Virus record (IMG/VR): IMGVR_UViG_2512047041_000006
Direction: 5' to 3' (one strand)
Source: a virus
Taxonomy: Duplodnaviria; Heunggongvirae; Uroviricota; Caudoviricetes
Length of the DNA stretch: 47,976 nucleotides
The notes beneath the pieces were generated by a model. The model saw nothing but the letters and a program-made list of their open reading frames with translations, was not told the origin of the DNA and did not search any database. Numbering within the stretch: the first letter of the stretch is position 1; each line of letters opens with the position of its first letter. This document shows positions 1 to 47,976 of this stretch, one piece after another. The translations under genes were made by a program, and so were the position numbers.

Positions 1-1131
1 TCAAATGACCAGTTTTTTCCATTCCTTACCGCGTGCGTCGTTGTAAATATCGGTCATTTTTTGATTCGAATGGCCTAGCAAAATTTTGGTATCAACCCCC
101 TGCTCTCTGAACAATCGCTCTGATAAAGATCTCTGCTCATGGAAAGAGGGAGGGGTGCCATTAGCACGCCAGTTGTAATCCACAGAATCCCGGGCTTTTT
201 TAAATGCAACGGTTAATGTTGCTGGCTTAACCATCCCGCCGCGCTTAGCTGTCCCTTTCGCGTGATGGTGGTGCAATAGCCACGGACTAAGAACGCAATC
301 GCGGCAGGATGACACCACATCATCCAGGGTGAGATTTAATTTATCGCAACGCAGAGCCAGAGGGATGGCAATCCGGGTTCCTGTTTTTTGCTGTTCGACA
401 TGAAGATAACCATCCCGGATATCCGAAAATTGCATTTTGCAAATATCTGAAAGGCGCTGGCCTGTCATCAGTGCCAGCAGCATACCGCGCTGTAAAAAGT
501 AACCATCCTTTTCCGCTGCGTTATAAATCATCATCCACTCATCAAAAGTCAGTCGCTGTCTTGATATCCGCACCTGCGGTTTTTTTGCCGATTCTGCAGG
601 GTTAAAGCCTGGCGGGACATCGCCCGTTTGCTGAGCTTCCCGGAAAACATCGATCAGTACTTTCCTGAAAATTTGTCCCATTCTGTTATGTCCTCTGGCC
701 TTGTACTCTTCCAGTACTGATACCACATCTTTTACGGTTATGGCATCTAACGGTCTGGTGCCAAAACGTTCATCAAATACCCTGAGAGGAGCTGCTTTCT
801 GTTTCAGCGTGTTGAGTTTGATCTCGCCGTTTTCATATCTTTCCTGTTGAATTTTTCTGTAATTATTCAGAAAAATGGTAACGGTTGATGAACCGCCGGT
901 ATCACTAATAATTTTCTCCTGCAGACTGAGCATTTGTTCCATTTGCTGCCGGGCAAGACGGCTGTTCGCTTCTGCTGCAATAGTTTCTGCCAGTTTCTGG
1001 TCAATACTGCCGAGACCGTGATTTTTGCCTGTTATGGGATGCCTGTAACGCCAGTAAACTTTGTTATTTCTTTTGTCAAAATACGGAGATAATCCCGGAA
1101 CATCGGTTTTATATTTTCGCGGGCGCGCCAT
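1..1131 (-). CDS. int: Tyrosine integrase, lambda Int family
   Basis: 376-aa ORF; recognisable similarity to lambda Int incl. catalytic region motifs (TGQRLSDI, FHEQRSL, LLGHSNQKMTDIYND); stop codon at window positions 1-3; 5' end overlaps xis. Confidence 0.93.
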   Translation of the reverse strand: MARPRKYKTDVPGLSPYFDKRNNKVYWRYRHPITGKNHGLGSIDQKLAETIAAEANSRLARQQMEQMLSLQEKIISDTGGSSTVTIFLNNYRKIQQERYENGEIKLNTLKQKAAPLRVFDERFGTRPLDAITVKDVVSVLEEYKARGHNRMGQIFRKVLIDVFREAQQTGDVPPGFNPAESAKKPQVRISRQRLTFDEWMMIYNAAEKDGYFLQRGMLLALMTGQRLSDICKMQFSDIRDGYLHVEQQKTGTRIAIPLALRCDKLNLTLDDVVSSCRDCVLSPWLLHHHHAKGTAKRGGMVKPATLTVAFKKARDSVDYNWRANGTPPSFHEQRSLSERLFREQGVDTKILLGHSNQKMTDIYNDARGKEWKKLVI

Positions 1132-1357
1132 CTTCCAGTATCCTCTTCAAAGCAGGGTGATCTGTGGCGATCACCTCCGGCTTGTTTACCATTCCGACAA
1201 AGCGAGCTTGCGGATCCACTCGCCAGCGTCTTCCAACTTTTTTGGGGAGAGGAAATATCATTCCGGCTTTAGCGTATTTACTTAACGTACTCGGAGTAGG
1301 GACCGGTTCACTGAATTCCTCTTTTGCCCACTCAGTGAGCAGAATAAGTCTTGCCAT
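1109..1357 (-). CDS. xis: Excisionase-like small DNA-binding protein
   Basis: 82-aa ORF directly upstream of int, 3' end overlapping int start by 23 nt; assignment by position and size. Confidence 0.6.
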   Translation of the reverse strand: MARLILLTEWAKEEFSEPVPTPSTLSKYAKAGMIFPLPKKVGRRWRVDPQARFVGMVNKPEVIATDHPALKRILEDGAPAKI

Positions 1358-1421
1358 GGGCGTCGTTCGCTAATCATGGTCGCCGCCACTATAGCTGGTG
1401 GGCAACGACCGGGGTTGAACA

Positions 1422-2876
1422 TTAAAAATCAGCCTGACTTGGGATCAGTTTTTGCCAGATAACTGAAACGTATTTTGCCTGGTAACGGGCGTCATCAAGT
1501 GCATTATGGCGCTCACCTTCGAATGGAATAGCCGTTCTGGCATCGAAGTCTATGGCTTTCCCCAGCTCAACGATTGTGCGTACATCGCGATCGTTGTAGT
1601 AACGCCACGGGCAGGGGATCCCCTGCCGTTCGTATGAACGGCGCAAAATCGTGTTGTCGAAGTTGGCTCCATTTCCCCAAACCTGAACAAAAAATTCACC
1701 GGAGTTTTCGTCGATAAATTCCCGCAATTGTAACAGTGCATCATCTAACGGGATTTCATCGGTCATAATGGCAGATTGCGCTTCGCGTGATTGCTTAAGC
1801 CACCATTTAATGGTGTCCCGATCAATGACTCCGCCAGCAGTTTCCAGATCGATAGTCTTACTAAATTCCGGTCCCATATCTCCGGTTTGCGGATCGAAAA
1901 ATATTGCACCTATTGAGATGATCGGGGCATCAGGATTTTTTCCCATGGTTTCAAGGTCGATCATTAGATGGTCACACGTCCTGCTGGTGGATGTGATTTC
2001 GTGATGACCGTTCACCTTAATTGAGCGATCTGCCGTCTCGCCAGTTTCATTATCGCTATCGTGATGCTGATTGCCGCCAGTGTTCTCCTTGTGTGGATGT
2101 TCAGCGCCTTCCATTTCCTCCGGATCATCTTCCTGAACTTCAACCTGATACTCTTCATCGAATGTTTCCTGGTATGTTGCGTCGCCCATCACCGCGCCAC
2201 AATCAGGGCAGTTGCCGCCGCCGGTCTGACCGCAGGCGGTGCAGACTTTTTCCACTTCCTGTTGCGCCACTGGTTCAGGCTGTTTCGTTTCTGGCTCGTT
2301 TTGTAACGCATTTGGGCTGTTTTGTTCCGCTTTTTGGTAGTTCCGTTCCGATTCATGCTGATTCTGGTTCACAGAATCGCGGGTCTGGATCCCCTTAACC
2401 CATTTCGGATCATTCGGGTCACTAATCCCTTCAACAAATTCACCACGTGATGCAGCAAGCAACTTATCGGCGTCAGGCTGGCTGATATTGGCTGCCTGCA
2501 TAATTTTGTTTACTTCGTCAGCGGTAACTTTTATCGGCTCTGGTTGTTCTGAATCTTCAGCGGTATCTACATTTTGCGGTAAGCCCGTGTATGTGCCATT
2601 TTTTCGGGCAAAATATTCTTCTTTTGTGATTTCAGTGGCGCCAGCAGCCAGTGCCTTATCCAGACCAGAAAGTTTGTTTGCGCGACCGCATTTTTCTCCG
2701 TCCTTATCTGCGAAGAGGAAATAGAACGGCCCCTCACGCTCTACAGATGGTTCAGCTTCCGGCGCGGTTTCATTTTTTGGGATATCAGATACCTCAGTTT
2801 CCACTGCATCAGTTTGTGTTTCTGATGACTGGAGAACATCAACAGTGCCCAGGTCTGTTTCTTCATTCTCAAACAC
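1422..2876 (-). CDS. DEDDh (DnaQ-like) 3'-5' exonuclease domain protein with zinc ribbon
   Basis: 484 aa; C-terminal motifs MIDLETMG / WGNGANFD / [10 protein letters not shown] typical of DEDDh exonucleases; CTACGQ...CPDCG zinc-ribbon-like motif; acidic low-complexity N-terminal half. Confidence 0.7.
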
Positions 2877-3894
2877 GCCCTTTGTCGTCAGGTATTCGCA
2901 GATATATTTTGTTCAGTGCTATGGGATCTTTGTGAATGTCGATCGGACGCTCACGGACAAGGCCAAAAATAGTTTGGCGGTCGTAGCGAAGGGCATCAGG
3001 CTGTTTGCGCATTGATGCCGAGATACGCTTCCAGTCTTCGCGGTCGTTGTCGATAACTTCATTTTTTGCCCAGCGATGGATGCTGCCGTCAATGTTTCCG
3101 GCATCCACATCACCAGGCCAGAGAGCGTAGGCCAGTTCGTCATCCAGTGTTTTCCATGTCTGCTTGTATTCGCGATGAATGGCAGCAATGACCGGGCTGA
3201 TTTTTCCTGTTGAATTTTCACTGTGCTGTTGATTGGTTCTGGCGCGGGCGAGATCAATAACAGACGTGTATTTTCCGGTTTCCTTACGTTCACCTTCGCG
3301 ACGTTTTTTCCAGATGCGCATCTCTGCCTGAATTTCGGGCCATTTGGCACCAGGCTTACATTTATGCTTAACCCACCCGATGGCATGCAGCTTAAGCTCC
3401 GGATACATGGCGTTAACTTCTGGCATTTTCATCAACGCTTCAACGATATGTCCGTCGAATGTTGCCATGTCTTCCTGCAACAATTCCTGTGCGCTAATAA
3501 CCATATCAACGGTGATGTTTTCACATGTGTCGAACTTAACCATGACAGCGTTCTGTACTTCAGGGGCCAGCTTGTCAAAAGTGACGTTCATCGGATCGGA
3601 TTCAGTCTCAACCGGGACAAAGGAAGCAGACTCCTCATCCCAGCGGTTTTCCTGCATATATTCAGCATCCCAGGAATCGAGGGCAGGGCGGGGTATGCCG
3701 GGTTTATCCTCACAGACAATAAATTTATAAGCGCAGTCCTGAGCTGCAGGGAATTGCTCCAGAAATTGCCAATGAAATTTTGCGCGTGCGCGACGCTCAT
3801 CACCAGCTTCAATGGCAGTGGCCACCGCAACAGCGCTATCTTCTTTTATGGCCTGTTCATCAGGAATAGCAGCGCAAATAAAGACCTTACTCAT
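2869..3894 (-). CDS. Hypothetical early-left operon protein
   Basis: 341-aa ORF, translationally coupled (8-nt overlap) to the exonuclease gene; no family recognised. Confidence 0.5.
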
Positions 3895-3989
3895 TTTGTT
3901 TTAACCTCATTACAGATTTCAGGGTGAACGAATCCCTGCCATTGCTGGCATTTTTAATCCGTTGGTATGGTGTTAATATGGCTGGAGGG

Positions 3990-4178
3990 TTATCCAGCCG
4001 GTGTTTCGTTATTCAGGTACAGCGATACTTTTTTTAGCGGGAGGCATTCACCAGAAATTTTTTGCTCGTCTCTTGCCTGGAGGCAGGATTCTTTACTTGC
4101 ATAAATTCCGGTAATCACATTCTGTGATTCACCCGTTATAAGAAAAACCGTCATCATCAGTGCAAATGCTGAAGTCAT
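3990..4178 (-). CDS. Small membrane protein (YdfD-like position downstream of dicB)
   Basis: 62-aa ORF with hydrophobic N-terminus (AFALMMTVFLITG); start overlaps dicB stop (4175-4178); in Qin prophage dicB is followed by the small lysis protein gene ydfD. Confidence 0.4.
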   Translation of the reverse strand: MTSAFALMMTVFLITGESQNVITGIYASKESCLQARDEQKISGECLPLKKVSLYLNNETPAG

Positions 4179-4363
4179 TGACGTTCTCCGAAAATACCAA
4201 GTTCAAGAAGAGCAATTCGGGAAAGTATGGAATTATCATTGAGCAGATAAGGCTCATATTTCCTCATATTAATGGCATCTTCAGTAAACTCCCGGTTACT
4301 GAGCAGAACACCAATATCAAAACAACCTTCAGACGTATTAACGTTTGGTAATAACGTTTCCAT
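4175..4363 (-). CDS. dicB: Cell division inhibitor DicB homologue
   Basis: 62 aa, N-terminus METLLPNVNTSEGCFDIGV...FTEDAIN closely matches E. coli K-12 DicB as recalled; located immediately downstream of dicF on the same strand. Confidence 0.85.
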   Translation of the reverse strand: METLLPNVNTSEGCFDIGVLLSNREFTEDAINMRKYEPYLLNDNSILSRIALLELGIFGERQ

Positions 4364-4546
4364 TATCGCGTCCTCAACAATGAATTTTGTGATGCAGTGC
4401 CTGGTGCCTCCAGGTGACGTTAACCAGTTAACAATTAACGCCGGGTTAGTTGATGCTCGTTACGCCCGTAAAATACCGCCTTACTGCTTTAACTGTTCCG
4501 CGTGCGCATAGCCGCATTCACCGCATCACAAAATTCACTTTAAAAA

Positions 4547-4600
4547 GGGCGGCAGAGCAGTCACGGAGTAAAACTGATACCGCCAAATGTCACCAGAAAA
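4547..4600 (-). ncRNA. dicF: DicF small RNA
   Basis: Minus-strand sequence TTTTCTGGTGACATTTGGCGGTATCAGTTTTACTCCGTGACTGCTCTGCCGCCC followed by T-run; near-identical to the 53-nt DicF of K-12 Qin prophage as recalled; includes its 3' stem-loop. Confidence 0.85.
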
Positions 4601-4934
4601 TTGATAACAGAGGGCGTTGTAGCGGGGTTGTCACTTAAGCGTATGGTCAACCTGACAACCCGGTGCATTTTCTGGAGCAATGGAGGAAACCCCAGCCATA
4701 CTTACCGCCGCGCCATTTCGCGGAGTGCCACAACCGGAAGCGCACGGTCGAACTAAATTTAACGACACCGTACAGAGAGACCAATTTCGCCGTGCGCTTT
4801 CGCGTTATGCCCTGACTTTTCAGGGACATATCCTTTCAGTAAGCTGTCAGTGCCGGATGCTCACCCGTGTCCGGCGCACGCACTCCACCTGACCCGTGGA
4901 GAACTCCTTAATTACCAACCCTCAGGAGGGTGAA

Positions 4935-5213
4935 ATGGATAAAAAGCAAATTGAGGCCCTGCAATCTATTATTGAAGAACAAGATGAAGCTATCAGGATT
5001 CTTTCATATCGCACTGATATGATACTAAATATGCTTTCTGCATTAACGGCTGCGCTTGGTGGTACAAAAACAAACGTATACCGCGAAGTTGTTATTCAAC
5101 AGATAGATAAATTTGAAAAAAACATACCAGGTATTAATGCTCATCTTGCAGAACAAGAGAAAGACCATGCTCTTATGGCAATTTCTTCAGTAGCTCTCCC
5201 GAAAGTTGAGTAG
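4935..5213 (+). CDS. Hypothetical coiled-coil protein, opposite orientation to early-left operon
   Basis: 92-aa ORF from ATG 4935 preceded by strong SD (AGGAGG, 4924-4929); protein-like composition; 3' end overlaps the convergent 5173-5586 gene by 41 nt. Confidence 0.45.
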   Translation: MDKKQIEALQSIIEEQDEAIRILSYRTDMILNMLSALTAALGGTKTNVYREVVIQQIDKFEKNIPGINAHLAEQEKDHALMAISSVALPKVE

Positions 5214-5586
5214 TTTTAATTGTTGTTTTGAAATAATCACTGCTTTCACATTTGAGTGATTTCATGGCAATCCAAATGCGGGCCTCTGTGCCTGCATTTG
5301 GTTCCAGTTGCTGTAGACGTTTTGCGTCTTCCAAAAGTAAGGCGATAATGTGTTTCAGCTTCTCATCATTTGCTTGATTCTTGTTTTCAGGCGAATTCTG
5401 TCCGCCGAATAGGCGCTTCTCTTCATACAGACCTATAAAGGCACGACGCACGTTACCGGATATAGTATCGATGGTTTCCTTTTCTACGGTACTCAGGTCA
5501 AGAGTCGCCAGTTGAGAGCGAACCACATTCGATGCCATTTCCTGGAATGGTACTGGTAAATCTTTAAATTCCATCGTCAACCTCAT
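5173..5586 (-). CDS. Hypothetical early-left operon protein
   Basis: 137-aa ORF; start overlaps stop of upstream ydfA-like gene (ATGA-type coupling at 5586). Confidence 0.5.
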   Translation of the reverse strand: MRLTMEFKDLPVPFQEMASNVVRSQLATLDLSTVEKETIDTISGNVRRAFIGLYEEKRLFGGQNSPENKNQANDEKLKHIIALLLEDAKRLQQLEPNAGTEARIWIAMKSLKCESSDYFKTTIKTTQLSGELLKKLP

Positions 5587-5738
5587 CAGTCAGTGTTTCT
5601 GGTTAACCAGCGACGCGCGCCAGCTTCAGTTTTAAACGTTTTGCTTCTGGTATACGTCATCGCGGTGAACGTACCGTCCTGGTTGGGGAACACGCCACAT
5701 ACCAGAGATTCGCTGTTGCCAAGATCGATAGTATCCAT
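5586..5738 (-). CDS. YdfA-like small protein (DUF1391-like), first gene of early-left operon
   Basis: 50-aa product from internal ATG (5736-5738) with GAGG SD 7 nt upstream; size and position match ydfA of Qin; ORF track extends it to 5819. Confidence 0.5.
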   Translation of the reverse strand: MDTIDLGNSESLVCGVFPNQDGTFTAMTYTRSKTFKTEAGARRWLTRNTD

Positions 5739-5924
5739 GCTGACCTCATTTCCCCTTAACGCCGGGGTAGCGGAACAAAAACCTGCTGCATAGTTATTAA
5801 AGTTGAACCCTGCCGTCATGTTCTTACGCCTCGGGCTGGCTACTTAACCCCTGACCACTGCCTGGTAACTCGAAGTATTGCCCTGCATTCTGTGGGGCGG
5901 GGTGGGTTGGTATGAAAAGAAGGA

Positions 5925-5961
5925 TACCCATAGGTATTTAAAAAGTAAACACCCATGGGTA
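5925..5961. promoter_or_regulatory. Left operator region (two palindromic repressor sites) upstream of early-left operon
   Basis: TACCCATAGGTA (5925-5936) and ACCCATGGGT (5951-5960, perfect palindrome) between repressor gene 3' end and ydfA-like gene; same ACC-N-GGT half-site pattern as sites at 6459-6495. Confidence 0.5.
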
Positions 5962-6003
5962 AATTTTTGCGGTGTCTTAACTGGTGACTAGTTGTTTGGT
6001 GAG

Positions 6004-6423
6004 CTATGATGCGTTTTGTGCTTTCTTTTTACGGATTTCTTCGTAGATCATATTGTAATACTGTTTTTTCTCTTCAAGAGTTTTTAATAATTTATCCGCT
6101 TCACTTTCTGGCAGTTCGTCTAAGAGATCTAAAAAAATACGTTGTCGTGGCGTTAGAACCCTTGTTTCATAACTGGAGGCTGTGTTCGTTGATGATGAAA
6201 CGATACCATCCATCCATCCCCGGGGTAACCCAAAGGACTCTTCGATAATCTCCACCATATCATCAGCGATCCGTTTTTTTCCCTTTTTCCCCTCTGGGTA
6301 CAACATTCTTGATACATAAGAAGGCTCGCGCCCGATCTTTCTGGCCACGTTAACCGCTTTACCATCGCATTTCTCATCACGAATTTTGATGAGTTGCTGT
6401 CGTCTAAATTCATATTTGTCCAT
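6004..6423 (-). CDS. Prophage repressor, HTH DNA-binding protein (CI/DicA functional analogue)
   Basis: 139 aa; HTH-like segment GKAVNVARKIGREPSYVSRML; divergent from cro-like gene and flanked on both sides by palindromic operators; no S24 peptidase domain evident. Confidence 0.7.
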   Translation of the reverse strand: MDKYEFRRQQLIKIRDEKCDGKAVNVARKIGREPSYVSRMLYPEGKKGKKRIADDMVEIIEESFGLPRGWMDGIVSSSTNTASSYETRVLTPRQRIFLDLLDELPESEADKLLKTLEEKKQYYNMIYEEIRKKKAQNAS

Positions 6424-6458
6424 AGGTAAATAATAGATGCGATTACCGCAAGGTAAAC

Positions 6459-6495
6459 AACCTGTGGGTATTGACTTTTGTTTACCTGTGGGTAT
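6459..6495. promoter_or_regulatory. Right operator/promoter region (two repressor sites) between repressor and cro-like genes
   Basis: Direct repeat of AACCTGTGGGTAT (6459-6471) and TACCTGTGGGTAT (6483-6495) with TTGACT -35-like hexamer (6471-6476) between them; located in the 100-bp divergent intergenic region. Confidence 0.55.
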
Positions 6496-6523
6496 TCTTT
6501 GCTGTGTTTACTAAGGAGTAGCT

Positions 6524-6805
6524 ATGGAAGAATTAAGAATATTTCTCAATTCTCTTTCGTCAGATGAACAGCGTATGTTTGCATGCGAGTGTGGTACCAG
6601 CATCGGTTATCTAAGAAAGGCATTGAGTAAAGGTCAAGTGTTAGGGGCATCGTTATGTGTCCTTATTGAGCGAGCCAGTAATGGTGAAGTTACACGTCAG
6701 CAACTAAGGCCTTTTGATTGGATGAATATTTGGCCCGAGCTGGAAGATACCAAAACGTTAACACAACCACTTTCTAGGAGCTTGATTCATGAAAATCAAG
6801 CATGA
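6524..6805 (+). CDS. Cro-like regulator, YdaS family
   Basis: 93 aa; SD AAGGAG 8 nt upstream; motif CECGTSIGYLRKA...VTRQQLRPFDW resembles Rac YdaS/Cro-like HTH proteins as recalled; divergent from repressor. Confidence 0.6.
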   Translation: MEELRIFLNSLSSDEQRMFACECGTSIGYLRKALSKGQVLGASLCVLIERASNGEVTRQQLRPFDWMNIWPELEDTKTLTQPLSRSLIHENQA

Positions 6806-7214
6806 ACACATCCGCATGGCGATGAATGCCTGGGCGCGTCCTGATGGCGAAAAAGTTCCAGCAGCTGGAATAACCCAGGCTTATTTTGAGTTGGGTATGA
6901 CGTTCCCGGAACTGTATGACGACAGCCATCCGGAAGCCCTGGCTCGCAATACCCAGAAAATTTTCCGCTGGGTAGAGAAAGACACCCCTGATGCTGTTGA
7001 AAAAATGCAGGCTCTGTTACCGGCGATCGAAAAGGCGATGCCGCCTTTGCTGGTGGCCCGTATGCGCAGCCACAGTTCTGAATATTACCGTGAGATCGTC
7101 GAACGGAGGGATCGGCTGGTGAAGGATGTCGATGATTTTGTTGCGTCAGCGGTTGTTTTGTATGACCAGATGAATCGCGGCGGCCCGGCAGGGAATGCTG
7201 TGGTGATGCACTAA
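6789..7214 (+). CDS. YdaT-like protein (CII-position regulator)
   Basis: 141 aa beginning MKIKHEHI as in Rac YdaT (recalled); overlaps upstream gene by 17 nt. Confidence 0.55.
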   Translation: MKIKHEHIRMAMNAWARPDGEKVPAAGITQAYFELGMTFPELYDDSHPEALARNTQKIFRWVEKDTPDAVEKMQALLPAIEKAMPPLLVARMRSHSSEYYREIVERRDRLVKDVDDFVASAVVLYDQMNRGGPAGNAVVMH

Positions 7215-7236
7215 AAGCACGGTGTTCGGGGGTTTT

Positions 7237-8199
7237 ATGAGCAGCAAGCTTCATGGTCTTGTCTGGGAAGGGTGCGCCTTCACCGGCATGATCTTATCCA
7301 GGGTGGCGGTTATGGCCCGTCTTGCAGACTACAGCAATGACGAGGGCGTGTCATGGCCTGCCATTGAAACTATCCGGCGTCAGATCGGTGCAAGAAGTGA
7401 ATCCACAGTGAAATCGGCTATTGCAGAACTGGCGAAAGAGGGCTGGCTGACGAAGGAAGAGCGTAAGGTCGGTGGGCGTAATGTAAGCAATATCTATCGG
7501 CTTAATGTGGAAAAACTCGAAGCAGCTGCGGCGGCGGCGCGTGAGTCATATAAACCGAAAAGAAAAATTAGCCCGGCAAAAAATGACCCGTTAACAGTTG
7601 ACCCGTCAAATATTGACCCCTCAACGGTTGACCCGTCAAATTTTGATGGATCAACTGTTGATAAAAAACTGCCGATTAGGGGGGCGATGATTGACCCCGA
7701 TCCGTCAGTATTAAAACCTGATCCGTCAGATAAAAGATCTTCTTGTCCGGACGCTTCGCAACCGGACCCGCAGACGGCTGAACAGGATTTTTTAACCCGA
7801 CACCCTGACGCGGTTGTGTTCAGTGCGAAAAAACGCCAGTGGGGAAGTCAGGAAGATTTGGTGTGCGCACAGTGGATCTGGGGACGAATCGTGAGTCTTT
7901 ACGAGCAGGCGGCCAGCTATGATGGCGAGATCACTAGACCGAAAGAACCCAACTGGACAGCATGGGCCAATGACGTTCGCACAATGCGGATGCTGGATGG
8001 CAGAACTCACAGACAAATTTGTGAAATGTTTGGGCGTCTCCAGCGGGATTCGTTCTGGGTAAAAAACATCATGAGTCCGGCAAAACTCCGGGAAAAATGG
8101 GATGAACTGGTTATCCGCCTGGGGCGTTCGCCTGCGCAGCGTTGCGTGAATCACATTTCTGAACCGGACACTGAAATACCGCCGGGATTCAGGGGGTGA
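7237..8199 (+). CDS. Replication initiation protein (O-like, N-terminal winged helix)
   Basis: ATG 7237 with GGGGG SD; N-terminal wHTH; internal DP(L/S)xV peptide repeats encoded by 15-bp iterons; immediately followed by DnaC-like loader. Confidence 0.65.
   Translation: MSSKLHGLVWEGCAFTGMILSRVAVMARLADYSNDEGVSWPAIETIRRQIGARSESTVKSAIAELAKEGWLTKEERKVGGRNVSNIYRLNVEKLEAAAAAARESYKPKRKISPAKNDPLTVDPSNIDPSTVDPSNFDGSTVDKKLPIRGAMIDPDPSVLKPDPSDKRSSCPDASQPDPQTAEQDFLTRHPDAVVFSAKKRQWGSQEDLVCAQWIWGRIVSLYEQAASYDGEITRPKEPNWTAWANDVRTMRMLDGRTHRQICEMFGRLQRDSFWVKNIMSPAKLREKWDELVIRLGRSPAQRCVNHISEPDTEIPPGFRG
7583..7662. repeat. Iteron array (candidate replication origin) inside initiator gene
   Basis: Five tandem 15-bp units; core units GTTGACCCGTCAAAT at 7597-7611 and 7627-7641, ATTGACCCCTCAACG at 7612-7626, degenerate units at both ends; each unit is internally palindromic (TTGAC..GTCAA). 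Confidence 0.5.
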
Positions 8200-8205
8200 C
8201 GTGTC

Positions 8206-8952
8206 ATGAAAAACATTGCGGCAGTTGGGGTTCTTGAACGTATTCGCAGACTTGCACCACAGGGGTCGGTTCCACCGTACCGGACGGTGGAGGAGTGGCG
8301 GGAATGGCAACTTGCTGAAGGACGAAAACGCAGCGAGGAGATTAACCGCCAGAATCGCCAGTTGCGGGTGGAAAAAATCCTGAATCGTTCGGGCATCCAG
8401 CCTCTGCACAGCAAATGCTCGTTTGCAAATTATCAGGTGCAGAACGACGGGCAAAAATACGCGCTGAGCCAGGCCAAATCCATAGCTGACGAACTGATGA
8501 CCGGGTGCACGAATTTTGTGTTCAGCGGTAAAACCGGCACCGGGAAAAATCACCTTGCAGCGGCGATGGGCAACCGGCTGATGGTGAAGGGGCGCAGCGT
8601 GATTATCGTCACCGTGTCTGACGTCATGAGCGTGTTGCATGACAGCTACGACAACGGCAAATCCGGGGAAAAATTTTTACAGGAGCTTTGCGGGGTTGAT
8701 TTGCTGGTCCTGGATGAAATAGGCGTTCAGCGGGAGACGAAAAACGAGCAGGTGGTATTGCACCAGATAATTGATCGCCGGACAGCATCACTGTGCAGTG
8801 TCGGGATGTTAACAAACCTGAATCATGCCGCAATGAGTACGCTTCTTGGTGAGAGGATTATGGACCGCATGACCATGAACGGTGGTCGATGGGTGACGTT
8901 TAACTGGGATAGCTGGCGTCCAAATGTCAGCAATATGAGGGTTGTGAAGTAA
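8206..8952 (+). CDS. DnaC-like helicase loader (IstB-type AAA+ ATPase)
   Basis: 248 aa; Walker A GKTGTGKNHLA, Walker B LLVLDEIG; AGGGGG SD upstream. Confidence 0.85.
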   Translation: MKNIAAVGVLERIRRLAPQGSVPPYRTVEEWREWQLAEGRKRSEEINRQNRQLRVEKILNRSGIQPLHSKCSFANYQVQNDGQKYALSQAKSIADELMTGCTNFVFSGKTGTGKNHLAAAMGNRLMVKGRSVIIVTVSDVMSVLHDSYDNGKSGEKFLQELCGVDLLVLDEIGVQRETKNEQVVLHQIIDRRTASLCSVGMLTNLNHAAMSTLLGERIMDRMTMNGGRWVTFNWDSWRPNVSNMRVVK

Positions 8953-8973
8953 TTTTGTCCGGAGGAAATTTTA

Positions 8974-9744
8974 ATGGAAACCGTATCTGACGCACTGAAA
9001 GCACTGAAAAAAGCCTCTTCACATGTGGTGGCAGCTCGCCTTGGAATCAGTCGTGAAGAGGCTGTCAACGAGCTGTGGGAACTCAAAAGAAAAGGCGTCG
9101 TTGATAAAACTGGTCACACCTGGTTTCTGGCTGGCGAAGGTGAATCCCGGGTAACCGAAGAGCGGCCAGTAAAATCTGAAGCACAGGATATGCTGACCGG
9201 GGAGGTCGAACAAAAAGTTACCGCAGACATGATGATTGAGTTTATCGGTCAGGATGGGGCTAAAACGTGTGAGGAACTGGCGGGTAAGTTCGGTGTCAGT
9301 ACTCGCAAGGTTGCTTCCACGCTGGCGGTGGTAACCGCAACGGGGCGGCTGGCACGCGTTAATCAGAACGGTAAATTTCGTTACTGCATGCCGGGCGATA
9401 ATTTACCAGCAGAGCCGAAAGCCGCGCTGGTAACGGAAAGTGATGGTAAGGCCTTTCCTCAGCCAGCAGGTGCTGCGTTACCAGTCCGGGAAGCCGCAAC
9501 ACAGGAAGAAATTAAAACAGAAACTGTGGCGGACATTGTGCAGCCGTTGCCATCGTTTACCGAAACGCAAGCAGATGAGCTGATTTTTCCGTCCCTTCGC
9601 AGGGCAAACCTGGCGCTGCGCAGGGCGAAAAGTGATGTTCAGAAGTGGGAGCGAGTCTGCGCCGCGCTGCGGGAGCTGAACAAGCACCGGGATATTGTTC
9701 GACAGATTACTGATTCTTCCCGCCGTGTTGTATCGGAAAAGTGA
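8974..9744 (+). CDS. Hypothetical protein with two wHTH-like segments
   Basis: 256-aa ORF following dnaC-like gene; no family recognised. Confidence 0.5.
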   Translation: METVSDALKALKKASSHVVAARLGISREEAVNELWELKRKGVVDKTGHTWFLAGEGESRVTEERPVKSEAQDMLTGEVEQKVTADMMIEFIGQDGAKTCEELAGKFGVSTRKVASTLAVVTATGRLARVNQNGKFRYCMPGDNLPAEPKAALVTESDGKAFPQPAGAALPVREAATQEEIKTETVADIVQPLPSFTETQADELIFPSLRRANLALRRAKSDVQKWERVCAALRELNKHRDIVRQITDSSRRVVSEK

Positions 9745-9759
9745 TTGCCGGAGGCGCTT

Positions 9760-10185
9760 ATGGCAAAAGTATTTACACAAGAAGAGCGGGAAAAAATTAA
9801 AGGGCAGGTTGTTGAACTTGTACGTCTGAGCGGTCGCGAGACGTTGCGGCAACTGGAAGCCAGGACAGGTGCGACAAGATATCTGATGAGTGTTCTCGCC
9901 AGAGAGCTGGTTGCCAGTGGCGATGTATACAACTCTGGTTACGGGTTATTCCCGTCTGAACAGGCGCGTAAGGACTGGCAAAATGCTCGCAAAAAACTCT
10001 CAAGGGCAAAGGTGAAGAAACCTGCAGTGGTTGATCCGGACCTTATCTGGTCGTTACCAGACGGCGAAATACGCCGCTACGACAGGCGCCTGAATATAAT
10101 CTGTCGCGAGTGCCGGAAGAGCGAAGCTATGCAGCGTGTACTGGCATTTTATCAAGGAAATGTTAGGTATTTTAGACGTTACTAG
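9760..10185 (+). CDS. Hypothetical protein
   Basis: ATG 9760 preceded by GGAGG; 141 aa; ORF track begins at 9745. Confidence 0.45.
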   Translation: MAKVFTQEEREKIKGQVVELVRLSGRETLRQLEARTGATRYLMSVLARELVASGDVYNSGYGLFPSEQARKDWQNARKKLSRAKVKKPAVVDPDLIWSLPDGEIRRYDRRLNIICRECRKSEAMQRVLAFYQGNVRYFRRY

Positions 10186-10338
10186 ATTAAAGAGCATTAG
10201 TTCAGATGTGAATTGACATTTTCATGGCGCAGGGTAGAGCCAGCGTGGTTGTCCGCTTTGCGTCAAAACCAGATATTACCAGATTTAGACATATATTCCC
10301 GATAGACCTGCTCTGATGCTACACTCTGTGCTATTTTC

Positions 10339-11025
10339 ATGACCCCAATAAAAATATTTATGACTATTGCTGATTTCAAACGGCCTAAATTGGAGCTCCC
10401 AAACGGGGCAAACAAACTACTACTGCACTCTTGCTGTGCTCCATGTTCCGGTGAAGTGATGGAGGCGCTTCAGGCCTCGGGAATCGACTACACCATCTTT
10501 TTCTACAACCCGAACATTCATCCTCAGAAAGAGTATTTAATTCGTAAGGATGAAAATATTCGCTTTGCTGAACAACACGGCGTGCCGTTTATCGATGCTG
10601 ATTACGACACCGACAACTGGTTTGAACGTGCCAAAGGAATGGAATGGGAGCCTGAGAGGGGGATCCGTTGTACCATGTGTTTTGACATGCGTTTTGAGCG
10701 GACAGCGTTGTACGCTGCTGAAAATGGTTTCAGTGTGATCAGCAGTTCACTGGGCATTTCACGCTGGAAAAATATGCAGCAGGTTAACGAGTGTGGGCGG
10801 CGAGCTGTTGCGCATTATCCGGGTATGGTGTACTGGGATTATAACTGGCGCAAGCAGGGCGGCTCGTCCCGTATGATTGAAATCAGCAAGCGCGAAAAAT
10901 TCTATCAGCAGGAATATTGTGGCTGTGTGTATTCTCTGCGCGATACCAATCTACACCGCAAATCTCAGGGACGCCCTCTTATCAAAATTGGCCAACTCCA
11001 CTACGGAAAAGAAGAGAAGGAGTGA
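10339..11025 (+). CDS. queH: Epoxyqueuosine reductase QueH-like (DUF208)
   Basis: 228 aa with the DUF208/QueH cysteine motifs [11 protein letters not shown] and EYCGC; alternative start at 10360; no obvious SD at either start. Confidence 0.72.
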
Positions 11026-11262
11026 TTTTATGGATCACCTTTCTGATTGATTTCATATTGGCGAGGTGACGTGAGTTAAGTAGAATGGCTGCGGGTGCTT
11101 GAGGCTATCTGTCTCAGGCATGAACACTGAAAGGCAGATAGAGAAAAGCCCCAGTTAACATTTCGCGTCCTGCAAGACGCTTAACATTAATCTGAGGCCC
11201 AATCTATGTCTCACAAATGTAGGTTAGCCTCTTACGTGCCGAAAGGCAAGGGGAAGCAGGCT

Positions 11263-11418
11263 ATGAAGCAGCAAAAGGCGATGTTAATCGCCCTGATCGT
11301 CATCTGTTTAACCGTCATAGTGACGGCACTGGTAACGAGGAAAGACCTCTGCGAGGTACGACTCCGAACCGGCCAGACGGAGGTCGCTGTCTTCACAGCT
11401 TACGAACCTGAGGAGTAA
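11263..11418 (+). CDS. hok: Hok/Gef family type I toxin
   Basis: 51-aa product MKQQKAMLIALIVICLTVIVTALVTRKDLCEVR.RTGQTEVAVFTAYEPEE, near-identical to HokD/RelF as recalled; in-frame upstream extension from 11206 may be a mok-like leader ORF. Confidence 0.85.
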   Translation: MKQQKAMLIALIVICLTVIVTALVTRKDLCEVRLRTGQTEVAVFTAYEPEE

Positions 11419-11486
11419 GAGACCTGGCGGGGGAGAAATCCCTCGCCACCTCTGATGTGTCAGGCATCCTCAACGCACCCGCACTT

Positions 11487-11514
11487 AACCCGCTTCGGCG
11501 GGTTTTGTTTTTTC
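11487..11514 (+). terminator. Rho-independent terminator after hok
   Basis: AACCCGCTTCGGCGGGTT stem-loop followed by TTTGTTTTTT. Confidence 0.6.
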
Positions 11515-11584
11515 TGGCATTCTGGTTTACAATTCGCACGTCAGCCTGAACACCTGACACCTGCTGCGCCAGCAGAGAAAACAG

Positions 11585-11857
11585 ATGGCGCACAAAACCA
11601 AATTTCACAATTCTGATACCGACCTTGCCATCCGGCATGGGCGGCGTTCACACGCATTTAAAACCGACTGGTACCAACACCCACCATGTACTGAAGAACA
11701 GGCCGAATGGCTAATTCATAACTACCGCAGACGCGGATACGAGATTAAGAAAGCCCTCAGCCTCGATTATCGTCACTGGATAATCTCCGTCAGGCTTCCT
11801 TACTCTGAACGCCCACCGCGTCCGTCCCGCACATTCCAGCAACGCATCTGGAGGTAA
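11585..11857 (+). CDS. Hypothetical protein
   Basis: 90-aa ORF upstream of and abutting DUF968 gene. Confidence 0.4.
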   Translation: MAHKTKFHNSDTDLAIRHGRRSHAFKTDWYQHPPCTEEQAEWLIHNYRRRGYEIKKALSLDYRHWIISVRLPYSERPPRPSRTFQQRIWR

Positions 11858-11858
11858 C

Positions 11859-12914
11859 GTGCGGGTATTACTTCGACCTGTTCTGGTACCGGAACTCGGG
11901 CTGGTGATCGTTAAGCCGGGCCGTGAATCCATGCCGGTATTCCACAATACCCGGGTACTGGTGGAGCCGGAACCGAAAAGCATGCGTAATCTGCCGTCCG
12001 GGGTCGTTCCTGCCGTTCGCCAGCCGCTGGCGGAGGATAAATCATTACTGCCATTTTTCAGCGACGAACGAGTGATTCGTGCTGCTGGTGGCGCTGGCGC
12101 ATTGTCTGACTGGTTACTGCGCCATGTTAAATCCTGCCAGTGGCCACACGGCGATTATCACCACAGTGAAACCGTCATTCACCGTTATGGTACCGGCGCA
12201 ATGGTGTTGTGCTGGCACTGCGACAACCAGCTGCGCGACCAGACCTCCGAATCACTCGGGCAACTTGCTCACCAAAACCTGTCTGCATGGATGATTGACG
12301 TCATACGCCATGCAATGAATGGCTCGCAGGAGCGGGAATTATCGCTGGCTGAATTATCCTGGTGGGCGGTCCGCAATCAGGTGGCGGACGCGCTACCGGA
12401 AGCGGTATTACGTCGTTCGCTGGGGTTGCGTGCGGAAAAAATCCGCTCAATGTACCGTGAAAGCGACATCGTACCGGGAGAGCAGACCGCCACCAGCATA
12501 CTGAAGCAGCGCACAAAAAATCTTGCGCCGCTGCCTCACGCCCACCAGCAAAACCCGCCACAGGAAAAGACGGTGGTCAGCATTGCCGTTGATCCGGAGT
12601 CACCGGCTCAGTATCTCCAGCGCCAGAAATCACAACGGGAAGAGATGCCTGTATACACGCGTTGGGTAAAAACGCAGAAATGCATGACGTGTGGCAATCA
12701 GGCAGATGATCCGCATCACATCATTGGTCATGGACTGGGAGGGATGGGAACAAAGGCTGATGATTTGTTTGTTATTCCGCTGTGCCGTAAATGCCATAGC
12801 GAACTACACGCCGGGGTAAAAGATTTTGAAGAAAAACACGGCAGCCAGCTGTTGTTGCTGATTCGTTTTTTAATGCACGCGAGAAATTCGGGTGTTCTGA
12901 AGTGGAAAGCATAA
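11859..12914 (+). CDS. DUF968-like protein with C-terminal HNH-like Cys/His motif (YdfU-like)
   Basis: 351 aa; C-terminal CMTCGN...HHIIGHG...CRKCHSELH motif; position in nin-like region upstream of rusA. Confidence 0.55.
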   Translation: MRVLLRPVLVPELGLVIVKPGRESMPVFHNTRVLVEPEPKSMRNLPSGVVPAVRQPLAEDKSLLPFFSDERVIRAAGGAGALSDWLLRHVKSCQWPHGDYHHSETVIHRYGTGAMVLCWHCDNQLRDQTSESLGQLAHQNLSAWMIDVIRHAMNGSQERELSLAELSWWAVRNQVADALPEAVLRRSLGLRAEKIRSMYRESDIVPGEQTATSILKQRTKNLAPLPHAHQQNPPQEKTVVSIAVDPESPAQYLQRQKSQREEMPVYTRWVKTQKCMTCGNQADDPHHIIGHGLGGMGTKADDLFVIPLCRKCHSELHAGVKDFEEKHGSQLLLLIRFLMHARNSGVLKWKA

Positions 12915-13280
12915 ATGACTGAACGCATAGAATTTGTTTTGCCTTACCCGCCAACGGTGAACACTTACTGGCGACGTCGTGGCAGCACATATTTTGTATC
13001 AAAAGTCGGTGAGCGTTATCGCCGTGATGTGGCGCTTATTGTTCGCCAGCAGCAACTGAAATTAAACCTGTCCGGAAGGCCGGCAATAGAAATTATTGCA
13101 GAGCCACCGGATAAGCGCCGTCGTGACCTGGACAATATCCTGAAGGCACCACTGGATGTACTGACGCATGCGGGGCTGCTCATAGACGACGAGCAGTTTG
13201 ATGAAATTAATATTGTGCGCGGTCAGCTTGTTCCTGGTGGGCGGTTGGGGATAAAAATCACAGAACTGGAGTACGCATGA
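12915..13280 (+). CDS. rusA: Holliday junction resolvase RusA
   Basis: 121 aa; characteristic RusA sequence (YPPTVNTYW...RRDLDNILKAPLDVLTHAGL..DDEQ). Confidence 0.85.
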   Translation: MTERIEFVLPYPPTVNTYWRRRGSTYFVSKVGERYRRDVALIVRQQQLKLNLSGRPAIEIIAEPPDKRRRDLDNILKAPLDVLTHAGLLIDDEQFDEINIVRGQLVPGGRLGIKITELEYA

Positions 13281-13966
13281 ATAACCAGTATTTACAGTTT
13301 GTTCGTGAGCAACTCATGATTGCCACCGCCGATTTGAGTGGATCAACAAAAGGGCAGCTTGAGGCCTGGCAGGAGAATGCCATGTTTGATACAGGGCGTT
13401 ACAGGCGTAAAAAAATCCGGTACCGCGATGAAGTGACTGGAAAAATGATAACGCGGGATAATCCACCAATCCCGGGAAAGCAATCGCTGGCGAAGGGGGT
13501 GTCAATTCCTCTCGTCAGTCCGGTTGAGTTTTCGACATCATCGTGGCGGCGGGCTGTTCTGTCTCTTGAAGAACATCATAAAGCCTGGTTGTTGTGGTGT
13601 TACAGCGGGAGTATTTGTTGGGAATATCAGATCGCGATAACGCAGTGGGTGTGGAATGAATTTAAAACCCGGTACGGCACCAGAAAAATTGCAGGGAAAA
13701 CGCAGGAGCGCGTGAAGAAGTTGATCTGGCTGGCGGCACAGGATGTCAGAGGATGGATTACCGGGTGTGAGGTCTACCAGAGACAGGAGCTTGCCAGACT
13801 GTGTGGAGTTAAGCCTGATAACTGGAGCCATAATTATGCGAACTACTGGCGTGAGATGTGCGATATTTTTAAGAGTCTCGATAGAGAATCTGTGATTTGC
13901 ACCGTGAAAATAAGAGCGCAACAAAAAGCGACTTTTTCACGACGAGATATTGCAAAAGTCAATTAA
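13277..13966 (+). CDS. Late-gene antitermination protein Q-like
   Basis: 229-aa ORF directly after rusA and directly before a strong bidirectional terminator hairpin (tR'-like); assignment mainly positional. Confidence 0.55.
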   Translation: MNNQYLQFVREQLMIATADLSGSTKGQLEAWQENAMFDTGRYRRKKIRYRDEVTGKMITRDNPPIPGKQSLAKGVSIPLVSPVEFSTSSWRRAVLSLEEHHKAWLLWCYSGSICWEYQIAITQWVWNEFKTRYGTRKIAGKTQERVKKLIWLAAQDVRGWITGCEVYQRQELARLCGVKPDNWSHNYANYWREMCDIFKSLDRESVICTVKIRAQQKATFSRRDIAKVN

Positions 13967-14027
13967 ATAGCGTACGTTTCGTATAAATCTGATATTTTGC
14001 CGATTTTGTACGCGATGGCAAAGTAAG

Positions 14028-14057
14028 AAAAAAAACTGCCGTCAGGCGGTTTTTTTT
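14028..14057 (+). terminator. tR'-like intrinsic terminator downstream of Q
   Basis: A8-CTGCC-GTCA-GGCGG-T8 hairpin flanked by A and T tracts (bidirectional). Confidence 0.65.
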
Positions 14058-14179
14058 ATGCCCAAAATCGCGTCAGTACAGTAAACACGCTGGTGGTTGC
14101 GAATACGGGTCTTTCAGCTTGCTGGCTTTTTCGACAAGAGTTATTGGTATGTCACGTTAACCGGAAAAAGGAAAAAGAC

Positions 14180-14377
14180 ATGCTAAAACAGCAGGATATG
14201 ACAGAAACCGCCAGAGTGGTGTTTAATGAATTAAGCGTTACCGAACCGGCGACAGTCGGGGAGATAGCGCAGAATACTTACCTTTCACGCGAACGCTGCC
14301 AGTTAATACTGACCCAGCTGGTTATGGCGGGTCTGGCAGACTATCAGTTCGGTTGTTACAGACGCCTTCAGTCCTGA
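14180..14377 (+). CDS. Small winged-helix DNA-binding protein
   Basis: 65-aa product from ATG 14180; ORF track extends it to 14093 from a GTG. Confidence 0.45.
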   Translation: MLKQQDMTETARVVFNELSVTEPATVGEIAQNTYLSRERCQLILTQLVMAGLADYQFGCYRRLQS

Positions 14378-14387
14378 AGGCTTTTTT
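14364..14387 (+). terminator. Rho-independent terminator
   Basis: GCCTTCA-GTCC-TGAAGGC hairpin followed by TTTTTT; overlaps stop of wHTH gene. Confidence 0.55.
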
Positions 14388-14403
14388 ATTTGTGGTAAAT
14401 GGG

Positions 14404-14434
14404 CGGCTGGTGGGTGTTAGGGGCACCCACCAGC
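14404..14434. promoter_or_regulatory. Perfect 12-bp-arm inverted repeat (candidate operator) upstream of methyltransferase
   Basis: GGCTGGTGGGTG-N7-CACCCACCAGCC; each arm carries the Chi octamer GCTGGTGG, one per strand. Confidence 0.4.
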
Positions 14435-14527
14435 CATCTGCTCATGCGTTGGGTTCACAAGCAAACCTCAGGCCCACTGCTTTGCGCAAAAGCAGAATGA
14501 GCCTATCAGAGACAGGCTTAATGATCC

Positions 14528-15577
14528 ATGCTTAATACTGTAAAAATATCCAGTTGTGAGTTAATCAACGCCGACTGCCTGGAATTTATCCGGTCGTTAC
14601 CCGAAAATTCTGTTGACCTGATAGTCACGGACCCGCCGTACTTTAAAGTGAAGCCTGAGGGCTGGGATAACCAGTGGAAGGGCGACGATGATTACCTGAA
14701 GTGGCTGGACCAGTGTCTGGCGCAGTTCTGGCGGGTGCTGAAACCTGTCGGAAGTCTTTACCTGTTCTGTGGTCATCGCCTGGCATCTGATATCGAAATC
14801 ATGATGCGTGAACGCTTCAGTGTGCTGAACCATATTATCTGGGCGAAGCCGTCCGGACGCTGGAACGGATGCAACAAGGAAAGCCTGCGGGCGTATTTCC
14901 CCGCCACAGAGCGCATTCTGTTCGCGGAACATTATCAGGGGCCGTATCGTCCGAAAGATGCCGGGTATGCGGCGAAGGGCAGTGCACTGAAACAGCATGT
15001 GATGGCCCCGCTGATTTCTTACTTTCGTGATGCGCGCGCTGCCCTGGGGATAACGGCAAAACAGATTGCAGATGCCACAGGAAAGAAAAACATGGTGTCG
15101 CACTGGTTCAGTGCCAGTCAGTGGCAGCTACCGAACGAAAGCGATTATCTGAAATTACAGTCGCTGTTTGCCCGGGTGGCAGAAGAGAAACATCAGCGCG
15201 GTGAACTGGAAAAGCCCCACCACCAGCTGGTGGATACGTATACGTCACTGAACCGGCAGTATGTGGAGCTGCAGAGTGAATATAAGCATCTGCGGCGGTA
15301 TTTTGGTGTGACGGCGCAGGTGCCGTACACGGATGTGTGGACACATAAACCGGTGCAGTTCTATCCCGGGAAACATCCGTGCGAAAAACCGGCAGAAATG
15401 CTGCAGCAGATAATCAGCGCAAGCAGTCGTCCGGGTGACCTGGTTGCAGATTTTTTTATGGGCTCAGGTTCAACGGTAAAAGCGGCACTGGCGCTTGGGC
15501 GTCGTGCGATTGGCGTTGAACTGGAGACCGGACGTTTTGAGCAGACAGTCAGGGAAGTTCAGGATTTAATCGTTTGA
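14528..15577 (+). CDS. DNA methyltransferase, N6-adenine/N4-cytosine (beta-class), orphan
   Basis: 349 aa; catalytic DPPY motif near N-terminus (LIVTDPPYF) and AdoMet motif FFMGSGST near C-terminus; no adjacent restriction endonuclease gene. Confidence 0.85.
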   Translation: MLNTVKISSCELINADCLEFIRSLPENSVDLIVTDPPYFKVKPEGWDNQWKGDDDYLKWLDQCLAQFWRVLKPVGSLYLFCGHRLASDIEIMMRERFSVLNHIIWAKPSGRWNGCNKESLRAYFPATERILFAEHYQGPYRPKDAGYAAKGSALKQHVMAPLISYFRDARAALGITAKQIADATGKKNMVSHWFSASQWQLPNESDYLKLQSLFARVAEEKHQRGELEKPHHQLVDTYTSLNRQYVELQSEYKHLRRYFGVTAQVPYTDVWTHKPVQFYPGKHPCEKPAEMLQQIISASSRPGDLVADFFMGSGSTVKAALALGRRAIGVELETGRFEQTVREVQDLIV

Positions 15578-15626
15578 AACGGATGAGATTGCAGAATTAA
15601 TTACGCACCATTATTATTCTGCTCCC

Positions 15627-15702
15627 GGCCCTTTAGCTCAGTGGTGAGAGCGAGCGACTCATAATCGCCAGGTCGCTGGTTCAAATCCAGCAAGGGCCAC
15701 CA
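15627..15702 (+). tRNA. ileZ: tRNA-Ile2 (anticodon CAT, lysidine type; ileX/ileZ-like)
   Basis: 76 nt with encoded CCA; full cloverleaf fits; near-identical to E. coli ileX as recalled. Confidence 0.85.
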
Positions 15703-15709
15703 TCACATA

Positions 15710-15786
15710 CCGCCATTAGCTCATCAGGAAAGAGCGCCAGCTTTCGAAGCTGGTTGCGCGGAGTTCGGGTCCCCGAAGGCGGTCCA
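15710..15786 (+). tRNA. tRNA-Arg-like (anticodon TCG), atypical
   Basis: 77 nt cloverleaf with encoded CCA, anticodon loop TTTCGAA; one acceptor-stem and one T-stem mismatch, T-loop TTCGGGT, discriminator T - possibly degenerate. Confidence 0.5.
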
Positions 15787-15799
15787 TTATCTGTATCCT

Positions 15800-15876
15800 G
15801 CGTTGTTAGCTCAGCCGGACAGAGCAATTGCCTTCTAAGCAATCGGTCACTGGTTCGAATCCAGTACAACGCGCCA
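15800..15876 (+). tRNA. tRNA-Arg (anticodon TCT, argU-like)
   Basis: 77 nt; canonical cloverleaf, T-loop TTCGAAT, anticodon loop CTTCTAA, encoded CCA. Confidence 0.85.
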
Positions 15877-15891
15877 CACTTATTTTCCCTG

Positions 15892-15914
15892 GCTCGCTTT
15901 TGCGGGCTTTTTTT
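15892..15914 (+). terminator. Rho-independent terminator after tRNA cluster
   Basis: GCTCGC-TTTT-GCGGGC hairpin followed by T7. Confidence 0.5.
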
Positions 15915-15920
15915 AAATGT

Positions 15921-16133
15921 CTCACAATTCAGGCGGTTGACTGTTGTCTGGTTTGCGGGGAGTTTGTTAAAAGAAACTGGCATGGTGAATCCCCCTGTGC
16001 GGAGGGGCAATCAGCGAGTAGGTATATGGGATAATCGCGGATTCAGGTGCTGGTACTGAATTCACCGGGAGGCACCCGGCACCATGCAATGGCACATAGC
16101 GCCACTCTCCAGCCCCTCTCCGGAGGGGCTTTT
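15921..16133 (+). repeat. Noncoding repeat module, copy A
   Basis: Shares ordered conserved blocks with copy B: CTCACAATTCAG, GTTGAC, TTGTTAAAA, GCATGGTGAATCCCCCTG-GCGGAGGGGC, TCACCGGGAGGCACCCGGCACCATG, AGCCCCTCTCCGGAGGGGCTTT. Confidence 0.6.
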
Positions 16134-16388
16134 CTGTGCCGGATACATCACAGTTTCTGGAACCTTAGGTACTACAGTATCAGTCAGGGTGCTATATTTT
16201 CAGATGTGATGAAAGCCTGTCAGCAGGCAGGGCGTATCGGAAATGACCCAGTAGAGAAAACGTTGACTCAGATACCGGTGCTGAGTTACCGGGAAACCGG
16301 CATCACATGACCGCTATCCTTCCAGGCCCATCCGCTCCGGTGGGCCTTTTTACTGCAGAAAACAGGTTCCCCGTTAAATGCTATGTTG

Positions 16389-16620
16389 CTCACAATTCAG
16401 TAAGTTGACAGTTGCCTGTCAGACTGGGCATTTGTTAAAAAAATTTCGCATGGTGAATCCCCCTGAGCGGAGGGGCGACTGGTGACGGTATAATCTCTGA
16501 TTATCAAAACGAGAATGACGCGGGTTTAGTGGCACCGGGCTGAACTCACCGGGAGGCACCCGGCACCATGTGCATGATGATACAGATACGCGGCTTTAGC
16601 CCCTCTCCGGAGGGGCTTTC
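16389..16620 (+). repeat. Noncoding repeat module, copy B
   Basis: Second copy 468 bp downstream of copy A; contains a perfect TATAAT (in GGTATAATCTCT) and the same three GC-rich hairpins. Confidence 0.6.
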
Positions 16621-16850
16621 TTATGGACAAAAAAAGCCCGCGCTGGGAGACGCGGGCGGCAAGGAATAAACAATAAAACGTGAAGTAATATTTCAGCTGG
16701 CGAATAATACCCCATAGTAATCACTCTGCGCAACTGCGCGGTCTTTTTCGAATTGCGGGCTGTAGTCTCCCTTCTGCCATTGTCCTGTAACTTCCGGACT
16801 TCAGCCTGCTCCTTATCTGACTCACAACATTATCCCGCCCGGGAGGATTC

Positions 16851-18704
16851 ATGGCATTTAAACACTATGACGTGGTCAGGGCGGCATCGCCGTCAGACCT
16901 TGCGAAACGACTGACACAAAAACTGAAGGAGGGCTGGCAGCCGTTTGGTAGTCCGGTGGCCATAACCCCTTATACCCTGATGCAGGCGATTGCAGCAGAA
17001 GGTGATGTGGTCGTCAGTGGTGCAACTGAGCCGGAGTGGTACTACGTCATCGTACTGGCCGGGCAATCCAATGCCATGGCTTACGGTGAAGGGCTTCCGC
17101 TTCCGGATTCATACGATGCGCCCCATCCGCGCATTAAGCAACTGGCCCGTCGTAACACAGTGACTCCCGGTGGTGAAGTATGCGTATTTAACGACATCAT
17201 TCCTGCTGACCATTGTCTGCATGATGTTCAGGATATGAGTACGATTAACCATCCCCGGGCTGACCTGAGCAAAGGGCAGTACGGCTGTGTCGGACAGGGC
17301 TTACATATTGCCAAAAAACTGCTTCCGTATATCCCTAATAATGCGGGGATCCTGCTGGTACCATGCTGTCGTGGTGGTTCGGCATTCACCCAGGGCACGG
17401 AGGGGACATTCAGCGAGTCCACGGGAGCCAGTCAGGATTCGGCTCGCTGGGGAGTGGGTAAGCCGTTATATCAGGATCTGCTTTTCCGCACGAAGGCAGC
17501 ATTGCAGAAAAACCCGAAAAACGTTTTGCTGGCGATATGCTGGATGCAGGGGGAATTCGATATGACGAATGCCAGTTACGCCCAGCAGCCAGCAGCATTT
17601 CTTGCAATGGTACAGCAGTTCCGTGCTGACCTTGCCGGGCTGGCGGCGCAGTGTCACGGTGGAAGTCCGGCATCAGTCCCCTGGATTTGTGGCGACACGA
17701 CATACGCGTGGAAACAAGAACACGGTACGCAATATGAAGTGGTATATGGTGCATATAAAGGTAAAGAATCCCAGCAGATTTATTTTGTTCCCTTTATGAC
17801 CGATGGTAGCGGAGTTAATACACCGACAAACAACCCGTCAGAAGATCCTGATATTGCCGGGTCTGGTTATTACGGTTCGGCATCCCGAACGAACAAAAAC
17901 TGGGTATCATCAAATCGCCCGACGCATTTCAGCTCATGGGCGCGTCGTGGCATTATTCCCGATCGTATGGCAACTGCTATTCTGAACGTAGCCGGTCGCA
18001 CCTTAGCCTTCATTAGTGGTAAGGCACCGGAAATCAAAGCCTCGCCCGGCGGCGACACGCCATCGGGGCCGTCTGAAGATGCATCCATACGCACAATCTC
18101 CCTGTTGCCGACAGCCGGAGACGCTGCTGCGCAGGGCTGGAGCATTAAGAATGGCGGAATTCAGTTGTCAGATGGTGTATTTAAGATCACCAAGCAGAGC
18201 AATAAAGCCTGGTCCCTGACGCGCCCGGTGGATGACGCAGTCTCCCTGCTGACACGGGGTGGCAGACTGAGCTGTAAGTTTCGACTGTCAGGCGCACTGA
18301 CCAACAACCAGTTCGGTCTGGGAATTTATCTGTATACCGATGTAGCGTTACCTGACGTCGTGGCGATGACCGGGACTGGTAACCCGTTCCTGATGTCGTT
18401 CTTCACCCAGACCACAGACGGCAAACTGAATCTGATGCATCACAAGAAAGCAGGAAACACAAAGTTGGGCGAGTTCGGGAATTACAGTAACGACTGGCAG
18501 ACGCTGGAGCTGGTGTTCACCGCCGGCAGTGCCACGGTTACTCCGAAACTGAATGGAGTGGCTGGCCCGGCATTCCAGGTCATAAAAGACAGTCTGACAC
18601 TGGGGCTGAATGCGCTGACGCTGACGGATATTACCAAAAATGCAGCGTATGGCGTTGAGATAGAAAGTCTGGTGCTGGAGATAAATGCACCGGCATCATC
18701 ATAA
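16851..18704 (+). CDS. NanS-p-like sialate O-acetylesterase (DUF1737 + SGNH/SASA esterase)
   Basis: 617 aa; SGNH motif VLAGQSNAMAYGEG; N-terminal DUF1737-like segment; position between tRNA cluster and holin as in Stx-phage late regions. Confidence 0.72.
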   Translation: MAFKHYDVVRAASPSDLAKRLTQKLKEGWQPFGSPVAITPYTLMQAIAAEGDVVVSGATEPEWYYVIVLAGQSNAMAYGEGLPLPDSYDAPHPRIKQLARRNTVTPGGEVCVFNDIIPADHCLHDVQDMSTINHPRADLSKGQYGCVGQGLHIAKKLLPYIPNNAGILLVPCCRGGSAFTQGTEGTFSESTGASQDSARWGVGKPLYQDLLFRTKAALQKNPKNVLLAICWMQGEFDMTNASYAQQPAAFLAMVQQFRADLAGLAAQCHGGSPASVPWICGDTTYAWKQEHGTQYEVVYGAYKGKESQQIYFVPFMTDGSGVNTPTNNPSEDPDIAGSGYYGSASRTNKNWVSSNRPTHFSSWARRGIIPDRMATAILNVAGRTLAFISGKAPEIKASPGGDTPSGPSEDASIRTISLLPTAGDAAAQGWSIKNGGIQLSDGVFKITKQSNKAWSLTRPVDDAVSLLTRGGRLSCKFRLSGALTNNQFGLGIYLYTDVALPDVVAMTGTGNPFLMSFFTQTTDGKLNLMHHKKAGNTKLGEFGNYSNDWQTLELVFTAGSATVTPKLNGVAGPAFQVIKDSLTLGLNALTLTDITKNAAYGVEIESLVLEINAPASS

Positions 18705-18789
18705 AAAGTGAGCCAGCCAAATGGAAGGTATCGTTAAACTCACCGGTAGTGTCAGTGGGTCGTCTGAGATGCCTGCATGAGTTATCAGA

Positions 18790-18819
18790 GCCATCAGTAC
18801 TTAACTGGTGGCTTTTTTT
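18790..18819 (+). terminator. Terminator hairpin immediately upstream of holin gene
   Basis: GCCATCAGT-ACTTA-ACTGGTGGC stem-loop followed by TTTTTTT. Confidence 0.5.
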
Positions 18820-18854
18820 ATTGTTGTCAGCTTCCGGATAACGGGAGACGGGGT

Positions 18855-19070
18855 ATGTACCAGATGGAAAAAATCACAACAGGTGTGTCATACACCACGT
18901 CAGCGGTGGGAACGGGCTACTGGTTCCTGCAGTTGCTGGACAGGGTTTCCCCGTCTCAGTGGGCGGCAATAGGCGTGCTGGGGAGTCTGCTGTTTGGGCT
19001 GCTGACATATCTGACTAACCTGTATTTCAAAATCAGAGAGGACCGTCGTAAGGCTGCACGGGGAGAGTAA
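18855..19070 (+). CDS. S: Holin, pinholin class (S21-like), dual-start motif
   Basis: 71 aa beginning MYQMEK (two Met starts); two TM segments; C-terminus [22 protein letters not shown] matches phage 21 S as recalled; GGAG SD. Confidence 0.8.
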
Positions 19071-19074
19071 TTCA

Positions 19075-19419
19075 ATGACTCAAAACTATGAACTGATTGT
19101 GAAAGGGATCCGCAATTTTGAGAATAAAGTTACGGTAACTTTAGCGTTACGGGACAAAAAACGCTTTGACGGTGAAATTTTTGACCTGGACATCTCGCTG
19201 GACCGTGTTGAAGGTGCCGCGCTGGAGTTTTATGAGGCAGCAGCCAGAAGGAGCATCAGACAGGTCTTCCTGGATGTTGCTGCCGGGTTATGTGAAGGGG
19301 ATGAGCAGTCGCCGGAAAAGCGCCCCGTAATTTTAGAGGCGCAGGATGTGTTGATAACCTACAGAGGAAAACTACCGGGAATAATTACGGGTTCTCTGAA
19401 GAGTCCGCCGAAATGGTAA
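19075..19419 (+). CDS. Hypothetical protein between holin and endolysin
   Basis: 114-aa ORF, GGGGAG SD; protein-like composition. Confidence 0.45.
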   Translation: MTQNYELIVKGIRNFENKVTVTLALRDKKRFDGEIFDLDISLDRVEGAALEFYEAAARRSIRQVFLDVAAGLCEGDEQSPEKRPVILEAQDVLITYRGKLPGIITGSLKSPPKW

Positions 19420-19657
19420 TTTTACCAGCATATTTTTCATCCAGTAATACAGCAAGCCGCCTGAAAGAGTCTTGTTGTTCCTGAGACCATTTGGGATTGC
19501 ATGATTCAAACTGGATTGATGCCAGCGTTGATTGCATCTGTTCCCTTGGAATTGAGAATGCCAGATATGAGAAGGCGACGGTAAGGGTATTCACGTCTTC
19601 CCGAAGCCTGGAAATGCTGTCGAGCAACTCCTGTAGAGAAATGGTGTTATTGTCCAT
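19385..19657 (-). CDS. Hypothetical protein, antisense orientation within lysis cassette
   Basis: 90-aa ORF with GAGGA SD 8 nt upstream of ATG; convergent with 19075-19419 and overlapping it by 35 nt. Confidence 0.4.
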   Translation of the reverse strand: MDNNTISLQELLDSISRLREDVNTLTVAFSYLAFSIPREQMQSTLASIQFESCNPKWSQEQQDSFRRLAVLLDEKYAGKITISADSSENP

Positions 19658-19762
19658 AAATAATCCTCATGATTGTATTGACCTGTTAGCAGCCTGAGGC
19701 AACAGGCTGGAACTGATAAACATATCCAGGGCTCAGAAACCGATAAATCCTGATAAATATCC

Positions 19763-20296
19763 ATGAACGCAAAAATCAGATACGGCCTGTCGGCTGCCGT
19801 TCTGGCGCTGATTGCCGCTGGTGCGCCTGCGCCTGACATTCTCGACCAGTTTCTGGATGAAAAGGAAGGTAACCACACCACGGCATACCGTGATGGTGCG
19901 GGTATCTGGACCATCTGCCGCGGTGCCATCCTGGTGGATGGCAAACCTGTCGTTCCGGGCATGAAGTTGTCGAAGGAAAAATGCGACCGGGTTAACGCCA
20001 TTGAGCGTGATAAGGCGCTGGCATGGGTGGAGAAAAACATCAGAGTGCCATTGAGTGAACCCCAGAAAGCGGGGATCGCGTCATTCTGTCCGTACAACAT
20101 TGGTCCCGGTAAGTGTTTCCCGTCGACGTTTTATAAACGAATTAATGCAGGTGATCGCAGGGGAGCGTGTGAGGCGATTCGCTGGTGGATTAAGGACGGT
20201 GGCAGAGACTGCCGTATTCGTTCAAACAACTGCTACGGTCAGGTATCCCGTCGTGACCAGGAGAGCGCGCTGGCGTGCTGGGGAATCGACAGATAA
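19763..20296 (+). CDS. R: SAR endolysin (GH24 phage lysozyme, R21-like)
   Basis: 177 aa; weakly hydrophobic Gly/Ala-rich N-terminal signal-anchor-release segment; catalytic E-x8-D-x5-T triad (DEKEGNHTTAYRDGAGIWT). Confidence 0.85.
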   Translation: MNAKIRYGLSAAVLALIAAGAPAPDILDQFLDEKEGNHTTAYRDGAGIWTICRGAILVDGKPVVPGMKLSKEKCDRVNAIERDKALAWVEKNIRVPLSEPQKAGIASFCPYNIGPGKCFPSTFYKRINAGDRRGACEAIRWWIKDGGRDCRIRSNNCYGQVSRRDQESALACWGIDR

Positions 20297-20386
20297 GCAG
20301 AATATTTTGCTGAAAAATAAGGTATGGCCACGCGGGCGGATAACACGAAATCCTGCGAACTGGCGAAACGTAAGTGAATAAAAGTA

Positions 20387-20424
20387 AAAACCCCGTTTGT
20401 TGGCACCAAGCGGGGTTTTGTGTT
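20387..20424 (+). terminator. Candidate terminator between R and Rz
   Basis: AAAACCCCG...CGGGGTTTT hairpin followed by GTGTTT. Confidence 0.45.
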
Positions 20425-20494
20425 TCCTGACTCCGGAAAAGTCAAAGGAGAAAGTGTGTTTGATTTTAGCAAACTGATTCGGGAGATTCGAGTG

Positions 20495-20593
20495 ATGGCT
20501 GAAAAATTATCCACCTGGAAGTTCATTCTTATCTGGCTGGTGTTTGTGATTATGGCCTCCGGTTATTTCATCGGTCAGATACGCTGGTGGTGA
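20495..20593 (+). CDS. Small hydrophobic peptide (32 aa) upstream of Rz
   Basis: ATG 20495 with GGGAG SD; MAEKLSTWKFILIWLVFVIMASGYFIGQIRWW; stop 2 nt before Rz start. Confidence 0.3.
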   Translation: MAEKLSTWKFILIWLVFVIMASGYFIGQIRWW

Positions 20594-20594
20594 A

Positions 20595-21061
20595 ATGAAC
20601 CGCGTACTGTGCGTGGTCATCATTGCCCTGCTGGTGGCCTGTGGTGCGCTTAGTCTGGGGCTGAATCATTACCGTGAAACGCCATTACCTACAAAGCCCA
20701 GCGCGACAAAAATGTCAGAGAACTGAAGCTGGCGAACGCGGCAATTACTGACATGCAGATGCGTCAGCGTGATGTTGCTGCGCTCGATGCAAAATACACG
20801 AAGGAGTTAGCTGATGCGAAAGCTGAAAATGAAACTCTTCGCGCTGACGTTGCCGCTGGTCGTAAGCGCCTGCGTATCAACGCCACCTGTCCAGGTCCCG
20901 TGCGTGAAGCCACCGGCACCGCCCGCGTGGATAATGCAACCGGCCCCCAACTGGCAGACACCGTTACACGGGATTATTTCACCCTCAGAGAGCGGCTGAT
21001 GACGATGCAGAAGCAACTGGAAGGGGCGCAGGAATATATCCGTACTCAGTGCCTGAAATAA
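20595..21061 (+). pseudogene. Rz: Rz i-spanin, interrupted by frameshift
   Basis: N-terminal TM part in frame 0 (20595-20726, 43 codons, ends NHYR-ETPLP..stop); lambda-Rz-like C-terminal part ([12 protein letters not shown]...) in frame 2 from 20678 to 21061; consistent with a 1-nt deletion near 20677. Confidence 0.7.
20814..20999 (+). CDS. Rz1: Rz1 o-spanin lipoprotein
   Basis: 61 aa; lipobox LVVSAC; Pro-rich; embedded in +1 frame of Rz C-terminal region. Confidence 0.8.
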
Positions 21062-21411
21062 GTTTTGTTGATGCGCCGTATCGTCGCTGTATTCCCTCAT
21101 TAACAGAGACCGCAGCCCGACAGGGAGACTCCTCTGCGCGAGTGTGAGGGGATAATCAAAAACGATACACACCGGGGTTTACCGCGTTAACGGAGCGCGG
21201 CGTTGTCCCCTCATAGTCGCCTGTCCGGTGCGATGGTGGAAGAAACCGGATGTTTATCACTATTAATTGATGACACAGAAATGGATTCATTGAATTTCAG
21301 CACGTTTTTGTATTCGTGTTATTGAACATCTGTTTATTTTACTTTTAACATATTGATAATAAAAAGAGCTGTAAATCTTTAGATGAGTCGATTTTGTCCG
21401 GGGAAGTTCAA

Positions 21412-21552
21412 ATGGATTTTATGCTGACGGTTTCTGGTGTGGTTATCCTGTCCATTGCTTATACTGCAGATAAATATGGCTGCCATTTGTTATCACGTAT
21501 TGGCGCTTATTGTTCGTTGATGCTGATTTTCTCGTCGCTTTTTTTTGAGTAA
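21412..21552 (+). CDS. Small hydrophobic protein (46 aa), hypothetical
   Basis: ATG 21412 with GGGGA SD; MDFMLTVSGVVILSIAYT...; in AT-rich island. Confidence 0.25.
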   Translation: MDFMLTVSGVVILSIAYTADKYGCHLLSRIGAYCSLMLIFSSLFFE

Positions 21553-21684
21553 GTTATATTAATTATAACAAATAATTTTCTGTGTTATTTTTTCAGGCTA
21601 TCCCGTCAGAGGGGAAGCCTGTACTGCCGGGGAGCGAATGGAAAACTGATGTGTCCGGTAACTGCGTGTTCTGTGAACACCATG

Positions 21685-21870
21685 TTACTTAATTATGTAA
21701 TTCATACCCGAACTCTCTGTTGACAGCCTTCTTCTGCAGGCTTCAATAACCCACGCTGAAAAGTTTCCTGAACCTTTCAGATCAAGAGCGATGTTAATTT
21801 GTTCAATCATCTGGTTTGGAAATCGGATGTTGCGGGTTGTTGTTCTGCGGGTTCTGTTCTTTGATGACAT
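21685..21870 (-). CDS. Ribbon-helix-helix-like small DNA-binding protein
   Basis: 61 aa; basic N-terminus then RFPNQMIEQINIAL...GNFSAWVIEACRRRL pattern consistent with an RHH fold; AT-rich surroundings. Confidence 0.45.
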   Translation of the reverse strand: MSSKNRTRRTTTRNIRFPNQMIEQINIALDLKGSGNFSAWVIEACRRRLSTESSGMNYIIK

Positions 21871-22043
21871 AATGTTTCCCCATATTCAGTGTTGCTGATT
21901 TGTATTATCTGAAGTTGCTTTTACGTTAATTTGATGCAGATCAATTAATACGATACCTGCGTCATAATTGATTATTTCTCGTGGTTTGATGGCGTACACA
22001 GTGAACCGCCCCGGGTTTCCTGGAGAGTGTTTTATCTGTGAAC

Positions 22044-22934
22044 TCAGGCTGCCAGATCATCGTTTCCGATGGAAGCATAATAAGCTTTTTCTGCTTCTGC
22101 CGGAGGAGTATGGCCCAGCCTTTCCAGCAATCGTCGATTGTTATACCAGTCCACCCACGTGAGTGTGGCCAGTTCCACTTCTGCACGGTTTTTCCAGCTC
22201 TTACGGTGTATTACCTCCGCTTTGTAAAGACCATTGATGCTCTCCGCCATCGCGTTGTCATACGAGTCGCCTGTACTTCCTGTTGATGCCAGTAATCCGG
22301 CTTCCTTAAGCCGCTGTGTGTAGGCCAGCGATACATACTGAGAACCTTTATCACTGTGATGGACCGTGCCGGACGGTCGACGGGCCCATAACGCCTGCTC
22401 CAGTGCATCCAGCACGAATGTCGTTTCCATGGACGATGAGACCCGCCACCCCACGATGTATCCGGCAAACACATCAATGATGAACGCCACATAGACGAAG
22501 CCCCGCCATGTGCTGACGTAAGTAAAATCAGCCACCCACAGCTGGTCAGGTCGTTCTGCCACGAACTGACGGTTTACGCGGTCGCCTGCGGCAACGGCTT
22601 TCCGGCTGATGGTCGTACGGACCTTTTTACCCCGGAGAACACCGGCAAGTCCCATAACCGCCATGAGACGTGCCACAGTGCATCTGGCCACTCTGATACC
22701 TTCCCGTAACAACTGACGCCAGACTTTACGCACACCGTATACCTTGTGATTTTCATCGTATACGCGCTGTATCTCTTTCTTCAGCCAGTCATCGCGCTGC
22801 GCACGGGCACTGCGTTTATCCGGATGATGTCGCTGTTGCTGACAGTGGTAATACGTTGACGGGGCAATATGCAGTTCGCTGCATAGCGGTCCGACCCCGT
22901 ACTGCTCACGCAGCTTATCCAGCAGTGGCATCAT
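22044..22934 (-). CDS. IS3-family transposase OrfB (DDE integrase domain)
   Basis: 296 aa, IS629-type OrfB sequence; start overlaps orfA end at an A-rich site consistent with frameshift fusion. Confidence 0.9.
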
Positions 22935-23257
22935 TTTTTCCAGAGGCGGTCGAACTCCGCCTTCGCAAAATAAGCGGAAGCCTGGCGAAGGATATCGTTA
23001 CTGCGGCGCAGTTCACGATTTTCACGTTCCAGCTCTTTCAGACGCTGACGTTCAGCGGTGGTGAGCCCTCCATCACCGCCCCCGGTATCCCGCTCATGCT
23101 GGCGAACCCAGACACGCAGAGTCTCCGGCGTACAGCCAATCTTTGGAGCAATGGAACAAATTGTCGCCCATTGTGAGTCATATTCGCTCTGACTTTCCAG
23201 AACCATACGGACTGCCCGTTGACGGACTTCGGGGGAAAAACGAGTATTTTTAGTCAT
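22931..23257 (-). CDS. IS3-family transposase OrfA (HTH)
   Basis: 108 aa; leucine-zipper-like C-terminus; ends in TGGAAAAAATGA overlapping orfB start. Confidence 0.9.
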
Positions 23258-23390
23258 CCTGTTTACCTCTTTCTCAGGAAGTTTAGTCTCCAGGATTCCC
23301 GGGGCGGTTCACACATGTTGTGATAAACCTTATATAGATGATAATCATTATCATTTTCGTGGGTCCTTTCCGGCGATCCGACCGGTTACG

Positions 23391-23402
23391 GGGCGGCGAC
23401 CT
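23391..23402 (+). other. cosN cohesive-end site (lambda type)
   Basis: GGGCGGCGACCT preceded by ...GATCCGACCGGTTACG and followed by CGCGGATTTTCACTATTTATGAAAATTTTCCGG, matching lambda genome ends and cosB as recalled. Confidence 0.8.
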
Positions 23403-23586
23403 CGCGGATTTTCACTATTTATGAAAATTTTCCGGGATCCATGTCCGGTTTCTCTGCAAGTTAACCATATGAAAAATATAAAAACATGCTTTCCATGAAC
23501 CGGGCATGCGCAAAAAATAGACACTAAAACCGGACATGACCGGTTTTGTTGTGATTGTGAGGTGAGAGTTTTTTGCGAGGTGAGGA

Positions 23587-24096
23587 GTGGCTACGCAGAC
23601 TGAAGTTGCCAGGCATTTAAGTCTGACCGATCGCCAGCTTCGCAGATTGCAGAAATTGCCGGGTGCCCCGATATCGAATAAGCGAGGGCAACTGGATCTG
23701 GATGCCTGGCGCGATTTTTACATATCGTATCTGAGAAGAAGTAAAAACGATGTGCCTGATGGCGATAGCGAAGACGACTATGAGGAGAAATTGCTTATTG
23801 CCAGATGGGAACTGACAGCAGAACAGGCTGTTACACAGCAGTTAAAAAATGAGGTGTCAAAAGGAAAACTTATTGACACCGGGTTCTGTATTTTTGCCCT
23901 CAGCAAGCTGGCAATGGCGTTATCCAGTACGCTTGATTCCATCCCTTTATCCATGCAGCGACAGTTTCCTGATTTAACACCGCGCCATCTTGACCATCTG
24001 AAAACCCTTATTGCGAAGGGGGCAAATCAGTGTGCGCGGGCGGGGGATAAATTACCGGATTTACTCGATGAATATATCAGAGCAACAACTGAATAA
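23587..24096 (+). CDS. Nu1: Terminase small subunit (gpNu1-like)
   Basis: 169 aa (GTG start); similarity to lambda Nu1 (FC.F.LS..A...S.LD..PLS.QR.FP.L); directly downstream of cos. Confidence 0.85.
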   Translation: MATQTEVARHLSLTDRQLRRLQKLPGAPISNKRGQLDLDAWRDFYISYLRRSKNDVPDGDSEDDYEEKLLIARWELTAEQAVTQQLKNEVSKGKLIDTGFCIFALSKLAMALSSTLDSIPLSMQRQFPDLTPRHLDHLKTLIAKGANQCARAGDKLPDLLDEYIRATTE

Positions 24097-25996
24097 TATG
24101 ATGAGTGCTGTCACAACAGCATTACAGCCCCTGATAAGGGCATTGCCGGTGACGCCAGTTGAATGGGCTGATCAAAATTATTATCTGCCTAAAGAATCTT
24201 CATATGGTGAGGGAGAATGGAAAACGCTGCCGTTCCAGATCGCCATCATGAACAGCATGGGGAATGATCAGATCCGGACTGTTAATCTGATTAAATCTGC
24301 CCGTGTTGGCTATACAAAGATGTTGCTGGGAGTCGCCGGGTATTTTATTGAGCATAAATCCCGAAACAGTCTGCTTTTTCAGCCCACGGATTCTGCCGCT
24401 GAAGATTTTATGAAGTCTCACGTGGAGGCGACGATTCGCGATGTTCCCTGCCTGAAAAAACTTTCTCCCTGGCTGGGACGTAAACATCGTGATAATACCA
24501 TCACGCTGAAACGCTTTTCATCGGGTGTGGGCTTCTGGTGCCTGGGCGGCGCTGCCGCCAAAAACTACCGTGAAAAATCCGTGGACGTGGTCTGCTATGA
24601 CGAACTTTCCTCGTTCGAGCCGGATGTCGAAAAAGAGGGCTCGCCAACCCTGCTGGGGGATAAGCGTATTGAGGGCTCGGTATGGCCAAAATCCATTCGC
24701 GGCTCGACGCCTAAAATAAAAGGCTCCTGCCAGATCGAAAAAGCGGCCAACGAGTCGGCGCATTTCATGCGTTTTTATGTGCCCTGCCCGCACTGTGGGG
24801 AGGCGCAGTATCTGAAATTTGGCGATGAGTCCACGCCTTTTGGCCTTAAATGGGAGAAGGACAGCCCCGAAAGCGTTTTCTACCTCTGTGAACATCATGG
24901 CTGCGTGATCCATCAGTCTGAGCTTGACCAGAGCAACGGGCGGTGGATCTGTGAAAACACGGGGATGTGGACCCGTGACGGTCTGACGTTTTTCAGCGCC
25001 GCGGATAATGAAATTCCGCCGCCGCGCTCCATCACGTTCCATATCTGGACGGCGTACAGTCCGTTCACCACCTGGGTACAGATAGTCTATGACTGGCTGG
25101 ATGCACTGAAAGATCCCAACGGCCTGAAAACCTTTGTGAACACCACGCTGGGCGAGACCTGGGAAGAGGCCGTGGGCGAAAAACTCGATCACCAGGTACT
25201 GATGGATAAGGTCGTGCATTACACGGCGGCGGTGCCAGCCCGGGTGGTTTATCTGACGGCGGGCATTGACTCGCAGCGAAACCGTTTTGAGATGTATGTC
25301 TGGGGATGGGCTCCGGGAGAGGAAGCCTTTCTGGTGGATAAAATCATCATTATGGGGCGTCCCGATGAGGAAGAGACGCTGTTACGTGTGGATGTGGCGA
25401 TCAACAAAAAATACCGCCATGCAGACGGAACCGAAATGACCATTTCCCGTGTCTGCTGGGACACCGGGGGGATCGATGGCGAAATTGTCTATCAGAGGTC
25501 AAAAAAACACGGTGTTTTCCGGGTGCTGCCGGTAAAAGGTGCATCTGTTTATGGCAAGCCGGTGATCACCATGCCAAAAACCCGCAATCAGCGGGGCGTG
25601 TATCTGTGCGAAGTGGGGACGGACACCGCAAAAGAAATTCTCTATGCCCGTATGAAAGCCGATCCCACGCCTGCGGATGAAGCCACGTCGTATGCCATCC
25701 GTTTTCCTGATGATCCGGAGATTTTTTCGCAGACAGAGGCGCAGCAACTGGTGGCGGAAGAGCTTGTGGAGAAGTGGGAAAAAGGAAAGATGCGTCTGCT
25801 GTGGGATAACAAAAAGCGGCGTAACGAAGCGCTGGACTGCCTGGTGTATGCCTACGCGGCATTACGTGTGTCCGTGCAACGCTGGCAGCTTGATCTGGCT
25901 GTACTGGCAAAATCCCGGGAAGAAGAGACGACCCGGCCAACCCTTAAAGAACTGGCAGCGAAGCTGTCCGGAGGAGTGAATGGTTACAGTCGCTGA
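24068..25996 (+). CDS. A: Terminase large subunit (gpA-like)
   Basis: Starts MNIS..; strong similarity to lambda gpA throughout (WADQNYYLPKES, RIEGSVWPKSIRGSTPK, CPHCGE.QYLKFGD); overlaps Nu1. Confidence 0.92.
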   Translation: MNISEQQLNNMMSAVTTALQPLIRALPVTPVEWADQNYYLPKESSYGEGEWKTLPFQIAIMNSMGNDQIRTVNLIKSARVGYTKMLLGVAGYFIEHKSRNSLLFQPTDSAAEDFMKSHVEATIRDVPCLKKLSPWLGRKHRDNTITLKRFSSGVGFWCLGGAAAKNYREKSVDVVCYDELSSFEPDVEKEGSPTLLGDKRIEGSVWPKSIRGSTPKIKGSCQIEKAANESAHFMRFYVPCPHCGEAQYLKFGDESTPFGLKWEKDSPESVFYLCEHHGCVIHQSELDQSNGRWICENTGMWTRDGLTFFSAADNEIPPPRSITFHIWTAYSPFTTWVQIVYDWLDALKDPNGLKTFVNTTLGETWEEAVGEKLDHQVLMDKVVHYTAAVPARVVYLTAGIDSQRNRFEMYVWGWAPGEEAFLVDKIIIMGRPDEEETLLRVDVAINKKYRHADGTEMTISRVCWDTGGIDGEIVYQRSKKHGVFRVLPVKGASVYGKPVITMPKTRNQRGVYLCEVGTDTAKEILYARMKADPTPADEATSYAIRFPDDPEIFSQTEAQQLVAEELVEKWEKGKMRLLWDNKKRRNEALDCLVYAYAALRVSVQRWQLDLAVLAKSREEETTRPTLKELAAKLSGGVNGYSR

Positions 25997-26186
25997 ACTG
26001 CAGGCGCTGCGTCAGGCGCGCCTTGATTTATTAACCGGTAAACGGGTGGTGTCTGTCCAGAAAGATGGTCGCAGAATTGAATATACGGCAGCTTCTCTGG
26101 ATGAGCTTAACCGGGCGATCAATGATGCGGAGTCGGTACTGGGGACAACCCGCCGTCGCCGTCGTCCGCTGGGAGTGAGGTTATGA
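25980..26186 (+). CDS. W: Head-tail joining protein gpW
   Basis: 68 aa; LTGKRVVSVQKDGRRIEYTAAS resembles lambda W. Confidence 0.85.
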   Translation: MVTVAELQALRQARLDLLTGKRVVSVQKDGRRIEYTAASLDELNRAINDAESVLGTTRRRRRPLGVRL

Positions 26187-27775
26187 AACGAACGCCTGTC
26201 CTGATTGATGTGAACGGCGTTCCGCTTCGGGAGAGCCTCAGCTACAACGGTGGCGGTGCAGGATTTGGCGGGCAAATGGCAGAGTGGTTGCCACCCTCGC
26301 AGAGTGCCGATGCGGCCCTGCTGCCCGCGTTGCGTCTGGGGAATGCCCGTGCAGATGATCTGGTGCGCAATAACGGAATAGCGGCCAATGCGGTGGCCCT
26401 GCATAAGGATCACATTGTCGGGCATATGTTTCTGATTAGCTACCGTCCGAACTGGCGCTGGCTGGGGATGCGGGAGACCGCGGCAAAAAGTTTTGTCGAT
26501 GAGGTGGAGGCGGCCTGGTCAGAATACGCAGAAGGGATGTTTGGTGAGATCGACGTGGAAGGGAAACGCACGTTTACGGAATTTATCCGTGAAGGTGTGG
26601 GCGTTCATGCGTTTAACGGCGAAATCTTTGTGCAGCCGGTCTGGGATACGGAGAGCACGCAACTGTTTCGTACGCGTTTTAAAGCCGTGAGTCCGAAACG
26701 GGTGGACACGCCAGGACACGGTATCGGGAACCGTTTTCTGCGGGCCGGTGTGGAGGTTGATCGATATGGCCGTGCCGTTGCGTACCATATCTGTGAGGAT
26801 GATTTTCCTCGCTCCGGGAGTGGACGATGGGAACGGATCCCGCGTGAACTTCCCACCGGGCGTCCGGCCATGCTGCATATTTTCGAGCCGGTGGAGGACG
26901 GGCAGACCCGTGGAGCCAATCAGTTTTACAGCGTTATGGAACGGCTGAAGATGCTGGACTCCCTGCAGGCAACACAGCTTCAGTCGGCCATAGTGAAGGC
27001 GATGTATGCAGCGACGATTGAAAGTGACCTTGATACCGAAAAGGCCTTTGAATATATCGCCGGTGCGCCGCAGGGGCAGAAGGATAATCCGCTTATTAAT
27101 ATTCTGGATAAGTTCTCCACCTGGTATGACACGAATAGCGTGACGCTGGGCGGTGTCAAAATTCCGCACCTTTTCCCCGGTGATGATCTGAAACTTCAGA
27201 CCGCGCAGGATTCAGACAATGGATTTTCGGCGCTTGAACAGGCGCTGCTGCGGTATATCGCCGCCGGTCTTGGCGTTTCCTACGAACAGTTGTCCCGTGA
27301 TTACTCGAAGGTCAGTTATTCAAGTGCCCGCGCATCCGCCAATGAGTCGTGGCGCTATTTTATGGGGCGGCGAAAATTTATTGCGTCCCGACTGGCCACG
27401 CAGATGTTTTCCTGCTGGCTGGAAGAGGCACTTCTTCGGGGGATTATTCGTCCGCCACGGGCACGTTTTGATTTTTATCAGGCGCGATCAGCCTGGTCAC
27501 GGGCTGAGTGGATTGGAGCCGGAAGAATGGCCATTGACGGGCTCAAGGAGGTTCAGGAATCAGTGATGCGCATTGAGGCCGGACTGAGCACGTATGAGAA
27601 AGAGCTGGCGCTGATGGGCGAGGATTATCAGGACATTTTCCGCCAGCAGGTCAGGGAATCTGCAGAGCGGGAAAAAGCCGGACTCTCACGTCCGGTGTGG
27701 ATAGCGCAGGCGTATCAGCAGCAGATAGCGGAGAGTCGCAGGCCGGAAGAGGAGACAACACCACGTGAGACGTAA
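26183..27775 (+). CDS. B: Portal protein gpB
   Basis: 530 aa; size, position and sequence as lambda B. Confidence 0.9.
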   Translation: MKRTPVLIDVNGVPLRESLSYNGGGAGFGGQMAEWLPPSQSADAALLPALRLGNARADDLVRNNGIAANAVALHKDHIVGHMFLISYRPNWRWLGMRETAAKSFVDEVEAAWSEYAEGMFGEIDVEGKRTFTEFIREGVGVHAFNGEIFVQPVWDTESTQLFRTRFKAVSPKRVDTPGHGIGNRFLRAGVEVDRYGRAVAYHICEDDFPRSGSGRWERIPRELPTGRPAMLHIFEPVEDGQTRGANQFYSVMERLKMLDSLQATQLQSAIVKAMYAATIESDLDTEKAFEYIAGAPQGQKDNPLINILDKFSTWYDTNSVTLGGVKIPHLFPGDDLKLQTAQDSDNGFSALEQALLRYIAAGLGVSYEQLSRDYSKVSYSSARASANESWRYFMGRRKFIASRLATQMFSCWLEEALLRGIIRPPRARFDFYQARSAWSRAEWIGAGRMAIDGLKEVQESVMRIEAGLSTYEKELALMGEDYQDIFRQQVRESAEREKAGLSRPVWIAQAYQQQIAESRRPEEETTPRET

Positions 27776-29270
27776 TCTTTCACACATTATTGCAGCAGCA
27801 TTCAATGAACCGCTGCTTCTGGAGCCCGCCTATGCGCGGGTTTTCTTTTGCGCGCTCGGGCGCGAGATGGGGGCAGCAAGTCTTTCGGTACCACAACAGC
27901 AGGTACAGCTTGATGCACCCGGAATGCTGGCTGAAACGGACGAGTACATGGCCGGAGGTAAACGACCGGCCCGTGTTTACCGGGTGGTGAACGGTATTGC
28001 TGTACTGCCGGTGACCGGCACGCTGGTGCACCGGCTGGGGGGTATGCGGCCATTTTCCGGAATGACAGGCTATGACGGCATTGTCGCCTGTCTTCAGCAG
28101 GCAATGGCAGATAGCCAGGTGCGGGGTGTACTGCTGGACATTGACAGTCCGGGCGGGCAGGCCGCCGGTGCGTTTGACTGTGCTGACATGATTTACCGCC
28201 TCCGTCAGCAGAAGCCGGTCTGGGCACTGTGCAATGACACGGCCTGTTCTGCAGCCATGCTGCTGGCGTCGGCCTGCTCCCGACGGCTGGTTACCCAGAC
28301 ATCCCGTATCGGCTCCATTGGCGTGATGATGAGCCATGTCAGCTATGCCGGTCATCTGGCGCAGGCCGGTGTGGATATCACGCTGATTTACTCAGGGGCG
28401 CACAAGGTGGATGGCAATCAGTTTGAAGCGTTGCCGGAAGAGATTCGCCAGGACATGCAGCAGCGGATTGATGCGGCGCGCCGGATGTTTGCCGAAAAAG
28501 TGGCGATGTATACCGGTCTGTCTGTTGATGCAGTCACGGGAACAGAGGCCGCCGTTTTTGAAGGTCAGTCCGGCATTGAGGCCGGGCTGGCGGATGAATT
28601 AATCAATGCGTCGGATGCCATCAGCGTGATGGCTGCGGCGCTGAACACACATGATACAGGAGGCACTATGCCGCAATTAACTGCAACGGAAGCCGCCGTG
28701 CAGGAGAACCAGCGAGTGATGGGGATCCTGACGTGTCAGGAAGCGAAAGGACGTGAACACCTTGCCACGATGCTGGCAGGACAACAGGGCATGAGCGTTG
28801 AACAGGCCCGGGCGATTCTGACCGCGGCAGCACCACAGCAGCCGGTGGCATCCACGCAGAGTGAAGCCGATCGCATTATGGCGTGTGAAGAGGCTAAAGG
28901 TCGTGAACAACTGGCGGCAACGCTGGCGGCGATGCCGGAGATGACGGTGGAAAAAGCCCGCCCGATCCTTGCGGCTGCACCACTGGCGGATGCCGGACCC
29001 TCACTCCGTGATCAGATTATGGCTCTGGATGAGGCAAAAGGGGCTGAGGCGCAGGCTGAAAAACTGGCGGCGTTTCCCGGAATGACGGTGGAGGCTGCCC
29101 GCGACATTCTGTCCTCATCGCCGGATAAAGCAGAACCGGTCTCTGCATCCACAACCGCCCTGTTTGAACATTTCATGGCGAATCATTCACCGGCAGCGGT
29201 GCGGGGTGGCGTGTCACAGACGTCAGCAGACGGTGATGCGGACGTGAAAATGCTCATGGCCATGCCATGA
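27765..29270 (+). CDS. C: Head maturation protease/scaffold gpC (S49-type) with C-terminal Nu3-like scaffold region
   Basis: 501 aa; N-terminal FNEPLLLEPAYARVFFCAL as lambda C; three ~40-aa internal repeats in C-terminal third. Confidence 0.9.
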   Translation: MRRNLSHIIAAAFNEPLLLEPAYARVFFCALGREMGAASLSVPQQQVQLDAPGMLAETDEYMAGGKRPARVYRVVNGIAVLPVTGTLVHRLGGMRPFSGMTGYDGIVACLQQAMADSQVRGVLLDIDSPGGQAAGAFDCADMIYRLRQQKPVWALCNDTACSAAMLLASACSRRLVTQTSRIGSIGVMMSHVSYAGHLAQAGVDITLIYSGAHKVDGNQFEALPEEIRQDMQQRIDAARRMFAEKVAMYTGLSVDAVTGTEAAVFEGQSGIEAGLADELINASDAISVMAAALNTHDTGGTMPQLTATEAAVQENQRVMGILTCQEAKGREHLATMLAGQQGMSVEQARAILTAAAPQQPVASTQSEADRIMACEEAKGREQLAATLAAMPEMTVEKARPILAAAPLADAGPSLRDQIMALDEAKGAEAQAEKLAAFPGMTVEAARDILSSSPDKAEPVSASTTALFEHFMANHSPAAVRGGVSQTSADGDADVKMLMAMP

Positions 29271-29306
29271 AGTCAGTGCTGACCATCAATATGAGGTTTT
29301 TACAAT

Positions 29307-29654
29307 ATGGTAACGAAAACCATCACTGAACAGCGTGCGGAAGTACGTATTTTTGCCGGTAATGATCCGGCTCACACCGCCACAGGCAGCAGCGGGATTT
29401 CCTCGGCAACACCGGCACTGACACCCCTGATGCTGGATGGGGCCACCGGGAAACTGGTGGTCTGGGACGGACAGAAAGCCGGTAGTGCGGTTGGCATACT
29501 GGTACTGCCGCTTGAAGGCACAGAGGCGGTGCTGACGTATTACAAGTCGGGGACCTTTGCGACGGAGGCAATCCGCTGGCCTGAAAGTGTGGATGAACAC
29601 AAAAAGGCCAACGCCTTTACCGGCAGTGCCCTGAGTCACGCGGCGCTGCCGTAA
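29307..29654 (+). CDS. D: Head decoration protein gpD
   Basis: 115 aa; DPAHTAT...TPLMLD...WDG motif pattern as lambda D. Confidence 0.9.
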   Translation: MVTKTITEQRAEVRIFAGNDPAHTATGSSGISSATPALTPLMLDGATGKLVVWDGQKAGSAVGILVLPLEGTEAVLTYYKSGTFATEAIRWPESVDEHKKANAFTGSALSHAALP

Positions 29655-29711
29655 CACGTTATCAGGCCACCGCGTTGGCCTGACTGATTTCTTAATGAAA
29701 GGAACTGATTT

Positions 29712-30740
29712 ATGGGATTGTTTACGACCCGCCAGTTACTCGGTTATACCGAACAAAAAGTTAAATTCCGTGCGCTGTTTCTGGAGCTGTTTTTCCGCCG
29801 CACGGTGAATTTCCACACCGAAGAGGTGATGCTGGACAAAATTACCGGAAAAACGCCGGTGGCGGCCTATGTCTCCCCGATCGTTGAAGGAAAAGTGCTT
29901 CGCCATCGCGGTGGTGAAACCCGCGTGTTACGTCCGGGCTACGTCAAGCCCAAACACGAATTTAATTACCAGCAGGCGGTTGAGCGCCTTCCTGGTGAAG
30001 ATCCGGCTCAGCTGAACGACCCGGCCTACCGTCGTCTGCGTATCATTACCGATAACCTCAAACAGGAAGAGCACGCCATTGTCCAGGTGGAAGAAATGCA
30101 GGCGGTGAATGCCGTGCTGTATGGCAAATACACCATGGAAGGGGATCAGTTTGATACTGTCGAGGTGGATTTCGGGCGCTCTGAAGGAAATAACATTGAG
30201 CAGGCTGACGGTAAAAAATGGTCTGAGCAGGACCGTGATACGTTTGATCCGACGCATGATATTGACCTCTACTGCGATCAGGCCAGCGGCCTTGTGAATA
30301 TCGCCATTATGGACGGTACGGTCTGGCGTCTGCTGAATGGCTTTAAGCTGTTCCGCGAAAAACTGGATACCCGTCGCGGCTCAAATTCACAACTCGAAAC
30401 GGCAGTGAAAGACCTGGGGGCGGTGGTGTCCTTCAAGGGGTATTACGGCGATCTGGCCATTGTGGTGGCGAAAACGTCTTATGTGGCAGAGGACGGTACC
30501 GAAAAACGTTATCTGCCGGAGGGCACACTGGTCCTGGGGAATACGGCAGCAGAGGGCATTCGTTGCTATGGTGCCATTCAGGATGCGCAGGCGTTGTCCG
30601 AAGGTGTGGTGGCCTCTTCCCGTTATCCGAAACACTGGCTGACTGTGGGCGATCCGGCCCGTGAATTCACCATGACGCAGTCCGCACCGCTGATGGTGCT
30701 GCCGGATCCGGATGAGTTTGTGGTGGTACAGGTGAAATAA
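29712..30740 (+). CDS. E: Major capsid protein gpE
   Basis: 342 aa; extensive similarity to lambda E (YVSPIV.G.V, PGYVKPKHE, LDTRRGSNS.LETAVKDLG, DPAREFTM.QSAPLM). Confidence 0.95.
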   Translation: MGLFTTRQLLGYTEQKVKFRALFLELFFRRTVNFHTEEVMLDKITGKTPVAAYVSPIVEGKVLRHRGGETRVLRPGYVKPKHEFNYQQAVERLPGEDPAQLNDPAYRRLRIITDNLKQEEHAIVQVEEMQAVNAVLYGKYTMEGDQFDTVEVDFGRSEGNNIEQADGKKWSEQDRDTFDPTHDIDLYCDQASGLVNIAIMDGTVWRLLNGFKLFREKLDTRRGSNSQLETAVKDLGAVVSFKGYYGDLAIVVAKTSYVAEDGTEKRYLPEGTLVLGNTAAEGIRCYGAIQDAQALSEGVVASSRYPKHWLTVGDPAREFTMTQSAPLMVLPDPDEFVVVQVK

Positions 30741-30791
30741 TCCGTGAGCGGGGGCGAAATGCCCCCGTGTCTTTTTTCACAGGAGGCTGAG

Positions 30792-31175
30792 ATGGCAACA
30801 AAAGAAGAAAATCTGAATCGTCTTCGTCAACTGGCTGGCCTGCTGGGGCGCGAGGCGGATATGTCGGGGAGTGCTGCGGATATTGCTCAACGTGTGTCTG
30901 AGTGGGAAGAGGAGCTTGCTGTTTCCCCGGAGGGCATTATGCACTCTGATGAGAGCGGGGCTGATCAAAATCACACAGACGATGGTGAGCAGTTGCACAA
31001 CACTGATGCTACGGATGATGTTAAAGCGGTCCGTGTGCGGAAATGCCTGCATGTGATGGGGTATTGCCCGGAGACAGGCCGTCCCGTTGAACTGACGTAC
31101 CGGGGCATGCGTGTTATGGTGCCATCACCACTGGCGACAGCCATGATACAGCACGGAACGGCTGAGCATGCGTGA
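30792..31175 (+). CDS. FI: DNA packaging protein gpFI
   Basis: ATG 30792 with AGGAGG SD; position between E and FII; ORF track begins at 30744. Confidence 0.8.
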   Translation: MATKEENLNRLRQLAGLLGREADMSGSAADIAQRVSEWEEELAVSPEGIMHSDESGADQNHTDDGEQLHNTDATDDVKAVRVRKCLHVMGYCPETGRPVELTYRGMRVMVPSPLATAMIQHGTAEHA

Positions 31176-31521
31176 TTTTCAGAATGCCTTTGATGCTGCC
31201 CTTGCCGGGGTGGACAGCACGATTGTTGAAGTGATGGGGCTCTGTGCGCAGTTCACCTCGGGAGCACAGCGTGGAAGCGAAGTTCAGGGGGTTTTTGACG
31301 ATCCGGAGTCGCTGGGTTTTGCCGGTGGCGGGGGCCGTATTGAAGGAAGCAGCCCGTCATTATTTGTGCGGACGGATACGGTGCGTGCCGTGCGGCGTGG
31401 TGACACGCTGACCATTAACGGCGAGATGTTCTGGGTGGATCGTGTTTCTCCGGATGACGGGGGCAGCTGTTATCTCTGGCTCAACCGTGGGCAACCACCC
31501 GCTGTTAACCGGCGACGATAA
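31168..31521 (+). CDS. FII: Head-tail connector gpFII
   Basis: 117 aa; C-terminus DRVSPDDGGSC.LWL.RG.PPAVNRRR as lambda FII. Confidence 0.88.
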   Translation: MRDFQNAFDAALAGVDSTIVEVMGLCAQFTSGAQRGSEVQGVFDDPESLGFAGGGGRIEGSSPSLFVRTDTVRAVRRGDTLTINGEMFWVDRVSPDDGGSCYLWLNRGQPPAVNRRR

Positions 31522-31536
31522 ACGCAGGGTGAAATT

Positions 31537-32070
31537 ATGGCGATAAAAGGGCTTGATCAGGCGATTGATAATCTGAGCCGGGTTCGTAAAAACGCCATTC
31601 CGGCGGCTTCAGCAATGACGATTAACCGCGTGGCCACAACGGCGATTAATCAGTCTTCATCACAGGTTGCCCGGGAGACAAAGGTACGCCGGAAACTGGT
31701 AAAGGAACGGTCCAGACTGAAACGGGCGACGGTCAGAAATCCGAATGCCAGAATTATCGTTAACCGCGGTGATCTTCCAGTGATTAAGCTGGGGATCAGG
31801 ATGCTGGGCCGTCGTCCGAACAGCATACTTAAAGCCGGTCAGCATCGGTATCAGCGGGCATTCATTCAGCGATTAAAAAACGGTCGCTGGCATGTCATGC
31901 AGCGTGTGGCCGGGAAAAACCGTTACCCTATTGATGTGGTGAAAATCCCGATGGCGGCCCCACTGAAACAGGCATTTGATGAGAATATTGACCGTATCCG
32001 GCGTGAACGCCTGCCTAAAGAACTGGCATACGCGCTGAAACAACAACTGAGGATTGCGATAAAACGATGA
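31537..32070 (+). CDS. Z: Minor tail protein gpZ
   Basis: 177 aa; position and similarity to lambda Z. Confidence 0.85.
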   Translation: MAIKGLDQAIDNLSRVRKNAIPAASAMTINRVATTAINQSSSQVARETKVRRKLVKERSRLKRATVRNPNARIIVNRGDLPVIKLGIRMLGRRPNSILKAGQHRYQRAFIQRLKNGRWHVMQRVAGKNRYPIDVVKIPMAAPLKQAFDENIDRIRRERLPKELAYALKQQLRIAIKR

Positions 32071-32462
32071 AACACACTGACATTCGTGCCGCAGTGCTGG
32101 ATGCACTCGAGCAGCATGAACACGGGGCGACGCTGTTTGATGGTCGCCCCGTTGTTTTTGACGAAGAGGATTTTCCTGCGATCGCGGTTTATCTGACGGA
32201 TGCAGAGTATACCGGTGAAGAGCTGGATGCAGATACCTGGCGGGCCACGCTGCATATTGAGGTGTTTTTACCGGCACAGGTACCGGATTCAGAGCTTGAT
32301 CAGTGGATGGAAAGCCGGATTTACCCGGCGATGACTGCGATCCCGGCACTGGCAGGACTGATTACCACGATGGTTACGCAGGGCTATGAGTATCGTCGTG
32401 ATGACGATATGGCGTTATGGAGTTCTGCAGATCTGACTTATTCCATTACATACGAGATGTGA
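32067..32462 (+). CDS. U: Tail terminator gpU
   Basis: 131 aa; near-identical in length and motifs to lambda U ([25 protein letters not shown]). Confidence 0.9.
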
Positions 32463-32469
32463 GGACGAT

Positions 32470-33216
32470 ATGGCAACACCAAATCCCCTGGAGCCGGTAA
32501 AAGGTGCCGGTACCACTCTGTGGGTTTACAACGGCAAGGCTGATGCTTATGCAAACCCGTTGTCAGACGATGACTGGCAGCGACTGGCTAAGGTGAAGGA
32601 TCTGACGCCGGGCGAGATGACGGCTGAATCCTACGATGATAACTACCTGGATGATGAAGACGCGGACTGGAGCGCGACCGGGCAGGGGCAGAAATCTGCA
32701 GGTGATACCAGTTTTACGCTAGCCTGGAAACCGGGAGAGGAAGGCCAGAAAGGGCTTATAGGCTGGTTTGAAAGCGGCGATGTCCGGGCCTATAAAATCC
32801 GTTTTCCGAATGGCACGGTGGATGTGTTTCGTGGCTGGGTCAGCAGTATCGGTAAGGCCGTGACGGCGAAAGAAGTGATCACCCGCACGGTGAAAGTCAC
32901 TAACGTGGGTAAACCTTCTGTAGCGGAAGAACGCAGCAAAATTACGCCGGTCACTGCGATTAAGGTAACGCCGACAGGTACGGTTGAAAAAGGGAAAACA
33001 ACCACCCTGACCGTTACTGTGGAACCGGAAAATGCAACGGATAAGACATTCAGGGCGATTTCCGCCGATCCATCAAAAGCCACCATTAGCGTGAAAGATA
33101 TGACGATTACTGTGACGGGGGTTAAGGATGGAAAAGTCAGCATCCCTGTGATTTCCGGTAATGGTCAGTTTGCTGCGGTGGCTGAAATTACCGTTAATAA
33201 TGTGCCGGGTGGCTAA
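32470..33216 (+). CDS. V: Major tail tube protein gpV with C-terminal Ig-like domain
   Basis: 248 aa; lambda V-like N-terminal domain, Thr/Val-rich Big_2-like C-terminal domain. Confidence 0.9.
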
Positions 33217-33234
33217 AGAGCTGAGAGATAAGCG

Positions 33235-33666
33235 ATGTTCCTGAAAACAGAACAATTTGAATATAACGGTGTATCCGTCACGCTTTCTGAGCTGTCTGCG
33301 CTGCAGCGTATTGAGCATCTTGCCCTCCTGAAACGGCGGGCAGAAGAGGCTGAAGCCAGCGGCAACCTGCAGGTGAGTGTGGAAGATCTTGTCAGAACCG
33401 GCGCGTTTCTGGTGGCGATGTCCCTGTGGCATAACCATCCACAGAAAACGCAGTCACCGTCAATGAATGAGGCCGTGATGAAGATAGAGCAGGAAGTGCT
33501 CACCACCTGGCCTGCCGATGCCATTGCCCGGGCGGAAGACGTGGTGTTGTGCCTGTCCGGGATGATCGAAGCTGTTCGTCCGGATACTGATATTACTGAA
33601 GTGGCGAAAAATAACACGCTGACTGATGATGATTTTTCTGCGGGAAAGTCTTCGACGGCGAGCTGA
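33235..33666 (+). CDS. G: Tail assembly chaperone gpG
   Basis: 143 aa; MFLKTE.FE.NGV.VTLSELSALQRIEHLAL as lambda G; slippery heptamer G GGA AAG at 33642-33648 near 3' end. Confidence 0.88.
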   Translation: MFLKTEQFEYNGVSVTLSELSALQRIEHLALLKRRAEEAEASGNLQVSVEDLVRTGAFLVAMSLWHNHPQKTQSPSMNEAVMKIEQEVLTTWPADAIARAEDVVLCLSGMIEAVRPDTDITEVAKNNTLTDDDFSAGKSSTAS

Positions 33667-33692
33667 ACTTTGCCCTCAGACTGGCGCGTGAG

Positions 33693-34106
33693 ATGGGGAG
33701 ACCCGACTGGCGCGCCATGCTTGCCGGGATGACATCCACCGAATATGCCGACTGGCACCGTTTTTACCGCACGCATTATTTTCAGGATACCCAGCTGGAT
33801 ATGCATTTTTCCGGGCTGACGTACGCTGTACTCAGCCTGTTTTTTTGCGATCCGGATATGCATCCCTCTGATTTCAGTCTGCTTGTCCCCCGGCATGAGG
33901 AAGAGCAGGTGGAGAGGCCGGATGAGGACAAAATGCTGATGCAGAAAGCGGCAGGACTTGCCGGAGGCGTCCGGTTCGGTGGGGACGGAGGGCGCGATAT
34001 TTTATCGTCTGCGGATGTGGCGGATGTCATGGTGGATGATGCCGCATTAATGATGGCTTCAGCGGGGATTCCGGGAGGTGTGAGATATGTCCCAGCCGGT
34101 TGGTGA
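33693..34106 (+). CDS. T: gpT portion of G-T tail assembly fusion (expressed by -1 frameshift from G)
   Basis: ORF in -1 frame relative to G, beginning just after G; coordinates are the ATG-bounded ORF, true product joins at 33642-33648. Confidence 0.8.
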   Translation: MGRPDWRAMLAGMTSTEYADWHRFYRTHYFQDTQLDMHFSGLTYAVLSLFFCDPDMHPSDFSLLVPRHEEEQVERPDEDKMLMQKAAGLAGGVRFGGDGGRDILSSADVADVMVDDAALMMASAGIPGGVRYVPAGW

Positions 34107-36648
34107 TCTTGTTATTGACCTTAGTCTGGATGCTGTCCGTTTCGATGAGCAGATGAGCCGGGTAAGGCGTCATTTTTCAGGTCTGGATACCGACGCCAGA
34201 AAAACCGCCAGTGCTGTTGAACAGGGCCTGAGCCGCCAGGCGCTGGCTGCACAAAAAGCAGGGATTTCCGTCGGGCAGTATAAAGCGGCCATGCGAACCC
34301 TGCCCGCACAGTTTACGGATATCGCCACGCAGCTTGCCGGTGGTCAGAATCCCTGGCTGATCCTGCTGCAACAGGGCGGTCAGGTGAAGGACTCCTTCGG
34401 CGGGATGATCCCCATGTTCAGGGGGCTTGCCGGTGCGATCACCCTGCCGATGGTCGGGGTCACCTCGCTGGCGGTGGCGACAGGTGCGCTGGTGTACGCC
34501 TGGTACCAGGGAGATTCCACGCTTTCAGCGTTTAATAAAACCCTGGTTCTTTCCGGTAATCAGTCCGGACTGACTGCCGATCGCATGCTGACGCTCTCCA
34601 GAGCCGGACAGGCCGCAGGGCTGACGTTTAACCAGGCGAGTGAGTCACTGGCAGCCATGGTGAATGCCGGTGTGCGTGGTGGTGAACAGTTTGATGCCAT
34701 CAACCAGAGTGTCGCGCGTTTTGCTTCTGCATCCGGTGTGGAGGTGGACAAGGTTGCAGAGGCTTTCGGAAAACTGACCACTGACCCGACGTCGGGGCTG
34801 ATTGCGATGGCGAAGCAGTTCCATAACGTGACGGCGGAGCAGATTGCGTATGTTGCTCAGTTGCAGCGTTCCGGCGATGAAACCGGGGCATTGCAGGCGG
34901 CGAACGAGGCCGCAACGAAAGGGTTTGATGACCAGACCCGCCGCCTGAAAGAGAACATGGGCACGCTGGAGACCTGGGCAGACAGGACAGCGCGGGCATT
35001 CAAATCCATGTGGGATGCGGTGCTGGATATTGGTCGTCCTGATACCGCGCAGGAGATGCTGATTAAGGCAGAGGCTGCGTTTAAGAAAGCAGACGACATC
35101 TGGAATCTGCGCAAGGATGATTATTTTGTTAACGATGAAGCGCGGGCGCGTTACTGGGATGATCGTGAAAAGGCCCGTCTTGCGCTTGAAGCCGCCCGAA
35201 AGAAGGCTGAGCAGCAGACTCAACAGGACAAAAATGCGCAGCAGCAGAGCGATACCGAAGCGTCACGGCTGAAATATACCGAAGAGGCGCAGAAGGCTTA
35301 CGAACGGCTGCAGACGCCGCTGGAGAAATATACCGCCCGTCAGGAAGAACTGAACAAGGCACTGAAAGACGGGAAAATCCTGCAGGCGGATTACAACACG
35401 CTGATGGCGGCGGCGAAAAAGGATTATGAAGCGACGCTGAAAAAGCCGAAACAGTCCGGCGTGAAGGTGTCTGCGGGCGATCGTCAGGAAGACAGTGCTC
35501 ATGCTGCCCTGCTGACGCTTCAGGCAGAACTCCGGACGCTGGAGAAGCATGCCGGAGCGAATGAGAAAATCAGCCAGCAGCGCCGGGATTTGTGGAAGGC
35601 GGAGAGTCAGTTCGCGGTACTGGAGGAGGCGGCGCAACGTCGCCAGCTGTCTGCACAGGAGAAATCCCTGCTGGCGCATAAAGATGAGACGCTGGAGTAC
35701 AAACGCCAGCTGGCTGCACTTGGCGACAAGGTTACGTATCAGGAGCGCCTGAACGCGCTGGCGCAGCAGGCGGATAAATTCGCACAGCAGCAACGGGCAA
35801 AACGGGCCGCCATTGATGCGAAAAGCCGGGGGCTGACTGACCGGCAGGCAGAACGGGAAGCCACGGAACAGCGCCTGAAGGAACAGTATGGCGATAATCC
35901 GCTGGCGCTGAATAACGTCATGTCAGAGCAGAAAAAGACCTGGGCGGCTGAAGACCTGCTTCGCGGGAACTGGATGGCAGGCCTCAGGTCCGGCTGGAGT
36001 GAGTGGGAAGAGAGTGCCACGGACAGTATGTCGCAGGTAAAAAGTGCTGCCACGCAGACCTTTGATGGTATTGCACAGAATATGGCGGCGATGCTGACCG
36101 GCAGTGAGCAGAACTGGCGCAGCTTCACCCGCTCCGTGCTGTCCATGATGACAGAAATTCTGCTTAAGCAGGCAATGGTGGGGATTGTCGGGAGTATCGG
36201 CAGCGCTATTGGCGGGGCTGTTGGTGGCGGCGCATCCGCGTCAGGCGGTACAGCCATTCAGGCAGCTGCGGCGAAATTCCATTTTGCGACCGGAGGATTT
36301 ACGGGAACCGGCGGCAAATATGAACCTGCGGGGATTGTTCATCGCGGGGAGTTTGTCTTCACGAAGGAGGCGACCAGCCGGATTGGTGTCGGCAATCTGT
36401 ACCGCCTGATGCGGGGCTATGCGGAAGGTGGTTATGTCGGCGGTGCCGGAAGTCCGGCGCAGATGCGGCGGGCGGAAGGCATTAATTTTAATCAGAACAA
36501 TCACGTGGTGATTCAGAACGACGGCCCCAACGGGCGGGCAGGGCCGCAGCTGATGAAAGCGGTGTATGAGATGGCCCGCAAGGGGGCACAGGATGAACTC
36601 CGGCTGCAGTTGCGTGATGGCGGTATGTTATCAGGGAGCGGTGGATGA
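34087..36648 (+). CDS. H: Tail tape measure protein gpH
   Basis: 853 aa, same length as lambda H; coiled-coil rich; Gly-rich C-terminal region. Confidence 0.9.
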   Translation: MSQPVGDLVIDLSLDAVRFDEQMSRVRRHFSGLDTDARKTASAVEQGLSRQALAAQKAGISVGQYKAAMRTLPAQFTDIATQLAGGQNPWLILLQQGGQVKDSFGGMIPMFRGLAGAITLPMVGVTSLAVATGALVYAWYQGDSTLSAFNKTLVLSGNQSGLTADRMLTLSRAGQAAGLTFNQASESLAAMVNAGVRGGEQFDAINQSVARFASASGVEVDKVAEAFGKLTTDPTSGLIAMAKQFHNVTAEQIAYVAQLQRSGDETGALQAANEAATKGFDDQTRRLKENMGTLETWADRTARAFKSMWDAVLDIGRPDTAQEMLIKAEAAFKKADDIWNLRKDDYFVNDEARARYWDDREKARLALEAARKKAEQQTQQDKNAQQQSDTEASRLKYTEEAQKAYERLQTPLEKYTARQEELNKALKDGKILQADYNTLMAAAKKDYEATLKKPKQSGVKVSAGDRQEDSAHAALLTLQAELRTLEKHAGANEKISQQRRDLWKAESQFAVLEEAAQRRQLSAQEKSLLAHKDETLEYKRQLAALGDKVTYQERLNALAQQADKFAQQQRAKRAAIDAKSRGLTDRQAEREATEQRLKEQYGDNPLALNNVMSEQKKTWAAEDLLRGNWMAGLRSGWSEWEESATDSMSQVKSAATQTFDGIAQNMAAMLTGSEQNWRSFTRSVLSMMTEILLKQAMVGIVGSIGSAIGGAVGGGASASGGTAIQAAAAKFHFATGGFTGTGGKYEPAGIVHRGEFVFTKEATSRIGVGNLYRLMRGYAEGGYVGGAGSPAQMRRAEGINFNQNNHVVIQNDGPNGRAGPQLMKAVYEMARKGAQDELRLQLRDGGMLSGSGG

Positions 36649-36974
36649 AAACCTTTCGCTGGAAAGTGAAGCCGGATATGGAGGTGAACTCGCAGCCATC
36701 GGTGCGTGAAGTGCGTTTTGGTTACGGGTACTCACAGCGTATGGCGGCAGGGCTGAATGCTGACCTGAAAACATACAGGGTGACGCTTTCCGTGACCCGG
36801 GAGGAGGCCCGGCATCTGGAAGCGTTCCTGGCAGAGCACGGTGGCTGGAAGGCATTTTTGTGGAAGCCACCCTATGCATACCGGCAGATAAAGGTGACCT
36901 GTGCCGGGTGGTCTGCGCGGGTCGGGATGTTGCGCGTTGAGTTCAGCGCGGAGTTTAAGCAGGTGGTGAACTGA
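36645..36974 (+). CDS. M: Minor tail protein gpM
   Basis: 109 aa; MKTFRWKVKP...LRVEFSAEF.QVVN as lambda M. Confidence 0.92.
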   Translation: MKTFRWKVKPDMEVNSQPSVREVRFGYGYSQRMAAGLNADLKTYRVTLSVTREEARHLEAFLAEHGGWKAFLWKPPYAYRQIKVTCAGWSARVGMLRVEFSAEFKQVVN

Positions 36975-37672
36975 TGCAGGATATTCGCGAAGAAAGTCTG
37001 AACGAGTCGGTTAAGTCAGAGCAGTCACCGCGGGTGGTACTCTGGGAAATCGACCTGACGGTGCAGGGCGGTGAGCGGTATTTTTTCTGCAATGAGCTGA
37101 ATGAAAAAGGGGAGCCGGTGACCTGGCAGGGGCGTGAATATCAGGCGTACCCGATTGAGGGGAGTGGCTTTGAGATGAACGGGAAGGGCAGCAGTGCCAG
37201 ACCATCGCTGACGGTGTCCAATCTGTTTGGTCTGGTCACCGGGATGGCGGAAGACCTGCAGAGTCTGGTGGGGGCCACGGTGGTCCGCCGCCGGGTGTAT
37301 GCCCGTTTTCTGGATGCGGTGAATTTCGTTGCGGGCAATCCGGAGGCGGACCCGGAGCAGGAGCTGAGTGACCGCTGGGTGGTGGAGCAGATGTCGCAGC
37401 TGACAGCCATGACGGCCTCGTTTGTGCTGGCCACACCGACCGAGACGGACGGGGCGCTGTTTCCCGGTCGTATCATGCTGGCGAACACCTGTATGTGGAC
37501 CTGCCGCTCTGATGAGTGTGGTTACACGGGCGGGGCTGTGGCGGATGAGTTCGATAAACCCACCACGGATATCCGTAAGGACAGATGCAGCAAGTGCATG
37601 CGCGGGTGTGAACTGCGCAGGAATGTCGGCAATTTTGGCGGTTTCCTTTCCATTAATAAACTTTCGCAGTAA
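36974..37672 (+). CDS. L: Minor tail protein gpL
   Basis: 232 aa; C-terminal Cys-rich motif (CMWTCRSDECGY...CSKCMRGC). Confidence 0.9.
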   Translation: MQDIREESLNESVKSEQSPRVVLWEIDLTVQGGERYFFCNELNEKGEPVTWQGREYQAYPIEGSGFEMNGKGSSARPSLTVSNLFGLVTGMAEDLQSLVGATVVRRRVYARFLDAVNFVAGNPEADPEQELSDRWVVEQMSQLTAMTASFVLATPTETDGALFPGRIMLANTCMWTCRSDECGYTGGAVADEFDKPTTDIRKDRCSKCMRGCELRRNVGNFGGFLSINKLSQ

Positions 37673-37682
37673 ATCCCGGTTT

Positions 37683-38426
37683 ATGACACAGACTGAATCA
37701 GCGATTCTGGCGCATGCCCGGCGGTGTGCGCCTGCGGAGTCGTGCGGCTTCGTGATAAGCACGCCGGAGGGGGAGCGGTATATCCCTTGTGTGAATATTT
37801 CCGCGGAGCCGGAGGCGTATTTTCGTATCGCACCGGAAGACTGGCTGCGGGCAGAGATGCAGGGGGAGATTGTGGCACTGGTCCACAGTCATCCCGGTGG
37901 GCTGCCCTGGCTGAGCGAGGCTGACCGGCGGCTGCAGATAAAAAGCGCACTGCCCTGGTGGCTGGTCTGCCGGGGTGACATTCACAAATTCCGCTGTGTG
38001 CCACATCTGACGGGACGGCGCTTTGAGCACGGGGTGACGGACTGTTACACGCTGTTCCGGGATGCTTATCATCTGGCGGGGACTGAAATGCCGGATTTTC
38101 ATCGCGAGGATGACTGGTGGCGCAACGGCCAGAACCTGTACCTGGACAACCTGGCGGAAAACGGCTTTTGCCGGGTGTCTCCGTCCTCTGCACAGGCAGG
38201 CGATGTGCTGCTGTGCTGCTTTGGTTCATCGGTGCCGAATCATGCCGCCGTTTACTGTGGTGACGGCGAGCTGCTGCACCATATTCCTGAACAACTGAGT
38301 AAACGGGAGAGGTATTCCGAAAAATGGCAACGACGAACGCATTCAGTCTGGCGTCACCGCCACTGGCACGCATCCGCCTTTACGGGGATTTACAACGATT
38401 TGGCCGCCGCCTCAGCCTGTATGTGA
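37683..38426 (+). CDS. K: Tail tip assembly protein gpK (NlpC/P60-like)
   Basis: Starts MTQTESAILAHARRC; Cys/His catalytic region; 3' end overlaps gene I by 103 nt; ORF track begins upstream at 37422. Confidence 0.85.
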   Translation: MTQTESAILAHARRCAPAESCGFVISTPEGERYIPCVNISAEPEAYFRIAPEDWLRAEMQGEIVALVHSHPGGLPWLSEADRRLQIKSALPWWLVCRGDIHKFRCVPHLTGRRFEHGVTDCYTLFRDAYHLAGTEMPDFHREDDWWRNGQNLYLDNLAENGFCRVSPSSAQAGDVLLCCFGSSVPNHAAVYCGDGELLHHIPEQLSKRERYSEKWQRRTHSVWRHRHWHASAFTGIYNDLAAASACM

Positions 38427-39004
38427 ACACGGCAGCGGAAGCCATTCGCGCCCTGTCGATGCAGATGCCGGGCTTTCGCCGTCAGATGAACGAAGGCTGG
38501 TACCAGATACGTATTGCCGGTGATGACACGGCACCGGAGGCGGTGTACGCCCGTCTTCACGAACAGCTGGGTGAGGGAACGGTCATCCACATTGTGCCGC
38601 GACTGGCCGGGGCCGGAAAGGGTGGACTGCAGATTGTGCTGGGGGCGGCAGCCATCGTGGGCTCTTTCTTCACGGCCGGTGCCTCGATGGTGTTATGGGG
38701 TACAGCCCTGAGTGCCGGCGGTTTTTCTGCCACCACGATGCTGTTTTCACTGGGGGCCAGCATGATACTGGGCGGTGTGGCCCAGATGCTGGCCCCGAAG
38801 GCAAAAACACCGGATTACCGCGCAACGGATAACGGCAGACAGAACACGTACTTTTCCTCGCTGGATAACATGATTGCCCAGGGGAACCCGATGCCGGTGC
38901 CTTACGGGGAAATGCTGGTTGGCTCCCGCCGTATATCCCTGGACATCAGCACCCGTGATGAAGGCGGGGGCGGAAAGGTCGTGGTTATCGGGCGGCAGGG
39001 GTAA
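38324..39004 (+). CDS. I: Tail tip assembly protein gpI
   Basis: 226 aa; LYGDLQRFGRR...IHIVPR.AGA..GG...IVLGAAAI.GSFFTAGA as lambda I. Confidence 0.88.
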   Translation: MATTNAFSLASPPLARIRLYGDLQRFGRRLSLYVNTAAEAIRALSMQMPGFRRQMNEGWYQIRIAGDDTAPEAVYARLHEQLGEGTVIHIVPRLAGAGKGGLQIVLGAAAIVGSFFTAGASMVLWGTALSAGGFSATTMLFSLGASMILGGVAQMLAPKAKTPDYRATDNGRQNTYFSSLDNMIAQGNPMPVPYGEMLVGSRRISLDISTRDEGGGGKVVVIGRQG

Positions 39005-39007
39005 AAA

Positions 39008-39108
39008 GAATAAAAAAATCCCGCAGTGATCGCGGACAGGAACTGCGGGAGAGTTACGAAGATTAAGTGTAAGGAATTATTCTTATATCACGACAAAAAA
39101 ATTAACGC
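39008..39108 (-). ncRNA. Candidate small RNA in I-J intergenic insertion
   Basis: Minus-strand promoter (-35 TTCACA at 39137-39142, 16-bp spacer, -10 TATAAT at 39115-39120) followed about 65 nt downstream by hairpin CCCGCAGT...ACTGCGGG (39020-39049) and T-rich run ATTTTTTTATTCTTT; no ORF. Confidence 0.35.
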
Positions 39109-39114
39109 AGAGAA

Positions 39115-39142
39115 ATTATACGCGCCACAGTCAGTTTGTGAA
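39115..39142 (-). promoter_or_regulatory. Sigma70-like promoter driving candidate sRNA
   Basis: TTCACA-N16-TATAAT read on minus strand; AT-rich upstream region. Confidence 0.4.
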
Positions 39143-39347
39143 AATGTGAAGATATTCAGAATTTTTATGCCATTACCGGTTTTAACCAACAGGATTATCG
39201 GTGGGCATGAAAGAAAACCCCGGTATCTGCTGATACCGGGGTTTCTCTTTAGCATGGCAGAAATGTGTTTCATGCTTTTCGGGCGAAGGATATCCGACTT
39301 CTGTACGGAATGGCAAGTGGCGGTTAATTTATTCAGGGGAAGGCTGT

Positions 39348-42300
39348 ATGGGAAAAGGTGGCGGTAAGGCACACACGCCTCGTGAGGCGAAGGATAATCT
39401 CAAATCCACGCAGATGATGAGTGTGATTGATGCGATTGGTGAGGGACCGATAGAAGGTCCGGTGAAGGGACTGCAGAGTATTCTGGTGAACAAAACCCCG
39501 CTGACGGACACGGACGGTAATCCCGTGATACACGGTGTGACTGCGGTCTGGCGTGCCGGGGAGCAGGAGCAGACACCACCGGAAGGCTTTGAGTCCTCCG
39601 GAGCTGAAACCGGACTGGGCGTGGAAGTGACGAAGGCAAAACCGGTGACGCGCACCATTACGTCCGCGAACATTGACCGCCTGCGGGTTACCTTCGGGGT
39701 GCAGTCACTGGTGCAGACCACGTCAAAGGGCGACCGTAATCCTTCCTCTGTCCGGATTCTGATTCAGTTACAGCGTAATGGCCGCTGGGTGACGGAAAAG
39801 GATGTCACCATTAACGGCAAGACCACCTCGCAGTTCCTGGCCTCGGTGATTCTGGATAATCTGCCTCCCCGGCCCTTTAACATCCGGATGGTCAGGGAGA
39901 CGGCGGACAGCACCACGGACCAGCTGCAGAATAAGACGCTGTGGTCGTCATACACCGAAATCATCGATGTGAAACAGTGCTACCCGAACACGGCCATTGT
40001 GGGGCTGCAGGTGGATGCGGAGCAGTTCGGCGGCCAGCAGATGACGGTGAACTACCATATCCGCGGTCGCATCATCCAGGTGCCGTCAAACTATGACCCG
40101 GAAAAACGCACGTACAGTGGTATCTGGGACGGCAGCCTGAAACCGGCATACAGCAACAACCCGGCCTGGTGTCTGTGGGACATGCTGACTCACCCGCGCT
40201 ACGGCATGGGAAAACGTCTGGGGGCGGCGGATGTGGACAAGTGGGCGCTGTATGCCATCGGGCAGTACTGCGACCAGACGGTCCCGGATGGTTTCGGGGG
40301 GACCGAGCCGCGGATGACCTTTAATGCGTACCTGGCACAACAGCGTAAGGCGTGGGACGTTCTCAGTGATTTCTGCTCTGCGATGCGCTGTATGCCGGTA
40401 TGGAACGGCCAGACGCTGACGTTCGTTCAGGACCGTCCGTCGGATGTGGTGTGGCCGTACACCAACAGCGATGTGGTGGTGGATGATAACGGCGTGGGTT
40501 TCCGCTACAGCTTCAGTGCCCTGAAGGACCGGCACACGGCAGTGGAGGTGAATTACACCGACCCGCAGAACGGCTGGCAGACCTCCACGGAACTGGTGGA
40601 AGACCCGGAAGCCATACTGCGCTACGGACGCAACCTGCTGAAGATGGACGCGTTCGGCTGTACCAGCCGCGGTCAGGCCCACCGTGCCGGGCTGTGGGTG
40701 ATAAAGACCGAACTGCTGGAAACGCAGACGGTGGATTTCACGCTCGGGTCACAGGGGCTGCGTCACACACCCGGTGACATCATTGAAATCTGTGATAACG
40801 ACTATGCCGGGACCATGACCGGCGGACGTGTCCTGTCCATCGATGCCGCCAGCCGTACCCTGACGCTGGACCGGGAGGTGACACTGCCGGAGACCGGCAC
40901 GGCCACTGTTAATCTGATTAACGGCAGCGGTAAGCCGGCGAGCGTGGCCATCACCGCACACCCCGCGCCTGACCGGATACAGGTCAGCACCCTGCCGGAT
41001 GGTGTGGAGACATACGGGGTGTGGGGACTCTCCCTGCCGTCACTGCGTCGTCGCCTGTTCCGCTGTGTCTCCATCCGGGAAAACACGGACGGCACGTTCG
41101 CCATCACGGCGGTGCAGCACGTACCGGAAAAAGAAGCCATTGTGGATAACGGTGCCCGCTTTGAGCCGCAGTCAGGCAGCCTGAACAGCGTTATCCCACC
41201 GGCAGTGCAGCACCTGACGGTGGAGGTGAGTGCAGCTGACGGTCAGTATCTGGCACAGGCGAAATGGGACACGCCGCGGGTGGTGAAGGGTGTGCGCTTC
41301 AGTCTGCGTCTGACCAGCGGAAGCGGAGAAGACAGCCGTCTGGTGAGCACCGCCATCACCGCAGACACGGAGCACCGTTTCAGTGGTCTGCCGCTGGGGG
41401 AATACACCCTGACGGTGCGGGCCATTAACAGCTACGGCCAGCAGGGCGAACCTGCGACCACCACCTTCCGGATTAACGCGCCTGCAAAACCCGCCACCAT
41501 TGAGCTGACGCCGGGGTATTTTCAGATAACGGCGGTACCGGTGCTGGCGGTGTATGACCCGACGGTGCAGTTTGAGTTCTGGTTTTCGGAAAAACGCATC
41601 ACGAACACGGCACAGGTGGAAAAATCTGCCCGTTATCTGGGGACCGGCAGTCAGTGGACTGTCCAGGGCGATCGGATTAAGCCGGGGATGGATTTCTGGT
41701 TTTATGTGCGCAGTGTCAACCTGGTGGGCAAGTCTGCATTTGTGGAAGCCAGCGGGCAGGCCAGCAATGATGCAAAAGGGTATCTGGAATTTTTCCGTGG
41801 TCTGATAGATGAGACGCTGCTGGGGCAGGCACTGAAAAAGCGCATTGATGCGTCAGCCCTGCGATCGGATGTCACTCAACTGGAAGAGAATATCGGACAA
41901 CTGGAAGAAGACATCCGTCAGCGGATGGACACGGATATTGCGGAAGTGACCCGGAAAATCGGGGAGGCGGAAAACAGCCTCACGCAGCTGGTTGCGAAAA
42001 AGAATGAGGATCAGACGCTGGCCATCGCGCAGGTGAGTCAGAAAGTGGACCGTGTCAGCAGTGAAATCTCACAGACGGTCAGTCAGAGCAGTGAGGAAAA
42101 TACCCGACAGATAGCACAGGTCCGCCAGTACGTGGACAAAAAGCAAAGTGAAATCAAGCAGACAGTCAGCCAGGGCCAGTCAGAAAACGCCCGGCAGATA
42201 GCACAGGTCCGTCAGTACGTGGATGAAAAAGGGAGTGAAATTGCCTCGACCACGGATAAAAAACTGGGTGACCAGGCCGTGACCATACAGCAAATCCAGC

Positions 42301-43148
42301 GGGTTCAGTCAGACACGCGCGATAATCTGAATGCCATGTATATGCTGAAGGTGCAGAAAACGAAGAAGGGTATTCCGTATGTGGCCGGGATTGGCGCGGG
42401 GATCGAGGATGTCGATGGTCAGACGCTGAGTAACATTCTGCTGCAGGCCGATCGCATTGCGATGATTACTCCGGAGAACGGTAACACCACGCCGTTATTT
42501 GTGGCGCAGGGGAATCAGCTGTTCATGAACGACGTGTTCCTGAAGCGACTGTTTGCGGTGAGCATCACGTCATCCGGCAATCCTCCGACGTTTTCCCTGA
42601 CGCCGGATGGCAGGCTGACAGCCCGCAATGCGGATATCAGTGGAGCCATCACGGCGAATACCGGCACGCTCAATAATGTCACCATTAACGAGAACTGTGT
42701 CATCAGAGGGAAACTGTCTGCAAACCAGATTGAAGGCGATCTCGTTAAAACAGTGGGTAAGGCTTTCCCCCGTGACTCCCGTGCACCGGAGCGTTGGCCA
42801 TCAGGAACCATTACCGTCAGGGTTTATGACGATCAGCCGTTTAACCGGCAGATTGTTATTCCGGCGGTGGCTTTCAGCGGTGCCAGACATGAGCGGGAGA
42901 ACAGCGATACTTATTCGTCATGCCGCCTGATAGTGAAGAAAAACGGTGCTGAAATTTATAACCGTACCGCGATGGATAATACGCTGGTTTACAGTGGTGT
43001 TATTGATATGCCTGCTGGTCGCGGCCACATGACGCTGGAGTTTTCTGTATCAGCATGGTGGGTAAATGGCTGGTATCCCACAGCAAGTATCAGCGATTTG
43101 CTGGTTGTTGTGATGAAGAAAGCCACTGCAGGCATCACGATTAGCTGA
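39348..43148 (+). CDS. J: Tail tip host-specificity protein gpJ
   Basis: 1266 aa; lambda J-like N-terminal two-thirds; coiled-coil tandem repeats around residues 840-960; GGAAGG SD. Confidence 0.9.
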
Positions 43149-43166
43149 ATTTTATAACCCCAATAC

Positions 43167-43191
43167 GGGCGCCAGAAATGGCGCCTTTTTT
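43167..43191 (+). terminator. Rho-independent terminator after J
   Basis: GGCGCC-AGAAAT-GGCGCC hairpin followed by TTTTTT. Confidence 0.6.
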
Positions 43192-43215
43192 ATTGCAGAA
43201 AAGCGAGAGGTAATT

Positions 43216-43815
43216 ATGCGTAAATTATGTGCTGTTATTCTGTCCGCAGTAGTCTGGCTGGTTGCCGCTGGTACGCCAGCGAGCGCAGCAGAGCATCAGT
43301 CCACACTAAGCGCCGGGTATCTTCAGACCCACACTGATATGCCAGGAAGCGATAATCTGAACGGGATTAACGTGAAATACCGTTATGAATTTACGGACAC
43401 GCTGGGGCTGATTACGTCTTTCAGTTATGCCGACGCAGAAGATGAACAAAAAACGCATTACAGCGATACCCGCTGGCATGAAGATTCCGTGCGTAACCGC
43501 TGGTTCAGCGTAATGGCGGGGCCGTCTGTGCGCGTGAATGAATGGTTCAGCGCGTATGCGATGGCGGGTGTGGCTTACAGCCGTGTGTCGACTTTCTCCG
43601 GGGATTATCTCCGCGTAACTGACAACAAGGGGAAAACGCACGACGTGCTGACCGGAAGTGATGACGGTCGCCACAGCAATACCTCTCTGGCGTGGGGGGC
43701 TGGCGTGCAGTTTAACCCGACCGAATCCGTGACCATTGACCTTGCTTATGAAGGTTCCGGTAGTGGCGACTGGCGAACGGATGCATTTATTGTTGGTATC
43801 GGATACCGTTTCTGA
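43216..43815 (+). CDS. lom: Lom-like outer membrane protein (Ail/PagC family)
   Basis: 199 aa; signal peptide, beta-barrel C-terminal GYRF; position after J as in lambda. Confidence 0.85.
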   Translation: MRKLCAVILSAVVWLVAAGTPASAAEHQSTLSAGYLQTHTDMPGSDNLNGINVKYRYEFTDTLGLITSFSYADAEDEQKTHYSDTRWHEDSVRNRWFSVMAGPSVRVNEWFSAYAMAGVAYSRVSTFSGDYLRVTDNKGKTHDVLTGSDDGRHSNTSLAWGAGVQFNPTESVTIDLAYEGSGSGDWRTDAFIVGIGYRF

Positions 43816-43920
43816 CAACAGACGCCGATTTATCTTCTGTAAATATTGTTATGATACGCAGGTTCATCCGCCTTATGGGGTGAACTGCGTTTGAGGAAAC
43901 GTAAAGTTACACTGTCCTGA

Positions 43921-43954
43921 AGCCCGTGGCGTCACTGCTGCGGGCTTTTTTTAT
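43921..43954 (+). terminator. Rho-independent terminator after lom
   Basis: AGCCCGTGGC...GCTGCGGGCT hairpin followed by T9. Confidence 0.6.
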
Positions 43955-43966
43955 TGGTGGAAAAGT

Positions 43967-46030
43967 ATGACAGTAAAAATTTCTGGCGTGCTTAAAGATG
44001 GCACAGGAAAACCAGTACAGAACTGCACCATTGTGCTGAAGGCCAGACGGACCAGCAGCACGGTGGTGGTGAACACGGTGGCCTCTGAAAATCCGGATGA
44101 AGCCGGGCGTTACAGCATGGATGTTGAGTATGGCCAGTACAGCGTCACCCTGCTGGTTGAAGGTTTTCCACCTTCACATGCCGGGACCATTACCGTCTAT
44201 GAAGGTTCCAGACCAGGTACGCTGAATGATTTTCTCGGTGCCATGACGGAGGATGATGCCCGTCCGGAGGCACTGCGCCGTTTTGAGCTGATGGTGAATG
44301 AAGTGGCACGTCATGCCGGAGCGTCATCACAGAGTGCAGCGGCGGCAAAGAAATCCGAAACGGCAGCAGCCTCATCGAAGAATGCAGCGAAAACCTCAGA
44401 AACGAATGCAGCTAACAGCGCACAAGCGGCAGCGGCCTCGCAGACTGCATCGGCAAACTCCGCGACAGCAGCCAAAAAATCAGAAACCAACGCGAAAAAT
44501 AGCGAGACAGCCACAAAGGCCAGCGAAAAAAACGCAAAATCCAGCCAGACGGCAGCGAAAACCAGTGAGACGAATGCCAAAGACAGTGAAGCCAACGCAA
44601 AGGTGAGCGAAACAGCGGCGGCGAACTCGGCGAAAGCATCGGCAGCAAGCCAGACGGCAGCAAAAGCAAGTGAAGATGCTGCCAGAGAATACGCAAACCA
44701 GACAGCAGAGCCGTACAGATATGTTTTACAGCCGCTGCCGGATGTGTGGATACCCTTTAATGATTCGCTGGATATGATTACGGGCTATTCTCCGGGTTAT
44801 AAAAAAGTGAAGATTGGTGATAATGTGGTTCAGGTTGCCAGTGATAAACAGGTTAATTTCAGTCGCGCATCAACGGCAACATATATCAACAAATCTGGCG
44901 AACTGAAAACGGCGGAAATTAATGAGCCACGATTTGAGTGTGATGGCCTGCTTATTGAGGGGCAAAGAACGAACTTCTTCCCGAACAGTACAGACCCTTC
45001 GAAGTGGAATAAGTCAACTTCACTGGACGTTACAGAAACAGGCACAGATAGTTTCGGGTTTAATTATGGCCGGTTTGTCGTACAGGATTCGATTGTTGGT
45101 ACAAGTAAAGCGCATACCATTATCGGACTGTATTCGAGTACCGGAGGGGTTGATACTTCAGGGGACGAAAAGCATGTAACTATATCCTGTCGGGTAAAAA
45201 GTGAAGTTGATAATATCGCCGTTCGTATTTTATTTGAACATTATGATGGGGAGGTAAGGACATCAATAGGAGCAGCAAACCTGAACCTTACCACCCGCAT
45301 AATTAGCAAGACAGGTCAGACAAGCCGTGTTACAGCAAGGTCTGTTAAGGATGATGCAACTGGCTGGATATTTTTTGAGGCTACATTAAAAGCAGATACA
45401 ACAGAAAATACGGTTGGTGGTTTTGTCCAGTATTCTCCGGATACAGGGCAGATGGTTGCATCAGGGGATTATCTCGATGTAACCACTCCACAGATTGAGG
45501 CTGGTACAGGCGCATCATCTTTTATTGTTACGGGGACGGCACCGGTAACGCGGGCAAGCGATATGGTTACAGTTCCGATTAAGAATAATCTTTATAATCT
45601 TCCTTTTACGGTTCTTTGTGAGGTACATAAGAACTGGTATAAAACGCCAAATGCAGCACCGCGTGTTTTTGACACATACCGGCATCAGGCAGATGCGGGG
45701 ATCGTAATGGGGTTTGGTTCATCAGGTGGGTACGACGGTTTTCCGTATTGTGATATAGGTGGTTCAAACCGACGAATAAATGAAAATGCCGGGCTGGAAA
45801 AAATGCTTATTGGTATGCGGGTAAAGTCCGAACGGTCCACATGTGTAGTCAGTAACGGTAAGTTAAGCAGCGAAACTAAAACCAAATGGGAATATATCCG
45901 GAGTACAGCAACCATTCGCATTGGTGGACAAACTACAGCAGGATTACGCCATTTATTTGGGCATGTGAGGAATTTTCGTCTCTGGCATAAAGAGCTAACA
46001 GATGCGCAGCTTGGGGAGGTTGTGGAGTGA
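43967..46030 (+). CDS. stf: Side tail fibre protein (Stf-like), mosaic
   Basis: 687 aa; N-terminal ~110 aa near-identical to lambda Stf as recalled (VKISGVLKDGTGKPVQNCTI...); Ala/Ser/Thr/Lys-rich repeat stalk; divergent C-terminal domain. Confidence 0.8.
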   Translation: MTVKISGVLKDGTGKPVQNCTIVLKARRTSSTVVVNTVASENPDEAGRYSMDVEYGQYSVTLLVEGFPPSHAGTITVYEGSRPGTLNDFLGAMTEDDARPEALRRFELMVNEVARHAGASSQSAAAAKKSETAAASSKNAAKTSETNAANSAQAAAASQTASANSATAAKKSETNAKNSETATKASEKNAKSSQTAAKTSETNAKDSEANAKVSETAAANSAKASAASQTAAKASEDAAREYANQTAEPYRYVLQPLPDVWIPFNDSLDMITGYSPGYKKVKIGDNVVQVASDKQVNFSRASTATYINKSGELKTAEINEPRFECDGLLIEGQRTNFFPNSTDPSKWNKSTSLDVTETGTDSFGFNYGRFVVQDSIVGTSKAHTIIGLYSSTGGVDTSGDEKHVTISCRVKSEVDNIAVRILFEHYDGEVRTSIGAANLNLTTRIISKTGQTSRVTARSVKDDATGWIFFEATLKADTTENTVGGFVQYSPDTGQMVASGDYLDVTTPQIEAGTGASSFIVTGTAPVTRASDMVTVPIKNNLYNLPFTVLCEVHKNWYKTPNAAPRVFDTYRHQADAGIVMGFGSSGGYDGFPYCDIGGSNRRINENAGLEKMLIGMRVKSERSTCVVSNGKLSSETKTKWEYIRSTATIRIGGQTTAGLRHLFGHVRNFRLWHKELTDAQLGEVVE

Positions 46031-46305
46031 GAGATTTCACGTTGCGTTTCAGTGATAAAGCAGATTTCAGGGCATTTCTCAGGAAACTTAACTGGGAAGA
46101 GGACGAAGAGCTGCAGAATGCCGTTCTGGTTGATGAGATTGGTTTTACGTTCAGTGAGTCAGGTGTTTCTGCTGACGGGGAGCCTGAATACACGCGAGAC
46201 GAAGGGTACTTTGTTAATATTCGTCTTCTTGACGATGGCTTTGATGAATCCGTGTTCCGTGAGTGGGTGGTTACACCAGAGCGCCCGCTCAGGGAGTGGT
46301 TTTAA
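46027..46305 (+). CDS. Hypothetical acidic protein coupled to tail fibre gene
   Basis: 92-aa ORF, GTG start overlapping stf stop. Confidence 0.45.
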   Translation: MRDFTLRFSDKADFRAFLRKLNWEEDEELQNAVLVDEIGFTFSESGVSADGEPEYTRDEGYFVNIRLLDDGFDESVFREWVVTPERPLREWF

Positions 46306-46314
46306 GGGGAGCAG

Positions 46315-46611
46315 ATGGATATCACGCCGATACTTCATGCAATTTGTGCTGTGGCGGTACAGGGGCTGGTTGGGTGCATTACCGGTGACTGGGCTTATGG
46401 TGCAGCCATTGCCTGTACGTTTTTTGTTGCCCGCGAATATACCCAGGCAGAATATCGCTGGATTAAGCGTTTTGGTGATGGTCACCGACATAAGATGCCG
46501 TGGTGGGGCGGTTTTGATCCGCACGCGTGGGATGTGGCAAGCCTGATGGATTTTGTGGTGCCGGTGGTGGCCTGTGCGGGATTGTATGGCTGTATGCTGA
46601 TTTTTAGCTGA
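46315..46611 (+). CDS. Hypothetical membrane protein
   Basis: 98-aa ORF with two to three hydrophobic segments; GGGGAG SD. Confidence 0.45.
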   Translation: MDITPILHAICAVAVQGLVGCITGDWAYGAAIACTFFVAREYTQAEYRWIKRFGDGHRHKMPWWGGFDPHAWDVASLMDFVVPVVACAGLYGCMLIFS

Positions 46612-46635
46612 AAAAAAGGGAGCGCTCAGGCTCCC
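46611..46635 (-). terminator. Terminator for minus-strand ykgJ-like gene
   Basis: On minus strand GGGAGC-CTGAGC-GCTCCC hairpin followed by TTTTTTT. Confidence 0.45.
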
Positions 46636-46728
46636 CAATCGGAAGAAATCGCTTGAAACGACAAGCTTGTTGTTACGCCCTCTAAGAATGTTATATAAAA
46701 CATGCCATTGCCGTGATTATGATCGCGT

Positions 46729-47061
46729 TTAATAAAGAGGGGGTAGCCCATATTTTGCACGAGCGCGGTTGCATGCTTCATTCACGATGCCGTGTTCTCC
46801 GGACATCGGAAATTCTCTGCAGGTGGATGAGCGATGTTCATAAATGCTGCAGTAGGCATTGACTCCCGGTTGGCCGATCAGGGCCACACAGCGAGGATTT
46901 TTCTGGTTAGTGCCCTGCATGCATTGATGGTAGGGAGAGATTTGTTCTGTCATCGTTACGGGGATGGTGCCGCCAGCATCATCTGTTTCAACCCAGTAAA
47001 AAGAGACGCGGAAAAATGCACAACAGGCACCACACGTCATACATGGATTAGGATTGTTCAT
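46729..47061 (-). CDS. ykgJ: YkgJ-family zinc/iron-chelating domain protein (UPF0153)
   Basis: 110 aa; CxxCxxCC motif ([12 protein letters not shown]) and conserved C-terminal [25 protein letters not shown] as E. coli YkgJ (recalled). Confidence 0.8.
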
Positions 47062-47246
47062 ACTTTTATTGCTTTAGCATCAATGAGTTATTATTACAGA
47101 TGTAACTGCAGAATTATGAATGGCATTCTGATATTTCTTTTATCATTTTGTTTACTTTTTATTTACTTTTGTAACTTGAAAAAGTGCTGTCTATGGTCAA
47201 TTAATTATAATGCAATCTATGAATTGCAATCCCATAATTACTTTTA

Positions 47247-47699
47247 ATGGTGACTACTATGACTAAATGTTCAAACCTTAGACAGCAGATTATGGATGAT
47301 GTACAAAGAAGATATGGAGAATATCTTGATAAGGATAAAGTATCTTGTATTACAAGCAAGATAGCTGCGGCAGAAAATAAATACCCAGCAAAAACTACAT
47401 TAGCTAGTGCAATATTTTATATAAAAGTAGACACTCAGATCACCAGTGAAGGTGGAAAACATTTTTCGGGAAATGCAGGAGGATTATCATCTCCAGGTGG
47501 TGGTGTGCTGTTTGGTGACTTATATACAGATGATTTGGATGATCTGTATACAAATACGGTTAGCTTCCAGATAACAATGACCCCTGTATTTTGTAGTGTA
47601 TTGTTTTTTGATTCTGCATCAAATCTTTTGGGGCATTTCGAGGGAGGTGGTGTGTCAACAGTATCGGGTGTTGCAGGTGGCACAGGCTCGTGGTCCTGA
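47247..47699 (+). CDS. Hypothetical Gly-rich protein in AT-rich region
   Basis: 150-aa ORF; no SD; very AT-rich flanks. Confidence 0.4.
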   Translation: MVTTMTKCSNLRQQIMDDVQRRYGEYLDKDKVSCITSKIAAAENKYPAKTTLASAIFYIKVDTQITSEGGKHFSGNAGGLSSPGGGVLFGDLYTDDLDDLYTNTVSFQITMTPVFCSVLFFDSASNLLGHFEGGGVSTVSGVAGGTGSWS

Positions 47700-47875
47700 T
47701 GCTTTAAAATATAAATAGTGCAAAGTCAGACCCGGCTTTGTATTTATTAATGAATAACATTGTCGGGTCTGTATTAATAAAATAATCTGGTATAGAAAGT
47801 CGTTTCTGAGCTATTTAACAAAACAATGAGCAGAAAATTTTACTGAATAAACCCGGCATTCGAGTTTCTCAGACT

Positions 47876-47976
47876 TACTGCAGCATTTCATGAACGAACT
47901 CTTGCGCAGTATCTTTGTCTACGGCTCTTAAGATGGTGAGCCCATCATTGGTGAATTTTGACAATCGTGTGTACAT
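47876..47976 (-). CDS. 3' end of a minus-strand ORF running off the window edge (partial)
   Basis: In-frame from window end to TAA at 47876-47878 (..TRLSKFTNDGLTILRAVDKDTAQEFVHEMLQ); may extend beyond window. Confidence 0.25.

What the first reader, a model, noticed from the sequence alone, without database searches (positions are those of the whole stretch)
4175..4600. DicF sRNA and DicB division inhibitor in the early-left operon of a prophage that otherwise looks complete
4547-4600 (minus) reproduces DicF including its 3' hairpin, and the adjacent 62-aa ORF is DicB. They are known from the defective Qin prophage of K-12. Here they sit in an element with int, repressor/operators, replication genes, lysis genes, cos and a full head and tail set, downstream of operator sites at 5925-5961, so they would be de-repressed on induction. 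DicB is also reported to block ManYZ-dependent phage DNA entry, so the module may act in superinfection exclusion.
Basis: partly seen in the sequence, partly recalled or inferred. Interest (0 to 1): 0.5.

Follow-up and report, generated by a model that had tools for sequence, protein, structure and literature searches.

The report
Known DicF/DicB module in lambdoid prophage
The window really does carry the DicF small RNA and the DicB cell-division inhibitor in the leftward early operon of an ompW-integrated lambda-like prophage. This module is present in most E. coli genomes, is already annotated in databases, and is already known from working phages, so it is ordinary.

Summary
dicF lies at 4547-4599 (-): Rfam RF00039 77 bits against a cut-off of 48, and 52/53 identical to K-12. 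dicB lies at 4175-4363 (-): a full-length 62-aa ORF, Pfam PF05358 125.5 bits. Both sit in a ydfA ... dicF-dicB-ydfD-exo-xis-int leftward operon downstream of a repressor gene flanked by two pairs of ACCyrTrGGTA operator-like sites.

The window is about 99.9% identical to an ompW-integrated lambdoid prophage of E. coli N32, where RefSeq already names this exact protein DicB.

dicF-dicB DNA occurs in 4640 of 5426 complete E. coli genomes. It is also found in plaque-forming phages (Tritos, mEp460_ev081), and this has been noted in print.

Two details differ from K-12. DicF has G12A, which weakens only the predicted xylR pairing. DicB has the common "type B" C-terminal half: 63% identity to K-12 overall, under purifying selection, but never directly tested for division inhibition.

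The prophage is nearly complete, not fully. Rz is frameshifted, an IS629-like element sits 78 bp from cosN, and the exo gene is split.

Verdict: a correct call of a known module, with low novelty.

The parts
4547..4599 (-). dicF small RNA gene (53 nt): single-stranded 5' region, then a terminator-type hairpin and U run. G12A relative to K-12.
   Evidence: Rfam RF00039 77 bits; 52/53 identical to K-12 b1574; hairpin -15.9 kcal/mol
4175..4363 (-). dicB, 62-aa cell-division inhibitor with the 'type B' C-terminal half
   Evidence: Pfam PF05358 125.5 bits; 63% identical to K-12 DicB; identical to RefSeq WP_000449175.1, annotated DicB; all 19 invariant family columns kept
4364..4546 (-). dicF-dicB spacer. 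The first 60 nt and the last ~95 nt are almost identical to K-12, including the dicB ribosome-binding site.
4600..5172 (-). Untranslated leader upstream of dicF. The proximal ~340 nt are homologous to the K-12 ydfC-dicF intergenic region, which contains the RNase III and RNase E processing sites.
   Evidence: alignment to K-12; column conservation above 0.9 over 88 distinct copies; processing sites from bioRxiv 10.1101/2023.04.14.536235
3990..4178 (-). ydfD-like DUF1482 gene, overlapping the dicB stop by 4 nt
   Evidence: Pfam PF07358 54 bits; 44% identical to K-12 YdfD
5586..5738 (-). ydfA homologue (DUF1391), first gene of the leftward operon
   Evidence: Pfam PF07151 93 bits; near-identical DNA to K-12 ydfA; PGAP start
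5173..5574 (-). 133-aa ORF of unknown function, in the place of K-12 ydfB/ydfC
   Evidence: PHROG 1363, E = 9.5e-45; PGAP hypothetical protein
5925..5961 (-). OL-like pair of operator sites (TACCCATAGGTA / CACCCATGGGTA, 25 bp apart) overlapping a weak pL-like promoter, TTTACT-17-TATCCT
   Evidence: The promoter was read by eye (8/12 matches, below the scan threshold).
6004..6423 (-). 139-aa repressor candidate with no peptidase domain, transcribed in the same direction as the dicB operon
   Evidence: PHROG 5736 transcriptional regulator, E = 6.4e-70; 39% identical to the CI repressor of phage Tritos
6460..6494 (+). OR-like pair of the same operator motif (24 bp apart), overlapping the PR-like promoter TTGACT-16-TATTCT that faces the cro-like gene
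1422..3894 (-). Exonuclease gene downstream of ydfD. A single 823-aa CDS in strain N32, split here into 341-aa and 484-aa ORFs by an extra T at 2907.
1..1357 (-). xis (1109-1357) and int (1-1131), at the distal end of the leftward transcription unit, next to ompW attL

Best explanation
This is a bona fide copy of the well-known dicBF module: ydfA - variable ORFs - long leader - dicF - dicB - ydfD. It occupies the pL-type early-left operon of an ompW-integrated, lambda-like prophage (PPompW type).

How it most likely works. While the 139-aa repressor occupies the ACCyrTrGGTA operators, the operon is off. When repression is lifted, a leftward transcript runs from about 5915 through ydfA and the leader. 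RNase III and then RNase E cut the leader, and the dicF hairpin with its U tract forms the 3' end, releasing the ~53-nt Hfq-dependent DicF. DicF pairs through its unchanged 3' and loop nucleotides with the ftsZ ribosome-binding site (and with manX) and lowers FtsZ synthesis. Transcripts that read through the hairpin are translated into DicB. DicB binds MinC and, through ZipA, brings it to the Z ring. Together the two products stop host division during early lytic development, as Kil does in lambda. A side effect is inhibition of ManYZ, so that lambda-like DNA entry is blocked.

Shown here: the identity, integrity, context and conservation of every sequence element.

Inferred from K-12 work: processing of the transcript, the DicF targets, and the MinC/ZipA/ManYZ mechanism.
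For: - Rfam and Pfam matches lie far above their curated thresholds.
- Gene order is the same as in K-12 Qin and in the functional phage Tritos.
- The dicF flanks, the dicB ribosome-binding site and the first 35 codons of dicB are near-identical to K-12.
- The ftsZ-pairing part of DicF is unchanged.
- Every invariant column of the DicB family is retained.
- Type-B dicB alleles show pN/pS of 0.19 overall and 0.14 in the divergent C-terminal half. Database clusters with hundreds of members keep the 62-aa length.
- The operator motif occurs only at the two flanks of the repressor gene.
- The mechanism is taken from PMC5069750, PMC6832061 and bioRxiv 10.1101/2023.04.14.536235.
Against: - No expression or phenotype data exist for this copy.
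- The C-terminal half of DicB is only about 40% identical to the tested K-12 protein. No direct division-inhibition test of a type-B protein was found in the papers read here.
- The pL-like promoter matches only 8/12 consensus positions and was not called by the scan.
- A 92-aa ORF lies antisense inside the operon.
- The repressor lacks a LexA-type cleavage domain, and no LexA box or Rem-like antirepressor was found, so the inducing signal is unknown.
- The prophage carries lesions and may never enter a productive lytic cycle.
Confidence: 0.85

Rival explanations
1. The element is a defective prophage, and the module is effectively a domesticated host regulator, as in Qin. It would be expressed at low level in stationary phase, under stress, or in a derepressed subpopulation. 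Its value would lie in DicF control of metabolism or virulence and in DicB-mediated resistance to ManYZ-dependent phages, not in the phage's own lytic cycle.
For: - Lesions in the prophage: Rz frameshift, IS629-like insertion, split exo gene.
- All PPompW prophages studied looked defective and were not packaged (PMC8112680).
- K-12 data show stationary-phase DicF and about 1% spontaneous derepression (bioRxiv 10.1101/2023.04.14.536235).
- dicBF is kept in 4640/5426 genomes, often in several copies.
Against: - The lesions are few and none clearly removes an essential function. cosN and the 78 bp to its left are untouched, Rz is dispensable for lambda in many laboratory conditions (own knowledge), and relatives without the IS exist.
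- The same module sits in plaque-forming phages (PMC9928086), so it is not specific to decayed elements.
- This reading complements the main one and does not exclude it.
Confidence: 0.3
2. The main role of the module in this prophage is superinfection exclusion: DicB (with DicF acting on manX) shuts ManYZ so that incoming lambda-like genomes cannot enter.
For: K-12 DicB lowers the efficiency of plating of lambda and other ManYZ-dependent phages, and this needs MinC (PMC6832061). DicF represses manX (PMC5069750).
Against: - The operon sits behind operators and should be off in the lysogen, which is when exclusion matters most.
- Immunity is already provided by the repressor.
- There is no PADLOC defence-system match for any protein of the operon.
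- The effect was shown only for type-A DicB under ectopic expression.
Confidence: 0.15
3. The type-B dicB is an inactive or functionally drifted relic, and only dicF is functional.
For: 63% identity to K-12 DicB, with most changes in residues 33-62. The AlphaFold model is only moderately confident (mean pLDDT 73.6).
Against: - Intact ORF and ribosome-binding site.
- pN/pS of 0.14 in the divergent half among type-B alleles (only five distinct sequences).
- The exact protein recurs in 17 of 123 dicF loci and in large database clusters.
- The hydrophobic pattern LLNxxxI(L/V)SxxAxLxL is shared by both types.
Confidence: 0.07

Closest known systems
dicBF operon of the Qin cryptic prophage, E. coli K-12 (ydfABC-dicF-dicB-ydfD)
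   Same: Same gene order and orientation relative to the repressor gene. ydfA, the ~340-nt leader, dicF (52/53), the dicB 5' half and the ydfD family are homologous.
   Different: - The immunity region is unrelated: a 139-aa repressor with YdaS/YdaT-like cro and cII genes and its own operators, instead of dicA/dicC.
- ydfB/ydfC are replaced by a 133-aa ORF plus an antisense 92-aa ORF.
- The DicB C-terminal half is type B.
- DicF carries G12A.
- The element keeps int, xis, replication, lysis, cos, head and tail genes.
Functional temperate phages carrying dicBF: Escherichia phage Tritos (LF82 prophage 3) and mEp460_ev081
   Same: The layout int-xis-exo-ydfD-dicB-dicF-ydfCBA-repressor-cro is the same as in the window. 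dicF and dicB are annotated in the phage record. The Tritos CI is 139 aa and 39% identical to the window repressor.
   Different: They encode type-A DicB (65-72% identical), keep ydfB/ydfC and have other operators. They are shown to make virions and plaques (PMC9928086), whereas this prophage is untested and carries lesions.
PPompW prophages of STEC O145:H28 and other E. coli (Nakamura et al. 2021)
   Same: Same ompW integration site, lambda-like organisation and type-B DicB (95% identical). About 90% DNA identity across ydfD-dicB-dicF and the dicF leader.
   Different: The late regions differ. Those prophages carry type III secretion (T3SS) effector loci and more extensive decay. The window prophage has no Stx phage inserted.
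Lambda Kil (and Rac KilR): division inhibitors in the pL operon
   Same: Works alike: a small early-left gene product that blocks FtsZ-ring function on induction (PMC3961180).
   Different: No sequence relationship. Kil acts on FtsZ in a ZipA-dependent way without MinC. The dicBF module adds an sRNA arm.

Membership tests
DicF RNA (Rfam RF00039) | Sequence and structure match to the covariance model above the gathering score | tested here: met
   77.0 bits against 48, full model, E = 2.1e-15
DicF RNA (Rfam RF00039) | 3' Rho-independent-terminator-type hairpin followed by a U run (3' end and Hfq module) | tested here: met
   Hairpin -15.9 kcal/mol followed by UUUUU; sequence identical to K-12 from nt 13 to 53
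DicF RNA (Rfam RF00039) | Nucleotides that pair with the ftsZ ribosome-binding site are intact | tested here: met
   The 3'/loop region is identical. The predicted DicF-ftsZ duplex is essentially unchanged (-38.5 vs -36.6 kcal/mol, K-12 ftsZ leader).
DicF RNA (Rfam RF00039) | 5' seed that pairs with xylR (and pykA) | tested here: inconclusive
   G12A puts a C.A mismatch in the middle of the 13-bp xylR duplex, -20.3 to -14.5 kcal/mol. The effect on regulation is unknown. pykA pairing was not computed.
DicF RNA (Rfam RF00039) | [quoted passage not shown] | not testable with these tools
   Only conservation of the flanks can be shown (59/60 upstream, 56/60 downstream, 164/200 alignment columns over -190..-1). 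MFE folds of the precursor were not better than shuffles.
DicB (Pfam PF05358) | Full-length profile match above the gathering score | tested here: met
   125.5 bits against 27, residues 1-62 of 62
DicB (Pfam PF05358) | Intact ~62-aa ORF immediately downstream of dicF and overlapping ydfD | tested here: met
   identical to RefSeq WP_000449175.1 'cell division inhibition protein DicB'
DicB (Pfam PF05358) | Family-invariant residues | tested here: met
   The window protein carries all 19 invariant columns of a 33-sequence alignment spanning both C-terminal types
DicB (Pfam PF05358) | Binds MinC and blocks division in a ZipA-dependent way; inhibits ManYZ | not testable with these tools
   Known only for K-12 type-A DicB (PMC6832061). 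There is no solved structure.
Lambdoid early-left (pL) operon of an intact prophage | Repressor gene bracketed by repeated operators that overlap divergent early promoters | tested here: met
   Four ACCyrTrGGTA sites in two pairs, found only there in the window. A PR-like promoter was found by the scan. The pL-like promoter is weak (8/12) and was read by eye.
Lambdoid early-left (pL) operon of an intact prophage | Complete, undamaged gene set for excision, replication, lysis, packaging and virion | tested here: not met
   All modules are present, and cosN GGGCGGCGACCT is at 23391-23402. However, Rz is frameshifted, an IS629-like element lies at 22001-23312, and exo is split at 2907.

The most novel reading that the evidence does not exclude
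The window carries a distinct functional allele pair. The first is a DicF (A12) that has lost tight pairing with xylR but keeps ftsZ and manX control. The second is a type-B DicB whose anciently diverged C-terminal half (pS about 0.78 against type A, yet under purifying selection) gives a different partner or target specificity from K-12 DicB, for example altered MinC/ZipA or ManYZ coupling. If so, the two DicB types exchanged by recombination among lambdoid phages would not be functionally equivalent.
Probability: 0.12. Interest if true: 0.4.

Novelty: already known. Interest (0 to 1): 0.12.

Why it matters
It matters little for discovery. The call is a correct annotation of a module that is present in about 85% of complete E. 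coli genomes, is already named in RefSeq for this exact protein, and is already documented in functional temperate phages.

Its modest value lies in three places:
- RefSeq does not annotate dicF in this prophage.
- It shows the module in a nearly intact ompW prophage of a CSF isolate.
- It points to two untested natural variants, DicF G12A and type-B DicB. These could be used to ask which DicF and DicB activities the phage actually needs.

Tried and rejected
- Folding of the ~225-nt DicF precursor region in the window and in K-12. The minimum-free-energy structures differ and are not better than shuffles (z = -1.5 and -1.3), so they give no support for a specific RNase III duplex.
- AlphaFold model of DicB. 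It is small, all-helical and of moderate confidence (pLDDT 73.6). I judged it too weak for a meaningful fold search and ran none.
- PDB sequence search for DicB: no match.
- PADLOC scan of the operon proteins: no defence-system match except a weak DEDDh hit for the exonuclease.
- Search for a Rem-like antirepressor next to hokD: no similarity.
- Search for a LexA box: the only match lies inside the tape-measure gene. The induction route therefore stays open.
- Reading 5925-5961 as a terminator for the repressor gene. The scan lists it as a 16-bp A/T-rich inverted repeat followed by a T run. The repeat arises because the operator motif there is close to its own reverse complement (exactly so at 5951-5960), so the two copies can pair with each other. 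The same motif recurs as direct repeats at the PR side. I therefore keep the operator reading, although a dual role is not excluded.
- Melson and Kendall 2019 (the EHEC dicF copies) could not be read.

Full report
**What is there**

On the minus strand the region reads, from right to left:
- a 139-aa repressor-like gene (6423->6004);
- two operator-like sites (5961->5925);
- a ydfA homologue (5738->5586);
- a 133-aa ORF (5574->5173);
- a ~570-nt untranslated stretch;
- dicF (4599->4547);
- a 183-nt spacer;
- dicB (4363->4175);
- a ydfD-like DUF1482 gene (4178->3990);
- a large exonuclease gene, xis and int.

Rfam's DicF model matches 4547-4598 over its full length at 77 bits (gathering score 48, E = 2.1e-15). 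The alignment to K-12 Qin gives 52/53 identity, the one change being G12A. The RNA folds into the expected 3' hairpin followed by UUUUU (-15.9 kcal/mol).

The 62-aa ORF matches Pfam DicB end to end at 125.5 bits. It is 63% identical to K-12 DicB without gaps. The neighbours are DUF1482/YdfD (44% identical to K-12 YdfD) and DUF1391/YdfA. The only coordinate quibble is one extra base at 4600.

**Where the window comes from**

The window is co-linear with E. coli strain N32 (a CSF isolate), NZ_CM165895.1 2308566-2356542, with 41 differences in 47,976 bases. In that record the element lies between an intact ompW and a 3' ompW fragment. It is therefore an ompW-integrated lambdoid prophage.

PGAP annotates the following: int, xis, exonuclease, DUF1482, dicB, a repressor-side hypothetical protein, cro-like and YdaT/CII-like genes, replication genes, hokD, RusA, Q, three tRNAs, holin, lysozyme, Rz (frameshifted), an IS3-family transposase, the terminase subunits, portal, protease, decoration and major capsid proteins, a full tail set, J, Lom and tail fibres.

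The exact DicB protein is RefSeq WP_000449175.1, named 'cell division inhibition protein DicB'. dicF is not annotated in that record.

**Is the prophage 'otherwise complete'?**

Nearly. The lambda cohesive-end sequence GGGCGGCGACCT is at 23391-23402, 185 bp before the small terminase gene. There are three lesions:
- Rz is frameshifted near codon 28, while Rz1 is intact.
- A 1.3-kb IS629-like element with 26-bp terminal inverted repeats at 22001-22026 and 23287-23312 sits 78 bp left of cosN.
- The 823-aa exonuclease gene of N32 is split in the window by an extra T in a T run at 2907. This could be a sequencing error.

Close relatives without the IS exist. Nakamura et al. found that all ompW prophages (PPompW) they examined looked defective and were not packaged (PMC8112680). 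Functionality here is therefore open.

**Regulatory context**

The motif ACCyrTrGGTA occurs only four times in the window: at 5925-5936 and 5951-5961, and at 6460-6470 and 6484-6494. That is two pairs, 25 and 24 bp apart, on either side of the repressor gene, against 0.07 expected (the motif was defined after seeing the sites).

The right pair overlaps a PR-like promoter, TTGACT-16-TATTCT, that faces the cro-like gene. The left pair overlaps TTTACT-17-TATCCT on the minus strand. That promoter has the same architecture but matches only 8/12 consensus positions, and I read it by eye.

The repressor is 39% identical to the CI of phage Tritos and has no S24 peptidase domain. I found no LexA box in a regulatory position and no Rem-like antirepressor. 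'De-repressed on induction' is therefore plausible, but the trigger is unknown.

**How it differs from K-12**

The pairwise alignment is mosaic:
- ydfA is about 93% identical.
- ydfB/ydfC are replaced by the 133-aa ORF plus a 92-aa ORF on the opposite strand (4935-5213, PHROG 18692).
- The ~340 nt before dicF, dicF itself, 60 nt after it, the ~95 nt before dicB and codons 1-35 of dicB are highly similar.
- Codons 36-62 of dicB, and ydfD, are diverged.

The leader is conserved at above 0.9 per column over 88 distinct copies from viral contigs. It covers the region where RNase III makes the 190-nt precursor (bioRxiv 10.1101/2023.04.14.536235).

DicB proteins fall into two C-terminal types. Type A is K-12-like (...ERELLNKICIVSMLARLRLMPKGCAQ). 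Type B is window-like (...YEPYLLNDNSILSRIALLELGIFGERQ). Hybrids also exist in the databases. Between the types, synonymous divergence in the C-terminal half is about 0.78. Within type B, pN/pS is 0.14 there (only five distinct sequences), which fits an old allele that is still maintained.

The exact window protein recurs in 17 of 123 dicF-containing loci. The dicB primers used for O157:H7 EDL933 match the window's 3' end exactly (PMC6915034), so type B is the EHEC form as well. I found no direct division-inhibition test of a type-B protein. The UTI89 region that caused filamentation encodes type A (PMC6206680).

The G12A allele of DicF is a minority form (15/123 loci). It leaves the predicted ftsZ pairing essentially unchanged. 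It places a C.A mismatch in the centre of the 13-bp DicF-xylR duplex, shifting the prediction from -20.3 to -14.5 kcal/mol.

**How it most likely works**

This part is inferred from K-12 work (PMC5069750, PMC6832061, bioRxiv 10.1101/2023.04.14.536235):
- Derepression gives a leftward polycistronic RNA.
- RNase III and RNase E, together with the intrinsic hairpin, release DicF. DicF, with Hfq, represses ftsZ and manX translation.
- Read-through transcripts give DicB, which binds MinC and targets it through ZipA to the Z ring. This also inhibits ManYZ and so blocks lambda DNA entry.
- In an inducing phage this is an early block to host division, functionally like lambda Kil.

The superinfection-exclusion idea is legitimate but secondary. 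The operon is behind operators, the effect was shown only on ectopic expression of type-A DicB, and no defence-system profile matches any protein of the operon.

**Comparison with what is known, and novelty**

dicF-dicB DNA is found in 4640 of 5426 complete E. coli genomes, with a median of two places per genome and up to nine. DicB is encoded in 20 phage records.

Balasubramanian et al. (2016) described multiple dicBF copies in large lambdoid prophages of O157:H7, and at that time found none in phage databases. Ragunathan et al. (2023) then pointed out the functional phage mEp460_ev081. Phage Tritos forms plaques, was imaged by TEM (PMC9928086), and has the same int-xis-exo-ydfD-dicB-dicF layout with dicF annotated.

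This copy is an ordinary member with common allelic variants. I rate it already known, with interest about 0.12.

The residual open questions are whether type-B DicB and A12 DicF behave like the K-12 forms, and whether this prophage is inducible.

Noticed in passing
window 4935-5213 (+) and 5173-5574 (-): A 92-aa ORF (PHROG 18692, unknown function) lies antisense inside the leftward early operon. It converges on the 133-aa ORF and overlaps it by 41 nt. Together the two ORFs replace K-12 ydfB/ydfC.
   Followed up: partly
window 4600-4940 (-): The ~340-nt untranslated leader upstream of dicF is conserved at above 0.9 per column over 88 distinct viral-contig copies, although the flanking ORFs are swapped. 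Indels relative to K-12 argue against a conserved ORF. MFE folding gave no significant structure.
   Followed up: partly
window 4175-4363 (-): DicB exists as two anciently diverged C-terminal types (A as in K-12, B as here), with recombinant hybrids in the databases. The breakpoint lies around codons 33-36.
   Followed up: partly
window 4588 (-), nt 12 of DicF: The G12A allele (15 of 123 dicF loci) is predicted to weaken the DicF-xylR duplex by about 6 kcal/mol while sparing the ftsZ pairing.
   Followed up: partly
window 20595-21061 (+): The Rz (i-spanin) gene is frameshifted near codon 28. The embedded Rz1 lipoprotein ORF (20814-20999) is intact.
   Followed up: yes
window 22001-23312: An IS629-like IS3-family element (26-bp terminal inverted repeats, ALIL frameshift pseudoknot at 22860-22976) is inserted 78 bp left of cosN (23391-23402). 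Close relatives lack it.
   Followed up: partly
window 2907, 11508, 14050: Three single-T indels in T runs relative to strain N32. The one at 2907 splits the 823-aa exonuclease gene into 341-aa and 484-aa ORFs. They may be sequencing errors.
   Followed up: partly
window 5950: The window has C where N32 has T. The N32 base would make the operator a perfect 12-bp palindrome, TACCCATGGGTA.
   Followed up: no
window 15627-16628 (+): Three tRNA genes (Ile, Arg, Arg by the N32 annotation) are followed by two copies of the STnc100 sRNA family (15951-16141 and 16419-16628), downstream of Q. A SASA-family carbohydrate esterase gene follows at 16851-18704.
   Followed up: no
window 11093-11417 (+): A hok/sok type I toxin-antitoxin locus (Rfam sok 120 bits; hokD CDS) in the nin region, next to a QueH (epoxyqueuosine reductase) gene.
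   Followed up: no
window 6004-6423 (-): The repressor candidate has no S24 peptidase domain, and no LexA box or Rem-like antirepressor was found in the window. The induction mechanism of this immunity type is unclear.
   Followed up: partly

Follow-up and report, generated by a model that had tools for sequence, protein, structure and literature searches.

The window, by which we mean the whole stretch of 47,976 nucleotides that was analysed, is a lambda-like prophage bearing an intact gene for QueH, and the reading that we favour, with a probability of about 0.8, is that this queH is functional, was captured as a cassette and acts in lysogenic conversion by completing queuosine (Q) independently of B12. 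The tRNAs for Asn, Asp, His and Tyr are the substrates of QueH, an iron-sulfur, cobalamin-independent enzyme that reduces their oQ34 (epoxyqueuosine) to Q34, the final step of queuosine formation. The identity of the gene is already known: the RefSeq title of the exact protein, found on at least 1000 contigs, is [quoted passage not shown], and the QueH family is biochemically and structurally characterised.

At the level of the family, the window ORF is a QueH. The preliminary description, made from the sequence alone, had recognised the gene by its CCAPCS and EYCGC cysteine motifs and proposed a profile search as the check. Both motifs are present in the intact ORF 10339..11025 of the plus strand (228 aa, the first motif reading HSCCAPCS), and the profile search agrees, as do the residues and the structural match: Pfam PF02677 (QueH) is hit over profile positions 1–174 of 175 with 221.5 bits for a cutoff of 23.5 (E=1.1e-65). 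A family alignment (35 diverse members, T. maritima QueH included) shows the window protein to have the consensus residue at every invariant column. The 16–18 family-invariant residues are all kept, including the cysteines of the CCxxC, CxxC and CGC motifs (C32, C33, C36, C111, C114, C194 and C196 in the 228-aa numbering) as well as N59, E65, Y66, R69, E106, R110, K144, Q191 and S199. We take the conserved residues to be ligands of the [4Fe-4S] cluster or of the extra iron, as reportedly assigned by Li et al. 2021. The AlphaFold2 model derived from the 35-member alignment (mean pLDDT 95.7, pTM 0.91) finds with Foldseek the T. maritima QueH structures 9d86, 7lc5 and 7lc7 as best matches (E=4e-14, TM(target) 0.92, rmsd 1.3 Å over 179 columns), the next-ranked folds, TtuA-type PP-loop enzymes and others, being far lower (TM <0.55). 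The nearest PDB sequences are likewise those of T. maritima QueH (7lc5, 7lc7, 9deu, 9dco and 9d86, E about 1e-21, with 8e-22 for 7lc5). An NCBIfam profile search of the protein gave no match and is uninformative.

The window protein thus resembles T. maritima QueH (7lc5/7lc7/9deu) in its full-length domain, its invariant Cys, Asn, Glu, Arg, Lys and Gln residues and its fold, but the identity with the crystallised protein is only about 30–33%. The first motif also differs, CCAPC in the window and CCAPD in T. maritima, whose Asp13 is the residue altered in the deposited D13N mutant; a Cys at this position is the family rule, since it is invariant in a second family alignment. Another difference lies at the C-terminus. 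A basic tail of about 25 residues extends beyond the Pfam domain (window 10963–11022, residues ~202–221 of 221); it is conserved in the enterobacterial QueH clade, absent from T. maritima QueH and mostly modelled at high confidence, and may be an extension that serves to bind tRNA.

In PHROGs, the protein falls in phrog_3217, labelled “unknown function”. The profile of this group begins at residue 41 of the 228-aa ORF (MEALQASG..., window 10459 onward): an internal Met was probably taken as the start of its members, which thereby lost the CCAPC motif, and this may be the reason for the label.

The limits of the gene had to be revised. Its start had been placed at 10186, which is the base right after the DUF977 stop codon, and 10186–10338 is intergenic. 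Across seven aligned phage alleles the ATG at 10360 is invariant, whereas at 10339 the Rac-type alleles read ATT instead of ATG, with an in-frame TAA after it; 10360 is for this reason most likely the real start, and the alignment would make the seven upstream codons part of the leader (Table 1). The 221-aa product is identical to RefSeq WP_000150294.1, and PGAP calls the same start at the 100%-identical APEC O18 locus.

Table 1. Position of queH and of the elements that border it in the window.
Feature	Coordinates	Strand	Evidence and remarks
DUF977 gene, last of the replication module (left boundary)	9745..10185	+	PF06163, E=9e-28
Intergenic stretch from DUF977 to the queH cassette	10186..10316	+	Differs between prophage lineages; GC 42–43%
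Extended −10-like element TGcTACACT, candidate	10317..10325	+	Allele conservation; putative
Upstream in-frame ATG extension, 7 codons	10339..10359	+	Allele alignment; probably 5' UTR
queH CDS	10360..11025	+	221 aa plus stop; PF02677, invariant residues, AF2 model, PGAP CDS, dN/dS
hok/sok type I toxin-antitoxin locus (right boundary)	11093..11418	+	Rfam RF01794, PF01848

Upstream of the gene, the block CTCTGATGCTACAC (10313–10326) is invariant in the seven phage alleles, including those whose homology begins only from about 10311. It holds the candidate element TGcTACACT, 35 nt 5' of the start 10360; Rac-type alleles read TACACA instead of TACACT. At the aligned position, chromosomal homologues that are 90% identical have TGCTACAAT or TGCTAAAAT, which suggests that queH brought its native promoter along when it was captured. 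A strict scan for the sigma-70 −35/−10 consensus around queH reported no promoter, and no terminator flanks the gene; we also found no −35 element and no recognisable Shine-Dalgarno sequence before 10360. These two absences, together with the TACACA of the Rac type, render the gene's own expression in the lysogen uncertain. As no terminator follows queH, it may be read through within the early rightward operon. The preliminary description had given the gene an AT-rich upstream region of its own: the AT bias is in fact weak (for a GC of ~50–55% in the replication genes, see Table 1), but the conserved extended −10-like element, common with chromosomal queH, lends the idea some substance.

The window starts with the integrase gene (1–1131, minus strand) and continues with an exonuclease, the DicF sRNA, YdaS/YdaT-like genes, an O-like HTH protein, a DnaC/IstB-like ATPase, DUF1627, DUF977, queH, hok/sok, DUF968/HNH, RusA, Q, a DNA methyltransferase, three tRNAs, two STnc100, a SASA esterase, lysis genes and an IS3-family element, before the lambda-type terminase, portal, capsid and tail genes, Lom and the tail fibre. 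From 6777 to 22000 it is 99.6% identical to the APEC O18 prophage located beside ompW. The DicF antisense sRNA (4547–4598, minus strand, RF00039, 77 bits), in the leftward early region, marks the Qin/DicB type. It had been claimed that queH sits between the DnaC-like module and hok. The right side of this claim is borne out, with sok (RF01794, 120.5 bits, 11093–11268) and Hok/Gef (PF01848, E=1.6e-22, 11206–11418), but the left one is not, since DUF1627 and DUF977 separate queH from the DnaC-like gene (8206–8952), an IstB-like ATPase. The wider statement that queH is cargo between the replication and nin-like regions describes the locus well: it is an accessory gene lying between the replication module and the hok/DUF968/RusA/Q region.

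Of 5426 complete E. coli genomes, 1031 contain queH DNA, among them O157:H7, O104:H4, O111:H11 and APEC strains and E. coli C. The identity is at least 99% in 705 of them; in 983 of the 1031 carriers the copy covers at least 80% of the query, and the full-length copies are, among the matches listed, all annotated “epoxyqueuosine reductase QueH”. The slot was compared at the loci that keep the replication module, a region that two loci do not have (L013, with IS100 upstream, and L004, cut by the contig end). The gene has the same orientation and comes directly after DUF977 in the window, in three other prophage loci (L001, L003 and L005) and in phage HannyBb, all of the Qin/DicB type; at the Rac-type locus L012 it also follows DUF977, with one small reverse-strand ORF in between. 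The downstream neighbours vary: hok/sok in the window, Kiwa in E. coli DA33137, a DUF1971 gene in the Rac type. Variable presence among otherwise related prophages (in the 1031 carriers of 5426 genomes) at a fixed slot (after DUF977) is a trait of morons. Like the morons of lambda, e.g. lom and bor, queH is a small accessory gene, variably present, in a cargo slot and with a promoter-like element; unlike lambdoid morons, it has no terminator that we could find on its 3' side.

In DA33137 (locus L005, 7049–8688) a complete Kiwa system, with KwaA at E=1e-101 and KwaB at E=3e-159, lies directly 3' of queH, which makes the interval between the replication and hok/nin-like regions a hotspot for cargo and defence.

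The alleles are homologous from about 10311 in the Rac type, or about 10244 in E. coli C and HannyBb, up to the stop codon. From this extent, the mobile unit is a cassette of about 715 bp, 10311–11025. A tblastn search of the phage collection returned 25 records, of which Escherichia phage HannyBb alone is convincing as a complete phage, its copy of queH being labelled hypothetical; the remainder consists of unannotated short contigs of faecal origin and of very large “phage” records, possibly bacterial DNA.

The QueH family is large (4774 clusters at 50% identity for E<=1e-3), and the closest relatives of the window protein are chromosomal. Its 90% cluster also contains QueH of Enterobacter ludwigii, E. 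cloacae, E. asburiae and Klebsiella variicola; adjoining clusters, about 90% identical, contain those of K. oxytoca, Citrobacter koseri and E. albertii, and neighbouring clusters come also from K. aerogenes, Kosakonia, Pectobacterium and Cronobacter. A species-level genome scan gives 92% identity for Scandinavium, 91% for Kluyvera and 88–90% for Enterobacter, and the flanks of these queH copies contain none of the phage early genes of the window. Two copies with 90% identity sit amid LysR, acetyltransferase, CsbD and EAL genes, which are not of phage type, and copies with 84–86% identity occupy housekeeping loci, adjoining a PurL-type FGAR amidotransferase gene in Erwinia and near a TmcA-type tRNA acetyltransferase gene in Providencia. 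Chromosomal QueHs of Enterobacter, Klebsiella, Citrobacter koseri, Kluyvera and Scandinavium thus share with the window protein 88–92% of their amino acids, its length and the extended −10-like element of its gene; the difference is one of place, amid ordinary genes for the former, inside a lambdoid prophage for the latter. As its nearest kin are chromosomal and found in such non-phage or housekeeping contexts, the phage gene is an ordinary enterobacterial queH transferred to a phage. The capture cannot be dated, because synonymous sites are saturated relative to the Erwinia and Providencia genes.

The clade shows 75–81% identity between Enterobacterales and Sphingomonas, Pseudomonas, Stenotrophomonas and Neisseriaceae, which is unusually high for an enzyme of 220 aa and suggests either an extreme constraint or repeated horizontal transfer. 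One QueH match labelled Bacillus subtilis is probably a contamination.

Pairwise Nei-Gojobori comparisons of five distinct prophage alleles give dN/dS of 0.044–0.094 for dS up to 0.46, values indicating strong purifying selection on queH, exerted while the gene was phage-borne. The ORF is moreover intact in damaged prophages: in that of E. coli C, where tail genes are truncated and an IS3 element is present, in that of strain 2012C-4221, where IS100 replaced the immunity and replication region, and in the window itself, despite an IS3-family insertion and an exonuclease split over two frames. The retention of queH in defective prophages points to a benefit for the host cell, and not for lytic growth only.

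What this benefit might be has to be considered in the light of QueG, which carries out the same reaction, oQ-tRNA to Q-tRNA, with an unrelated fold and cofactor set. The initial statement that E. coli normally uses QueG is confirmed by the presence of queG in 5425 of the 5426 complete genomes, and every E. coli with queH has both genes. Since queG is nearly universal, the prophage queH would be a second, cobalamin-independent route. E. coli does not synthesise cobalamin de novo. To our knowledge, no fitness benefit of Q over oQ has been demonstrated. Deletion of queG left growth unchanged in one setting (PMC11841063). The oQ-tRNA substrate is made in E. coli K-12 by Tgt and QueA (PMC9508795), and the QueG step is said to need cobalamin in a passage of PMC4646009 that cites Frey et al. 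1988. A precedent for the coexistence of both enzymes exists in S. aureus, in which QueG and QueH are redundant enzymes with different cofactors (PMC13443448, 2026).

We thus propose the following scheme. A queH cassette, in which a short leader links an extended −10-type promoter to the CDS, would have been captured from an Enterobacteriaceae chromosome and would now stand where the replication module meets the hok/nin-like region in lambdoid prophages of the Qin/DicB and Rac types. From there, QueH would convert oQ34 to Q34 in tRNA-Asn, -Asp, -His and -Tyr of the lysogen. This lysogenic conversion would offer a B12-independent second route keeping Q-tRNA fully matured when corrinoids are scarce, a role suggested by the fact that the hosts have a cobalamin-dependent QueG and cannot make cobalamin. 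The analysis establishes that the protein belongs to the QueH family, with its catalytic residues intact and its fold, and that the gene is distributed as described, under purifying selection and redundant with queG; we infer that the enzyme is active in E. coli, that the promoter is used, that the gene is expressed in lysogens and that it has a B12-sparing benefit. More tentatively, and with real reservations, we suggest that a host-selected queH uncouples the final Q-tRNA step from the cobalamin supply in about one E. coli strain out of five, O157:H7, O104:H4, O111 and APEC among them; if true, temperate phages would reshape the epitranscriptome of their host, and the Q/oQ status would depend on the strain in B12-poor niches.

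Another function for queH would be to serve the lytic cycle: transcribed early and rightward after induction, it would tune Q-tRNA for the translation of phage genes. This agrees with the place of queH within the early operon, in the same orientation and with no terminator separating it from the replication genes, and with the presence of tRNA genes in the same prophage. The preliminary description had indeed linked queH to three tRNA genes, supposing that the phage tunes the decoding of its host. These genes exist, at 15627–15876, with the anticodons CAU, UCG and UCU, the CAU one being named tRNA-Ile by PGAP, i.e. lysidine-modified. Queuosine is made only in tRNAs with a GUN anticodon (Asn, Asp, His and Tyr), so that none of the three is a Q substrate, and we rejected the link between queH and the phage tRNAs. 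The codons do not favour tuning either: NAU represents 0.56 of the NAY codons in early genes and 0.57 in late genes, close to the average of the E. coli genome, and with no visible NAU/NAC bias in phage genes we also rejected a tuning of codon usage. Besides, queH is intact and under strong purifying selection in prophages that are unable to complete a lytic cycle, and has retained the promoter-like element of its chromosomal kin. A primarily lytic role is on the whole unlikely.

The slot itself might suggest that queH is conflict cargo, for defence or counter-defence, the oQ or Q state of GUN tRNAs altering the sensitivity to an anticodon nuclease such as colicin E5 or to a tRNA-targeting immunity. 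The hotspot character of the slot, with hok/sok in the window and the complete Kiwa of DA33137, is in line with this, and colicin E5 does target Q-containing tRNAs (PMC12409363). But QueH has no PADLOC match at E<=0.001, it is about 90% identical to housekeeping QueH without any extra domain, and no partner gene is kept beside queH across contexts. We further know of no indication that oQ rather than Q changes the susceptibility to nucleases. A role in conflict therefore appears very improbable.

Hardly any credit is left for queH as a neutral hitchhiker or decaying remnant, which the host QueG could suggest by making the function look redundant, for neutrality is excluded by a dN/dS of ~0.05 over dS up to 0.46 and by the near full length of 983 of the 1031 copies. 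The same holds for an action on 7-deazaguanine-modified phage DNA: phages do use 7-deazaguanine chemistry on DNA (PMC6884629), but QueA, QueG and QueH were absent from the DNA-modifying viruses analysed by Hutinet et al. 2019 (PMC6884629), the early and large late ORFs scanned here belong to ordinary lambdoid Pfam families of replication, recombination, lysis and structure or to none, and the Pfam scan of 30 window ORFs (the 1266-aa ORF 39348–43148 being among those left out) found no homologue of DpdA/TGT, FolE or QueC/D/E, which makes this role unlikely.

Returning to queH as a probable lysogenic-conversion gene, the searchable literature contained nothing relevant on QueH/DUF208 in a phage or prophage, nothing on WP_000150294.1 and no experiment on the queH allele of the window. 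Its carriage by prophages and possible B12-sparing role are under-described, yet unsurprising and of modest interest. Should the enzyme encoded by the prophage be active, some 19% of the sequenced E. coli would have two oQ reductases with different cofactor needs and, when cobalamin is limiting, would not have the Q-tRNA status of K-12, in which the Q pathway was elucidated. In that case a temperate phage would also offer a clear example of carriage of a tRNA-anticodon modification enzyme, to be set against the absence noted in the 2019 survey (PMC6884629). A small practical consequence is that studies of queG or of Q in E. coli other than K-12 should check for a prophage queH.

Some other features of the window prophage can be mentioned. 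The IS3-family element (22001–23302) separates the small terminase gene from the lysis genes, has orfA/orfB on the minus strand and bears an ALIL frameshift pseudoknot (RF01497, 120 bits). As it is absent from the otherwise 99.6–99.7% identical APEC O18 prophage, the insertion is recent; it may cripple the expression of the late genes. The exonuclease gene (1422–3894, minus strand) is in two reading frames, with a switch near 2878–2909, while its APEC O18 homologue is a single ORF of 823 aa; a frameshift that made it a pseudogene, or else a sequencing error, is the probable cause of the split. Finally, the late-regulatory region (15627–16628 and 16851–18704) resembles that of Shiga-toxin phages, without stx genes, in the order of Q, the DNA methyltransferase, the tRNAs (CAU, UCG and UCU), the tandem STnc100 (165 and 136 bits) and the SASA esterase, which is NanS-p-like.

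What the first reader, a model, noticed from the sequence alone, without database searches (positions are those of the whole stretch)
11040..11520. hok-family type I toxin locus inside the prophage; antisense Sok-like RNA expected but not resolved
The 51-aa product is a near-exact Hok/Gef/RelF-type toxin and has an in-frame leader ORF from 11206 (mok-like) and a downstream terminator (11487-11514). hok loci are normally controlled by a short antisense RNA overlapping the leader; a candidate minus-strand promoter (TTGCCT-N17-TAACCT-like) lies around 11236-11208 but is weak. Such loci can stabilise the prophage or act in abortive infection.
Basis: partly seen in the sequence, partly recalled or inferred. 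Interest (0 to 1): 0.5.

Follow-up and report, generated by a model that had tools for sequence, protein, structure and literature searches.

The report
Complete prophage hok/mok/sok toxin-antitoxin locus

Summary
Window 11058-11514 holds a complete hok/mok/sok type I toxin-antitoxin locus of the hokD/hokW subfamily. The 51-aa Hok (11263-11418) hits Pfam HOK_GEF at 6e-23 and differs from K-12 HokD by one residue. The leader (11093-11268) hits Rfam RF01794 at 120.5 bits against a threshold of 59.

The unresolved Sok RNA is located. That stretch is identical over 30 nt to the functionally tested sokW promoter region of phage Sp5. The predicted start is 11214, which aligns with the annotated 5' end of K-12 sokC. 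The RNA is about 71 nt, ending near 11144, with a free 5' tail and a long hairpin plus U-tract.

Across 59 related loci the hairpin shows compensatory changes. It also has 220 G-U cells on the Sok strand against 4 on the mRNA strand.

The R1-type mRNA switches tested in silico are present: the tac/fbi end-pairing, the tac/ucb alternative and the metastable 5' hairpin.

About 75% of complete E. coli genomes carry such a locus. Verdict: already known, low interest. No expression or toxicity data exist for this copy.

The parts
11058..11086 (+). hok promoter: -35 TTGGCG (11058-11063), 17-nt spacer, -10 TAGAAT (11081-11086). The predicted start site is G 11093.
   Evidence: The promoter scan finds it at 9 of 12 matches. 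In most related loci a -10-like hexamer (TAGAAT, TATAAT, TACAAT and similar) is visible a few nt upstream of the conserved GGGTGCTTGAGG 5' end. The start site is inferred by alignment to the R1-type and hokC leaders and from the first position of the Rfam model.
11093..11512 (+). Full-length hok mRNA of about 420 nt, running from tac at the 5' end to the intrinsic terminator.
   Evidence: Homologous from end to end with Sp5 hokW, a Rac-type hok, an R1-type plasmid hok and K-12 hokC. The minimum-free-energy (MFE) fold closes the molecule by pairing its 5' and 3' ends.
11093..11104 (+). tac (translational activator element), GGGUGCUUGAGG. It pairs with fbi in the full-length mRNA and with ucb in the 3'-trimmed mRNA.
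   Evidence: In the MFE of 11093-11512, 11093-11104 pairs with 11468-11480. In the MFE of RNAs ending at or before 11467, 11093-11100 pairs with 11146-11152. The first helix of the Rfam RF01794 consensus is the same tac/ucb stem.
11095..11121 (+). Metastable 5' hairpin of the nascent transcript. It sequesters tac before ucb and fbi have been made.
   Evidence: The MFE of the first 33-53 nt pairs 11095-11105 with 11111-11121 at -16.9 kcal/mol. The concept comes from R1 hok (PMC9841398).
11146..11152 (+). ucb (upstream complementary box, anti-SD), AAGCCCC.
   Evidence: It pairs with tac in the truncated-mRNA MFE and in the Rfam consensus structure. AGCCCC is invariant in the 5-locus leader alignment.
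11144..11214 (-). Predicted Sok antisense RNA of about 71 nt. The 5' end is G at 11214. About 14 nt form a free 5' tail, followed by a 23-bp interrupted hairpin and then GGGGCUUUU. The 3' end is uncertain by about 6 nt.
   Evidence: The annotated K-12 sokC 5' end aligns to 11214 and its 3' end to about 11138. SokW is reported as 71 nt, and the SokW probe ends at the equivalent base. The fold is -29.3 kcal/mol, z = -5.3. Hairpin covariation and strand-specific G-U pairs appear in 59 loci.
11221..11249 (-). Sok promoter: -35 TTGCCT (11249->11244), 17-nt spacer, -10 TAACCT (11226->11221).
   Evidence: Coordinates were checked. The published oligo YO-597, which spans this region in Sp5, matches the minus strand 11251->11222 exactly. 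Mutation of the sokW -10 made the Sp5 locus toxic. The boxes are conserved in 59 loci: TTGCCT in 34, and -10 hexamers such as TAATCT, TAACCT and TATCCT.
11194..11231 (+). Sok target hairpin (SDmok/dcb stem). SDmok GAGG is at 11194-11197, the mok AUG at 11206, the loop CUCACAA at 11210-11216 (contains a YUNR motif, CUCA), and dcb GCCUC at 11226-11230.
   Evidence: MFE folds, the Rfam consensus helix, and a comparison of 53 distinct loci.
11206..11418 (+). mok-like reading frame of 70 aa, in frame with hok and sharing its stop codon.
   Evidence: ORF list. Its start aligns with K-12 mokC. An SD-N(5-9)-ATG arrangement opens an ORF that reaches to within 20 codons of the hok stop or beyond in 45 of 53 distinct related loci, in frame in 29 of them.
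11263..11418 (+). hok toxin gene, 51 aa: MKQQKAMLIALIVICLTVIVTALVTRKDLCEVRLRTGQTEVAVFTAYEPEE.
   Evidence: Pfam HOK_GEF 6.3e-23. All 18 columns invariant among four Hok proteins are kept. In 99.8%-identical E. coli loci the gene is annotated hokD.
11425..11448 (+). GC-rich stem-loop just after the stop codon. It is the likely 3' end-protecting hairpin of the processed, active mRNA; this role is inferred.
   Evidence: A 10-bp stem is present in every MFE fold. An equivalent GC hairpin follows the stop codon in the R1-type locus. The protective role rests on knowledge of R1 hok processing and was not tested here.
11468..11480 (+). fbi (fold-back inhibition element), CCUCAACGCACCC, complementary to tac with one bulged C.
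   Evidence: MFE pairing. The best tac duplex falls 45-58 nt after the stop codon in 62 of 70 loci, with coupled changes GGGUGC/GCACCC, GGGCGC/GCGCCC and GGCGC/GCGCC. Cognate pairings average -20.1 kcal/mol against -16.8 for non-cognate.
11487..11514 (+). Intrinsic terminator of the hok mRNA: stem AACCCGC-TTCG-GCGGGTT followed by a T-run.
   Evidence: Terminator scan. It is shared with K-12 hokD and a Rac-type locus but absent from Sp5 hokW.

Best explanation
This is an intact hok/mok/sok type I toxin-antitoxin module of the hokD/hokW subfamily. It is carried in the rightward early region of a lambdoid prophage.

Mechanism (shown for plasmid R1 and Sp5, inferred here from conserved anatomy):
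- A promoter at 11058-11086 makes a roughly 420-nt hok mRNA.
- While the RNA is being made, a 5' hairpin hides the tac element.
- Once complete, tac (11093-11104) pairs with fbi (11468-11480). This locks the RNA in an inert form that is neither translated nor bound by Sok.
- Slow 3' trimming removes the terminator and fbi.
- tac then pairs with ucb (11146-11152). The mok ribosome-binding site sits in the target hairpin (11194-11231).
- A short, unstable antisense RNA, Sok, is made from TTGCCT-N17-TAACCT and runs 11214->~11144. It binds this hairpin through its free 5' tail, blocks mok translation and therefore the coupled hok translation, and marks the duplex for RNase III.
- If Sok supply stops, the stored mRNA is translated. 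The 51-aa Hok peptide then inserts into the inner membrane and collapses it.

Physiological setting (less certain): by analogy with hokW-sokW of Sp5, Sok is lost when the prophage is induced. Hok then appears before holin and endolysin, which speeds lysis and raises phage release.
For: Toxin: Pfam HOK_GEF 6.3e-23. It is one residue from K-12 HokD and 90% identical to HokW.

Leader: Rfam RF01794 gives 120.5 bits against a gathering score of 59. That is at least as high as K-12 hokC (118.3), Sp5 hokW (113.5) and an R1-type plasmid locus (87.2).

mRNA switches reproduced in silico: the nascent hairpin, tac/fbi in the full-length RNA, and tac/ucb once the RNA ends at or before 11467. tac/fbi covaries across 70 loci.

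Sok:
- The promoter region is identical over 30 nt to that of sokW.
- The start aligns with annotated sokC.
- The fold has z = -5.3.
- The hairpin is 85.5% paired across 59 loci, against 35-55% in slid controls, and 8 pairs show changes on both sides.
- There are 220 G-U cells on the Sok strand against 4 on the mRNA strand.

Function of the orthologue (PMC8621323):
- HokW is toxic.
- SokW made from its own promoter neutralises it.
- SokW disappears after mitomycin C.
- HokW production after mitomycin C requires RecA.
- Phage yield halves without the locus.

Prevalence: 4071 of 5426 complete E. coli genomes hold at least 80% of the 481-nt query.
Against: - There are no transcript, toxicity or deletion data for this copy.
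- The Sok promoter matches only 7 of 12 consensus positions and fails the generic scan.
- The in-silico full-length fold keeps the SDmok/dcb hairpin and pairs ucb with GGGG 11250-11253. It does not pair ucb with SDmok as in the R1 model. The computation therefore reproduces the end-pairing but not every detail of how the full-length RNA is kept silent.
- This allele has two untested changes: I34L in Hok, and GGGG in place of GGAG in the hok ribosome-binding site.
- From memory of Pedersen & Gerdes 1999, several chromosomal hok loci of K-12 are inactive.
- The physiological role is extrapolated from Sp5. There the locus sits in a different neighbourhood and lacks the terminator hairpin.
Confidence: 0.88

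Rival explanations
1. Same molecular module, but its main role is prophage addiction. Cells that lose or excise the prophage keep stable hok mRNA, lose unstable Sok and die, as in post-segregational killing by plasmid R1.
For: All R1-type elements needed for delayed killing are present: a stable end-paired mRNA, 3' processing signals and a short antisense RNA. The family was discovered as a plasmid stabiliser (introduction of PMC8621323).
Against: It is not tested for any prophage hok locus in the papers read. Deleting hokW-sokW had no effect on growth of the lysogen. A cured cell retains at most the few mRNA copies made from a single gene copy, whereas on multicopy plasmids the dose is higher (inference).
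Confidence: 0.3
2. Same molecular module, but its main role is abortive infection. A superinfecting lytic phage that shuts off host transcription stops Sok synthesis, and Hok kills the cell before the invader matures.
For: R1 hok/sok on a high-copy plasmid reduced T4 plating by 42% and plaque size by about 85%, as cited in PMC8621323. Prophages commonly carry defence genes (general knowledge).
Against: The reported effect is modest and needed a high copy number. Nothing in this window ties the locus to defence genes. No PADLOC scan was run.
Confidence: 0.25
3. The locus is a silent relic: conserved in sequence but no longer able to kill, like several chromosomal hok loci of laboratory E. coli.
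For: Truncated or decayed relatives exist. K-12 hokD has lost its whole leader to relBE. In 8 of 53 distinct related loci the mok frame stops more than 20 codons short of the hok stop, six of them after only 19-24 codons. This allele carries I34L and a GGGG ribosome-binding-site variant.
Against: Every element is intact here and the Rfam score is the highest of the five loci compared. The allele is 99.8% identical in many unrelated E. coli strains, and the identical Sok region occurs in E. albertii. The 92%-identical hokW locus is active.
Confidence: 0.1
4. There is no Sok RNA here. The minus-strand promoter is too weak, and hok is controlled only by mRNA folding or by read-through from the phage early operon.
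For: The promoter matches 7 of 12 consensus positions and was not found by the scan. No RNA data exist for this window.
Against: The 30-nt promoter stretch is identical to the functional sokW promoter. The boxes are conserved in 59 loci. The hairpin carries G-U pairs that work only on the minus strand, 220 against 4, which is hard to explain without a minus-strand RNA under selection.
Confidence: 0.03

Closest known systems
hokW-sokW of Sakai prophage 5 (Stx2 phage VT2-Sakai / Sp5), Takada et al. 2021, PMC8621323
   Same: It is 92% identical at the DNA level over 87% of the query. Hok is 90% identical, with an in-frame 70-aa Mok. The Sok promoter stretch is identical over 30 nt. The extended Sok hairpin carries the same extra GCGUC...GACGC tip. 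The tac and fbi sequences are the same.
   Different: The Sok RNAs differ at 8 of 71 positions, 6 of them in the first 16 nt, which form the recognition tail. The Sp5 locus lacks the terminator hairpin after fbi. It also lies in a different neighbourhood, among small hypothetical ORFs next to an 8.4-kb ORF, rather than between the replication genes and Q. Hok differs at 5 residues, most at the C-terminus.
hokD (relF) of cryptic prophage Qin, E. coli K-12
   Same: Hok differs at one residue (I34L). The 3' UTR, fbi and terminator are nearly identical. The prophage position is the same, upstream of a DUF968/ydfU-type gene. RefSeq names the 99.8%-identical copies hokD.
   Different: In K-12 hokD everything upstream of the hok ribosome-binding site is replaced by relBE. 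It has no tac, ucb, mok or sok and gives no Rfam sok hit. The window has the complete locus and no relBE.
hok/mok/sok (parB) of plasmid R1
   Same: The architecture matches element by element: promoter, tac, ucb, SDmok, mok, target hairpin, dcb overlapping the Sok -10, convergent Sok promoter with a 17-nt spacer, hok, a GC hairpin after the stop codon, fbi and terminator.
   Different: Hok is only 43% identical. mok is in the +1 frame in true R1-type sequences but in frame here. tac/fbi is GGCGC/GCGCC rather than GGGUGC/GCACCC. The Sok hairpin is about 18 nt shorter. R1 is a plasmid and this is a prophage.
hokC (gef)/mokC/sokC of the E. coli K-12 chromosome
   Same: Hok is 80% identical, with an in-frame Mok. 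The annotated mokC start, hokC start and sokC 5' end align to window 11206, 11263 and 11214. The Rfam score is similar.
   Different: The Sok hairpin is shorter, the -10 hexamer differs (ACTCT type), and the locus lies in the core chromosome beside nhaA, interrupted downstream by IS186 in K-12.

Membership tests
hok/sok (Hok/Gef) type I toxin-antitoxin family | A roughly 50-aa Hok/Gef toxin with an N-terminal transmembrane segment and the conserved TRK-LCE...EVA-F-YE core. | tested here: met
   Pfam PF01848 at 6.3e-23, 80.6 bits against a cut-off of 22. All 18 columns invariant among four Hok proteins are kept.
hok/sok (Hok/Gef) type I toxin-antitoxin family | An overlapping mok reading frame with its own Shine-Dalgarno sequence, starting upstream of hok and running through it. 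| tested here: met
   GAGG 11194-11197 and ATG 11206 open a 70-codon ORF ending at the hok stop. The start aligns with K-12 mokC. The arrangement is kept in 45 of 53 distinct relatives.
hok/sok (Hok/Gef) type I toxin-antitoxin family | A convergent cis-antisense Sok gene opposite the mok translation start, with a promoter, a free 5' tail, and a hairpin with a U-tract. | tested here: met
   This is met at the sequence level. The promoter is at 11249->11221. The 5' end is set by alignment to sokC. The fold has z = -5.3. Covariation and strand-specific G-U pairs support the hairpin.
hok/sok (Hok/Gef) type I toxin-antitoxin family | Long-range tac/fbi pairing of the mRNA 5' and 3' ends, with coupled covariation. 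| tested here: met
   The MFE pairs 11093-11104 with 11468-11480. The duplex falls at a conserved distance from the stop codon in 62 of 70 loci, with three covarying sequence classes. Cognate pairings are stronger than non-cognate, and 5 of 1000 shuffles reach the observed energy.
hok/sok (Hok/Gef) type I toxin-antitoxin family | An alternative tac/ucb stem and SDmok/dcb target hairpin in the 3'-processed mRNA, and a metastable 5' hairpin in the nascent RNA. | tested here: met
   Rfam RF01794 consensus structure, 120.5 bits. MFE folds of RNAs ending at or before 11467 and of the first 33-53 nt. These are predictions only.
hok/sok (Hok/Gef) type I toxin-antitoxin family | In the full-length mRNA, SDmok is sequestered by ucb (R1 model). 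| tested here: inconclusive
   The full-length MFE keeps SDmok paired with dcb and pairs ucb with GGGG 11250-11253 instead. A ucb/SDmok pairing is possible by eye (GCCCCAG with CUGAGGC) but is not the predicted optimum.
hok/sok (Hok/Gef) type I toxin-antitoxin family | Hok kills when expressed, and Sok neutralises it through RNase III-dependent decay. | not testable with these tools
   Shown for the 92%-identical hokW-sokW locus (PMC8621323). Not shown for this copy.
hokD (relF) as defined in E. coli K-12 Qin | Hok sequence of the HokD type, located in a lambdoid prophage upstream of the DUF968/Q region. | tested here: met
   50 of 51 residues are identical. The neighbours are QueH, hok, orf90, DUF968, RusA and Q, compared with relBE, hokD, rem and ydfU in K-12.
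hokD (relF) as defined in E. coli K-12 Qin | The third gene of the relBEF operon, lacking its own leader, mok and sok. | tested here: not met
   The window has the full leader and no relBE. K-12 hokD shares homology only from the hok ribosome-binding site onward and gives no Rfam sok hit. The window is the intact form of which K-12 hokD is a truncation.
hokW-sokW (Sp5) subgroup | Extended Sok hairpin, the TTGCCT-N17-TAACCT promoter, and an in-frame 70-aa Mok. | tested here: met
hokW-sokW (Sp5) subgroup | The same Sok recognition tail, so that the two RNAs would be interchangeable. | tested here: not met
   6 of the first 16 Sok nucleotides differ. Cross-neutralisation is therefore doubtful and was not tested.

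The most novel reading that the evidence does not exclude
The most novel reading has two parts, and both are inference.

(a) Placement. The locus lies in the rightward early operon, co-directional with it. Its terminator is the first terminator-like site after the rightward promoter-like site at 6471-6498. On induction, antiterminated early transcription would run head-on into the Sok promoter and silence it. That would explain the unexplained, RecA-dependent loss of Sok reported for hokW-sokW, and the hok terminator would double as a gate before Q.

(b) Recognition tail. The Sok tail and target loop (11208-11219) is the most variable stretch among otherwise near-identical loci. No two co-resident copies share it. 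Several hok/sok modules in one genome could therefore work without cross-talk.
Probability: 0.2. Interest if true: 0.4.

Novelty: already known. Interest (0 to 1): 0.12.

Why it matters
It matters little as a discovery. The family has been studied since the 1980s, a 92%-identical prophage copy was characterised in 2021, and about three quarters of complete E. coli genomes carry such a locus.

The work has practical value for annotation:
- RefSeq records of the 99.8%-identical locus list only the hokD coding sequence.
- The Rfam family called 'sok' actually models the hok-sense leader.
- As a result, mok and the true antisense gene go unannotated or would be placed on the wrong strand.
- The element map given here can be transferred directly to the thousands of similar prophage copies.

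The intact locus also shows what K-12 hokD looked like before relBE replaced its control region.

Tried and rejected
(1) Generic sigma-70 scan for the Sok promoter. It finds nothing on the minus strand. The promoter was instead established by homology, conservation and a published oligo.

(2) IsrK. The hok 3' UTR gives sub-threshold Rfam isrK hits here (27.2 bits) and in two other hokD-type loci (33.2 and 25.1), against a gathering score of 50. In Gifsy-1, IsrK lies downstream of antQ and is described with its own promoter (PMC4825925). A BLAST search with the 3' UTR found no Gifsy-type locus. I treat this as a generic two-hairpin resemblance, not homology.

(3) Orthogonality of co-resident copies. 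Sok nt 1-14 are never identical in 25 co-resident pairs, with mean identity 0.645 against 0.913 for the promoter. Among pairs with at least 94% identical hairpins, however, 0 of 13 co-resident pairs share a tail against 20 of 145 pairs from different genomes (p = 0.38). There is no evidence that co-residence itself drives the divergence. The comparison is also confounded by phage immunity.

(4) YUNR U-turn motif in the target loop. It is present here (CUCA) and in 40 of 53 distinct loci. Chance expectation for loops of this size is roughly 30-40%, so the support is only weak.

(5) Read-through and interference as the trigger. This is suggested by the geometry here, but Sp5 hokW lies in a different neighbourhood. 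It cannot be the general explanation and is left as speculation.

(6) Not used: the large protein-database searches, structure prediction and a custom covariance model. Rfam, Pfam and direct alignments already settled the identity.
Full report
**What is in the sequence**

The 51-aa ORF runs from ATG 11263 to TAA 11416-11418. A 70-aa ORF from ATG 11206 is in the same frame and shares its stop codon. The short product matches Pfam PF01848 (Hok/Gef) at 6.3e-23. It differs from K-12 HokD only at I34L.

A terminator-like stem lies at 11487-11504 and is followed by a T-run. A plus-strand promoter-like site, TTGGCG-17-TAGAAT, sits at 11058-11086. On the minus strand, TTGCCT-N17-TAACCT lies at 11249->11221.

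The locus occupies 11058-11514.

**Context**

The neighbours, all on the same strand, are:
- YdaS/YdaT-like genes, an HTH_36 O-like gene and an IstB/DnaC-like ATPase;
- DUF1627, DUF977 and QueH (10339-11025);
- then hok, a 90-aa ORF, DUF968/HNH, RusA and antiterminator Q.

The window also holds DicF, three tRNAs and two STnc100 copies. A 99.8%-identical E. coli chromosomal locus has the same gene order. The locus therefore lies in the rightward early region of a lambdoid prophage, the same general position as hokD in Qin of K-12.

**Identity of the RNA elements**

Rfam RF01794 ('sok') matches 11093-11268 on the plus strand at 120.5 bits (gathering score 59, E 1.7e-28). The model ends at the hok AUG, so it describes the hok mRNA leader, not the antisense RNA. 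In K-12 it likewise hits the hokC-sense strand, while the annotated sokC is on the other strand. The score here is at least as high as for K-12 hokC (118.3), Sp5 hokW (113.5) and an R1-type plasmid locus (87.2). K-12 hokD gives no hit.

A six-way alignment shows homology from the promoter to fbi with Sp5 hokW, a Rac-type hok, an R1-type hok and hokC. K-12 hokD joins only from the hok ribosome-binding site onward, because relBE has replaced everything upstream.

**The mRNA switches**

The names and logic come from the R1 literature as summarised in PMC9841398. ViennaRNA folds of this sequence reproduce three steps.
- The first 33-53 nt form a hairpin, 11095-11105 with 11111-11121, that hides tac.
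- In the full-length RNA (11093-11512), tac 11093-11104 pairs with 11468-11480, which is fbi.
- In any RNA ending at or before 11467, tac 11093-11100 pairs with ucb 11146-11152 instead. This is the first helix of the Rfam consensus.

The tac/fbi duplex of -21.5 kcal/mol is reached by 5 of 1000 shuffles of the 3' UTR.

In 70 loci from Escherichia, Shigella, Kluyvera, Photorhabdus, Pantoea, Sodalis, Buttiauxella, Enterobacter and others, the best tac partner lies 45-58 nt after the stop codon in 62. The changes are coupled: GGGUGC/GCACCC, GGGCGC/GCGCCC, GGCGC/GCGCC, and CUCUGGAU with its complement. Cognate pairings average -20.1 kcal/mol against -16.8 for mismatched classes.

One detail does not reproduce. 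In the full-length fold, SDmok stays paired with dcb and ucb pairs with GGGG 11250-11253. In the R1 model ucb pairs with SDmok. I record that feature as inconclusive.

**Locating Sok**

Four independent lines agree.
1. *Annotated homologue.* The 5' end of K-12 sokC aligns to window 11214 and its 3' end to about 11138. mokC and hokC starts align to 11206 and 11263.
2. *Experimental orthologue.* The hokW-sokW paper reports a 71-nt SokW complementary to the hokW leader, made from its own promoter. Mutating the -10 element unmasked toxicity (PMC8621323). The paper's oligo spanning that promoter (YO-597) matches the window's minus strand 11251->11222 exactly. The SokW probe ends at the base equivalent to 11214.
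3. *Fold.* The RNA from 11214 to 11142 has a free tail of about 14 nt followed by a 23-bp interrupted hairpin and GGGGCUUUUCU. It folds at -29.3 kcal/mol, z = -5.3, with 0 of 200 shuffles as stable.
4. *Comparative evidence.* In 59 distinct loci the hairpin is 85.5% paired, against 35-55% when partners are slid. Eight pairs show changes on both sides, for example G-C 27 / A-U 24 and A-U 27 / G-C 26. There are 220 G-U cells on the Sok strand but only 4 that would be wobble pairs on the mRNA strand. Pairing is 85.5% on the Sok strand and 64.4% on the mRNA strand. That asymmetry is the signature of selection on a minus-strand RNA.

The promoter boxes are conserved. The -35 is TTGCCT in 34 of 59 loci, otherwise TTGACC or TTGCGC. 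The -10 is TAATCT, TAACCT, TATCCT and similar. The promoter looks weak against the consensus (7 of 12) and is missed by the generic scan, but it is the family's normal Sok promoter.

**mok and the target hairpin**

GAGG 11194-11197 lies 8 nt before the mok AUG. The hairpin 11194-11231 pairs SDmok with dcb (GCCUC 11226-11230, overlapping the Sok -10). Its loop is CUCACAA, 11210-11216, and the Sok 5' end is complementary to that loop.

Among 53 distinct related loci:
- 45 have an SD-ATG arrangement opening an ORF that reaches to within 20 codons of the hok stop or beyond;
- 29 have mok in frame with hok, as here and in hokC; 18 have it in the +1 frame, as in R1;
- 40 have a YUNR motif in the loop, which is only weak support.

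**How it most likely works**

The anatomy is that of R1 hok/sok, element for element. I therefore infer the R1 mechanism:
- an inert, end-paired full-length mRNA;
- slow 3' trimming back to the GC hairpin at 11425-11448;
- refolding to the tac/ucb form;
- then either Sok binding, with block of mok and of the coupled hok translation and RNase III cleavage, or, if Sok has decayed, synthesis of Hok and membrane collapse.

Only the sequence and structure steps are shown here. Expression, processing and toxicity are inferred.

For the biological role, the closest experimental system is hokW-sokW:
- both RNAs are present in the lysogen;
- SokW disappears after mitomycin C;
- HokW production requires RecA and begins about an hour before endolysin;
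- phage release halves without the locus.

I take induction-coupled help with lysis as the leading role. Addiction and abortive infection are non-exclusive rivals.

**Differences from the nearest relatives**

Against Sp5 hokW:
- Sok differs at 8 of 71 positions, six within the first 16 nt;
- Sp5 lacks the terminator hairpin;
- Sp5 sits in another neighbourhood.

Against K-12 hokD, this copy is complete. Against R1, Hok is only 43% identical, mok is in a different frame and the Sok hairpin is about 18 nt longer.

Among 14 hokD/W-type loci, the most variable stretches are 11208-11219 (the Sok tail and target loop, mean pairwise difference 0.41) and the loop of the 5' hairpin (0.40). The background elsewhere is mostly about 0.04-0.25, with the stretch just after the stop codon (11424-11447) also elevated at about 0.33-0.35. 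No two co-resident copies share a tail. The contrast with pairs from different genomes is not significant (p = 0.38).

**Novelty and verdict**

The locus is already known:
- 4937 of 5426 complete E. coli genomes match the query, and 4071 hold at least 80% of it;
- phage records annotate the same locus as MokW, HokD or 'host killer protein';
- a close orthologue has been characterised experimentally.

Interest is low.

What remains open is modest: whether this allele is active, what triggers Sok loss at induction, and whether tail divergence prevents cross-talk between copies.

Noticed in passing
window 11093-11268 (+); L005 602-754: The Rfam family RF01794, named 'sok antitoxin', matches the hok-sense strand and ends at the hok AUG. 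It models the hok mRNA leader, not the antisense RNA. In K-12 the hit lies on the hokC strand, while the annotated sokC (L005 653-711) is on the opposite strand. Annotation taken straight from Rfam would put 'sok' on the wrong strand and make it 2-3 times too long.
   Followed up: yes
L001 4224-4600 (equivalent to window ~11263-11639): The RefSeq annotation of a 99.8%-identical E. coli locus lists only the hokD CDS, with no mok and no sok RNA. It also lists a 59-aa minus-strand 'hypothetical protein' that overlaps the hok 3' UTR and terminator and the start of the next gene. That ORF is probably a spurious call.
   Followed up: partly
window 11427-11508 (+); L002 1853-1933; L004 1530-1611: The hok 3' UTR (the post-stop hairpin through the terminator) gives repeated sub-threshold matches to Rfam isrK: 27.2, 33.2 and 25.1 bits against a gathering score of 50. 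Sp5 hokW, which lacks the terminator, gives none. In Gifsy-1, IsrK lies downstream of antQ, so this is probably a resemblance of shape rather than common descent.
   Followed up: partly
window 11208-11219: The Sok 5' tail and target loop is one of the two most variable stretches among 14 otherwise near-identical hokD/W-type loci (mean pairwise difference 0.41, matched by the 5'-hairpin loop at 0.40). It is never identical between 25 co-resident pairs of loci. A test against pairs from different genomes was not significant (p = 0.38).
   Followed up: yes
window 6471-6498 to 11487-11514: The hok terminator is the first plus-strand terminator-like site downstream of the rightward promoter-like site at 6471-6498, and it lies just before the DUF968-RusA-Q block. 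It may act as an early-operon terminator gating Q. The Sok promoter would also face oncoming early transcription at induction.
   Followed up: no
window 10339-11025 (+): A phage-borne epoxyqueuosine reductase QueH (Pfam 1.1e-65) lies immediately upstream of hok, in a prophage that also carries three tRNA genes (15627-15873). This points to possible phage involvement in queuosine tRNA modification.
   Followed up: no
window 11250-11253: The hok ribosome-binding site reads AAGGGGAAG here and in an E. albertii copy (L007). Almost all relatives have AAGGAGAAG. In the full-length MFE fold these four G's pair with the CCCC of ucb.
   Followed up: partly
L031, L036, L083 (also L010, L015, L051): The K-12-type truncated hokD, with the same junction to relBE-derived sequence (…GCACCGAAGGTGACACTTCTG[CT]TTTGCGTTGACAG…), also occurs in a Kluyvera species, an unnamed Enterobacteriaceae bacterium and Escherichia sp. 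ESNIH1. The relBE-hokD fusion is therefore not peculiar to E. coli K-12.
   Followed up: no
L016, L026, L033, L070, L071, L072: Near-identical E. coli-type or R1-type hok loci sit on mostly short contigs (275 bp to about 5 kb; one of 22.9 kb) in assemblies labelled Veillonella, Acinetobacter, Xanthomonas, Ferruginibacter, Streptomyces and Oscillibacter. These are most likely enterobacterial or plasmid contamination of those assemblies.
   Followed up: no
window 4547-4598 (-), 15951-16141 and 16419-16628 (+), 22860-22976 (-): Other Rfam hits above threshold in the window are DicF (77 bits), two tandem STnc100 copies (136 and 165 bits) downstream of the tRNAs, and an ALIL pseudoknot (120 bits), the frameshift element of an IS3-family insertion sequence.
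   Followed up: no

Follow-up and report, generated by a model that had tools for sequence, protein, structure and literature searches.

A late-operon cargo unit of lambdoid prophages in which an M.EcoGII-type orphan methylase gene follows a conserved structured mRNA leader

The region downstream of the late antiterminator gene Q in a 47,976-nt stretch of viral DNA (the whole stretch analysed, referred to here as the window) is a widespread late-operon cargo of lambdoid prophages, ordinary overall and with one modestly new detail. An apparent DNA palindrome in this region corresponds to the upper stem of SL1, a stem-loop of the sense-strand RNA which is kept by compensatory change and forms part of a structured leader immediately before the initiation codon of an orphan methylase gene. 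The explanation that best accounts for the whole, to which we assign a probability of about 0.7, is a cargo unit with an M.EcoGII-type methylase, late Q-dependent transcription, and an SL1-containing leader that limits translation.

The original prediction had placed the region among the late-operon cargo directly after tR', and its location downstream of Q and tR' was borne out by the Pfam match of Q, the terminators, and the tRNA genes. The main features of the module are as follows.

13277-13966, plus strand: late antiterminator gene Q, which defines the late operon (PF06323, Phage_antiter_Q, E=1.4e-83; phrog_304)
14028-14060, plus strand: tR'-like intrinsic terminator with an A-tract, a GC stem at 14038-14050, and a T-run (terminator scan and inverted-repeat search)
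14180-14377, plus strand: gene for a 65-aa winged-helix protein, phrog_331 (E=1e-37; RefSeq 'TrmB family transcriptional regulator')
14364-14391, plus strand: intrinsic terminator of the small gene, overlapping its stop codon (terminator scan; stem 14364-14381, then TTTTTTATTT)
14384-14536, plus strand: whole structured leader, with the bounds of the covariance model (model R1, 132.6 bits)
14528-15577, plus strand: orphan M.EcoGII-family beta-class N6-adenine DNA methyltransferase, 349 aa (PF01555, E=2.7e-44, residues 29-340)
15627-15876, plus strand: trio of tRNA genes that closes the module, Met-CAU (ileZ in phage records), Arg-UCG, and Arg-UCU (ARAGORN, Rfam, and phage annotations)

The Q gene (PF06323) is separated by 72 nt from the downstream terminator at 14038-14050, a spacing expected for tR', and homology with phages of different Q types starts at this terminator. 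The order of the unit is pR'/tR', the 65-aa winged-helix gene, an intrinsic terminator, the structured leader, the methylase gene, and the tRNA genes. The neighbours in the module are Q, the 65-aa gene, the tRNAs, sRNA copies, and an esterase. The cargo resembles the lambdoid late-operon 'moron' cargo of Stx phages (stx with ileZ-argN-argO) in its slot between Q and the lysis genes, its dependence on Q antitermination from pR', its tRNA trio, and the nanS-p esterase downstream of the module; it differs in that the prophage has no stx and carries copies of the STnc100 sRNA at that position. We found the unit in 2283 of 5426 complete E. coli genomes, with up to eight copies per genome, as well as in phages SfV, phiP27, and mEp460 and in many Stx phages, the arrangement being identical despite different Q types. 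Phage 1720a-02 shares 95% DNA identity with the stretch, and the unit is conserved across Enterobacterales.

Methylases of the M.EcoGII family are established enzymes that serve widely as reagents for chromatin footprinting. The enzyme encoded here shows the beta-class motif order, with DPPY in the NH2-terminal portion (residues 35-38) and FxGxG in the COOH-terminal portion (FMGSG, residues 310-314), and the solved structures nearest to it are those of beta-class adenine methylases. No nuclease gene was found in the flanks of the methylase gene. The Pfam match, the motif order, and the neighbouring genes thus upheld the earlier assignment as an orphan beta-class methylase without a restriction partner. 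Alignment with M.EcoGII, which is also 349 aa long, gave 330 identities in 350 positions, with the resulting value of ~94% being approximate given that the reference sequence was read by machine from a supplementary table of PMC11551740 and contains reading errors. The methylase was 100% identical to a copy in Escherichia albertii. A scan of viral contigs with the methylase alignment yielded only relatives at 94-100% identity, and it serves for counts of alleles rather than as a measure of diversity.

Judged by its sequence, the methylase is a close orthologue of M.EcoGII. M.EcoGII and M.EcoGI of E. coli O104:H4 C227-11 (Murray et al. 2018, PMC5778455) are likewise beta-class, orphan, and prophage-borne; the present enzyme differs from M.EcoGII by ~20 substitutions, and activity of this allele is predicted. 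M.EcoGII modifies adenine irrespective of the surrounding sequence, stays silent in the lysogenic state, and is harmful to the cell when expressed, and the homologue in phage 1720a-02 was named as similar to it (PMC5778455). That account makes no mention of the small gene upstream, of the leader, or of a location behind Q/tR'. Homologues with 92-93% identity have been listed as non-specific, with no methylation motif in lysogens (PMC6602927). A literature search for data on phage induction or anti-restriction with M.EcoGII homologues returned nothing relevant. A comparison of lysogen methylomes would probably find no motif for the methylase described here, because M.EcoGII is non-specific with regard to sequence and lysogens do not express it.

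The perfect palindrome that had been reported at 14404-14434 is present, although its coordinates were one base too low: the arms GGCTGGTGGGTG (14405-14416) and CACCCACCAGCC (14424-14435) are 12 bp long, 100% complementary, and separated by 7 nt. The window holds two perfect 12-bp repeats with loops of 3-10 nt, the second of which is an ordinary terminator at ~39215, whereas first-order Markov simulations predict 0.05 such repeats per window. The repeat and the sequence that follows it fold into the elements listed below.

14399-14445, plus strand: SL1, with a lower stem AUGGGC/GCUCAU, the 12-bp repeat (14405-14416/14424-14435) as upper stem, and the loop UUAGGGG
14452-14462, plus strand: 5' strand of a long-range helix (GGUUCA.AAGC), which pairs with 14516-14527
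14470-14504, plus strand: SL2, AGGC..CUGCUUU-GCGCA-AAAGCAG..GCCU (RNAalifold)
14516-14527, plus strand: 3' strand of the long-range helix, which contains a conserved GATC and ends one base before the AUG

The SL1 hairpin is rich in GC and highly stable, with a dG of -31.5 kcal/mol for 14399-14445 and a range of about -27 to -31 kcal/mol, and a hairpin was observed at the same place in 60 or more distinct sequences with differing stems. In Enterobacteriaceae, Providencia/Morganella, and Xenorhabdus/Photorhabdus alike, substitutions that are compensatory or yield G-U pairs maintain its pairing. In the alignment for Xenorhabdus/Photorhabdus, 92% of cells were paired, compared with 41-54% in slid controls, and double changes were apparent at eight pairs. 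The non-Watson-Crick pairs comprised 131 G-U and 21 A-C, a bias indicative of a structure in the sense-strand RNA, given that G-U pairs form only in that strand. The DNA palindrome is imperfect in the commonest relatives as a result of a 1-nt bulge or a G-T pair, and the upper stem has been lost in three Xenorhabdus loci that retain the small gene. The left arm, GGCTGGTGGGTG, is invariant in ~45 species, a degree of constancy that exceeds the need of a purely structural stem and which could point to protein binding or to a function at the level of DNA.

Given its high stability and GC content, SL1 might also act as a terminator or attenuator and, together with the terminator at 14364-14391, form a second transcription barrier that insulates the methylase gene from polymerase not modified by Q. 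The homologous hairpin of Xenorhabdus/Photorhabdus indeed has the form of an intrinsic terminator, with GUGAAA before it and UUUU(C/A) after it, and a terminator-like hairpin of varying sequence with a U-rich tract is always present just 5' of the leader in relatives, even in those without the small gene. In the window, however, the SL1 stem is followed by AUCUGCUCAUG, and in all Enterobacteriaceae by AUCUGCUCAUG or AUUCGCUCAUG rather than by a U-tract; the terminator scan called the structures at 14038 and 14364 but not SL1; and a further 90 nt of conserved leader structure would be left unexplained. Such a barrier therefore appears rather improbable as the explanation for SL1. The function of the hairpin may nevertheless differ between clades, the Xenorhabdus version being terminator-like in sequence.

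SL1 is part of a leader of ~130 nt with three conserved elements, namely SL1 itself, SL2, and the long-range helix that abuts the AUG. Among the loci collected here, model R1 gave a single match per locus, always on the plus strand and immediately 5' of the methylase ATG. The long-range helix was paired in 94% of alignment cells, with compensatory changes at three pairs and one U-U mismatch in the window, and SL2 was paired in 91-93% of cells, with AGGC/GCCU being replaced by AAGC/GCUU in Providencia. The leader model for Enterobacteriaceae showed 93.6% pairing, compared with 28-42% in slid controls, and nine double-change pairs, three of which lie in the AUG-adjacent long-range helix; these values refer to a highly conserved leader with limited covariation (model effective sequence number of 1.49) and to a structure that was derived partly by hand from the same sequences used for its testing. 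GUGRAAAUG, located just 5' of SL1, is the sole leader sequence common to all clades. No Shine-Dalgarno sequence precedes the methylase ATG, and a consensus scan of the interval that separates the small gene from the methylase gene revealed no promoter. The plus strand of 14384-14536 had no match in Rfam at E<=1, the only match in the leader being a chance-level hit to P26 on the minus strand (24 bits, compared with a gathering score of 36).

Two other interpretations of the leader were considered and rejected. An alternative fold, in which UGGGC (14400-14404) pairs with the distal GCCCA (14472-14476) and GUGAGC pairs with GCUUAC, was paired in 89% of cells, compared with 93.6% for the adopted fold. 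A leader peptide or coupled upstream open reading frame that would start at the conserved ATG 14399 was discarded because its frame varies, as does its length (7, 13, 18, 33, or 43 codons), and because it overlaps the start of the methylase gene through an ATGA at only three loci. In Mixta, one compensatory change fits the distal pairing, which is a candidate for a switch between two folds.

The small open reading frame extends from the ATG at 14180 to the TGA at 14377 and encodes 65 amino acids. A 94-aa reading from the GTG at 14093 was rejected because the extension contains a frame-breaking 10-nt deletion in Stx2a_1447. Searches of Pfam gave only TrmB and MarR matches below threshold (best for TrmB, with 18.1 bits against a cut-off of 25.6 and E=0.0024), those of NCBIfam gave no significant match, and no solved structure was found by sequence search. 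The fold predicted by AF2 was H1-S-H2-H3-wing, with a pLDDT of 88 for the best model and of 54-66 for the other four, and the model shows the H1-S1-H2-H3-S2-wing-S3 succession that characterizes a winged helix. Foldseek matched it to the NH2-terminal DNA-binding domains of IclR proteins (TM of ~0.8, rmsd of 1.4-1.8 Å) and also to the winged helices of SelB. The AF2 and Foldseek results together with the terminator scan therefore agree with the original prediction of a winged helix-turn-helix gene with its own terminator.

Homologues of the small gene, with identities down to 38%, were located directly 5' of the methylase gene at a fixed distance in 62 of the 78 species loci for which upstream sequence was at hand, and helix 3 of the protein (RCQL[I/L]LTQ) was invariant across relatives. 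To judge by these loci, the winged-helix protein often accompanies the methylase but can be dispensed with, being absent at the remaining 16. The leader, including the hairpin, was intact at 14 of these 16 loci, which indicates that the leader goes with the methylase and not with the small gene.

The arrangement had originally been likened to a controller-protein/operator/methylase unit, in which a small C-protein-like repressor or activator would bind the palindrome as a DNA operator and thereby time transcription of the methylase gene. The helix-turn-helix fold, the perfect dyad symmetry in the window, and the gene order fit such a scheme, and the locus shares with C-protein/C-box restriction-modification systems a small helix-turn-helix gene beside a methylase gene and a dyad-symmetric sequence nearby. 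C proteins, however, are of the Xre type, have their operator 5' of their own gene, and control an endonuclease, whereas the 65-aa protein has no HTH_3 match and adopts a different fold, the endonuclease is absent, and the dyad lies downstream of the small gene and behaves as an RNA structure. The stem changes between genera while the putative recognition helix stays constant; the palindrome is imperfect as DNA in the commonest relatives; the hairpin is found at loci that lack the protein gene, and the gene at loci that lack the upper stem; and no promoter-like site is present between the two genes. With the repeat 3' of the small gene, a non-Xre protein, no restriction partner, and covariation of the RNA type, the analogy is not supported, and we consider operator binding very improbable.

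The winged-helix protein might instead bind the leader RNA, at SL1 or at GUGRAAAUG, and open the long-range helix for translation of the methylase, in a manner similar to the action of Com on mom in Mu. The fixed position of the small gene upstream of the methylase gene, the lack of a Shine-Dalgarno sequence in a leader whose helix abuts the AUG, and the invariance of both GUGRAAAUG and helix 3 of the protein would suit this function, as would the ability of winged helices to bind RNA hairpins, with SelB being among the fold matches. There is also precedent in the non-specific adenine methylases Hia5, Hin1523, and Nme1821, whose genes come after those of Com homologues and carry putative Com sites at their 5' ends (PMC3299994, PMC6483171). 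Mu com-mom and these Com units share with the present locus a small gene for a nucleic acid-binding protein followed by a structured start-codon region, as well as a harmful late enzyme that modifies adenines without sequence specificity and defeats restriction. Com, however, is a zinc finger that binds mom mRNA, whereas the 65-aa protein contains no CxxC...CxxC pattern, has a winged-helix fold, and is only a putative RNA-binding protein. The methylases are distant relatives only, and a terminator and a distance of 150 nt here separate the end of the small gene from the methylase gene, whereas com genes overlap the downstream gene in Com units. Unlike the situation in Com units, the small gene is dispensable; the leader and methylase remain intact at most loci that lack it, and the three Xenorhabdus loci without the upper stem have kept the protein. 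M.EcoGII has also been expressed from plasmids without the 65-aa protein, though with vector expression signals (PMC5778455). We thus consider it unlikely that the protein acts on the leader in this way. The more specific proposal, that the protein is a new Com-like factor that would remodel the AUG-closing helix and license translation only late in lytic growth, with the leader being an undescribed protein-responsive RNA switch, is distinctly unlikely; if it were true, such a switch would be present in ~40% of E. coli genomes.

The Chi octamer, GCTGGTGG, occurs at 14089, 14406, and 15226 on the plus strand and at 14427 and 15220 on the minus strand. Two features in addition to the SL1 arms are relevant.

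14089-14096, plus strand: Chi just after tR', kept in six of seven aligned phages
15220-15233, no strand assigned: palindrome CCACCAGCTGGTGG in the methylase gene, corresponding to codons for (P-)H-H-Q-L-V

The Chi sites noted in both arms of the repeat and the palindrome at 15220-15233 are thus real but incidental. The minus-strand Chi of the right arm is specific to some alleles and absent from most, and in other species synonymous variants (CAT, CAA, TTG, GTC) break both the gene-internal palindrome and its Chi. Selection of the Chi sites in the hairpin and methylase gene for RecBCD protection or recombination of phage DNA could be invoked on the basis of five sites in 1.15 kb, of 14 sites in the whole window compared with ~2 in shuffled sequences, of the invariance of the left-arm plus-strand Chi in Enterobacteriaceae, and of a deletion junction in phage PhiR5_1 that falls exactly after the left arm. 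The usual density of Chi in E. coli is about one per 4.6 kb, however, and 14 sites per 48 kb is close to this value. Of the five sites, two represent only the opposite strand of a palindromic sequence, which leaves three independent occurrences, and genera with different stems have kept the hairpin without Chi. We therefore rejected Chi clustering as a significant signal; selection for Chi is very improbable, and comparison of alleles indicates that the octamers are by-products of stem sequence and codon choice.

Our preferred explanation remains late, Q-dependent expression of the methylase through the structured leader. Transcription of the methylase gene would require passage of Q-modified polymerase across tR' and the second terminator and would be confined to lytic growth. 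The leader, for which we infer a regulatory role from sequence comparison, would keep translation of the harmful methylase low or delayed, and it may also stabilize or process the methylase message. Replicating phage DNA would then be blanket-methylated late in infection and so escape restriction in the next host.

No description of a prophage mechanism for first silencing and then activating a harmful methylase was found in Rfam or in the literature searched. The present analysis places the methylase behind two terminators in a Q-dependent late operon, defines a conserved structured leader without a Shine-Dalgarno sequence, and shows that a winged-helix gene is its frequent partner. In practical terms, motif calling in lysogens would probably miss this methylase. 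Should translation be under the control of the leader or of the partner protein, this would explain why lysogen methylomes show no methylation from these genes, and the unit would constitute a lambdoid counterpart to the com-mom paradigm of Mu.

The window is a lambdoid prophage, and the late-operon segment that follows its Q antiterminator gene contains the following features.

13277-13966: Q antiterminator gene (PF06323, E = 1.4e-83)
14038-14050: stem of an intrinsic terminator (tR'), followed by a T-run, 72 nt past Q (terminator scan and inverted-repeat search)
14180-14377: small ORF of 65 aa, from ATG at 14180 to TGA at 14377
14364-14381: hairpin of a second terminator, followed by TTTTTTATTT, with the stop codon of the small ORF inside it (terminator scan)
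14399-14445: stem-loop SL1, consisting of a lower stem, AUGGGC/GCUCAU, and the palindrome
14452-14462 with 14516-14527: long-range helix, the 3' strand of which stops one base short of the AUG
14470-14504: stem-loop SL2
14528-15577: methylase ORF of 349 aa, N6_N4_Mtase (PF01555, E = 2.7e-44)
14089, 14406, 15226 (plus strand) and 14427, 15220 (minus strand): Chi octamers

The features described in the original prediction, a 65-aa gene with its own terminator after tR', a perfect inverted repeat with Chi octamers in both arms, a second Chi-containing palindrome at 15220-15233 and an orphan beta-class methylase, were all confirmed; the repeat is present and perfect, but its coordinates had been placed one base too far left. 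A longer, GTG-start reading of the small ORF from 14093 was rejected; this 94-aa reading was judged noncoding because one relative carries a 10-nt deletion within the extension. The untranslated stretch from tR' to the small gene (14093-14179) is near-invariant among phages with unrelated Q genes, as is the Chi at 14089, and the scan of this stretch turned up no promoter-like site. On the minus strand over tR', 14023-14098 matches the STnc370 sRNA below threshold (43.8 bits versus a gathering score of 54), a match for which a bidirectional terminator alone could account. Three tRNA genes lie downstream of the methylase ORF. Between this trio and a nanS-p-type esterase gene, the exact position of stxAB in Stx phages, are two full copies of the STnc100 sRNA family (15951-16141 and 16419-16628; 165 and 136 bits) and a weaker, degenerate copy (16180-16353).

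The methylase has DPPY near its NH2-terminus and FxGxG near its COOH-terminus, which is the beta order, and its closest solved structures are beta-class adenine methylases. It is identical at 330 of 350 positions to M.EcoGII, the reference sequence of which was machine-read, with a few obvious reading errors, from the supplement of PMC11551740. M.EcoGII is prophage-borne and silent in normal growth, methylates adenine regardless of the surrounding sequence and is deleterious under constitutive expression; phage 1720a-02 and other enterobacterial phages encode very similar homologues (Murray et al., PMC5778455). Phage 1720a-02 shows 95% DNA identity to the stretch in the window. Homologues from O111 STEC, at 92-93% identity, are likewise listed as non-specific, and lysogens gave no methylation motif from them (PMC6602927). 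Given this identity, the published properties and the lack of any nuclease gene near the methylase, the enzyme belongs, as an orphan, to a family that is already known and characterised. Methylation motif calling in a lysogen, proposed in the original prediction, should therefore detect nothing, since M.EcoGII methylates non-specifically and is unexpressed in lysogens.

Perfect 12-bp repeats with a short loop occur at two places in the 48-kb window, compared with 0.05 expected. One is the palindrome, GGCTGGTGGGTG-N7-CACCCACCAGCC (14405-14416/14424-14435); the other, AAAACCCCGGTATC-TGCT-GATACCGGGGTTTC at 39215-39245, has A and T runs on either side and is an ordinary bidirectional terminator. 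Among seven phages compared, the left arm of the palindrome is invariant and the right arm shows C-to-T and A-to-G changes, after which the arms still pair only as sense-strand RNA, through G-U. We also scanned one genome per species and obtained 80 loci (78 with upstream sequence), with methylases 62-100% identical, from Escherichia, Salmonella, Klebsiella, Citrobacter, Enterobacter, Erwinia, Providencia, Morganella, Xenorhabdus, Photorhabdus and other genera. Across the species loci a stable hairpin occupies this position, despite differing stems: GGCUGGUGGGUG/CACCC(R)ACCAGCC in Enterobacteriaceae, mostly with a bulge of one base; GACUGUAAAGGUG/CACCCUUACAGUC in Providencia; and GGCGGGUA/UACCUGCC, GCCGG/CCGGC or CACUGGC/GCCAGUG in Xenorhabdus. 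The perfect 12-bp allele of the window (39 loci) and an allele with one G-U pair (32 loci) are about equally common. In an alignment of 25 Xenorhabdus and Photorhabdus sequences, 92% of cells were paired, versus 41-54% with slid partners, and 8 of 14 pairs had changed on both sides. Over all helices G-U pairs outnumbered A-C mismatches by 131 to 21, which points to the sense strand and not to duplex DNA or the antisense strand. On this comparative evidence the palindrome is an RNA stem-loop.

The stem-loop belongs to a larger structure. In Enterobacteriaceae, Providencia and Morganella, conservation of the ~130 nt that separate AAAUGGGCGG from the methylase ATG exceeds that of the flanking genes. 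Across 28 aligned sequences, the best-supported fold, made up of SL1, SL2 and the long-range helix, paired 93.6% of cells, compared with 28-42% in slid controls. Compensatory changes were seen at nine pairs, of which the long-range helix contributed three, and the score of an alternative fold was lower. From the same alignment we built a covariance model, which gave one match per locus, always on the plus strand and just 5' of the methylase, with the sole match in the window at 14384-14536 (132.6 bits). A second, weak partial match (30 bits, E ~4e-4) was seen in the Trabulsiella odontotermitis locus at 2020-2112, ~800 nt 5' of the main copy. No Rfam family matched the leader, and no Shine-Dalgarno sequence precedes the methylase ATG. 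An upstream reading frame from a conserved ATG was considered and rejected, neither its length nor its frame being conserved. A GATC (Dam site) at 14523-14526, just 5' of the ATG, is near-invariant in relatives, many of which carry another, as GATCAC, in the long-range helix, on its 5' strand. Transcription of Mu mom is Dam-dependent.

The unit is widespread. The stretch from tR' to the tRNA genes has matches in 287 phage records, and annotations of several phages with unrelated Q genes, namely SfV (orf47/orf48), phiP27 (L23/L24), mEp460 and many Stx2 phages, show the order Q, terminator, small gene and methylase. Of 5426 complete E. coli genomes, 2283 carry the segment of small gene plus leader, in up to 8 copies each. 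In 62 of the 78 species loci a homologue of the 65-aa protein (38-98% identity) is encoded directly upstream of the methylase, with 82-154 nt between its stop and the start of the methylase; in the other 16, Q and a terminator, or unrelated cargo, take its place. The small gene is thus a frequent, non-obligatory partner. Given that 14 of these 16 loci keep the leader, and that three Xenorhabdus loci retain the small gene and have lost the upper stem, the leader, as judged from this distribution, goes with the methylase and not with the small gene.

Several relatives differ in layout. In Kosakonia sacchari (2534-2794 of its locus) and a contig labelled Vagococcus, the winged-helix gene ahead of the same leader and methylase is replaced by one for a protein of 87-88 aa, which has three CxxC pairs and matches nothing in Pfam. 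In Erwinia tracheiphila (~2660-3004) the winged-helix ORF lacks its stop and runs through the entire leader, giving 114 aa and overlapping the methylase start by ATGA. Two phages are deletion derivatives: PhiR5_1 (2001-2040) keeps the small gene and has lost the methylase and tRNAs from exactly past the left arm of the hairpin, resuming in the STnc100 region, and phiSTEC1575-Stx2k (2630-3343) has the small gene, part of SL1 and then a truncated methylase.

The 65-aa protein belongs to phrog_331 (function unknown; E = 1e-37), and its Pfam matches to TrmB, MarR and other winged-helix families were all below threshold. The winged-helix fold originally assigned to it was borne out by AlphaFold, the best model of which (pLDDT 88; the other four were weaker) comprises H1, a strand, H2, H3 and a beta-hairpin wing. 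The top Foldseek matches (TM ~0.7-0.8, E ~2e-3) were IclR-type DNA-binding domains, the winged-helix domains through which O-methyltransferases dimerise, and the winged helices of SelB that bind RNA. In all clades helix 3, RCQL(I/L)LTQ, is invariant. The original prediction likened the arrangement to a controller-protein/operator/methylase unit, in which this protein would bind the palindrome as an operator. That reading fails because the fold belongs to another family, the dyad sits at the wrong position, and neither an endonuclease nor, by scan, a promoter-like site is present; above all, the stem varies as RNA does, preserving pairing through G-U, and occurs as a hairpin without the small gene, just as the small gene occurs without the upper stem.

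The Chi octamers appear incidental: two of the five in this stretch are merely the other strand of a palindrome, the minus-strand Chi of the right arm is missing in most alleles, and genera with other stems have no Chi at the hairpin. The count of 14 Chi in the window, versus ~2 in shuffles, is about the usual density of E. coli DNA. The palindrome CCACCAGCTGGTGG at 15220-15233 is formed by codons for H-H-Q-L-V, at which other species use CAT, CAA, TTG or GTC. Over the whole window Chi is biased to the plus strand (10 versus 4), with small clusters at 20181/20583/20630 (plus) and 12490/12542 (minus).

The identity of the enzyme and its published properties, its place behind Q and tR', the second terminator and the sense-strand RNA structure are established, here or in the papers cited. 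From these we infer that the methylase gene would be reached only by Q-modified polymerase, in lytic growth, and that the structured leader would then lower or delay translation of the harmful enzyme; it may additionally stabilise or process the message. Late in infection many adenines of the phage DNA would be methylated, and the DNA would thereby resist restriction in the next host. Whether SL1 is also a transcription barrier is uncertain: its Xenorhabdus counterpart has a terminator-like A-tract and U-tract, and SL1 in the lineage of the window has no U-tract and was not called by the terminator scan.

Among the less likely readings, the most interesting is that the winged-helix protein might be a Com-like factor for the methylase leader. 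Mu Com, a small protein, binds mom mRNA and activates translation of a harmful adenine-modifying enzyme, and Com homologues are also encoded ahead of Hia5, Hin1523 and Nme1821, which are non-specific adenine methylases (PMC3299994; PMC6483171). The locus resembles com-mom in that a small protein gene lies ahead of the gene for a harmful adenine-modifying enzyme, and GUGRAAAUG, just 5' of the hairpin and the sole leader sequence common to all clades, would be a candidate site. However, 16 loci manage without the winged-helix protein.

The locus is real, was correctly described and is ordinary, being a further copy of the M.EcoGII prophage unit. What the analysis adds is the assignment of the palindrome to a conserved leader structure of the mRNA, absent from Rfam, ahead of the gene for a harmful methylase.

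Follow-up and report, generated by a model that had tools for sequence, protein, structure and literature searches.

Arrangement of the late region

The window, meaning the whole stretch of 47,976 nucleotides that was analysed, is a toxin-free Escherichia coli lambdoid prophage. Its late region opens with the gene for Q (PF06323, 13277-13966), followed by a terminator-like site (14038-14050), a gene for an N6/N4 DNA methylase (14528-15577) and a block of tRNA-Ile2(CAT)/Arg/Arg genes (15627-15876). After a gap at 15877-16850 come a gene for a SASA/DUF1737/DUF6645 esterase (16851-18704) and then those for a P21-type holin, a DUF1327/YdfR protein and a lysozyme. An earlier note on this DNA had given this order of genes correctly, and had described the region as one of Stx-phage type from which the toxin genes are missing. 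Our comparisons agree, in that phage 933W and a Stx2a phage carry stx2AB between matching tRNAs and an RNA unit of the kind described below.

The gap holds predicted small-RNA genes, and no protein gene within it is credible: Pfam matches are absent from 15877-16850, in keeping with the earlier judgement that the interval has no plausible ORF. Matches to PHROG 23557 and PHROG 24488 were considered as signs of protein coding and rejected as artefacts of ORF calling on RNA genes. On the plus strand, the first feature is an intrinsic terminator of the tRNA Ile/Arg/Arg block at 15891..15914, found by the terminator scan (GGCTCGCTTTTGCGGGCT followed by seven T residues). Judged by alignment, this terminator is the left edge of a cargo slot, with homology to Stx2 phages reaching position 15918. 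Beyond it, we consider it likely that the interval constitutes a cassette of four small-RNA genes without a protein gene, in which three tandem plus-strand units (A, M and B) face a convergent gene on the minus strand.

Units A and B are members of the STnc100 family

Membership of the Rfam family STnc100 (RF02076) was taken as a covariance-model score at or above the gathering score of 47 bits. In the Rfam scan, unit A scores 136.3 bits (E=7e-31, 15951-16141) and unit B scores 165.4 bits (E=2e-38, 16419-16628), each match covering the full model (1-206). Both units lie where STnc100 copies are placed, in the late region between Q and the tRNAs (or stx) on one side and the esterase and lysis genes on the other. 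They correspond to the two module copies recognised previously, which we recovered as direct-repeat families of 88 nt (80% identity), 31 nt (97%) and 22 nt (100%) at a spacing of 468-487 nt. The three hairpins named in the earlier note are present in both copies, where they correspond to P2, P5 and the terminator hairpin of the conserved fold.

Unit A is preceded by an upstream block at 15921..15979 (plus strand, repeat family D1) that starts with CTCACAATTCAG and includes TTGACT and an extended -10-like element, TGtTAAAAG, at 15965-15973. The predicted RNA of about 155 nt, assigned by RF02076 and by its fold, occupies 15980..16137 on the plus strand and consists of P1 (GCAUGGUG/CACCAUGC), P2, a variable hairpin, P4, P5, the linker AAUGGCACAUAGCGCCACUCUCC (which can be read as ...CACUCUCC) and a terminator at 16111-16130. 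The corresponding upstream block of unit B (16389..16447, plus strand, repeat family D1) also starts with CTCACAATTCAG and carries TTGACA and the extended -10-like element TGtTAAAAA at 16433-16441. The RNA of unit B is predicted on the same grounds to be about 175 nt long (16448..16624, plus strand), with the linker UGCAUGAUGAUACAGAUACGCGGCUUU and a terminator at 16598-16617. In both units the U tail is interrupted (UUUUCUG, UUUCUUAU), and termination and Hfq binding may therefore be weak.

The earlier note had pointed to a perfect TATAAT in copy B. This hexamer is real (16488-16493), but it does not serve as a promoter candidate: it has no -35 element, it is not called by the promoter scan and it forms one arm of the variable hairpin of unit B. 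At this place the Stx2a allele carries a different pairing sequence.

A divergent third unit lies between them

The segment that separates units A and B had been described as unique, so that the interval was read as a tandem duplication plus a spacer. This description does not hold, and the array really has three units, the middle one (unit M) being a divergent representative of the STnc100 family. Unit M scores 30.1 bits against RF02076 (16180-16353), which is below the gathering score of 47 bits; when it is searched alone with the full model, the E value is 4e-5. On the combined grounds of this sub-threshold match, its fold and compensatory changes, we place a divergent STnc100-like small RNA of about 147 nt at 16204..16352 on the plus strand. 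Its parts are P1 (AUGUGAUG/CAUCACAU), P2, P4, P5, the linker GACCGCUAUCCUUCC and a terminator at 16324-16347. The candidate promoter element, TGcTATATT at 16190..16198 (plus strand), was read from the sequence as an extended -10-like element with a presumed function, and it is invariant in the diverged (85-90%) unit M alleles of PhiR5_2, L015 and L016.

The fold of unit M has a z-score of -3.1, and none of 200 shuffled sequences was as stable. Compared with GCAUGGUG/CACCAUGC, its P1 is altered on both sides; in P2, too, both sides differ when the two M alleles are compared. Because the shared fold is retained through double-sided changes in P1 and P2, unit M is a structured relative of its neighbours rather than a spacer.

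The earlier note had also reported a 33-codon ORF in this segment at 16214-16315. The ORF exists, at the corrected coordinates 16209-16310 inside unit M, but the case for coding is not convincing. A small protein of 33 amino acids, or a 55-residue form corresponding to PHROG 23557, might be made from unit M, which could also be a dual-function RNA; we regard this as highly improbable. It is true that the 33-residue ORF is intact in both diverged alleles, that it matches phrog_23557 with E=4e-19, and that ribosome footprints with RCV values up to 3.2 have been recorded on some STnc100 copies of strain EDL933 (PMC5331693). However, the PHROG match is not independent evidence, since PHROGs derive from automated ORF calling applied to the same DNA. 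Between the two alleles, 14 codon changes are non-synonymous and five are synonymous, whereas the last 25 codons show no change even at synonymous positions, a sign of constraint on the nucleotide sequence itself. Furthermore, the ORF has no Shine-Dalgarno sequence and no Pfam match, its AUG is buried in helix P1, and the 55-residue form has ATA in place of ATG in this window.

A conserved fold, and its bearing on a cis-acting role

Minimum-free-energy folding gives units A, M and B the same architecture, and all three exhibit the STnc100 consensus fold of P1, P2 (CCCCU/AGGGG), P4, P5 (CCGGG/CCCGG), a linker and a terminator hairpin. The z-scores of A and B taken alone are modest (-1.9 and -1.7, respectively). 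Comparative evidence was drawn from an alignment of 14 family members, taken from this window, from Stx1, Stx2 and stx-negative phages, from E. ruysiae and an Enterobacter, and from the PasD2 locus of enteropathogenic E. coli (EPEC). Pairing is seen in 91% of its cells, and 14 of the 34 base pairs are altered on both sides. None of 500 shuffles does as well, and slid controls pair at only 38-52%. In the upstream block, the motif TTTGTTAAAA is kept in 12 of the 14 members. We also scanned genomes for the P1-P2 motif and obtained six loci only, a number that tells little about taxonomic range because the pattern was strict and a single genome was used per species.

The abundance of terminators invites a different interpretation, in which the hairpins would act mainly as cis elements, a series of terminators or attenuators that insulates the esterase and lysis genes from tRNA and other upstream promoters; only Q-modified polymerase would pass, and any short RNAs would be by-products. 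There are 10 terminator-like sites in 15580-16900 where 1.3 are expected, four of them on the plus strand within the 730 bp before the esterase gene, and the gap lies inside a Q-dependent late operon. Moreover, the RNA StxS is a precedent for a terminated RNA of the late operon arising as a by-product of antitermination control (PMC7547250). We nevertheless find it quite unlikely that this is the main role. A terminator needs only one hairpin and a U tract, and a purely cis-acting stack therefore leaves unexplained a multi-helix 5' domain of about 110 nt that covaries across Escherichia and Enterobacter. In addition, relatives in the STnc100 family are abundant and bound to Hfq in uninduced cells, and a single unit suffices in phage phi296 and in Stx phages. 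The two roles are not exclusive, and attenuation or read-through would be compatible, in second place, with a function as small RNAs.

Transcription of the plus-strand units

Each of the three units has a TGn-extended -10-like element, and putative transcription starts can be placed about 6-7 nt beyond these elements at G15980 (A), approximately 16204 (M) and G16448 (B). This register is that of the 5' end of PasD (GCAUGGUG), an EPEC RNA whose end was mapped by RNA-seq and Northern analysis. The consensus promoter scan calls no canonical sigma-70 promoter on the plus strand, and because it does not call these sites, we treat the plus-strand starts as putative. A block of the form CTCACAATTCAG..GTTGAC is conserved in the upstream regions. 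The TTGACA and TTGACT sequences of these blocks were considered as -35 elements, a role that is unlikely because they are separated by about 24-25 bp from any -10-like hexamer.

Alternatively, the units could be products of RNase E or RNase III cleavage, released from the long Q-dependent transcript of the late region or from read-through of the tRNA operon. They would then be small RNAs derived from a 3'UTR or spacer and would appear mainly upon induction. The lack of a called canonical promoter is consistent with such processing, as are the U tails of A and B, weak enough to permit read-through, and the report that the EPEC RNA PasA is processed from a longer transcript. Set against these points, the 5' end of PasD is the first base of P1, and the same register recurs 7 nt past the TGn-TAAAA/TATATT motif in A, M and B. 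Furthermore, PasD and the STnc100 copies of EDL933 are abundant without induction, and RpoD has been located by ChIP-exo at STnc100 copies in Salmonella (PMC10794520). On balance, processing strikes us as unlikely to be the chief source of these RNAs, and it is possible mainly for units A and B with their interrupted U tails.

A convergent gene on the minus strand

The inventory of the gap in the earlier note overlooked a convergent small-RNA gene on the minus strand, which we place at 16629..16822 with a predicted length of about 182-194 nt. Its terminator (16657-16636) lies five bases past the U tail of unit B. A sigma-70-like promoter, ATGCCA-17-GATAAT, was found by the promoter scan at 16829..16857 on the minus strand with nine of 12 matches. 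This promoter overlaps the start codon and ribosome-binding site of the esterase gene, and it is kept in seven loci; the same bases hold the esterase ribosome-binding site. The RNA runs antisense to the leader region of the late transcript encoding the esterase.

Alignment with E2348C_1409.E2348C_1408.IGR, a small RNA detected in EPEC by RIL-seq, gives 90% identity for the 5' part of the minus-strand RNA and 95% for the 3' part, and this homology spans the whole RNA of about 182 nt, seed region (CCUUGCC) and terminator included. The gene is a homologue of EcOnc42/21/08 of enterohaemorrhagic E. coli (EHEC). It is also allelic to the loci of the anti-sRNAs AsxR and AgvB, which occupy this position in other phages, with a 5' body in common and a 3' part, containing seed and terminator, that has been swapped.

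The Rfam models for AsxR (RF02703) and AgvB (RF02702), for which a covariance-model match of the 53-62-nt 3' RNA was taken as the test, have no match at E<=1 in 13500-19500. At the equivalent position elsewhere, the AsxR model matches in 933W (88 bits) and an AgvB-like match is found in a Stx1a phage (56.6 bits). Over a promoter-proximal portion of about 135 nt, the gene in this window shares 90% identity with the 933W locus for AsxR, and in each case the minus-strand RNA converges on an STnc100 unit at the corresponding place. In contrast, the 3' portion of about 100 nt that carries the seed and terminator is unrelated to those of AsxR and AgvB (41-47% identity; 41% against 933W). The allele in this window is of the EcOnc42/21/08 type.

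A similar pattern is seen on the opposite strand, where alignment of the unit B RNA with the 933W and Stx1a alleles is confined to its first ~131 nt. Because the 3' parts differ in each case, both partners of the convergent pair look modular, with a fixed 5' scaffold and an exchangeable 3' seed and terminator.

Occupancy of the stx slot and spread of the array

The Stx2 phages 933W and KH16-043 align with the window to position 15918 and then again from position 16390, with stx2AB in between. Position 16390 is the first base of the upstream block of unit B as homology to the Stx2 phages resumes. Judging from these breakpoints, units A and M (15919-16389) fill the exact slot of stx2AB, whereas unit B and the antisense RNA are a resident dyad that Stx phages also possess. 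The earlier note had equated the whole gap with the stx position. Because the alignment breaks at 15918 and 16390, this identification is correct for A and M, but not for copy B, which Stx phages also carry downstream of stx. In 933W and the Stx2a phage, an STnc100 unit lies 75 nt past stx2B and is followed by AsxR on the minus strand; the Stx1a phage has an STnc100 unit followed by an AgvB-like RNA, and the stx-negative phage phi296 has a single unit at the matching place.

The interval 15877-16850 is found at 100% identity in many complete genomes, including that of an avian pathogenic (APEC) O18 strain. Of 5426 complete E. coli genomes, 352 contain 80% or more of it, and 2869 contain some portion. 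Unit M occurs as two alleles in 672 of these 5426 genomes (~12%) and in five phage records, none of which is a Stx phage. Phage PhiR5_2 has the complete arrangement of A, M, B and the antisense RNA as well, at 78% identity, and M is its best conserved portion (about 100 nt are nearly invariant). The A-M-B array is also present in IraM-type prophages, where iraM comes next instead of the esterase gene.

Units A and B are only about 72-81% identical to one another. E. coli ECMA0423 has only one unit, which matches unit A at 98% identity, while unit B matches that of the Stx2a phage KH16-043 at 92% and that of 933W at 85%. Because A and B are each closer to single units elsewhere (98% and 92%) than they are to each other, the array probably arose when prophages with different unit alleles recombined, and not by recent duplication in place.

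An origin of this kind raises the prospect that A and M are merely decaying leftovers of recombination without function, and that only the dyad of unit B and the antisense RNA matters. The divergence between A and B, the occurrence of each as a single unit elsewhere and the highly mosaic nature of the locus are all in line with this suggestion, as is the interruption of an A-type unit by an IS element in EPEC prophage PP6, with no obvious consequence. However, the entire A-M-B array persists in PhiR5_2 with its helices kept by compensatory changes and with M better conserved than the rest. The array has also moved to another prophage backbone, that of the IraM type, and M is maintained as two alleles in 12% of complete E. 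coli genomes. In our view, it is very unlikely that A and M are functionless.

Proposed function of the cassette

In our preferred reading, the proposed cassette with its four small-RNA genes would operate as follows. Each plus-strand unit would be transcribed from its own weak promoter of the extended -10 type. The 5' domain is conserved and highly structured, with P1 closing a multi-branch junction formed with P2, P4, P5 and a variable hairpin. The single-stranded linker that follows, about 15-27 nt long and different in each unit, is by analogy with PasD the likely seed, and the intrinsic terminator with its U tail is the likely Hfq site. Unit B and the minus-strand gene would form a '+/- dyad' like those in EHEC prophages.

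In a lysogen, the RNAs would be made from their own promoters and would act in trans with Hfq through base pairing by the 3' linker. Because pairing in trans would involve different 3' linkers, the host would gain several extra regulators. On induction, RNA polymerase modified by Q and starting from pR' would pass the terminator of the tRNA block and those of the three units, and so reach the esterase and lysis genes. We infer the dependence on Hfq, the existence of targets in trans and the role of the linker as seed from related RNAs.

A more ambitious proposal is that A-M-B and the antisense RNA form a mobile 'sRNA cargo cassette' that serves as an alternative to stx2AB in the late-operon slot. 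Under this proposal, unit M would represent an unannotated STnc100-like subfamily; it would be driven by a strong extended -10 promoter of its own and would carry a C/U-rich seed, UAUCCUUCC, that is invariant and resembles an anti-Shine-Dalgarno sequence. Both dyad partners would swap 3' seed and terminator modules on a fixed 5' scaffold, and thereby diversify the post-transcriptional networks of the host. We advance this proposal tentatively, as one that is less likely than not.

Significance

In RefSeq and phage records, this gap of 1 kb is unannotated or is filled with spurious hypothetical proteins, and the appropriate label is small-RNA genes. Unit M, with its sub-threshold score, will escape standard annotation. 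The cassette also adjoins the most important slot for virulence cargo in E. coli phages, and one study reports that variation in the homologous RNA downstream of stx2a is the strongest genomic predictor of haemolytic uraemic syndrome (PMC12711010). The stx-negative array, which is carried by about 12% of complete E. coli genomes, among them ExPEC, APEC and EAEC strains, offers a safe test system with three putative seeds. It could be used to study what RNAs of the STnc100 type do and how the swapping of seed modules yields new regulators.

The earlier note had offered small-RNA genes as one explanation for the modules. That option has fared well, since the modules fall within STnc100, a family with Hfq-bound, Northern-verified members in EHEC and EPEC. 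The implied novelty of the element does not survive, because the family is already described and sits at a described position. The element is therefore of a catalogued kind, and our additions are modest: a three-unit tandem array, the sub-threshold unit M, precise breakpoints for the cargo slot, and 3' modules that appear to be swapped in both dyad partners. We found no description of the tandem triple array A-M-B in the literature.

Comparison with known RNAs

STnc100 RNAs are among the most frequently annotated small RNAs of bacteria, and the family has no assigned function, target or phenotype (PMC9029176). Strain EDL933 transcribes 11 STnc100 copies, one of which (STnc100_4) has been verified by Northern analysis (PMC5331693). 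A copy about 75 nt downstream of stx2B overlaps EcOnc27/sRNA103 (PMC12370729; PMC12711010), an Hfq-binding RNA that is likewise Northern-verified (PMC7873438; PMC12711010). Effects of sRNA103 on fimZ and espA have been reported, although the mechanism is not known (PMC7873438). As summarised in a review of the data of Tree et al. 2014, stxAB is 'bookended' by StxS and the dyad AsxR/EcOnc27, and at least eight prophages of strain Sakai have dyads of Hfq-binding small RNAs in the stretch from the late promoter to the lysis genes (PMC7873438). The RNAs of this family, EcOnc27/sRNA103 included, share with the units described here their fold, their position after tRNAs or stx and before a nanS-p esterase gene, and their convergent partner. 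In contrast, Stx phages have one unit where three are arranged in tandem in this window, and the linkers that are the likely seeds differ from those of the 933W and Stx1a alleles.

The closest comparison outside STnc100 is with PasD1 and PasD2 of EPEC strain E2348/69 (equivalent to EcOnc13), which are 172-173 nt long, abundant, present in Hfq RIL-seq chimeras and encoded upstream of the esterase gene (PMC8550237). PasD has been described as structurally related to STnc100 (Zhu, Shabalina and Storz 2026), and it scores 41 bits against the STnc100 model, which is below the threshold. The units of this window resemble PasD in their location upstream of a SASA esterase gene, in the 5' start GCAUGGUGAAUCC, in a related fold and in a length of about 172 nt. 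However, identity to PasD is only about 56-70% (56-58% globally, over the longer sequence), and a blastn comparison of 15877-16850 with the PasD2 locus aligns the esterase only, with no alignment in the gap. The PasD seed UGUGAG (supplement of PMC8550237) is absent from the linkers of A, M and B. [quoted passage not shown] 2026). No match to PasA or PasC was found between the esterase and holin genes. Another phage-borne candidate, the 193-nt sRNA-17 of meningitis-causing E. coli K1, came into view through the identity of the window to APEC O18, a related strain, and was set aside, its supplementary sequence being absent from the window.

StxS is similar in that it is an Hfq-binding small RNA of the same late operon, and it 'bookends' the cargo slot on the other side. 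It differs in being a by-product of termination at tR', in lying upstream of the tRNAs, and in being unrelated in sequence and structure.

Adjacent paralogous small-RNA genes that have a scaffold in common but have partly diverged, each with its own promoter and terminator, are exemplified by OmrA/OmrB and PrrF1/PrrF2. These are pairs in the core genome that have known regulators and shared seeds, whereas the array described here is phage-borne, has three units and carries a different putative seed in each.

Distribution of the array and its units in other prophages

The arrangement seen in the window, in which a central unit (M, 16204-16352) lies between two STnc100-family (RF02076) sRNA units (A, 15980-16137; B, 16448-16624), all on the plus strand, was also found in E. 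coli SCEC020023 and in phage vB_EcoS-640R1. The backbone carrying it there is unlike that of the window and reads Q, tRNA-Ile, DUF3927, the array, iraM (minus strand), DUF1737 and holin. The occurrence of the STnc100-M-STnc100 array in a different prophage backbone suggests that it is mobile as one unit.

In prophage PP6 of EPEC E2348/69 (1600-3151 of that locus), an A-type STnc100 unit is split by ISEc13; the 3′-terminal 138 nt of this unit match window positions 15995-16132 at 100% identity, and an intact EcOnc42-type antisense sRNA follows directly after the split unit. The Escherichia ruysiae locus carries a strong STnc100 unit (594-799) and, about 640 nt downstream, a weak second one (33.8 bits, 1437-1616), so loci that combine several units, one of them divergent, are not confined to E. 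coli. An 888-bp contig assigned to Xanthomonas pisi DSM 18956 (Contig_80) gives matches to STnc100 (207.7 bits) and AsxR (88.1 bits), scores that are exactly those of phage 933W. This contig is most likely E. coli Stx2-phage DNA contaminating the Xanthomonas assembly.

Hypothetical proteins are annotated over the sRNA units in RefSeq and phage records. In the window, overlying ORFs at 16047-16310 (+) and 16419-16559 (-) match PHROG families 23557 and 24488, neither of which has a known function, and these ‘protein families’ are probably products of automatic ORF calling on RNA genes.

Repeats and motifs near the array

The entire three-unit array is flanked by a perfect 13-nt inverted repeat, GCGGGCTTTTTTT/AAAAAAAGCCCGC, at 15902-15914 and 16629-16641. 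One arm lies within the tRNA terminator and the other within the terminator of the minus-strand sRNA, and the repeat may be either a chance likeness of two terminators or a recombination substrate.

Both upstream blocks open with CUCACA (15921-15926 for unit A and 16389-16394 for unit B), the reported common target site of PasD, which is complementary to the PasD seed UGUGAG. Each copy sits 5′ of the inferred sRNA start site, and the presence of the motif in these positions may be a coincidence. At its 3′ end the esterase gene carries AUAGAAAGU-CUGGUGCUGGA-GAUAAAUGCA (18660-18689), a sequence given as a target site of PasA in EPEC; the window has neither PasA nor PasC. A strong terminator on the plus strand (18790-18820) lies 3′ of this gene.

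The region downstream of Q

Just 3′ of Q is a bidirectional terminator (14038-14058, listed on the plus strand) that is likely to be tR′. It is overlapped by a sub-threshold minus-strand match to STnc370 (14023-14098; Rfam 43.8 bits versus a gathering score of 54). This site could possibly produce a short pR′-tR′ RNA resembling StxS.

What the first reader, a model, noticed from the sequence alone, without database searches (positions are those of the whole stretch)
18855..20296. Pinholin plus SAR endolysin lysis pair separated by a convergent overlapping ORF pair
The holin is a 71-aa S21-type pinholin with dual start MYQM, and the endolysin has an N-terminal SAR segment, a matched system. Between them are two protein-like ORFs on opposite strands (19075-19419 plus; 19385-19657 minus), each with a good SD and overlapping by 35 nt at their 3' ends, plus a 7-bp-stem hairpin at about 19690-19710. 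A minus-strand gene inside a lysis cassette is unusual and could be a regulator or addiction element.
Basis: partly seen in the sequence, partly recalled or inferred. Interest (0 to 1): 0.45.

Follow-up and report, generated by a model that had tools for sequence, protein, structure and literature searches.

The report
Antisense accessory gene inside prophage lysis cassette
A common E. coli prophage lysis gene set (holin, YdfR, endolysin) carries a small, conserved, uncharacterised gene inserted backwards between YdfR and the endolysin; it is probably an accessory gene made in the dormant prophage rather than part of the lysis machinery.

Summary
The region holds a phage-21-type class II holin (18855-19070), a 114-aa plus-strand ORF (19075-19419), a 90-aa minus-strand ORF (19385-19657, 35-nt 3' overlap), a 7-bp hairpin (19690-19709) and an endolysin with a SAR-like N-terminus (19763-20296).

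The arrangement is common and already annotated. The plus ORF is YdfR/DUF1327, found between holin and lysozyme in about 4,300 of 5,426 complete E. coli genomes. The minus ORF ("gene A", phrog_2411) is called "hypothetical protein" in about 1,200 of them, including BL21(DE3).

Gene A is a real protein-coding gene, with dN/dS of 0.17-0.41 and homologues down to about 26% identity in six genera. It lies on a low-GC insertion of about 300 bp at the ydfR stop. It matches no known family or fold, and I found no literature on it.

New here: in other genera gene A sits at other prophage positions, such as between tail genes or in the early region. There it is always antisense to the phage operon. It almost always converges on a small ORF ending in I-T-G-S-L-x-x-P, the motif that ends this YdfR.

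Best reading: a lysogen-expressed accessory gene ("moron") that late transcription silences by antisense. A strict toxin-antitoxin pair is excluded. Its function is unknown.

The parts
18787..18815 (+). Terminator-like hairpin with a T-run, upstream of the holin and downstream of the 617-aa esterase-like ORF (16851-18704).
   Evidence: 12-bp stem, T-run. It gives context for how late transcription enters the cassette.
18855..19070 (+). Class II holin of the phage 21 S (pinholin) family, 71 aa, with Met1 and Met4.
   Evidence: Pfam PF04971 at E = 9e-33 covering profile positions 1-63 of 64, and phrog_9876/phrog_20 'holin'. TMD1 candidate [20 protein letters not shown] is 65% G/A/S/T/Y. TMD2 candidate [22 protein letters not shown] lies in the most hydrophobic stretch of the protein.
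19075..19419 (+). ydfR (DUF1327), long form of 114 aa. It has an N-domain of three strands plus a helix, a linker, and a small basic C-terminal domain ending GIITGSLKSPPKW (the 'B-domain').
   Evidence: PF07041 at 145 bits and phrog_406 over its full length. PGAP names it 'YdfR family protein'. AF2 model with pLDDT 63. The same C-terminus occurs without gene A in L015 and L016. K-12 YdfR binds the RNase E N-terminal half and co-purifies with RNA (PMC13232886).
19320..19342 (-). Candidate intrinsic terminator of the gene A transcript: GCGCCUC-N9-GGGGCGC followed by UUUU on the minus strand. It lies inside the ydfR coding sequence, 42 nt past the gene A stop.
   Evidence: -11.1 kcal/mol. It fell below the threshold of the scan. 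Hairpin-plus-T-run sites at equivalent positions occur in L006, L009, L011, L026 and L028. This is inferred, not shown.
19385..19657 (-). Gene A: a 90-aa acidic (pI 4.5) cytoplasmic protein with a predicted three-helix fold, belonging to phrog_2411.
   Evidence: Family and homologues. dN/dS. AF2 model with pLDDT 74 and helices at 8-35, 38-52 and 59-77. pI. No match in Pfam, NCBIfam, PADLOC or PDB.
19385..19419 (.). 35-nt convergent overlap of the ydfR and gene A 3' ends.
   Evidence: Overlaps of 7, 14, 17, 20, 20 and 47 nt occur in L007, L006, L028, L010, L027 and L009.
19658..19718 (-). Gene A leader: SD GAGGA (19668-19664), an alternative -10-like TACAAT (19677-19672), and the hairpin 19709-19690. 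Together with gene A it forms the insertion of about 300 bp (about 19416-19718) that is absent from cassettes lacking A.
   Evidence: Alignment with the A-less cassettes L015 and L016. A hairpin at the same leader position, with different stem sequences, occurs in L006, L007, L009, L026 and other E. coli alleles. GC is 44%, against 53-55% in the holin and endolysin.
19719..19746 (-). Candidate sigma-70 promoter of gene A: -35 TTATCG (19746-19741), a 16-nt spacer, then -10 TATGTT (19724-19719). It overlaps the region just upstream of the endolysin start.
   Evidence: My own reading. 'CCCTGG(A/T)TATG(T/A)T ... TTCAGCC' is conserved upstream of gene A in the window, L006 and L007. The site did not reach the threshold of the consensus scan. 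Inferred.
19763..20296 (+). Endolysin (T4-lysozyme family) with a SAR-like N-terminus.
   Evidence: PF00959 at E = 1e-23 and phrog_7. N-terminal segment YGLSAAVLALIAAGAPAP is hydrophobic and 50% G/A/S/T. The triad E35-x8-D44-x5-T50 is present.
20387..20419 (+). Terminator-like hairpin between the endolysin and the downstream small ORF and Rz.
   Evidence: 13-bp stem followed by a T-rich tail.
20495..20593 (+). Small ORF of 32-57 aa, depending on the start codon, with one hydrophobic segment. It belongs to phrog_6632, of unknown function.
20595..21061 (+). Rz (i-spanin) gene broken by a 1-nt deletion near 20677. The embedded Rz1-like ORF (20814-20999) is intact.
   Evidence: a single gap in the alignment against the intact Rz genes of L020, L018 and L016; split into 43-aa and 102-aa ORFs.

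Best explanation
The region is an ordinary lambdoid lysis cassette: a phage-21-type holin, YdfR, a SAR-type lysozyme and Rz/Rz1. It carries one extra, self-contained transcription unit inserted backwards at the ydfR stop codon.

That unit is gene A. It encodes a real 90-aa acidic helical cytoplasmic protein. It appears to have its own promoter, a 5' leader hairpin and a ribosome-binding site. Its likely terminator is embedded antisense in the 3' part of ydfR.

Gene A behaves like a 'moron', meaning an accessory gene present in some related phages and absent from others. It would be expressed from the otherwise silent prophage. When Q-dependent late transcription reads through its antisense strand, expression should be shut off by transcriptional interference and antisense pairing.

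Gene A is not part of the lysis mechanism. It belongs to a mobile two-gene module in which gene A converges on a small ORF with a C-terminal I-T-G-S-L-x-x-P domain. In E. coli that domain forms the C-terminus of long-form YdfR. The biochemical activity of A is unknown.

Shown:
- gene identities
- that A is protein-coding
- the presence/absence polymorphism
- the conserved convergent pairing

Inferred:
- the promoter and terminator
- expression in the lysogen
- reciprocal silencing
For: Identity of the lysis genes and YdfR.

Gene A is coding:
- Intact ORFs of about 81-106 aa with a conserved pattern (L..I..LR..VN.L..AFSYL..S.P.E....L....ES.N) occur in Escherichia, Citrobacter, Atlantibacter, Yersinia, Serratia and Sodalis, down to about 26% identity.
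- dN/dS is 0.17-0.41.

Insertion polymorphism:
- Holin-YdfR-lysozyme without A occurs in K-12 Qin, O157:H7 and PigCaeca_2.
- The junctions lie right after the ydfR stop and just before AACATATCC.
- A-specific DNA is in 1,220 of 5,426 genomes. YdfR is in 4,304.
- The insertion is 44% GC, against 53-55% in the flanking lysis genes.
- NC101 carries an unrelated 79-aa antisense gene at the same site.

Not lysis-specific: A lies between tail genes M and L (L007), between tail genes I and J (L009), between the cI-like repressor and N (L027), and upstream of terminase genes (L026). In these phage contexts it is always antisense to the operon.

Conserved convergent partner:
- The C-terminal motif [IL]-[TIF]-G-[SD]-[LI]-x-x-P recurs across lineages.
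- Synonymous codons differ between lineages, so the conservation is at the protein level.

Transcription-unit elements.
Against: - No expression data exist, and I found no literature.
- The consensus scan found no promoter for A and did not call its terminator.
- The leader hairpin is only modestly better than shuffles. In 6 of 11 lineages z is at or below -2. Its stem is imperfect in some E. coli alleles.
- The recurrent pairing with the ITGSL-domain ORF suggests a functional link that a plain 'independent moron' reading does not explain.
- The small partner ORFs show weak purifying selection in close pairs, with pN/pS of 0.4-1.0 on few substitutions.
Confidence: 0.6

Rival explanations
1. 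Gene A is a dedicated partner or antagonist of ITGSL-domain proteins, including long-form YdfR. In this reading, acidic A made in the lysogen binds and neutralises the basic C-terminal domain of leaky late-expressed YdfR or B protein. Late antisense transcription then removes A. The pair would act as a safety catch or timing switch for a late function, possibly linked to RNase E.
For: - The convergent pairing is conserved in at least seven lineages at different prophage positions.
- The motif is conserved at the protein level.
- The charges are opposite: A has pI 4.5 and the YdfR C-domain pI 9.8.
- K-12 YdfR binds the RNase E N-terminal half and co-purifies with RNA.
Against: - A stays intact where the partner is decayed (L002-L004, L030) or absent (the Sodalis-type loci L008, L024, L025).
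- Long-form YdfR is widespread without A, for example five copies in O157:H7 WS4202 and no A.
- The RNase E-binding part of K-12 YdfR is residues 1-72, not the C-domain.
- The 176/183-aa YdfR extension is not significantly similar to A.
Confidence: 0.2
2. Gene A is a prophage-encoded anti-phage or superinfection-exclusion factor. This is one specific version of the accessory-gene reading.
For: - It is antisense and polymorphic, and sits at sites where prophages carry lysogen-expressed cargo. One such site is the position between the repressor and N, where lambda carries rexAB (my own knowledge).
- sieB, iss and iraM are annotated in the related loci fetched here.
- In a clonal iha island the ORF is intact while the surrounding lysis genes are gone.
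Against: - No match to any PADLOC defence model.
- No enzymatic or sensor domain; the protein is only a 90-aa helical bundle.
- The iha-island allele is clonal (at least 99% identical in 60 genomes), so its intactness says little about selection.
Confidence: 0.15
3. The two convergent ORFs form a toxin-antitoxin or addiction module.
For: The pair is compact, made of two small genes, located in a prophage, and conserved as neighbours. The convergent 3' overlap recalls some type I systems (my own knowledge).
Against: - Each partner occurs widely without the other.
- Neither matches any toxin or antitoxin family.
- Neither has a membrane-toxin-like hydrophobic segment (GRAVY -0.43 and -0.25).
- The genes are not co-transcribed.
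- Overexpressing K-12 ydfR had only limited effects on the transcriptome.
Confidence: 0.04
4. The minus-strand ORF is not a gene. It is a chance or shadow ORF in an untranslated spacer of the late mRNA.
For: The dN/dS frame test cannot separate the A frame from the + strand shadow frame 19491-19697. No protein evidence exists.
Against: - Homologues at 26-60% identity keep the A frame open at about 81-106 aa in six genera and in unrelated genomic contexts. The shadow frame is closed there.
- A conserved SD lies at the correct spacing.
- The confident three-helix model fits the conserved hydrophobic pattern.
Confidence: 0.03

Closest known systems
Lambda bor and its E. coli homologue iss: an antisense accessory gene beside the lysis genes
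   Same: A small gene on the opposite strand to the late operon, next to the lysis cassette, present in some lambdoid prophages and not others, and expressed in the lysogen (my own knowledge of bor). iss is annotated antisense right after Rz in L015 and L021.
   Different: Bor/Iss is a secreted lipoprotein located after Rz. Gene A is cytoplasmic, lies between ydfR and R, overlaps its neighbour's 3' end, and shares no sequence similarity with it.
IraM, an anti-adaptor carried antisense just upstream of the holin in related prophages
   Same: A small (about 107 aa) horizontally acquired cytoplasmic protein encoded antisense in the same late region (L015, L023). It shows what such a small modulator of host proteins can look like.
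   Different: There is no homology, and no evidence that gene A touches RssB/RpoS. This is an analogy only.
Phage 21 S21/R21 pinholin-SAR endolysin system
   Same: The holin is in the Pfam family named for P21 S. The endolysin has a SAR-like N-terminus without a Cys and the E-D-T triad.
   Different: In the phage 21 arrangement S and R are adjacent (my own knowledge). Here YdfR and gene A lie between them. No basic residue lies between Met1 and Met4. Rz carries a frameshift.
E. coli K-12 Qin prophage essQ-ydfR-rrrQ-rzpQ
   Same: The same gene order, holin-YdfR-lysozyme-Rz, and the same DUF1327 N-domain.
   Different: K-12 YdfR is the 103-aa short form with a different C-terminus, and there is no gene A.
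Convergent antisense pairs in temperate phages, such as lambda cII/oop and the face-to-face promoters of coliphage 186
   Same: Convergent transcription with overlapping 3' ends, which gives mutually exclusive expression between lysogenic and lytic programmes (my own knowledge).
   Different: In those cases one partner is a non-coding RNA or a promoter pair in the switch region. Here both partners appear to encode proteins, and the module is mobile between prophage positions.

Membership tests
Pinholin (phage 21 S, class II holin) | Sequence membership in the P21 holin S family | tested here: met
   PF04971 at E = 9e-33, 112.5 bits against a cut-off of 26, covering profile positions 1-63 of 64.
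Pinholin (phage 21 S, class II holin) | Two transmembrane domains, the first weakly hydrophobic (SAR-like) and rich in Gly/Ala/Ser/Thr | tested here: met
   The TMD1 candidate is 65% G/A/S/T/Y. The TMD2 candidate lies in the protein's most hydrophobic stretch (best 17-residue Kyte-Doolittle mean 1.99, starting at residue 37). This rests on composition only.
Pinholin (phage 21 S, class II holin) | Dual-start motif giving an antiholin with an extra positive charge | tested here: inconclusive
   Met1 and Met4 are present (MYQM), but no Lys or Arg lies between them. Phage 21 S has MKSM (my own knowledge).
Pinholin (phage 21 S, class II holin) | Forms small heptameric pinholes that depolarise the membrane rather than release the endolysin | not testable with these tools
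   Needs biochemistry or physiology.
SAR endolysin | T4-lysozyme-type catalytic domain with an E-x8-D-x5-T triad | tested here: met
   PF00959 at E = 1e-23. The segment E35..D44..T50 (EGNHTTAYRDGAGIWT) is present.
SAR endolysin | N-terminal weakly hydrophobic signal-anchor-release segment rich in Ala/Gly/Ser | tested here: met
   Residues 7-26 (YGLSAAVLALIAAGAPAPDI) are 50% G/A/S/T, and Kyte-Doolittle 17-residue means over the N-terminal windows reach 1.1-1.8. The segment has no Cys, so it is R21-like rather than P1 Lyz-like (the subtype is inferred).
SAR endolysin | sec-dependent export, membrane tethering and holin-triggered release | not testable with these tools
   Needs experiment.
YdfR / DUF1327 | Pfam gathering threshold | tested here: met
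   PF07041 at 145.2 bits against a cut-off of 25, covering residues 1-111. PGAP names it 'YdfR family protein'.
phrog_2411 (gene A family) | Full-length profile match | tested here: met
   E = 1.1e-58 over 1-90 of 90. Distant members P0066, P0082, P0085 and P0069 also match, at E = 1e-13 to 1e-21.
Moron (accessory transcription unit in a phage operon) | Present in some and absent from other closely related phages, at a precise junction | tested here: met
Moron (accessory transcription unit in a phage operon) | Base composition differs from the flanking genes | tested here: met
   44% GC against 53-55%.
Moron (accessory transcription unit in a phage operon) | Own promoter and terminator, and expression from the prophage | tested here: inconclusive
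   Only sub-consensus candidates were found. There are no expression data.
Toxin-antitoxin / addiction module | Obligate co-occurrence of the two genes | tested here: not met
   YdfR-long occurs without A. A occurs without an intact partner.
Toxin-antitoxin / addiction module | Similarity to a known toxin or antitoxin family, or a small hydrophobic type I toxin | tested here: not met
   No hit in Pfam, NCBIfam or PADLOC. Both proteins are hydrophilic.
Known anti-phage defence systems (PADLOC) | Match to a defence-system protein model | tested here: not met
   One search gave no hits for gene A, YdfR or two of the three partner ORFs tested. The third had only a chance-level match (JetA, E = 0.036).

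The most novel reading that the evidence does not exclude
Gene A and the ITGSL-domain ORF form a previously undescribed, mobile, two-protein convergent switch in Enterobacterales prophages. Lysogen-expressed acidic A neutralises a late-expressed protein domain, which in E. coli is fused to the RNase E-binding YdfR. Late antisense transcription then removes A. This would tie a prophage accessory gene to the control of host RNA decay or to a defence or exclusion function.
Probability: 0.15. Interest if true: 0.6.

Novelty: new member of a known kind. Interest (0 to 1): 0.35.

Why it matters
The lysis genes themselves are textbook. Three things remain of interest.

- Gene A is an uncharacterised protein family present in about one in five complete E. 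coli genomes, including the workhorse strain BL21(DE3). Any function it has is therefore widespread and easy to test.
- YdfR sits in the lysis cassette of about 80% of E. coli genomes and was recently reported to bind RNase E. A conserved neighbour that converges on its C-terminal domain is a concrete lead to YdfR's role.
- The module shows how compact accessory genes can nest antisense inside essential phage operons, apparently with their terminator inside a neighbour's coding sequence.

None of this is a surprise in kind, because accessory genes in lambdoid late regions are well known.

Tried and rejected
- Fold search of the gene A model against the PDB gave nothing below E = 1.9.
- A profile search of gene A against PDB sequences returned only coiled-coil noise.
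- Pfam scans of every member of the gene A alignment, plus NCBIfam and PADLOC, gave nothing.
- The fold search of the YdfR model gave only weak PUR-repeat hits (E = 0.05, TM about 0.3) on a low-confidence model. I do not rely on them.
- I tried to model an A-YdfR complex as a linker fusion.
- I tested whether the 79-aa antisense gene of NC101 is a diverged gene A. hhalign gave probability 0.3%, so I rejected the idea.
- I tested whether the extra C-terminal extension of the 176/183-aa YdfR variants is a fused gene A homologue, which would have been a 'Rosetta stone' fusion. hhalign gave E = 0.42 and 0.045, with probability about 1% or less. Not supported.
- Rfam found no known RNA in the region or in the gene A leaders.
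- Literature searches for ybl58, DUF1327, protein accessions and the locus tag found nothing on gene A.
- The genome-wide and viral locus scans added only four loci, because the family is rare outside E. coli.
- The consensus promoter scan found no promoter for gene A.
- The iha-island allele looked like evidence that A is retained while its neighbours decay. It is clonal (60 genomes at 99% identity or more), so it carries little weight.
Full report
**1. Observation**

- A 71-aa ORF at 18855-19070 begins MYQM.
- A 114-aa plus-strand ORF lies at 19075-19419.
- A 90-aa minus-strand ORF lies at 19385-19657. Its last 35 nt overlap the end of the plus ORF.
- A hairpin with a 7-bp stem and 6-nt loop lies at 19690-19709.
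- A 177-aa ORF lies at 19763-20296.

Both middle ORFs have plausible ribosome-binding sites: GGAGAG and GAGGA, each 7 nt from the ATG. The hairpin folds at -12.0 kcal/mol. That is modestly better than shuffled sequence (z = -2.0; 7 of 200 shuffles do as well).

**2. The lysis genes**

The first ORF matches Pfam "Bacteriophage P21 holin S" over the whole profile (E = 9e-33). Its first hydrophobic segment is 65% G/A/S/T/Y, and its second hydrophobic segment lies in the most hydrophobic part of the protein. That is the class II, pinholin-type layout.

The last ORF is a T4-type lysozyme (PF00959). It has an E35-x8-D44-x5-T50 triad and an Ala/Gly-rich hydrophobic N-terminus without a Cys, so it fits a SAR endolysin of the R21 type.

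Two caveats apply. First, the dual start has no basic residue between Met1 and Met4, so an antiholin role for the long form is unproven. Second, membrane behaviour cannot be tested here.

Downstream, Rz carries a 1-nt deletion relative to three intact homologues. The i-spanin of this prophage is therefore broken.

**3. The plus-strand ORF is YdfR**

It scores 145 bits against DUF1327, whose cut-off is 25, and PGAP names it "YdfR family protein". Holin-YdfR-lysozyme-Rz is the usual order in E. coli lambdoid prophages. K-12 Qin (essQ-ydfR-rrrQ-rzpQ), O157:H7 and many others have it. YdfR DNA is found in 4,304 of 5,426 complete genomes.

The only functional data I found concern the K-12 protein. 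It binds the N-terminal half of RNase E in two-hybrid and pull-down assays, through its residues 1-72. It also co-purifies with RNA. Overexpressing it changes few transcripts (PMC13232886).

My AF2 model (pLDDT 63) has three parts: a three-strand-plus-helix N-domain, a disordered linker, and a small low-confidence beta C-domain.

The window carries the long form, ending ...GKLPGIITGSLKSPPKW. K-12 has a different, shorter C-terminus.

**4. The minus-strand ORF (gene A) is a real gene**

- It matches phrog_2411 over its full length (E = 1e-58).
- Three isolated phages carry it. One of them, vB_EcoS-783R2, shows the identical four-gene arrangement.
- Its specific DNA is in 1,220 of 5,426 complete E. 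coli genomes, including BL21(DE3). It is always annotated "hypothetical protein".
- Seven E. coli alleles give dN/dS of 0.17-0.41.
- Searches of 5.8 and 1.8 billion proteins find only a narrow Enterobacterales family: Escherichia, Citrobacter, Atlantibacter, Yersinia, Serratia and Sodalis. Members are about 81-106 aa, reach down to about 26% identity, and share a conserved helical pattern.
- The antisense shadow frame, which the dN/dS test alone cannot exclude, is closed in those relatives.
- AF2 gives a three-helix protein (pLDDT 74). It is acidic (pI 4.5) and hydrophilic.
- No Pfam, NCBIfam, PADLOC, PDB-sequence or PDB-fold match exists, and I found no paper that mentions it.

**5. Gene A is an insertion**

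I aligned the window with cassettes that lack A. The extra DNA runs from the ydfR stop to about 19718, roughly 300 bp. The flanks are shared, including the endolysin's upstream region.

The insertion is 44% GC, against 53-55% for the holin and endolysin.

Strain NC101 has a different, unrelated 79-aa antisense gene at the same junction. Other antisense cargo sits nearby in related prophages: iraM lies upstream of the holin and iss lies after Rz. This is the classic pattern of an accessory gene, or moron.

**6. A conserved convergent module (the new result)**

Distant gene A homologues are not in lysis cassettes. Their positions are:

| Locus | Organism | Position |
|---|---|---|
| L007 | Atlantibacter hermannii | between tail genes M and L |
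| L009, L011 | Yersinia | between tail genes I and J (seen in L009) |
| L010 | Serratia-type (protein also in S. ficaria) | early region, near RecT |
| L027 | not named (88% identical to the L010 protein) | between a cI-like repressor and N |
| L026 | not named | upstream of terminase genes |

In every one of these phage contexts gene A is antisense to the surrounding operon. Its 3' end overlaps, or lies a few nucleotides from, a small convergent ORF of 52-85 aa that runs with the operon. Measured overlaps are 7, 14, 17, 20, 20 and 47 nt.

Most of these partners begin with a short coiled coil (EQRIxxLE...). They end in [IL]-[TIF]-G-[SD]-[LI]-x-x-P, the motif at the C-terminus of the window's YdfR. 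Two exceptions: the Serratia-type partner (L010, L027) carries a weaker internal version of the motif, and the L028 partner lacks it.

Codon third positions vary freely within the motif, so the conservation is at the protein level. By my rough estimate the motif should appear by chance near an ORF end about 3 times in 100,000. It recurs in six independent lineages.

In L002-L004 a decayed coiled-coil-type partner lies between the holin and gene A, in place of YdfR. This suggests that long-form YdfR is a fusion of the DUF1327 N-domain with the partner's C-domain.

**7. Transcription-unit anatomy (inferred)**

Upstream of gene A, the sequence CCCTGG(A/T)TATG(T/A)T, then about 5-8 nt, then TTCAGCC is shared by the window, Citrobacter and Atlantibacter loci. 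In the window this gives these candidate elements:

- a -35 at 19746-19741
- a -10 at 19724-19719
- a start near 19712

A hairpin occupies the same leader position in other lineages but with different stem sequences. Six of 11 have z at or below -2. The hairpin is therefore most likely a leader element of gene A, not a signal for the endolysin. A second candidate promoter (TTGCCT, 19 nt, TACAAT) cannot be excluded.

On the minus strand, 42 nt past the gene A stop, GCGCCUC-N9-GGGGCGC-UUUU lies inside ydfR (19342-19320). Clearer hairpin-plus-U-run sites lie at the equivalent place inside the partner ORFs of Yersinia and L028.

None of these sites reached the thresholds of the consensus scan. They remain predictions.

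**8. Mechanism**

The best-supported picture is as follows. Gene A is transcribed from its own promoter in the lysogen, where the late operon is silent. When Q-dependent late transcription runs through ydfR, antisense A and R, convergent transcription and full-length antisense RNA shut gene A off. What protein A does is unknown.

The conserved pairing with ITGSL-domain proteins, together with the opposite charges (pI 4.5 against 9.8), makes a direct antagonist role attractive. The distribution argues against an obligate pair:

- Long-form YdfR is common without A; O157:H7 WS4202 has five ydfR copies and no A.
- A is intact where the partner is decayed (L002, L030).
- A is intact where the partner is absent, as in the Sodalis-type chromosomal loci.

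This excludes a strict toxin-antitoxin relation in either direction. The tail-region and early-region locations exclude a lysis-specific role.

**9. Comparison and verdict**

The closest analogues are other antisense cargo of lambdoid late regions (bor/iss, iraM) and convergent antisense arrangements such as cII/oop. Gene A is a member of none of these families.

The finding as written describes a common, already annotated arrangement. Its lysis genes and YdfR are known. The minus-strand gene is a genuine, widespread, uncharacterised accessory gene, and its conserved convergent partner is worth an experiment. Interest is moderate at 0.35. I class it as a new member of a known kind.

Noticed in passing
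window 20595-21061 (deletion near 20677): The Rz i-spanin gene has a 1-nt deletion relative to intact homologues, which splits it into 43-aa and 102-aa ORFs. The embedded Rz1-like ORF (20814-20999) is intact. The prophage's spanin function is probably defective.
   Followed up: yes
window 20387-20419 and 20420/20495-20593: A strong terminator-like hairpin (13-bp stem) sits between the endolysin and Rz. It is followed by a small ORF with one hydrophobic segment (phrog_6632, function unknown). A terminator inside the lysis cassette would need Q antitermination to be read through.
   Followed up: partly
L021 (E. coli NC101) 1812-2051: A different 79-aa antisense gene occupies the same ydfR-lysozyme junction, and YdfR there ends ...SITGC. 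It has no detectable similarity to gene A. The junction looks like a hot spot for antisense cargo.
   Followed up: partly
P0115, P0119, P0143, P0172 (YdfR variants of 176/183 aa): Many E. coli and Shigella YdfR proteins continue past ITGSLKTPP into an extra helical extension of 60-67 aa (…IEKLE…DEQFAAFYDYCIEVTRRNF…). P0115 alone is seen on 463 contigs. Its function is unknown, and it is not significantly similar to gene A.
   Followed up: partly
L007, L009, L011, L026, L028: about 25-45 nt upstream of the gene A start: The leaders of non-E. coli gene A homologues share GGAGGAATGGCTGATTAACTCTG, a Shine-Dalgarno sequence plus a three-codon mini-ORF (Met-Ala-Asp-stop). In L007 and L009 the same ATG is in frame with gene A and would add 10-12 residues.
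   Followed up: partly
L002-L004 (Logan contigs), 1589-2123 in L002: A ParD/ParE-like toxin-antitoxin pair sits directly downstream of the lysozyme in this variant of the cassette. The partner ORF next to gene A is decayed there.
   Followed up: no
L023 (phage phiSTEC1575-Stx2k) 1285-3303: The class II holin-YdfR-gene A block is followed by a second, different lysis set (two holin-like genes and an M15 peptidase) instead of the SAR lysozyme. That makes two lysis modules in tandem.
   Followed up: no
L030 (E. coli 23CRST012) 2446-2718, and 59 other genomes: A diverged gene A allele lies intact next to the iha adhesin gene in an IS-rich island. The adjacent YdfR C-domain carries a stop, and only a stub of the lysozyme start remains. 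All 60 copies are at least 99% identical, so they are clonal.
   Followed up: yes
window 19075-19290 (YdfR N-domain model): The best, though non-significant, structural matches of the YdfR model are PUR-alpha repeats, which bind nucleic acids (E = 0.05, TM about 0.3). This is curious given the reported RNA co-purification of K-12 YdfR.
   Followed up: partly
window 19591-20100 (- strand) and 19491-19697 (+ strand): Long antisense 'shadow' ORFs lie opposite the endolysin (169 aa) and opposite gene A (68 aa). They share third codon positions with the real genes and should not be taken for genes.
   Followed up: partly
L002 4238-4321: A match to the Rfam sRNA family STnc100 (67 bits against a gathering score of 47), cut off at the locus end, upstream of the holin in this prophage variant.
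   Followed up: no
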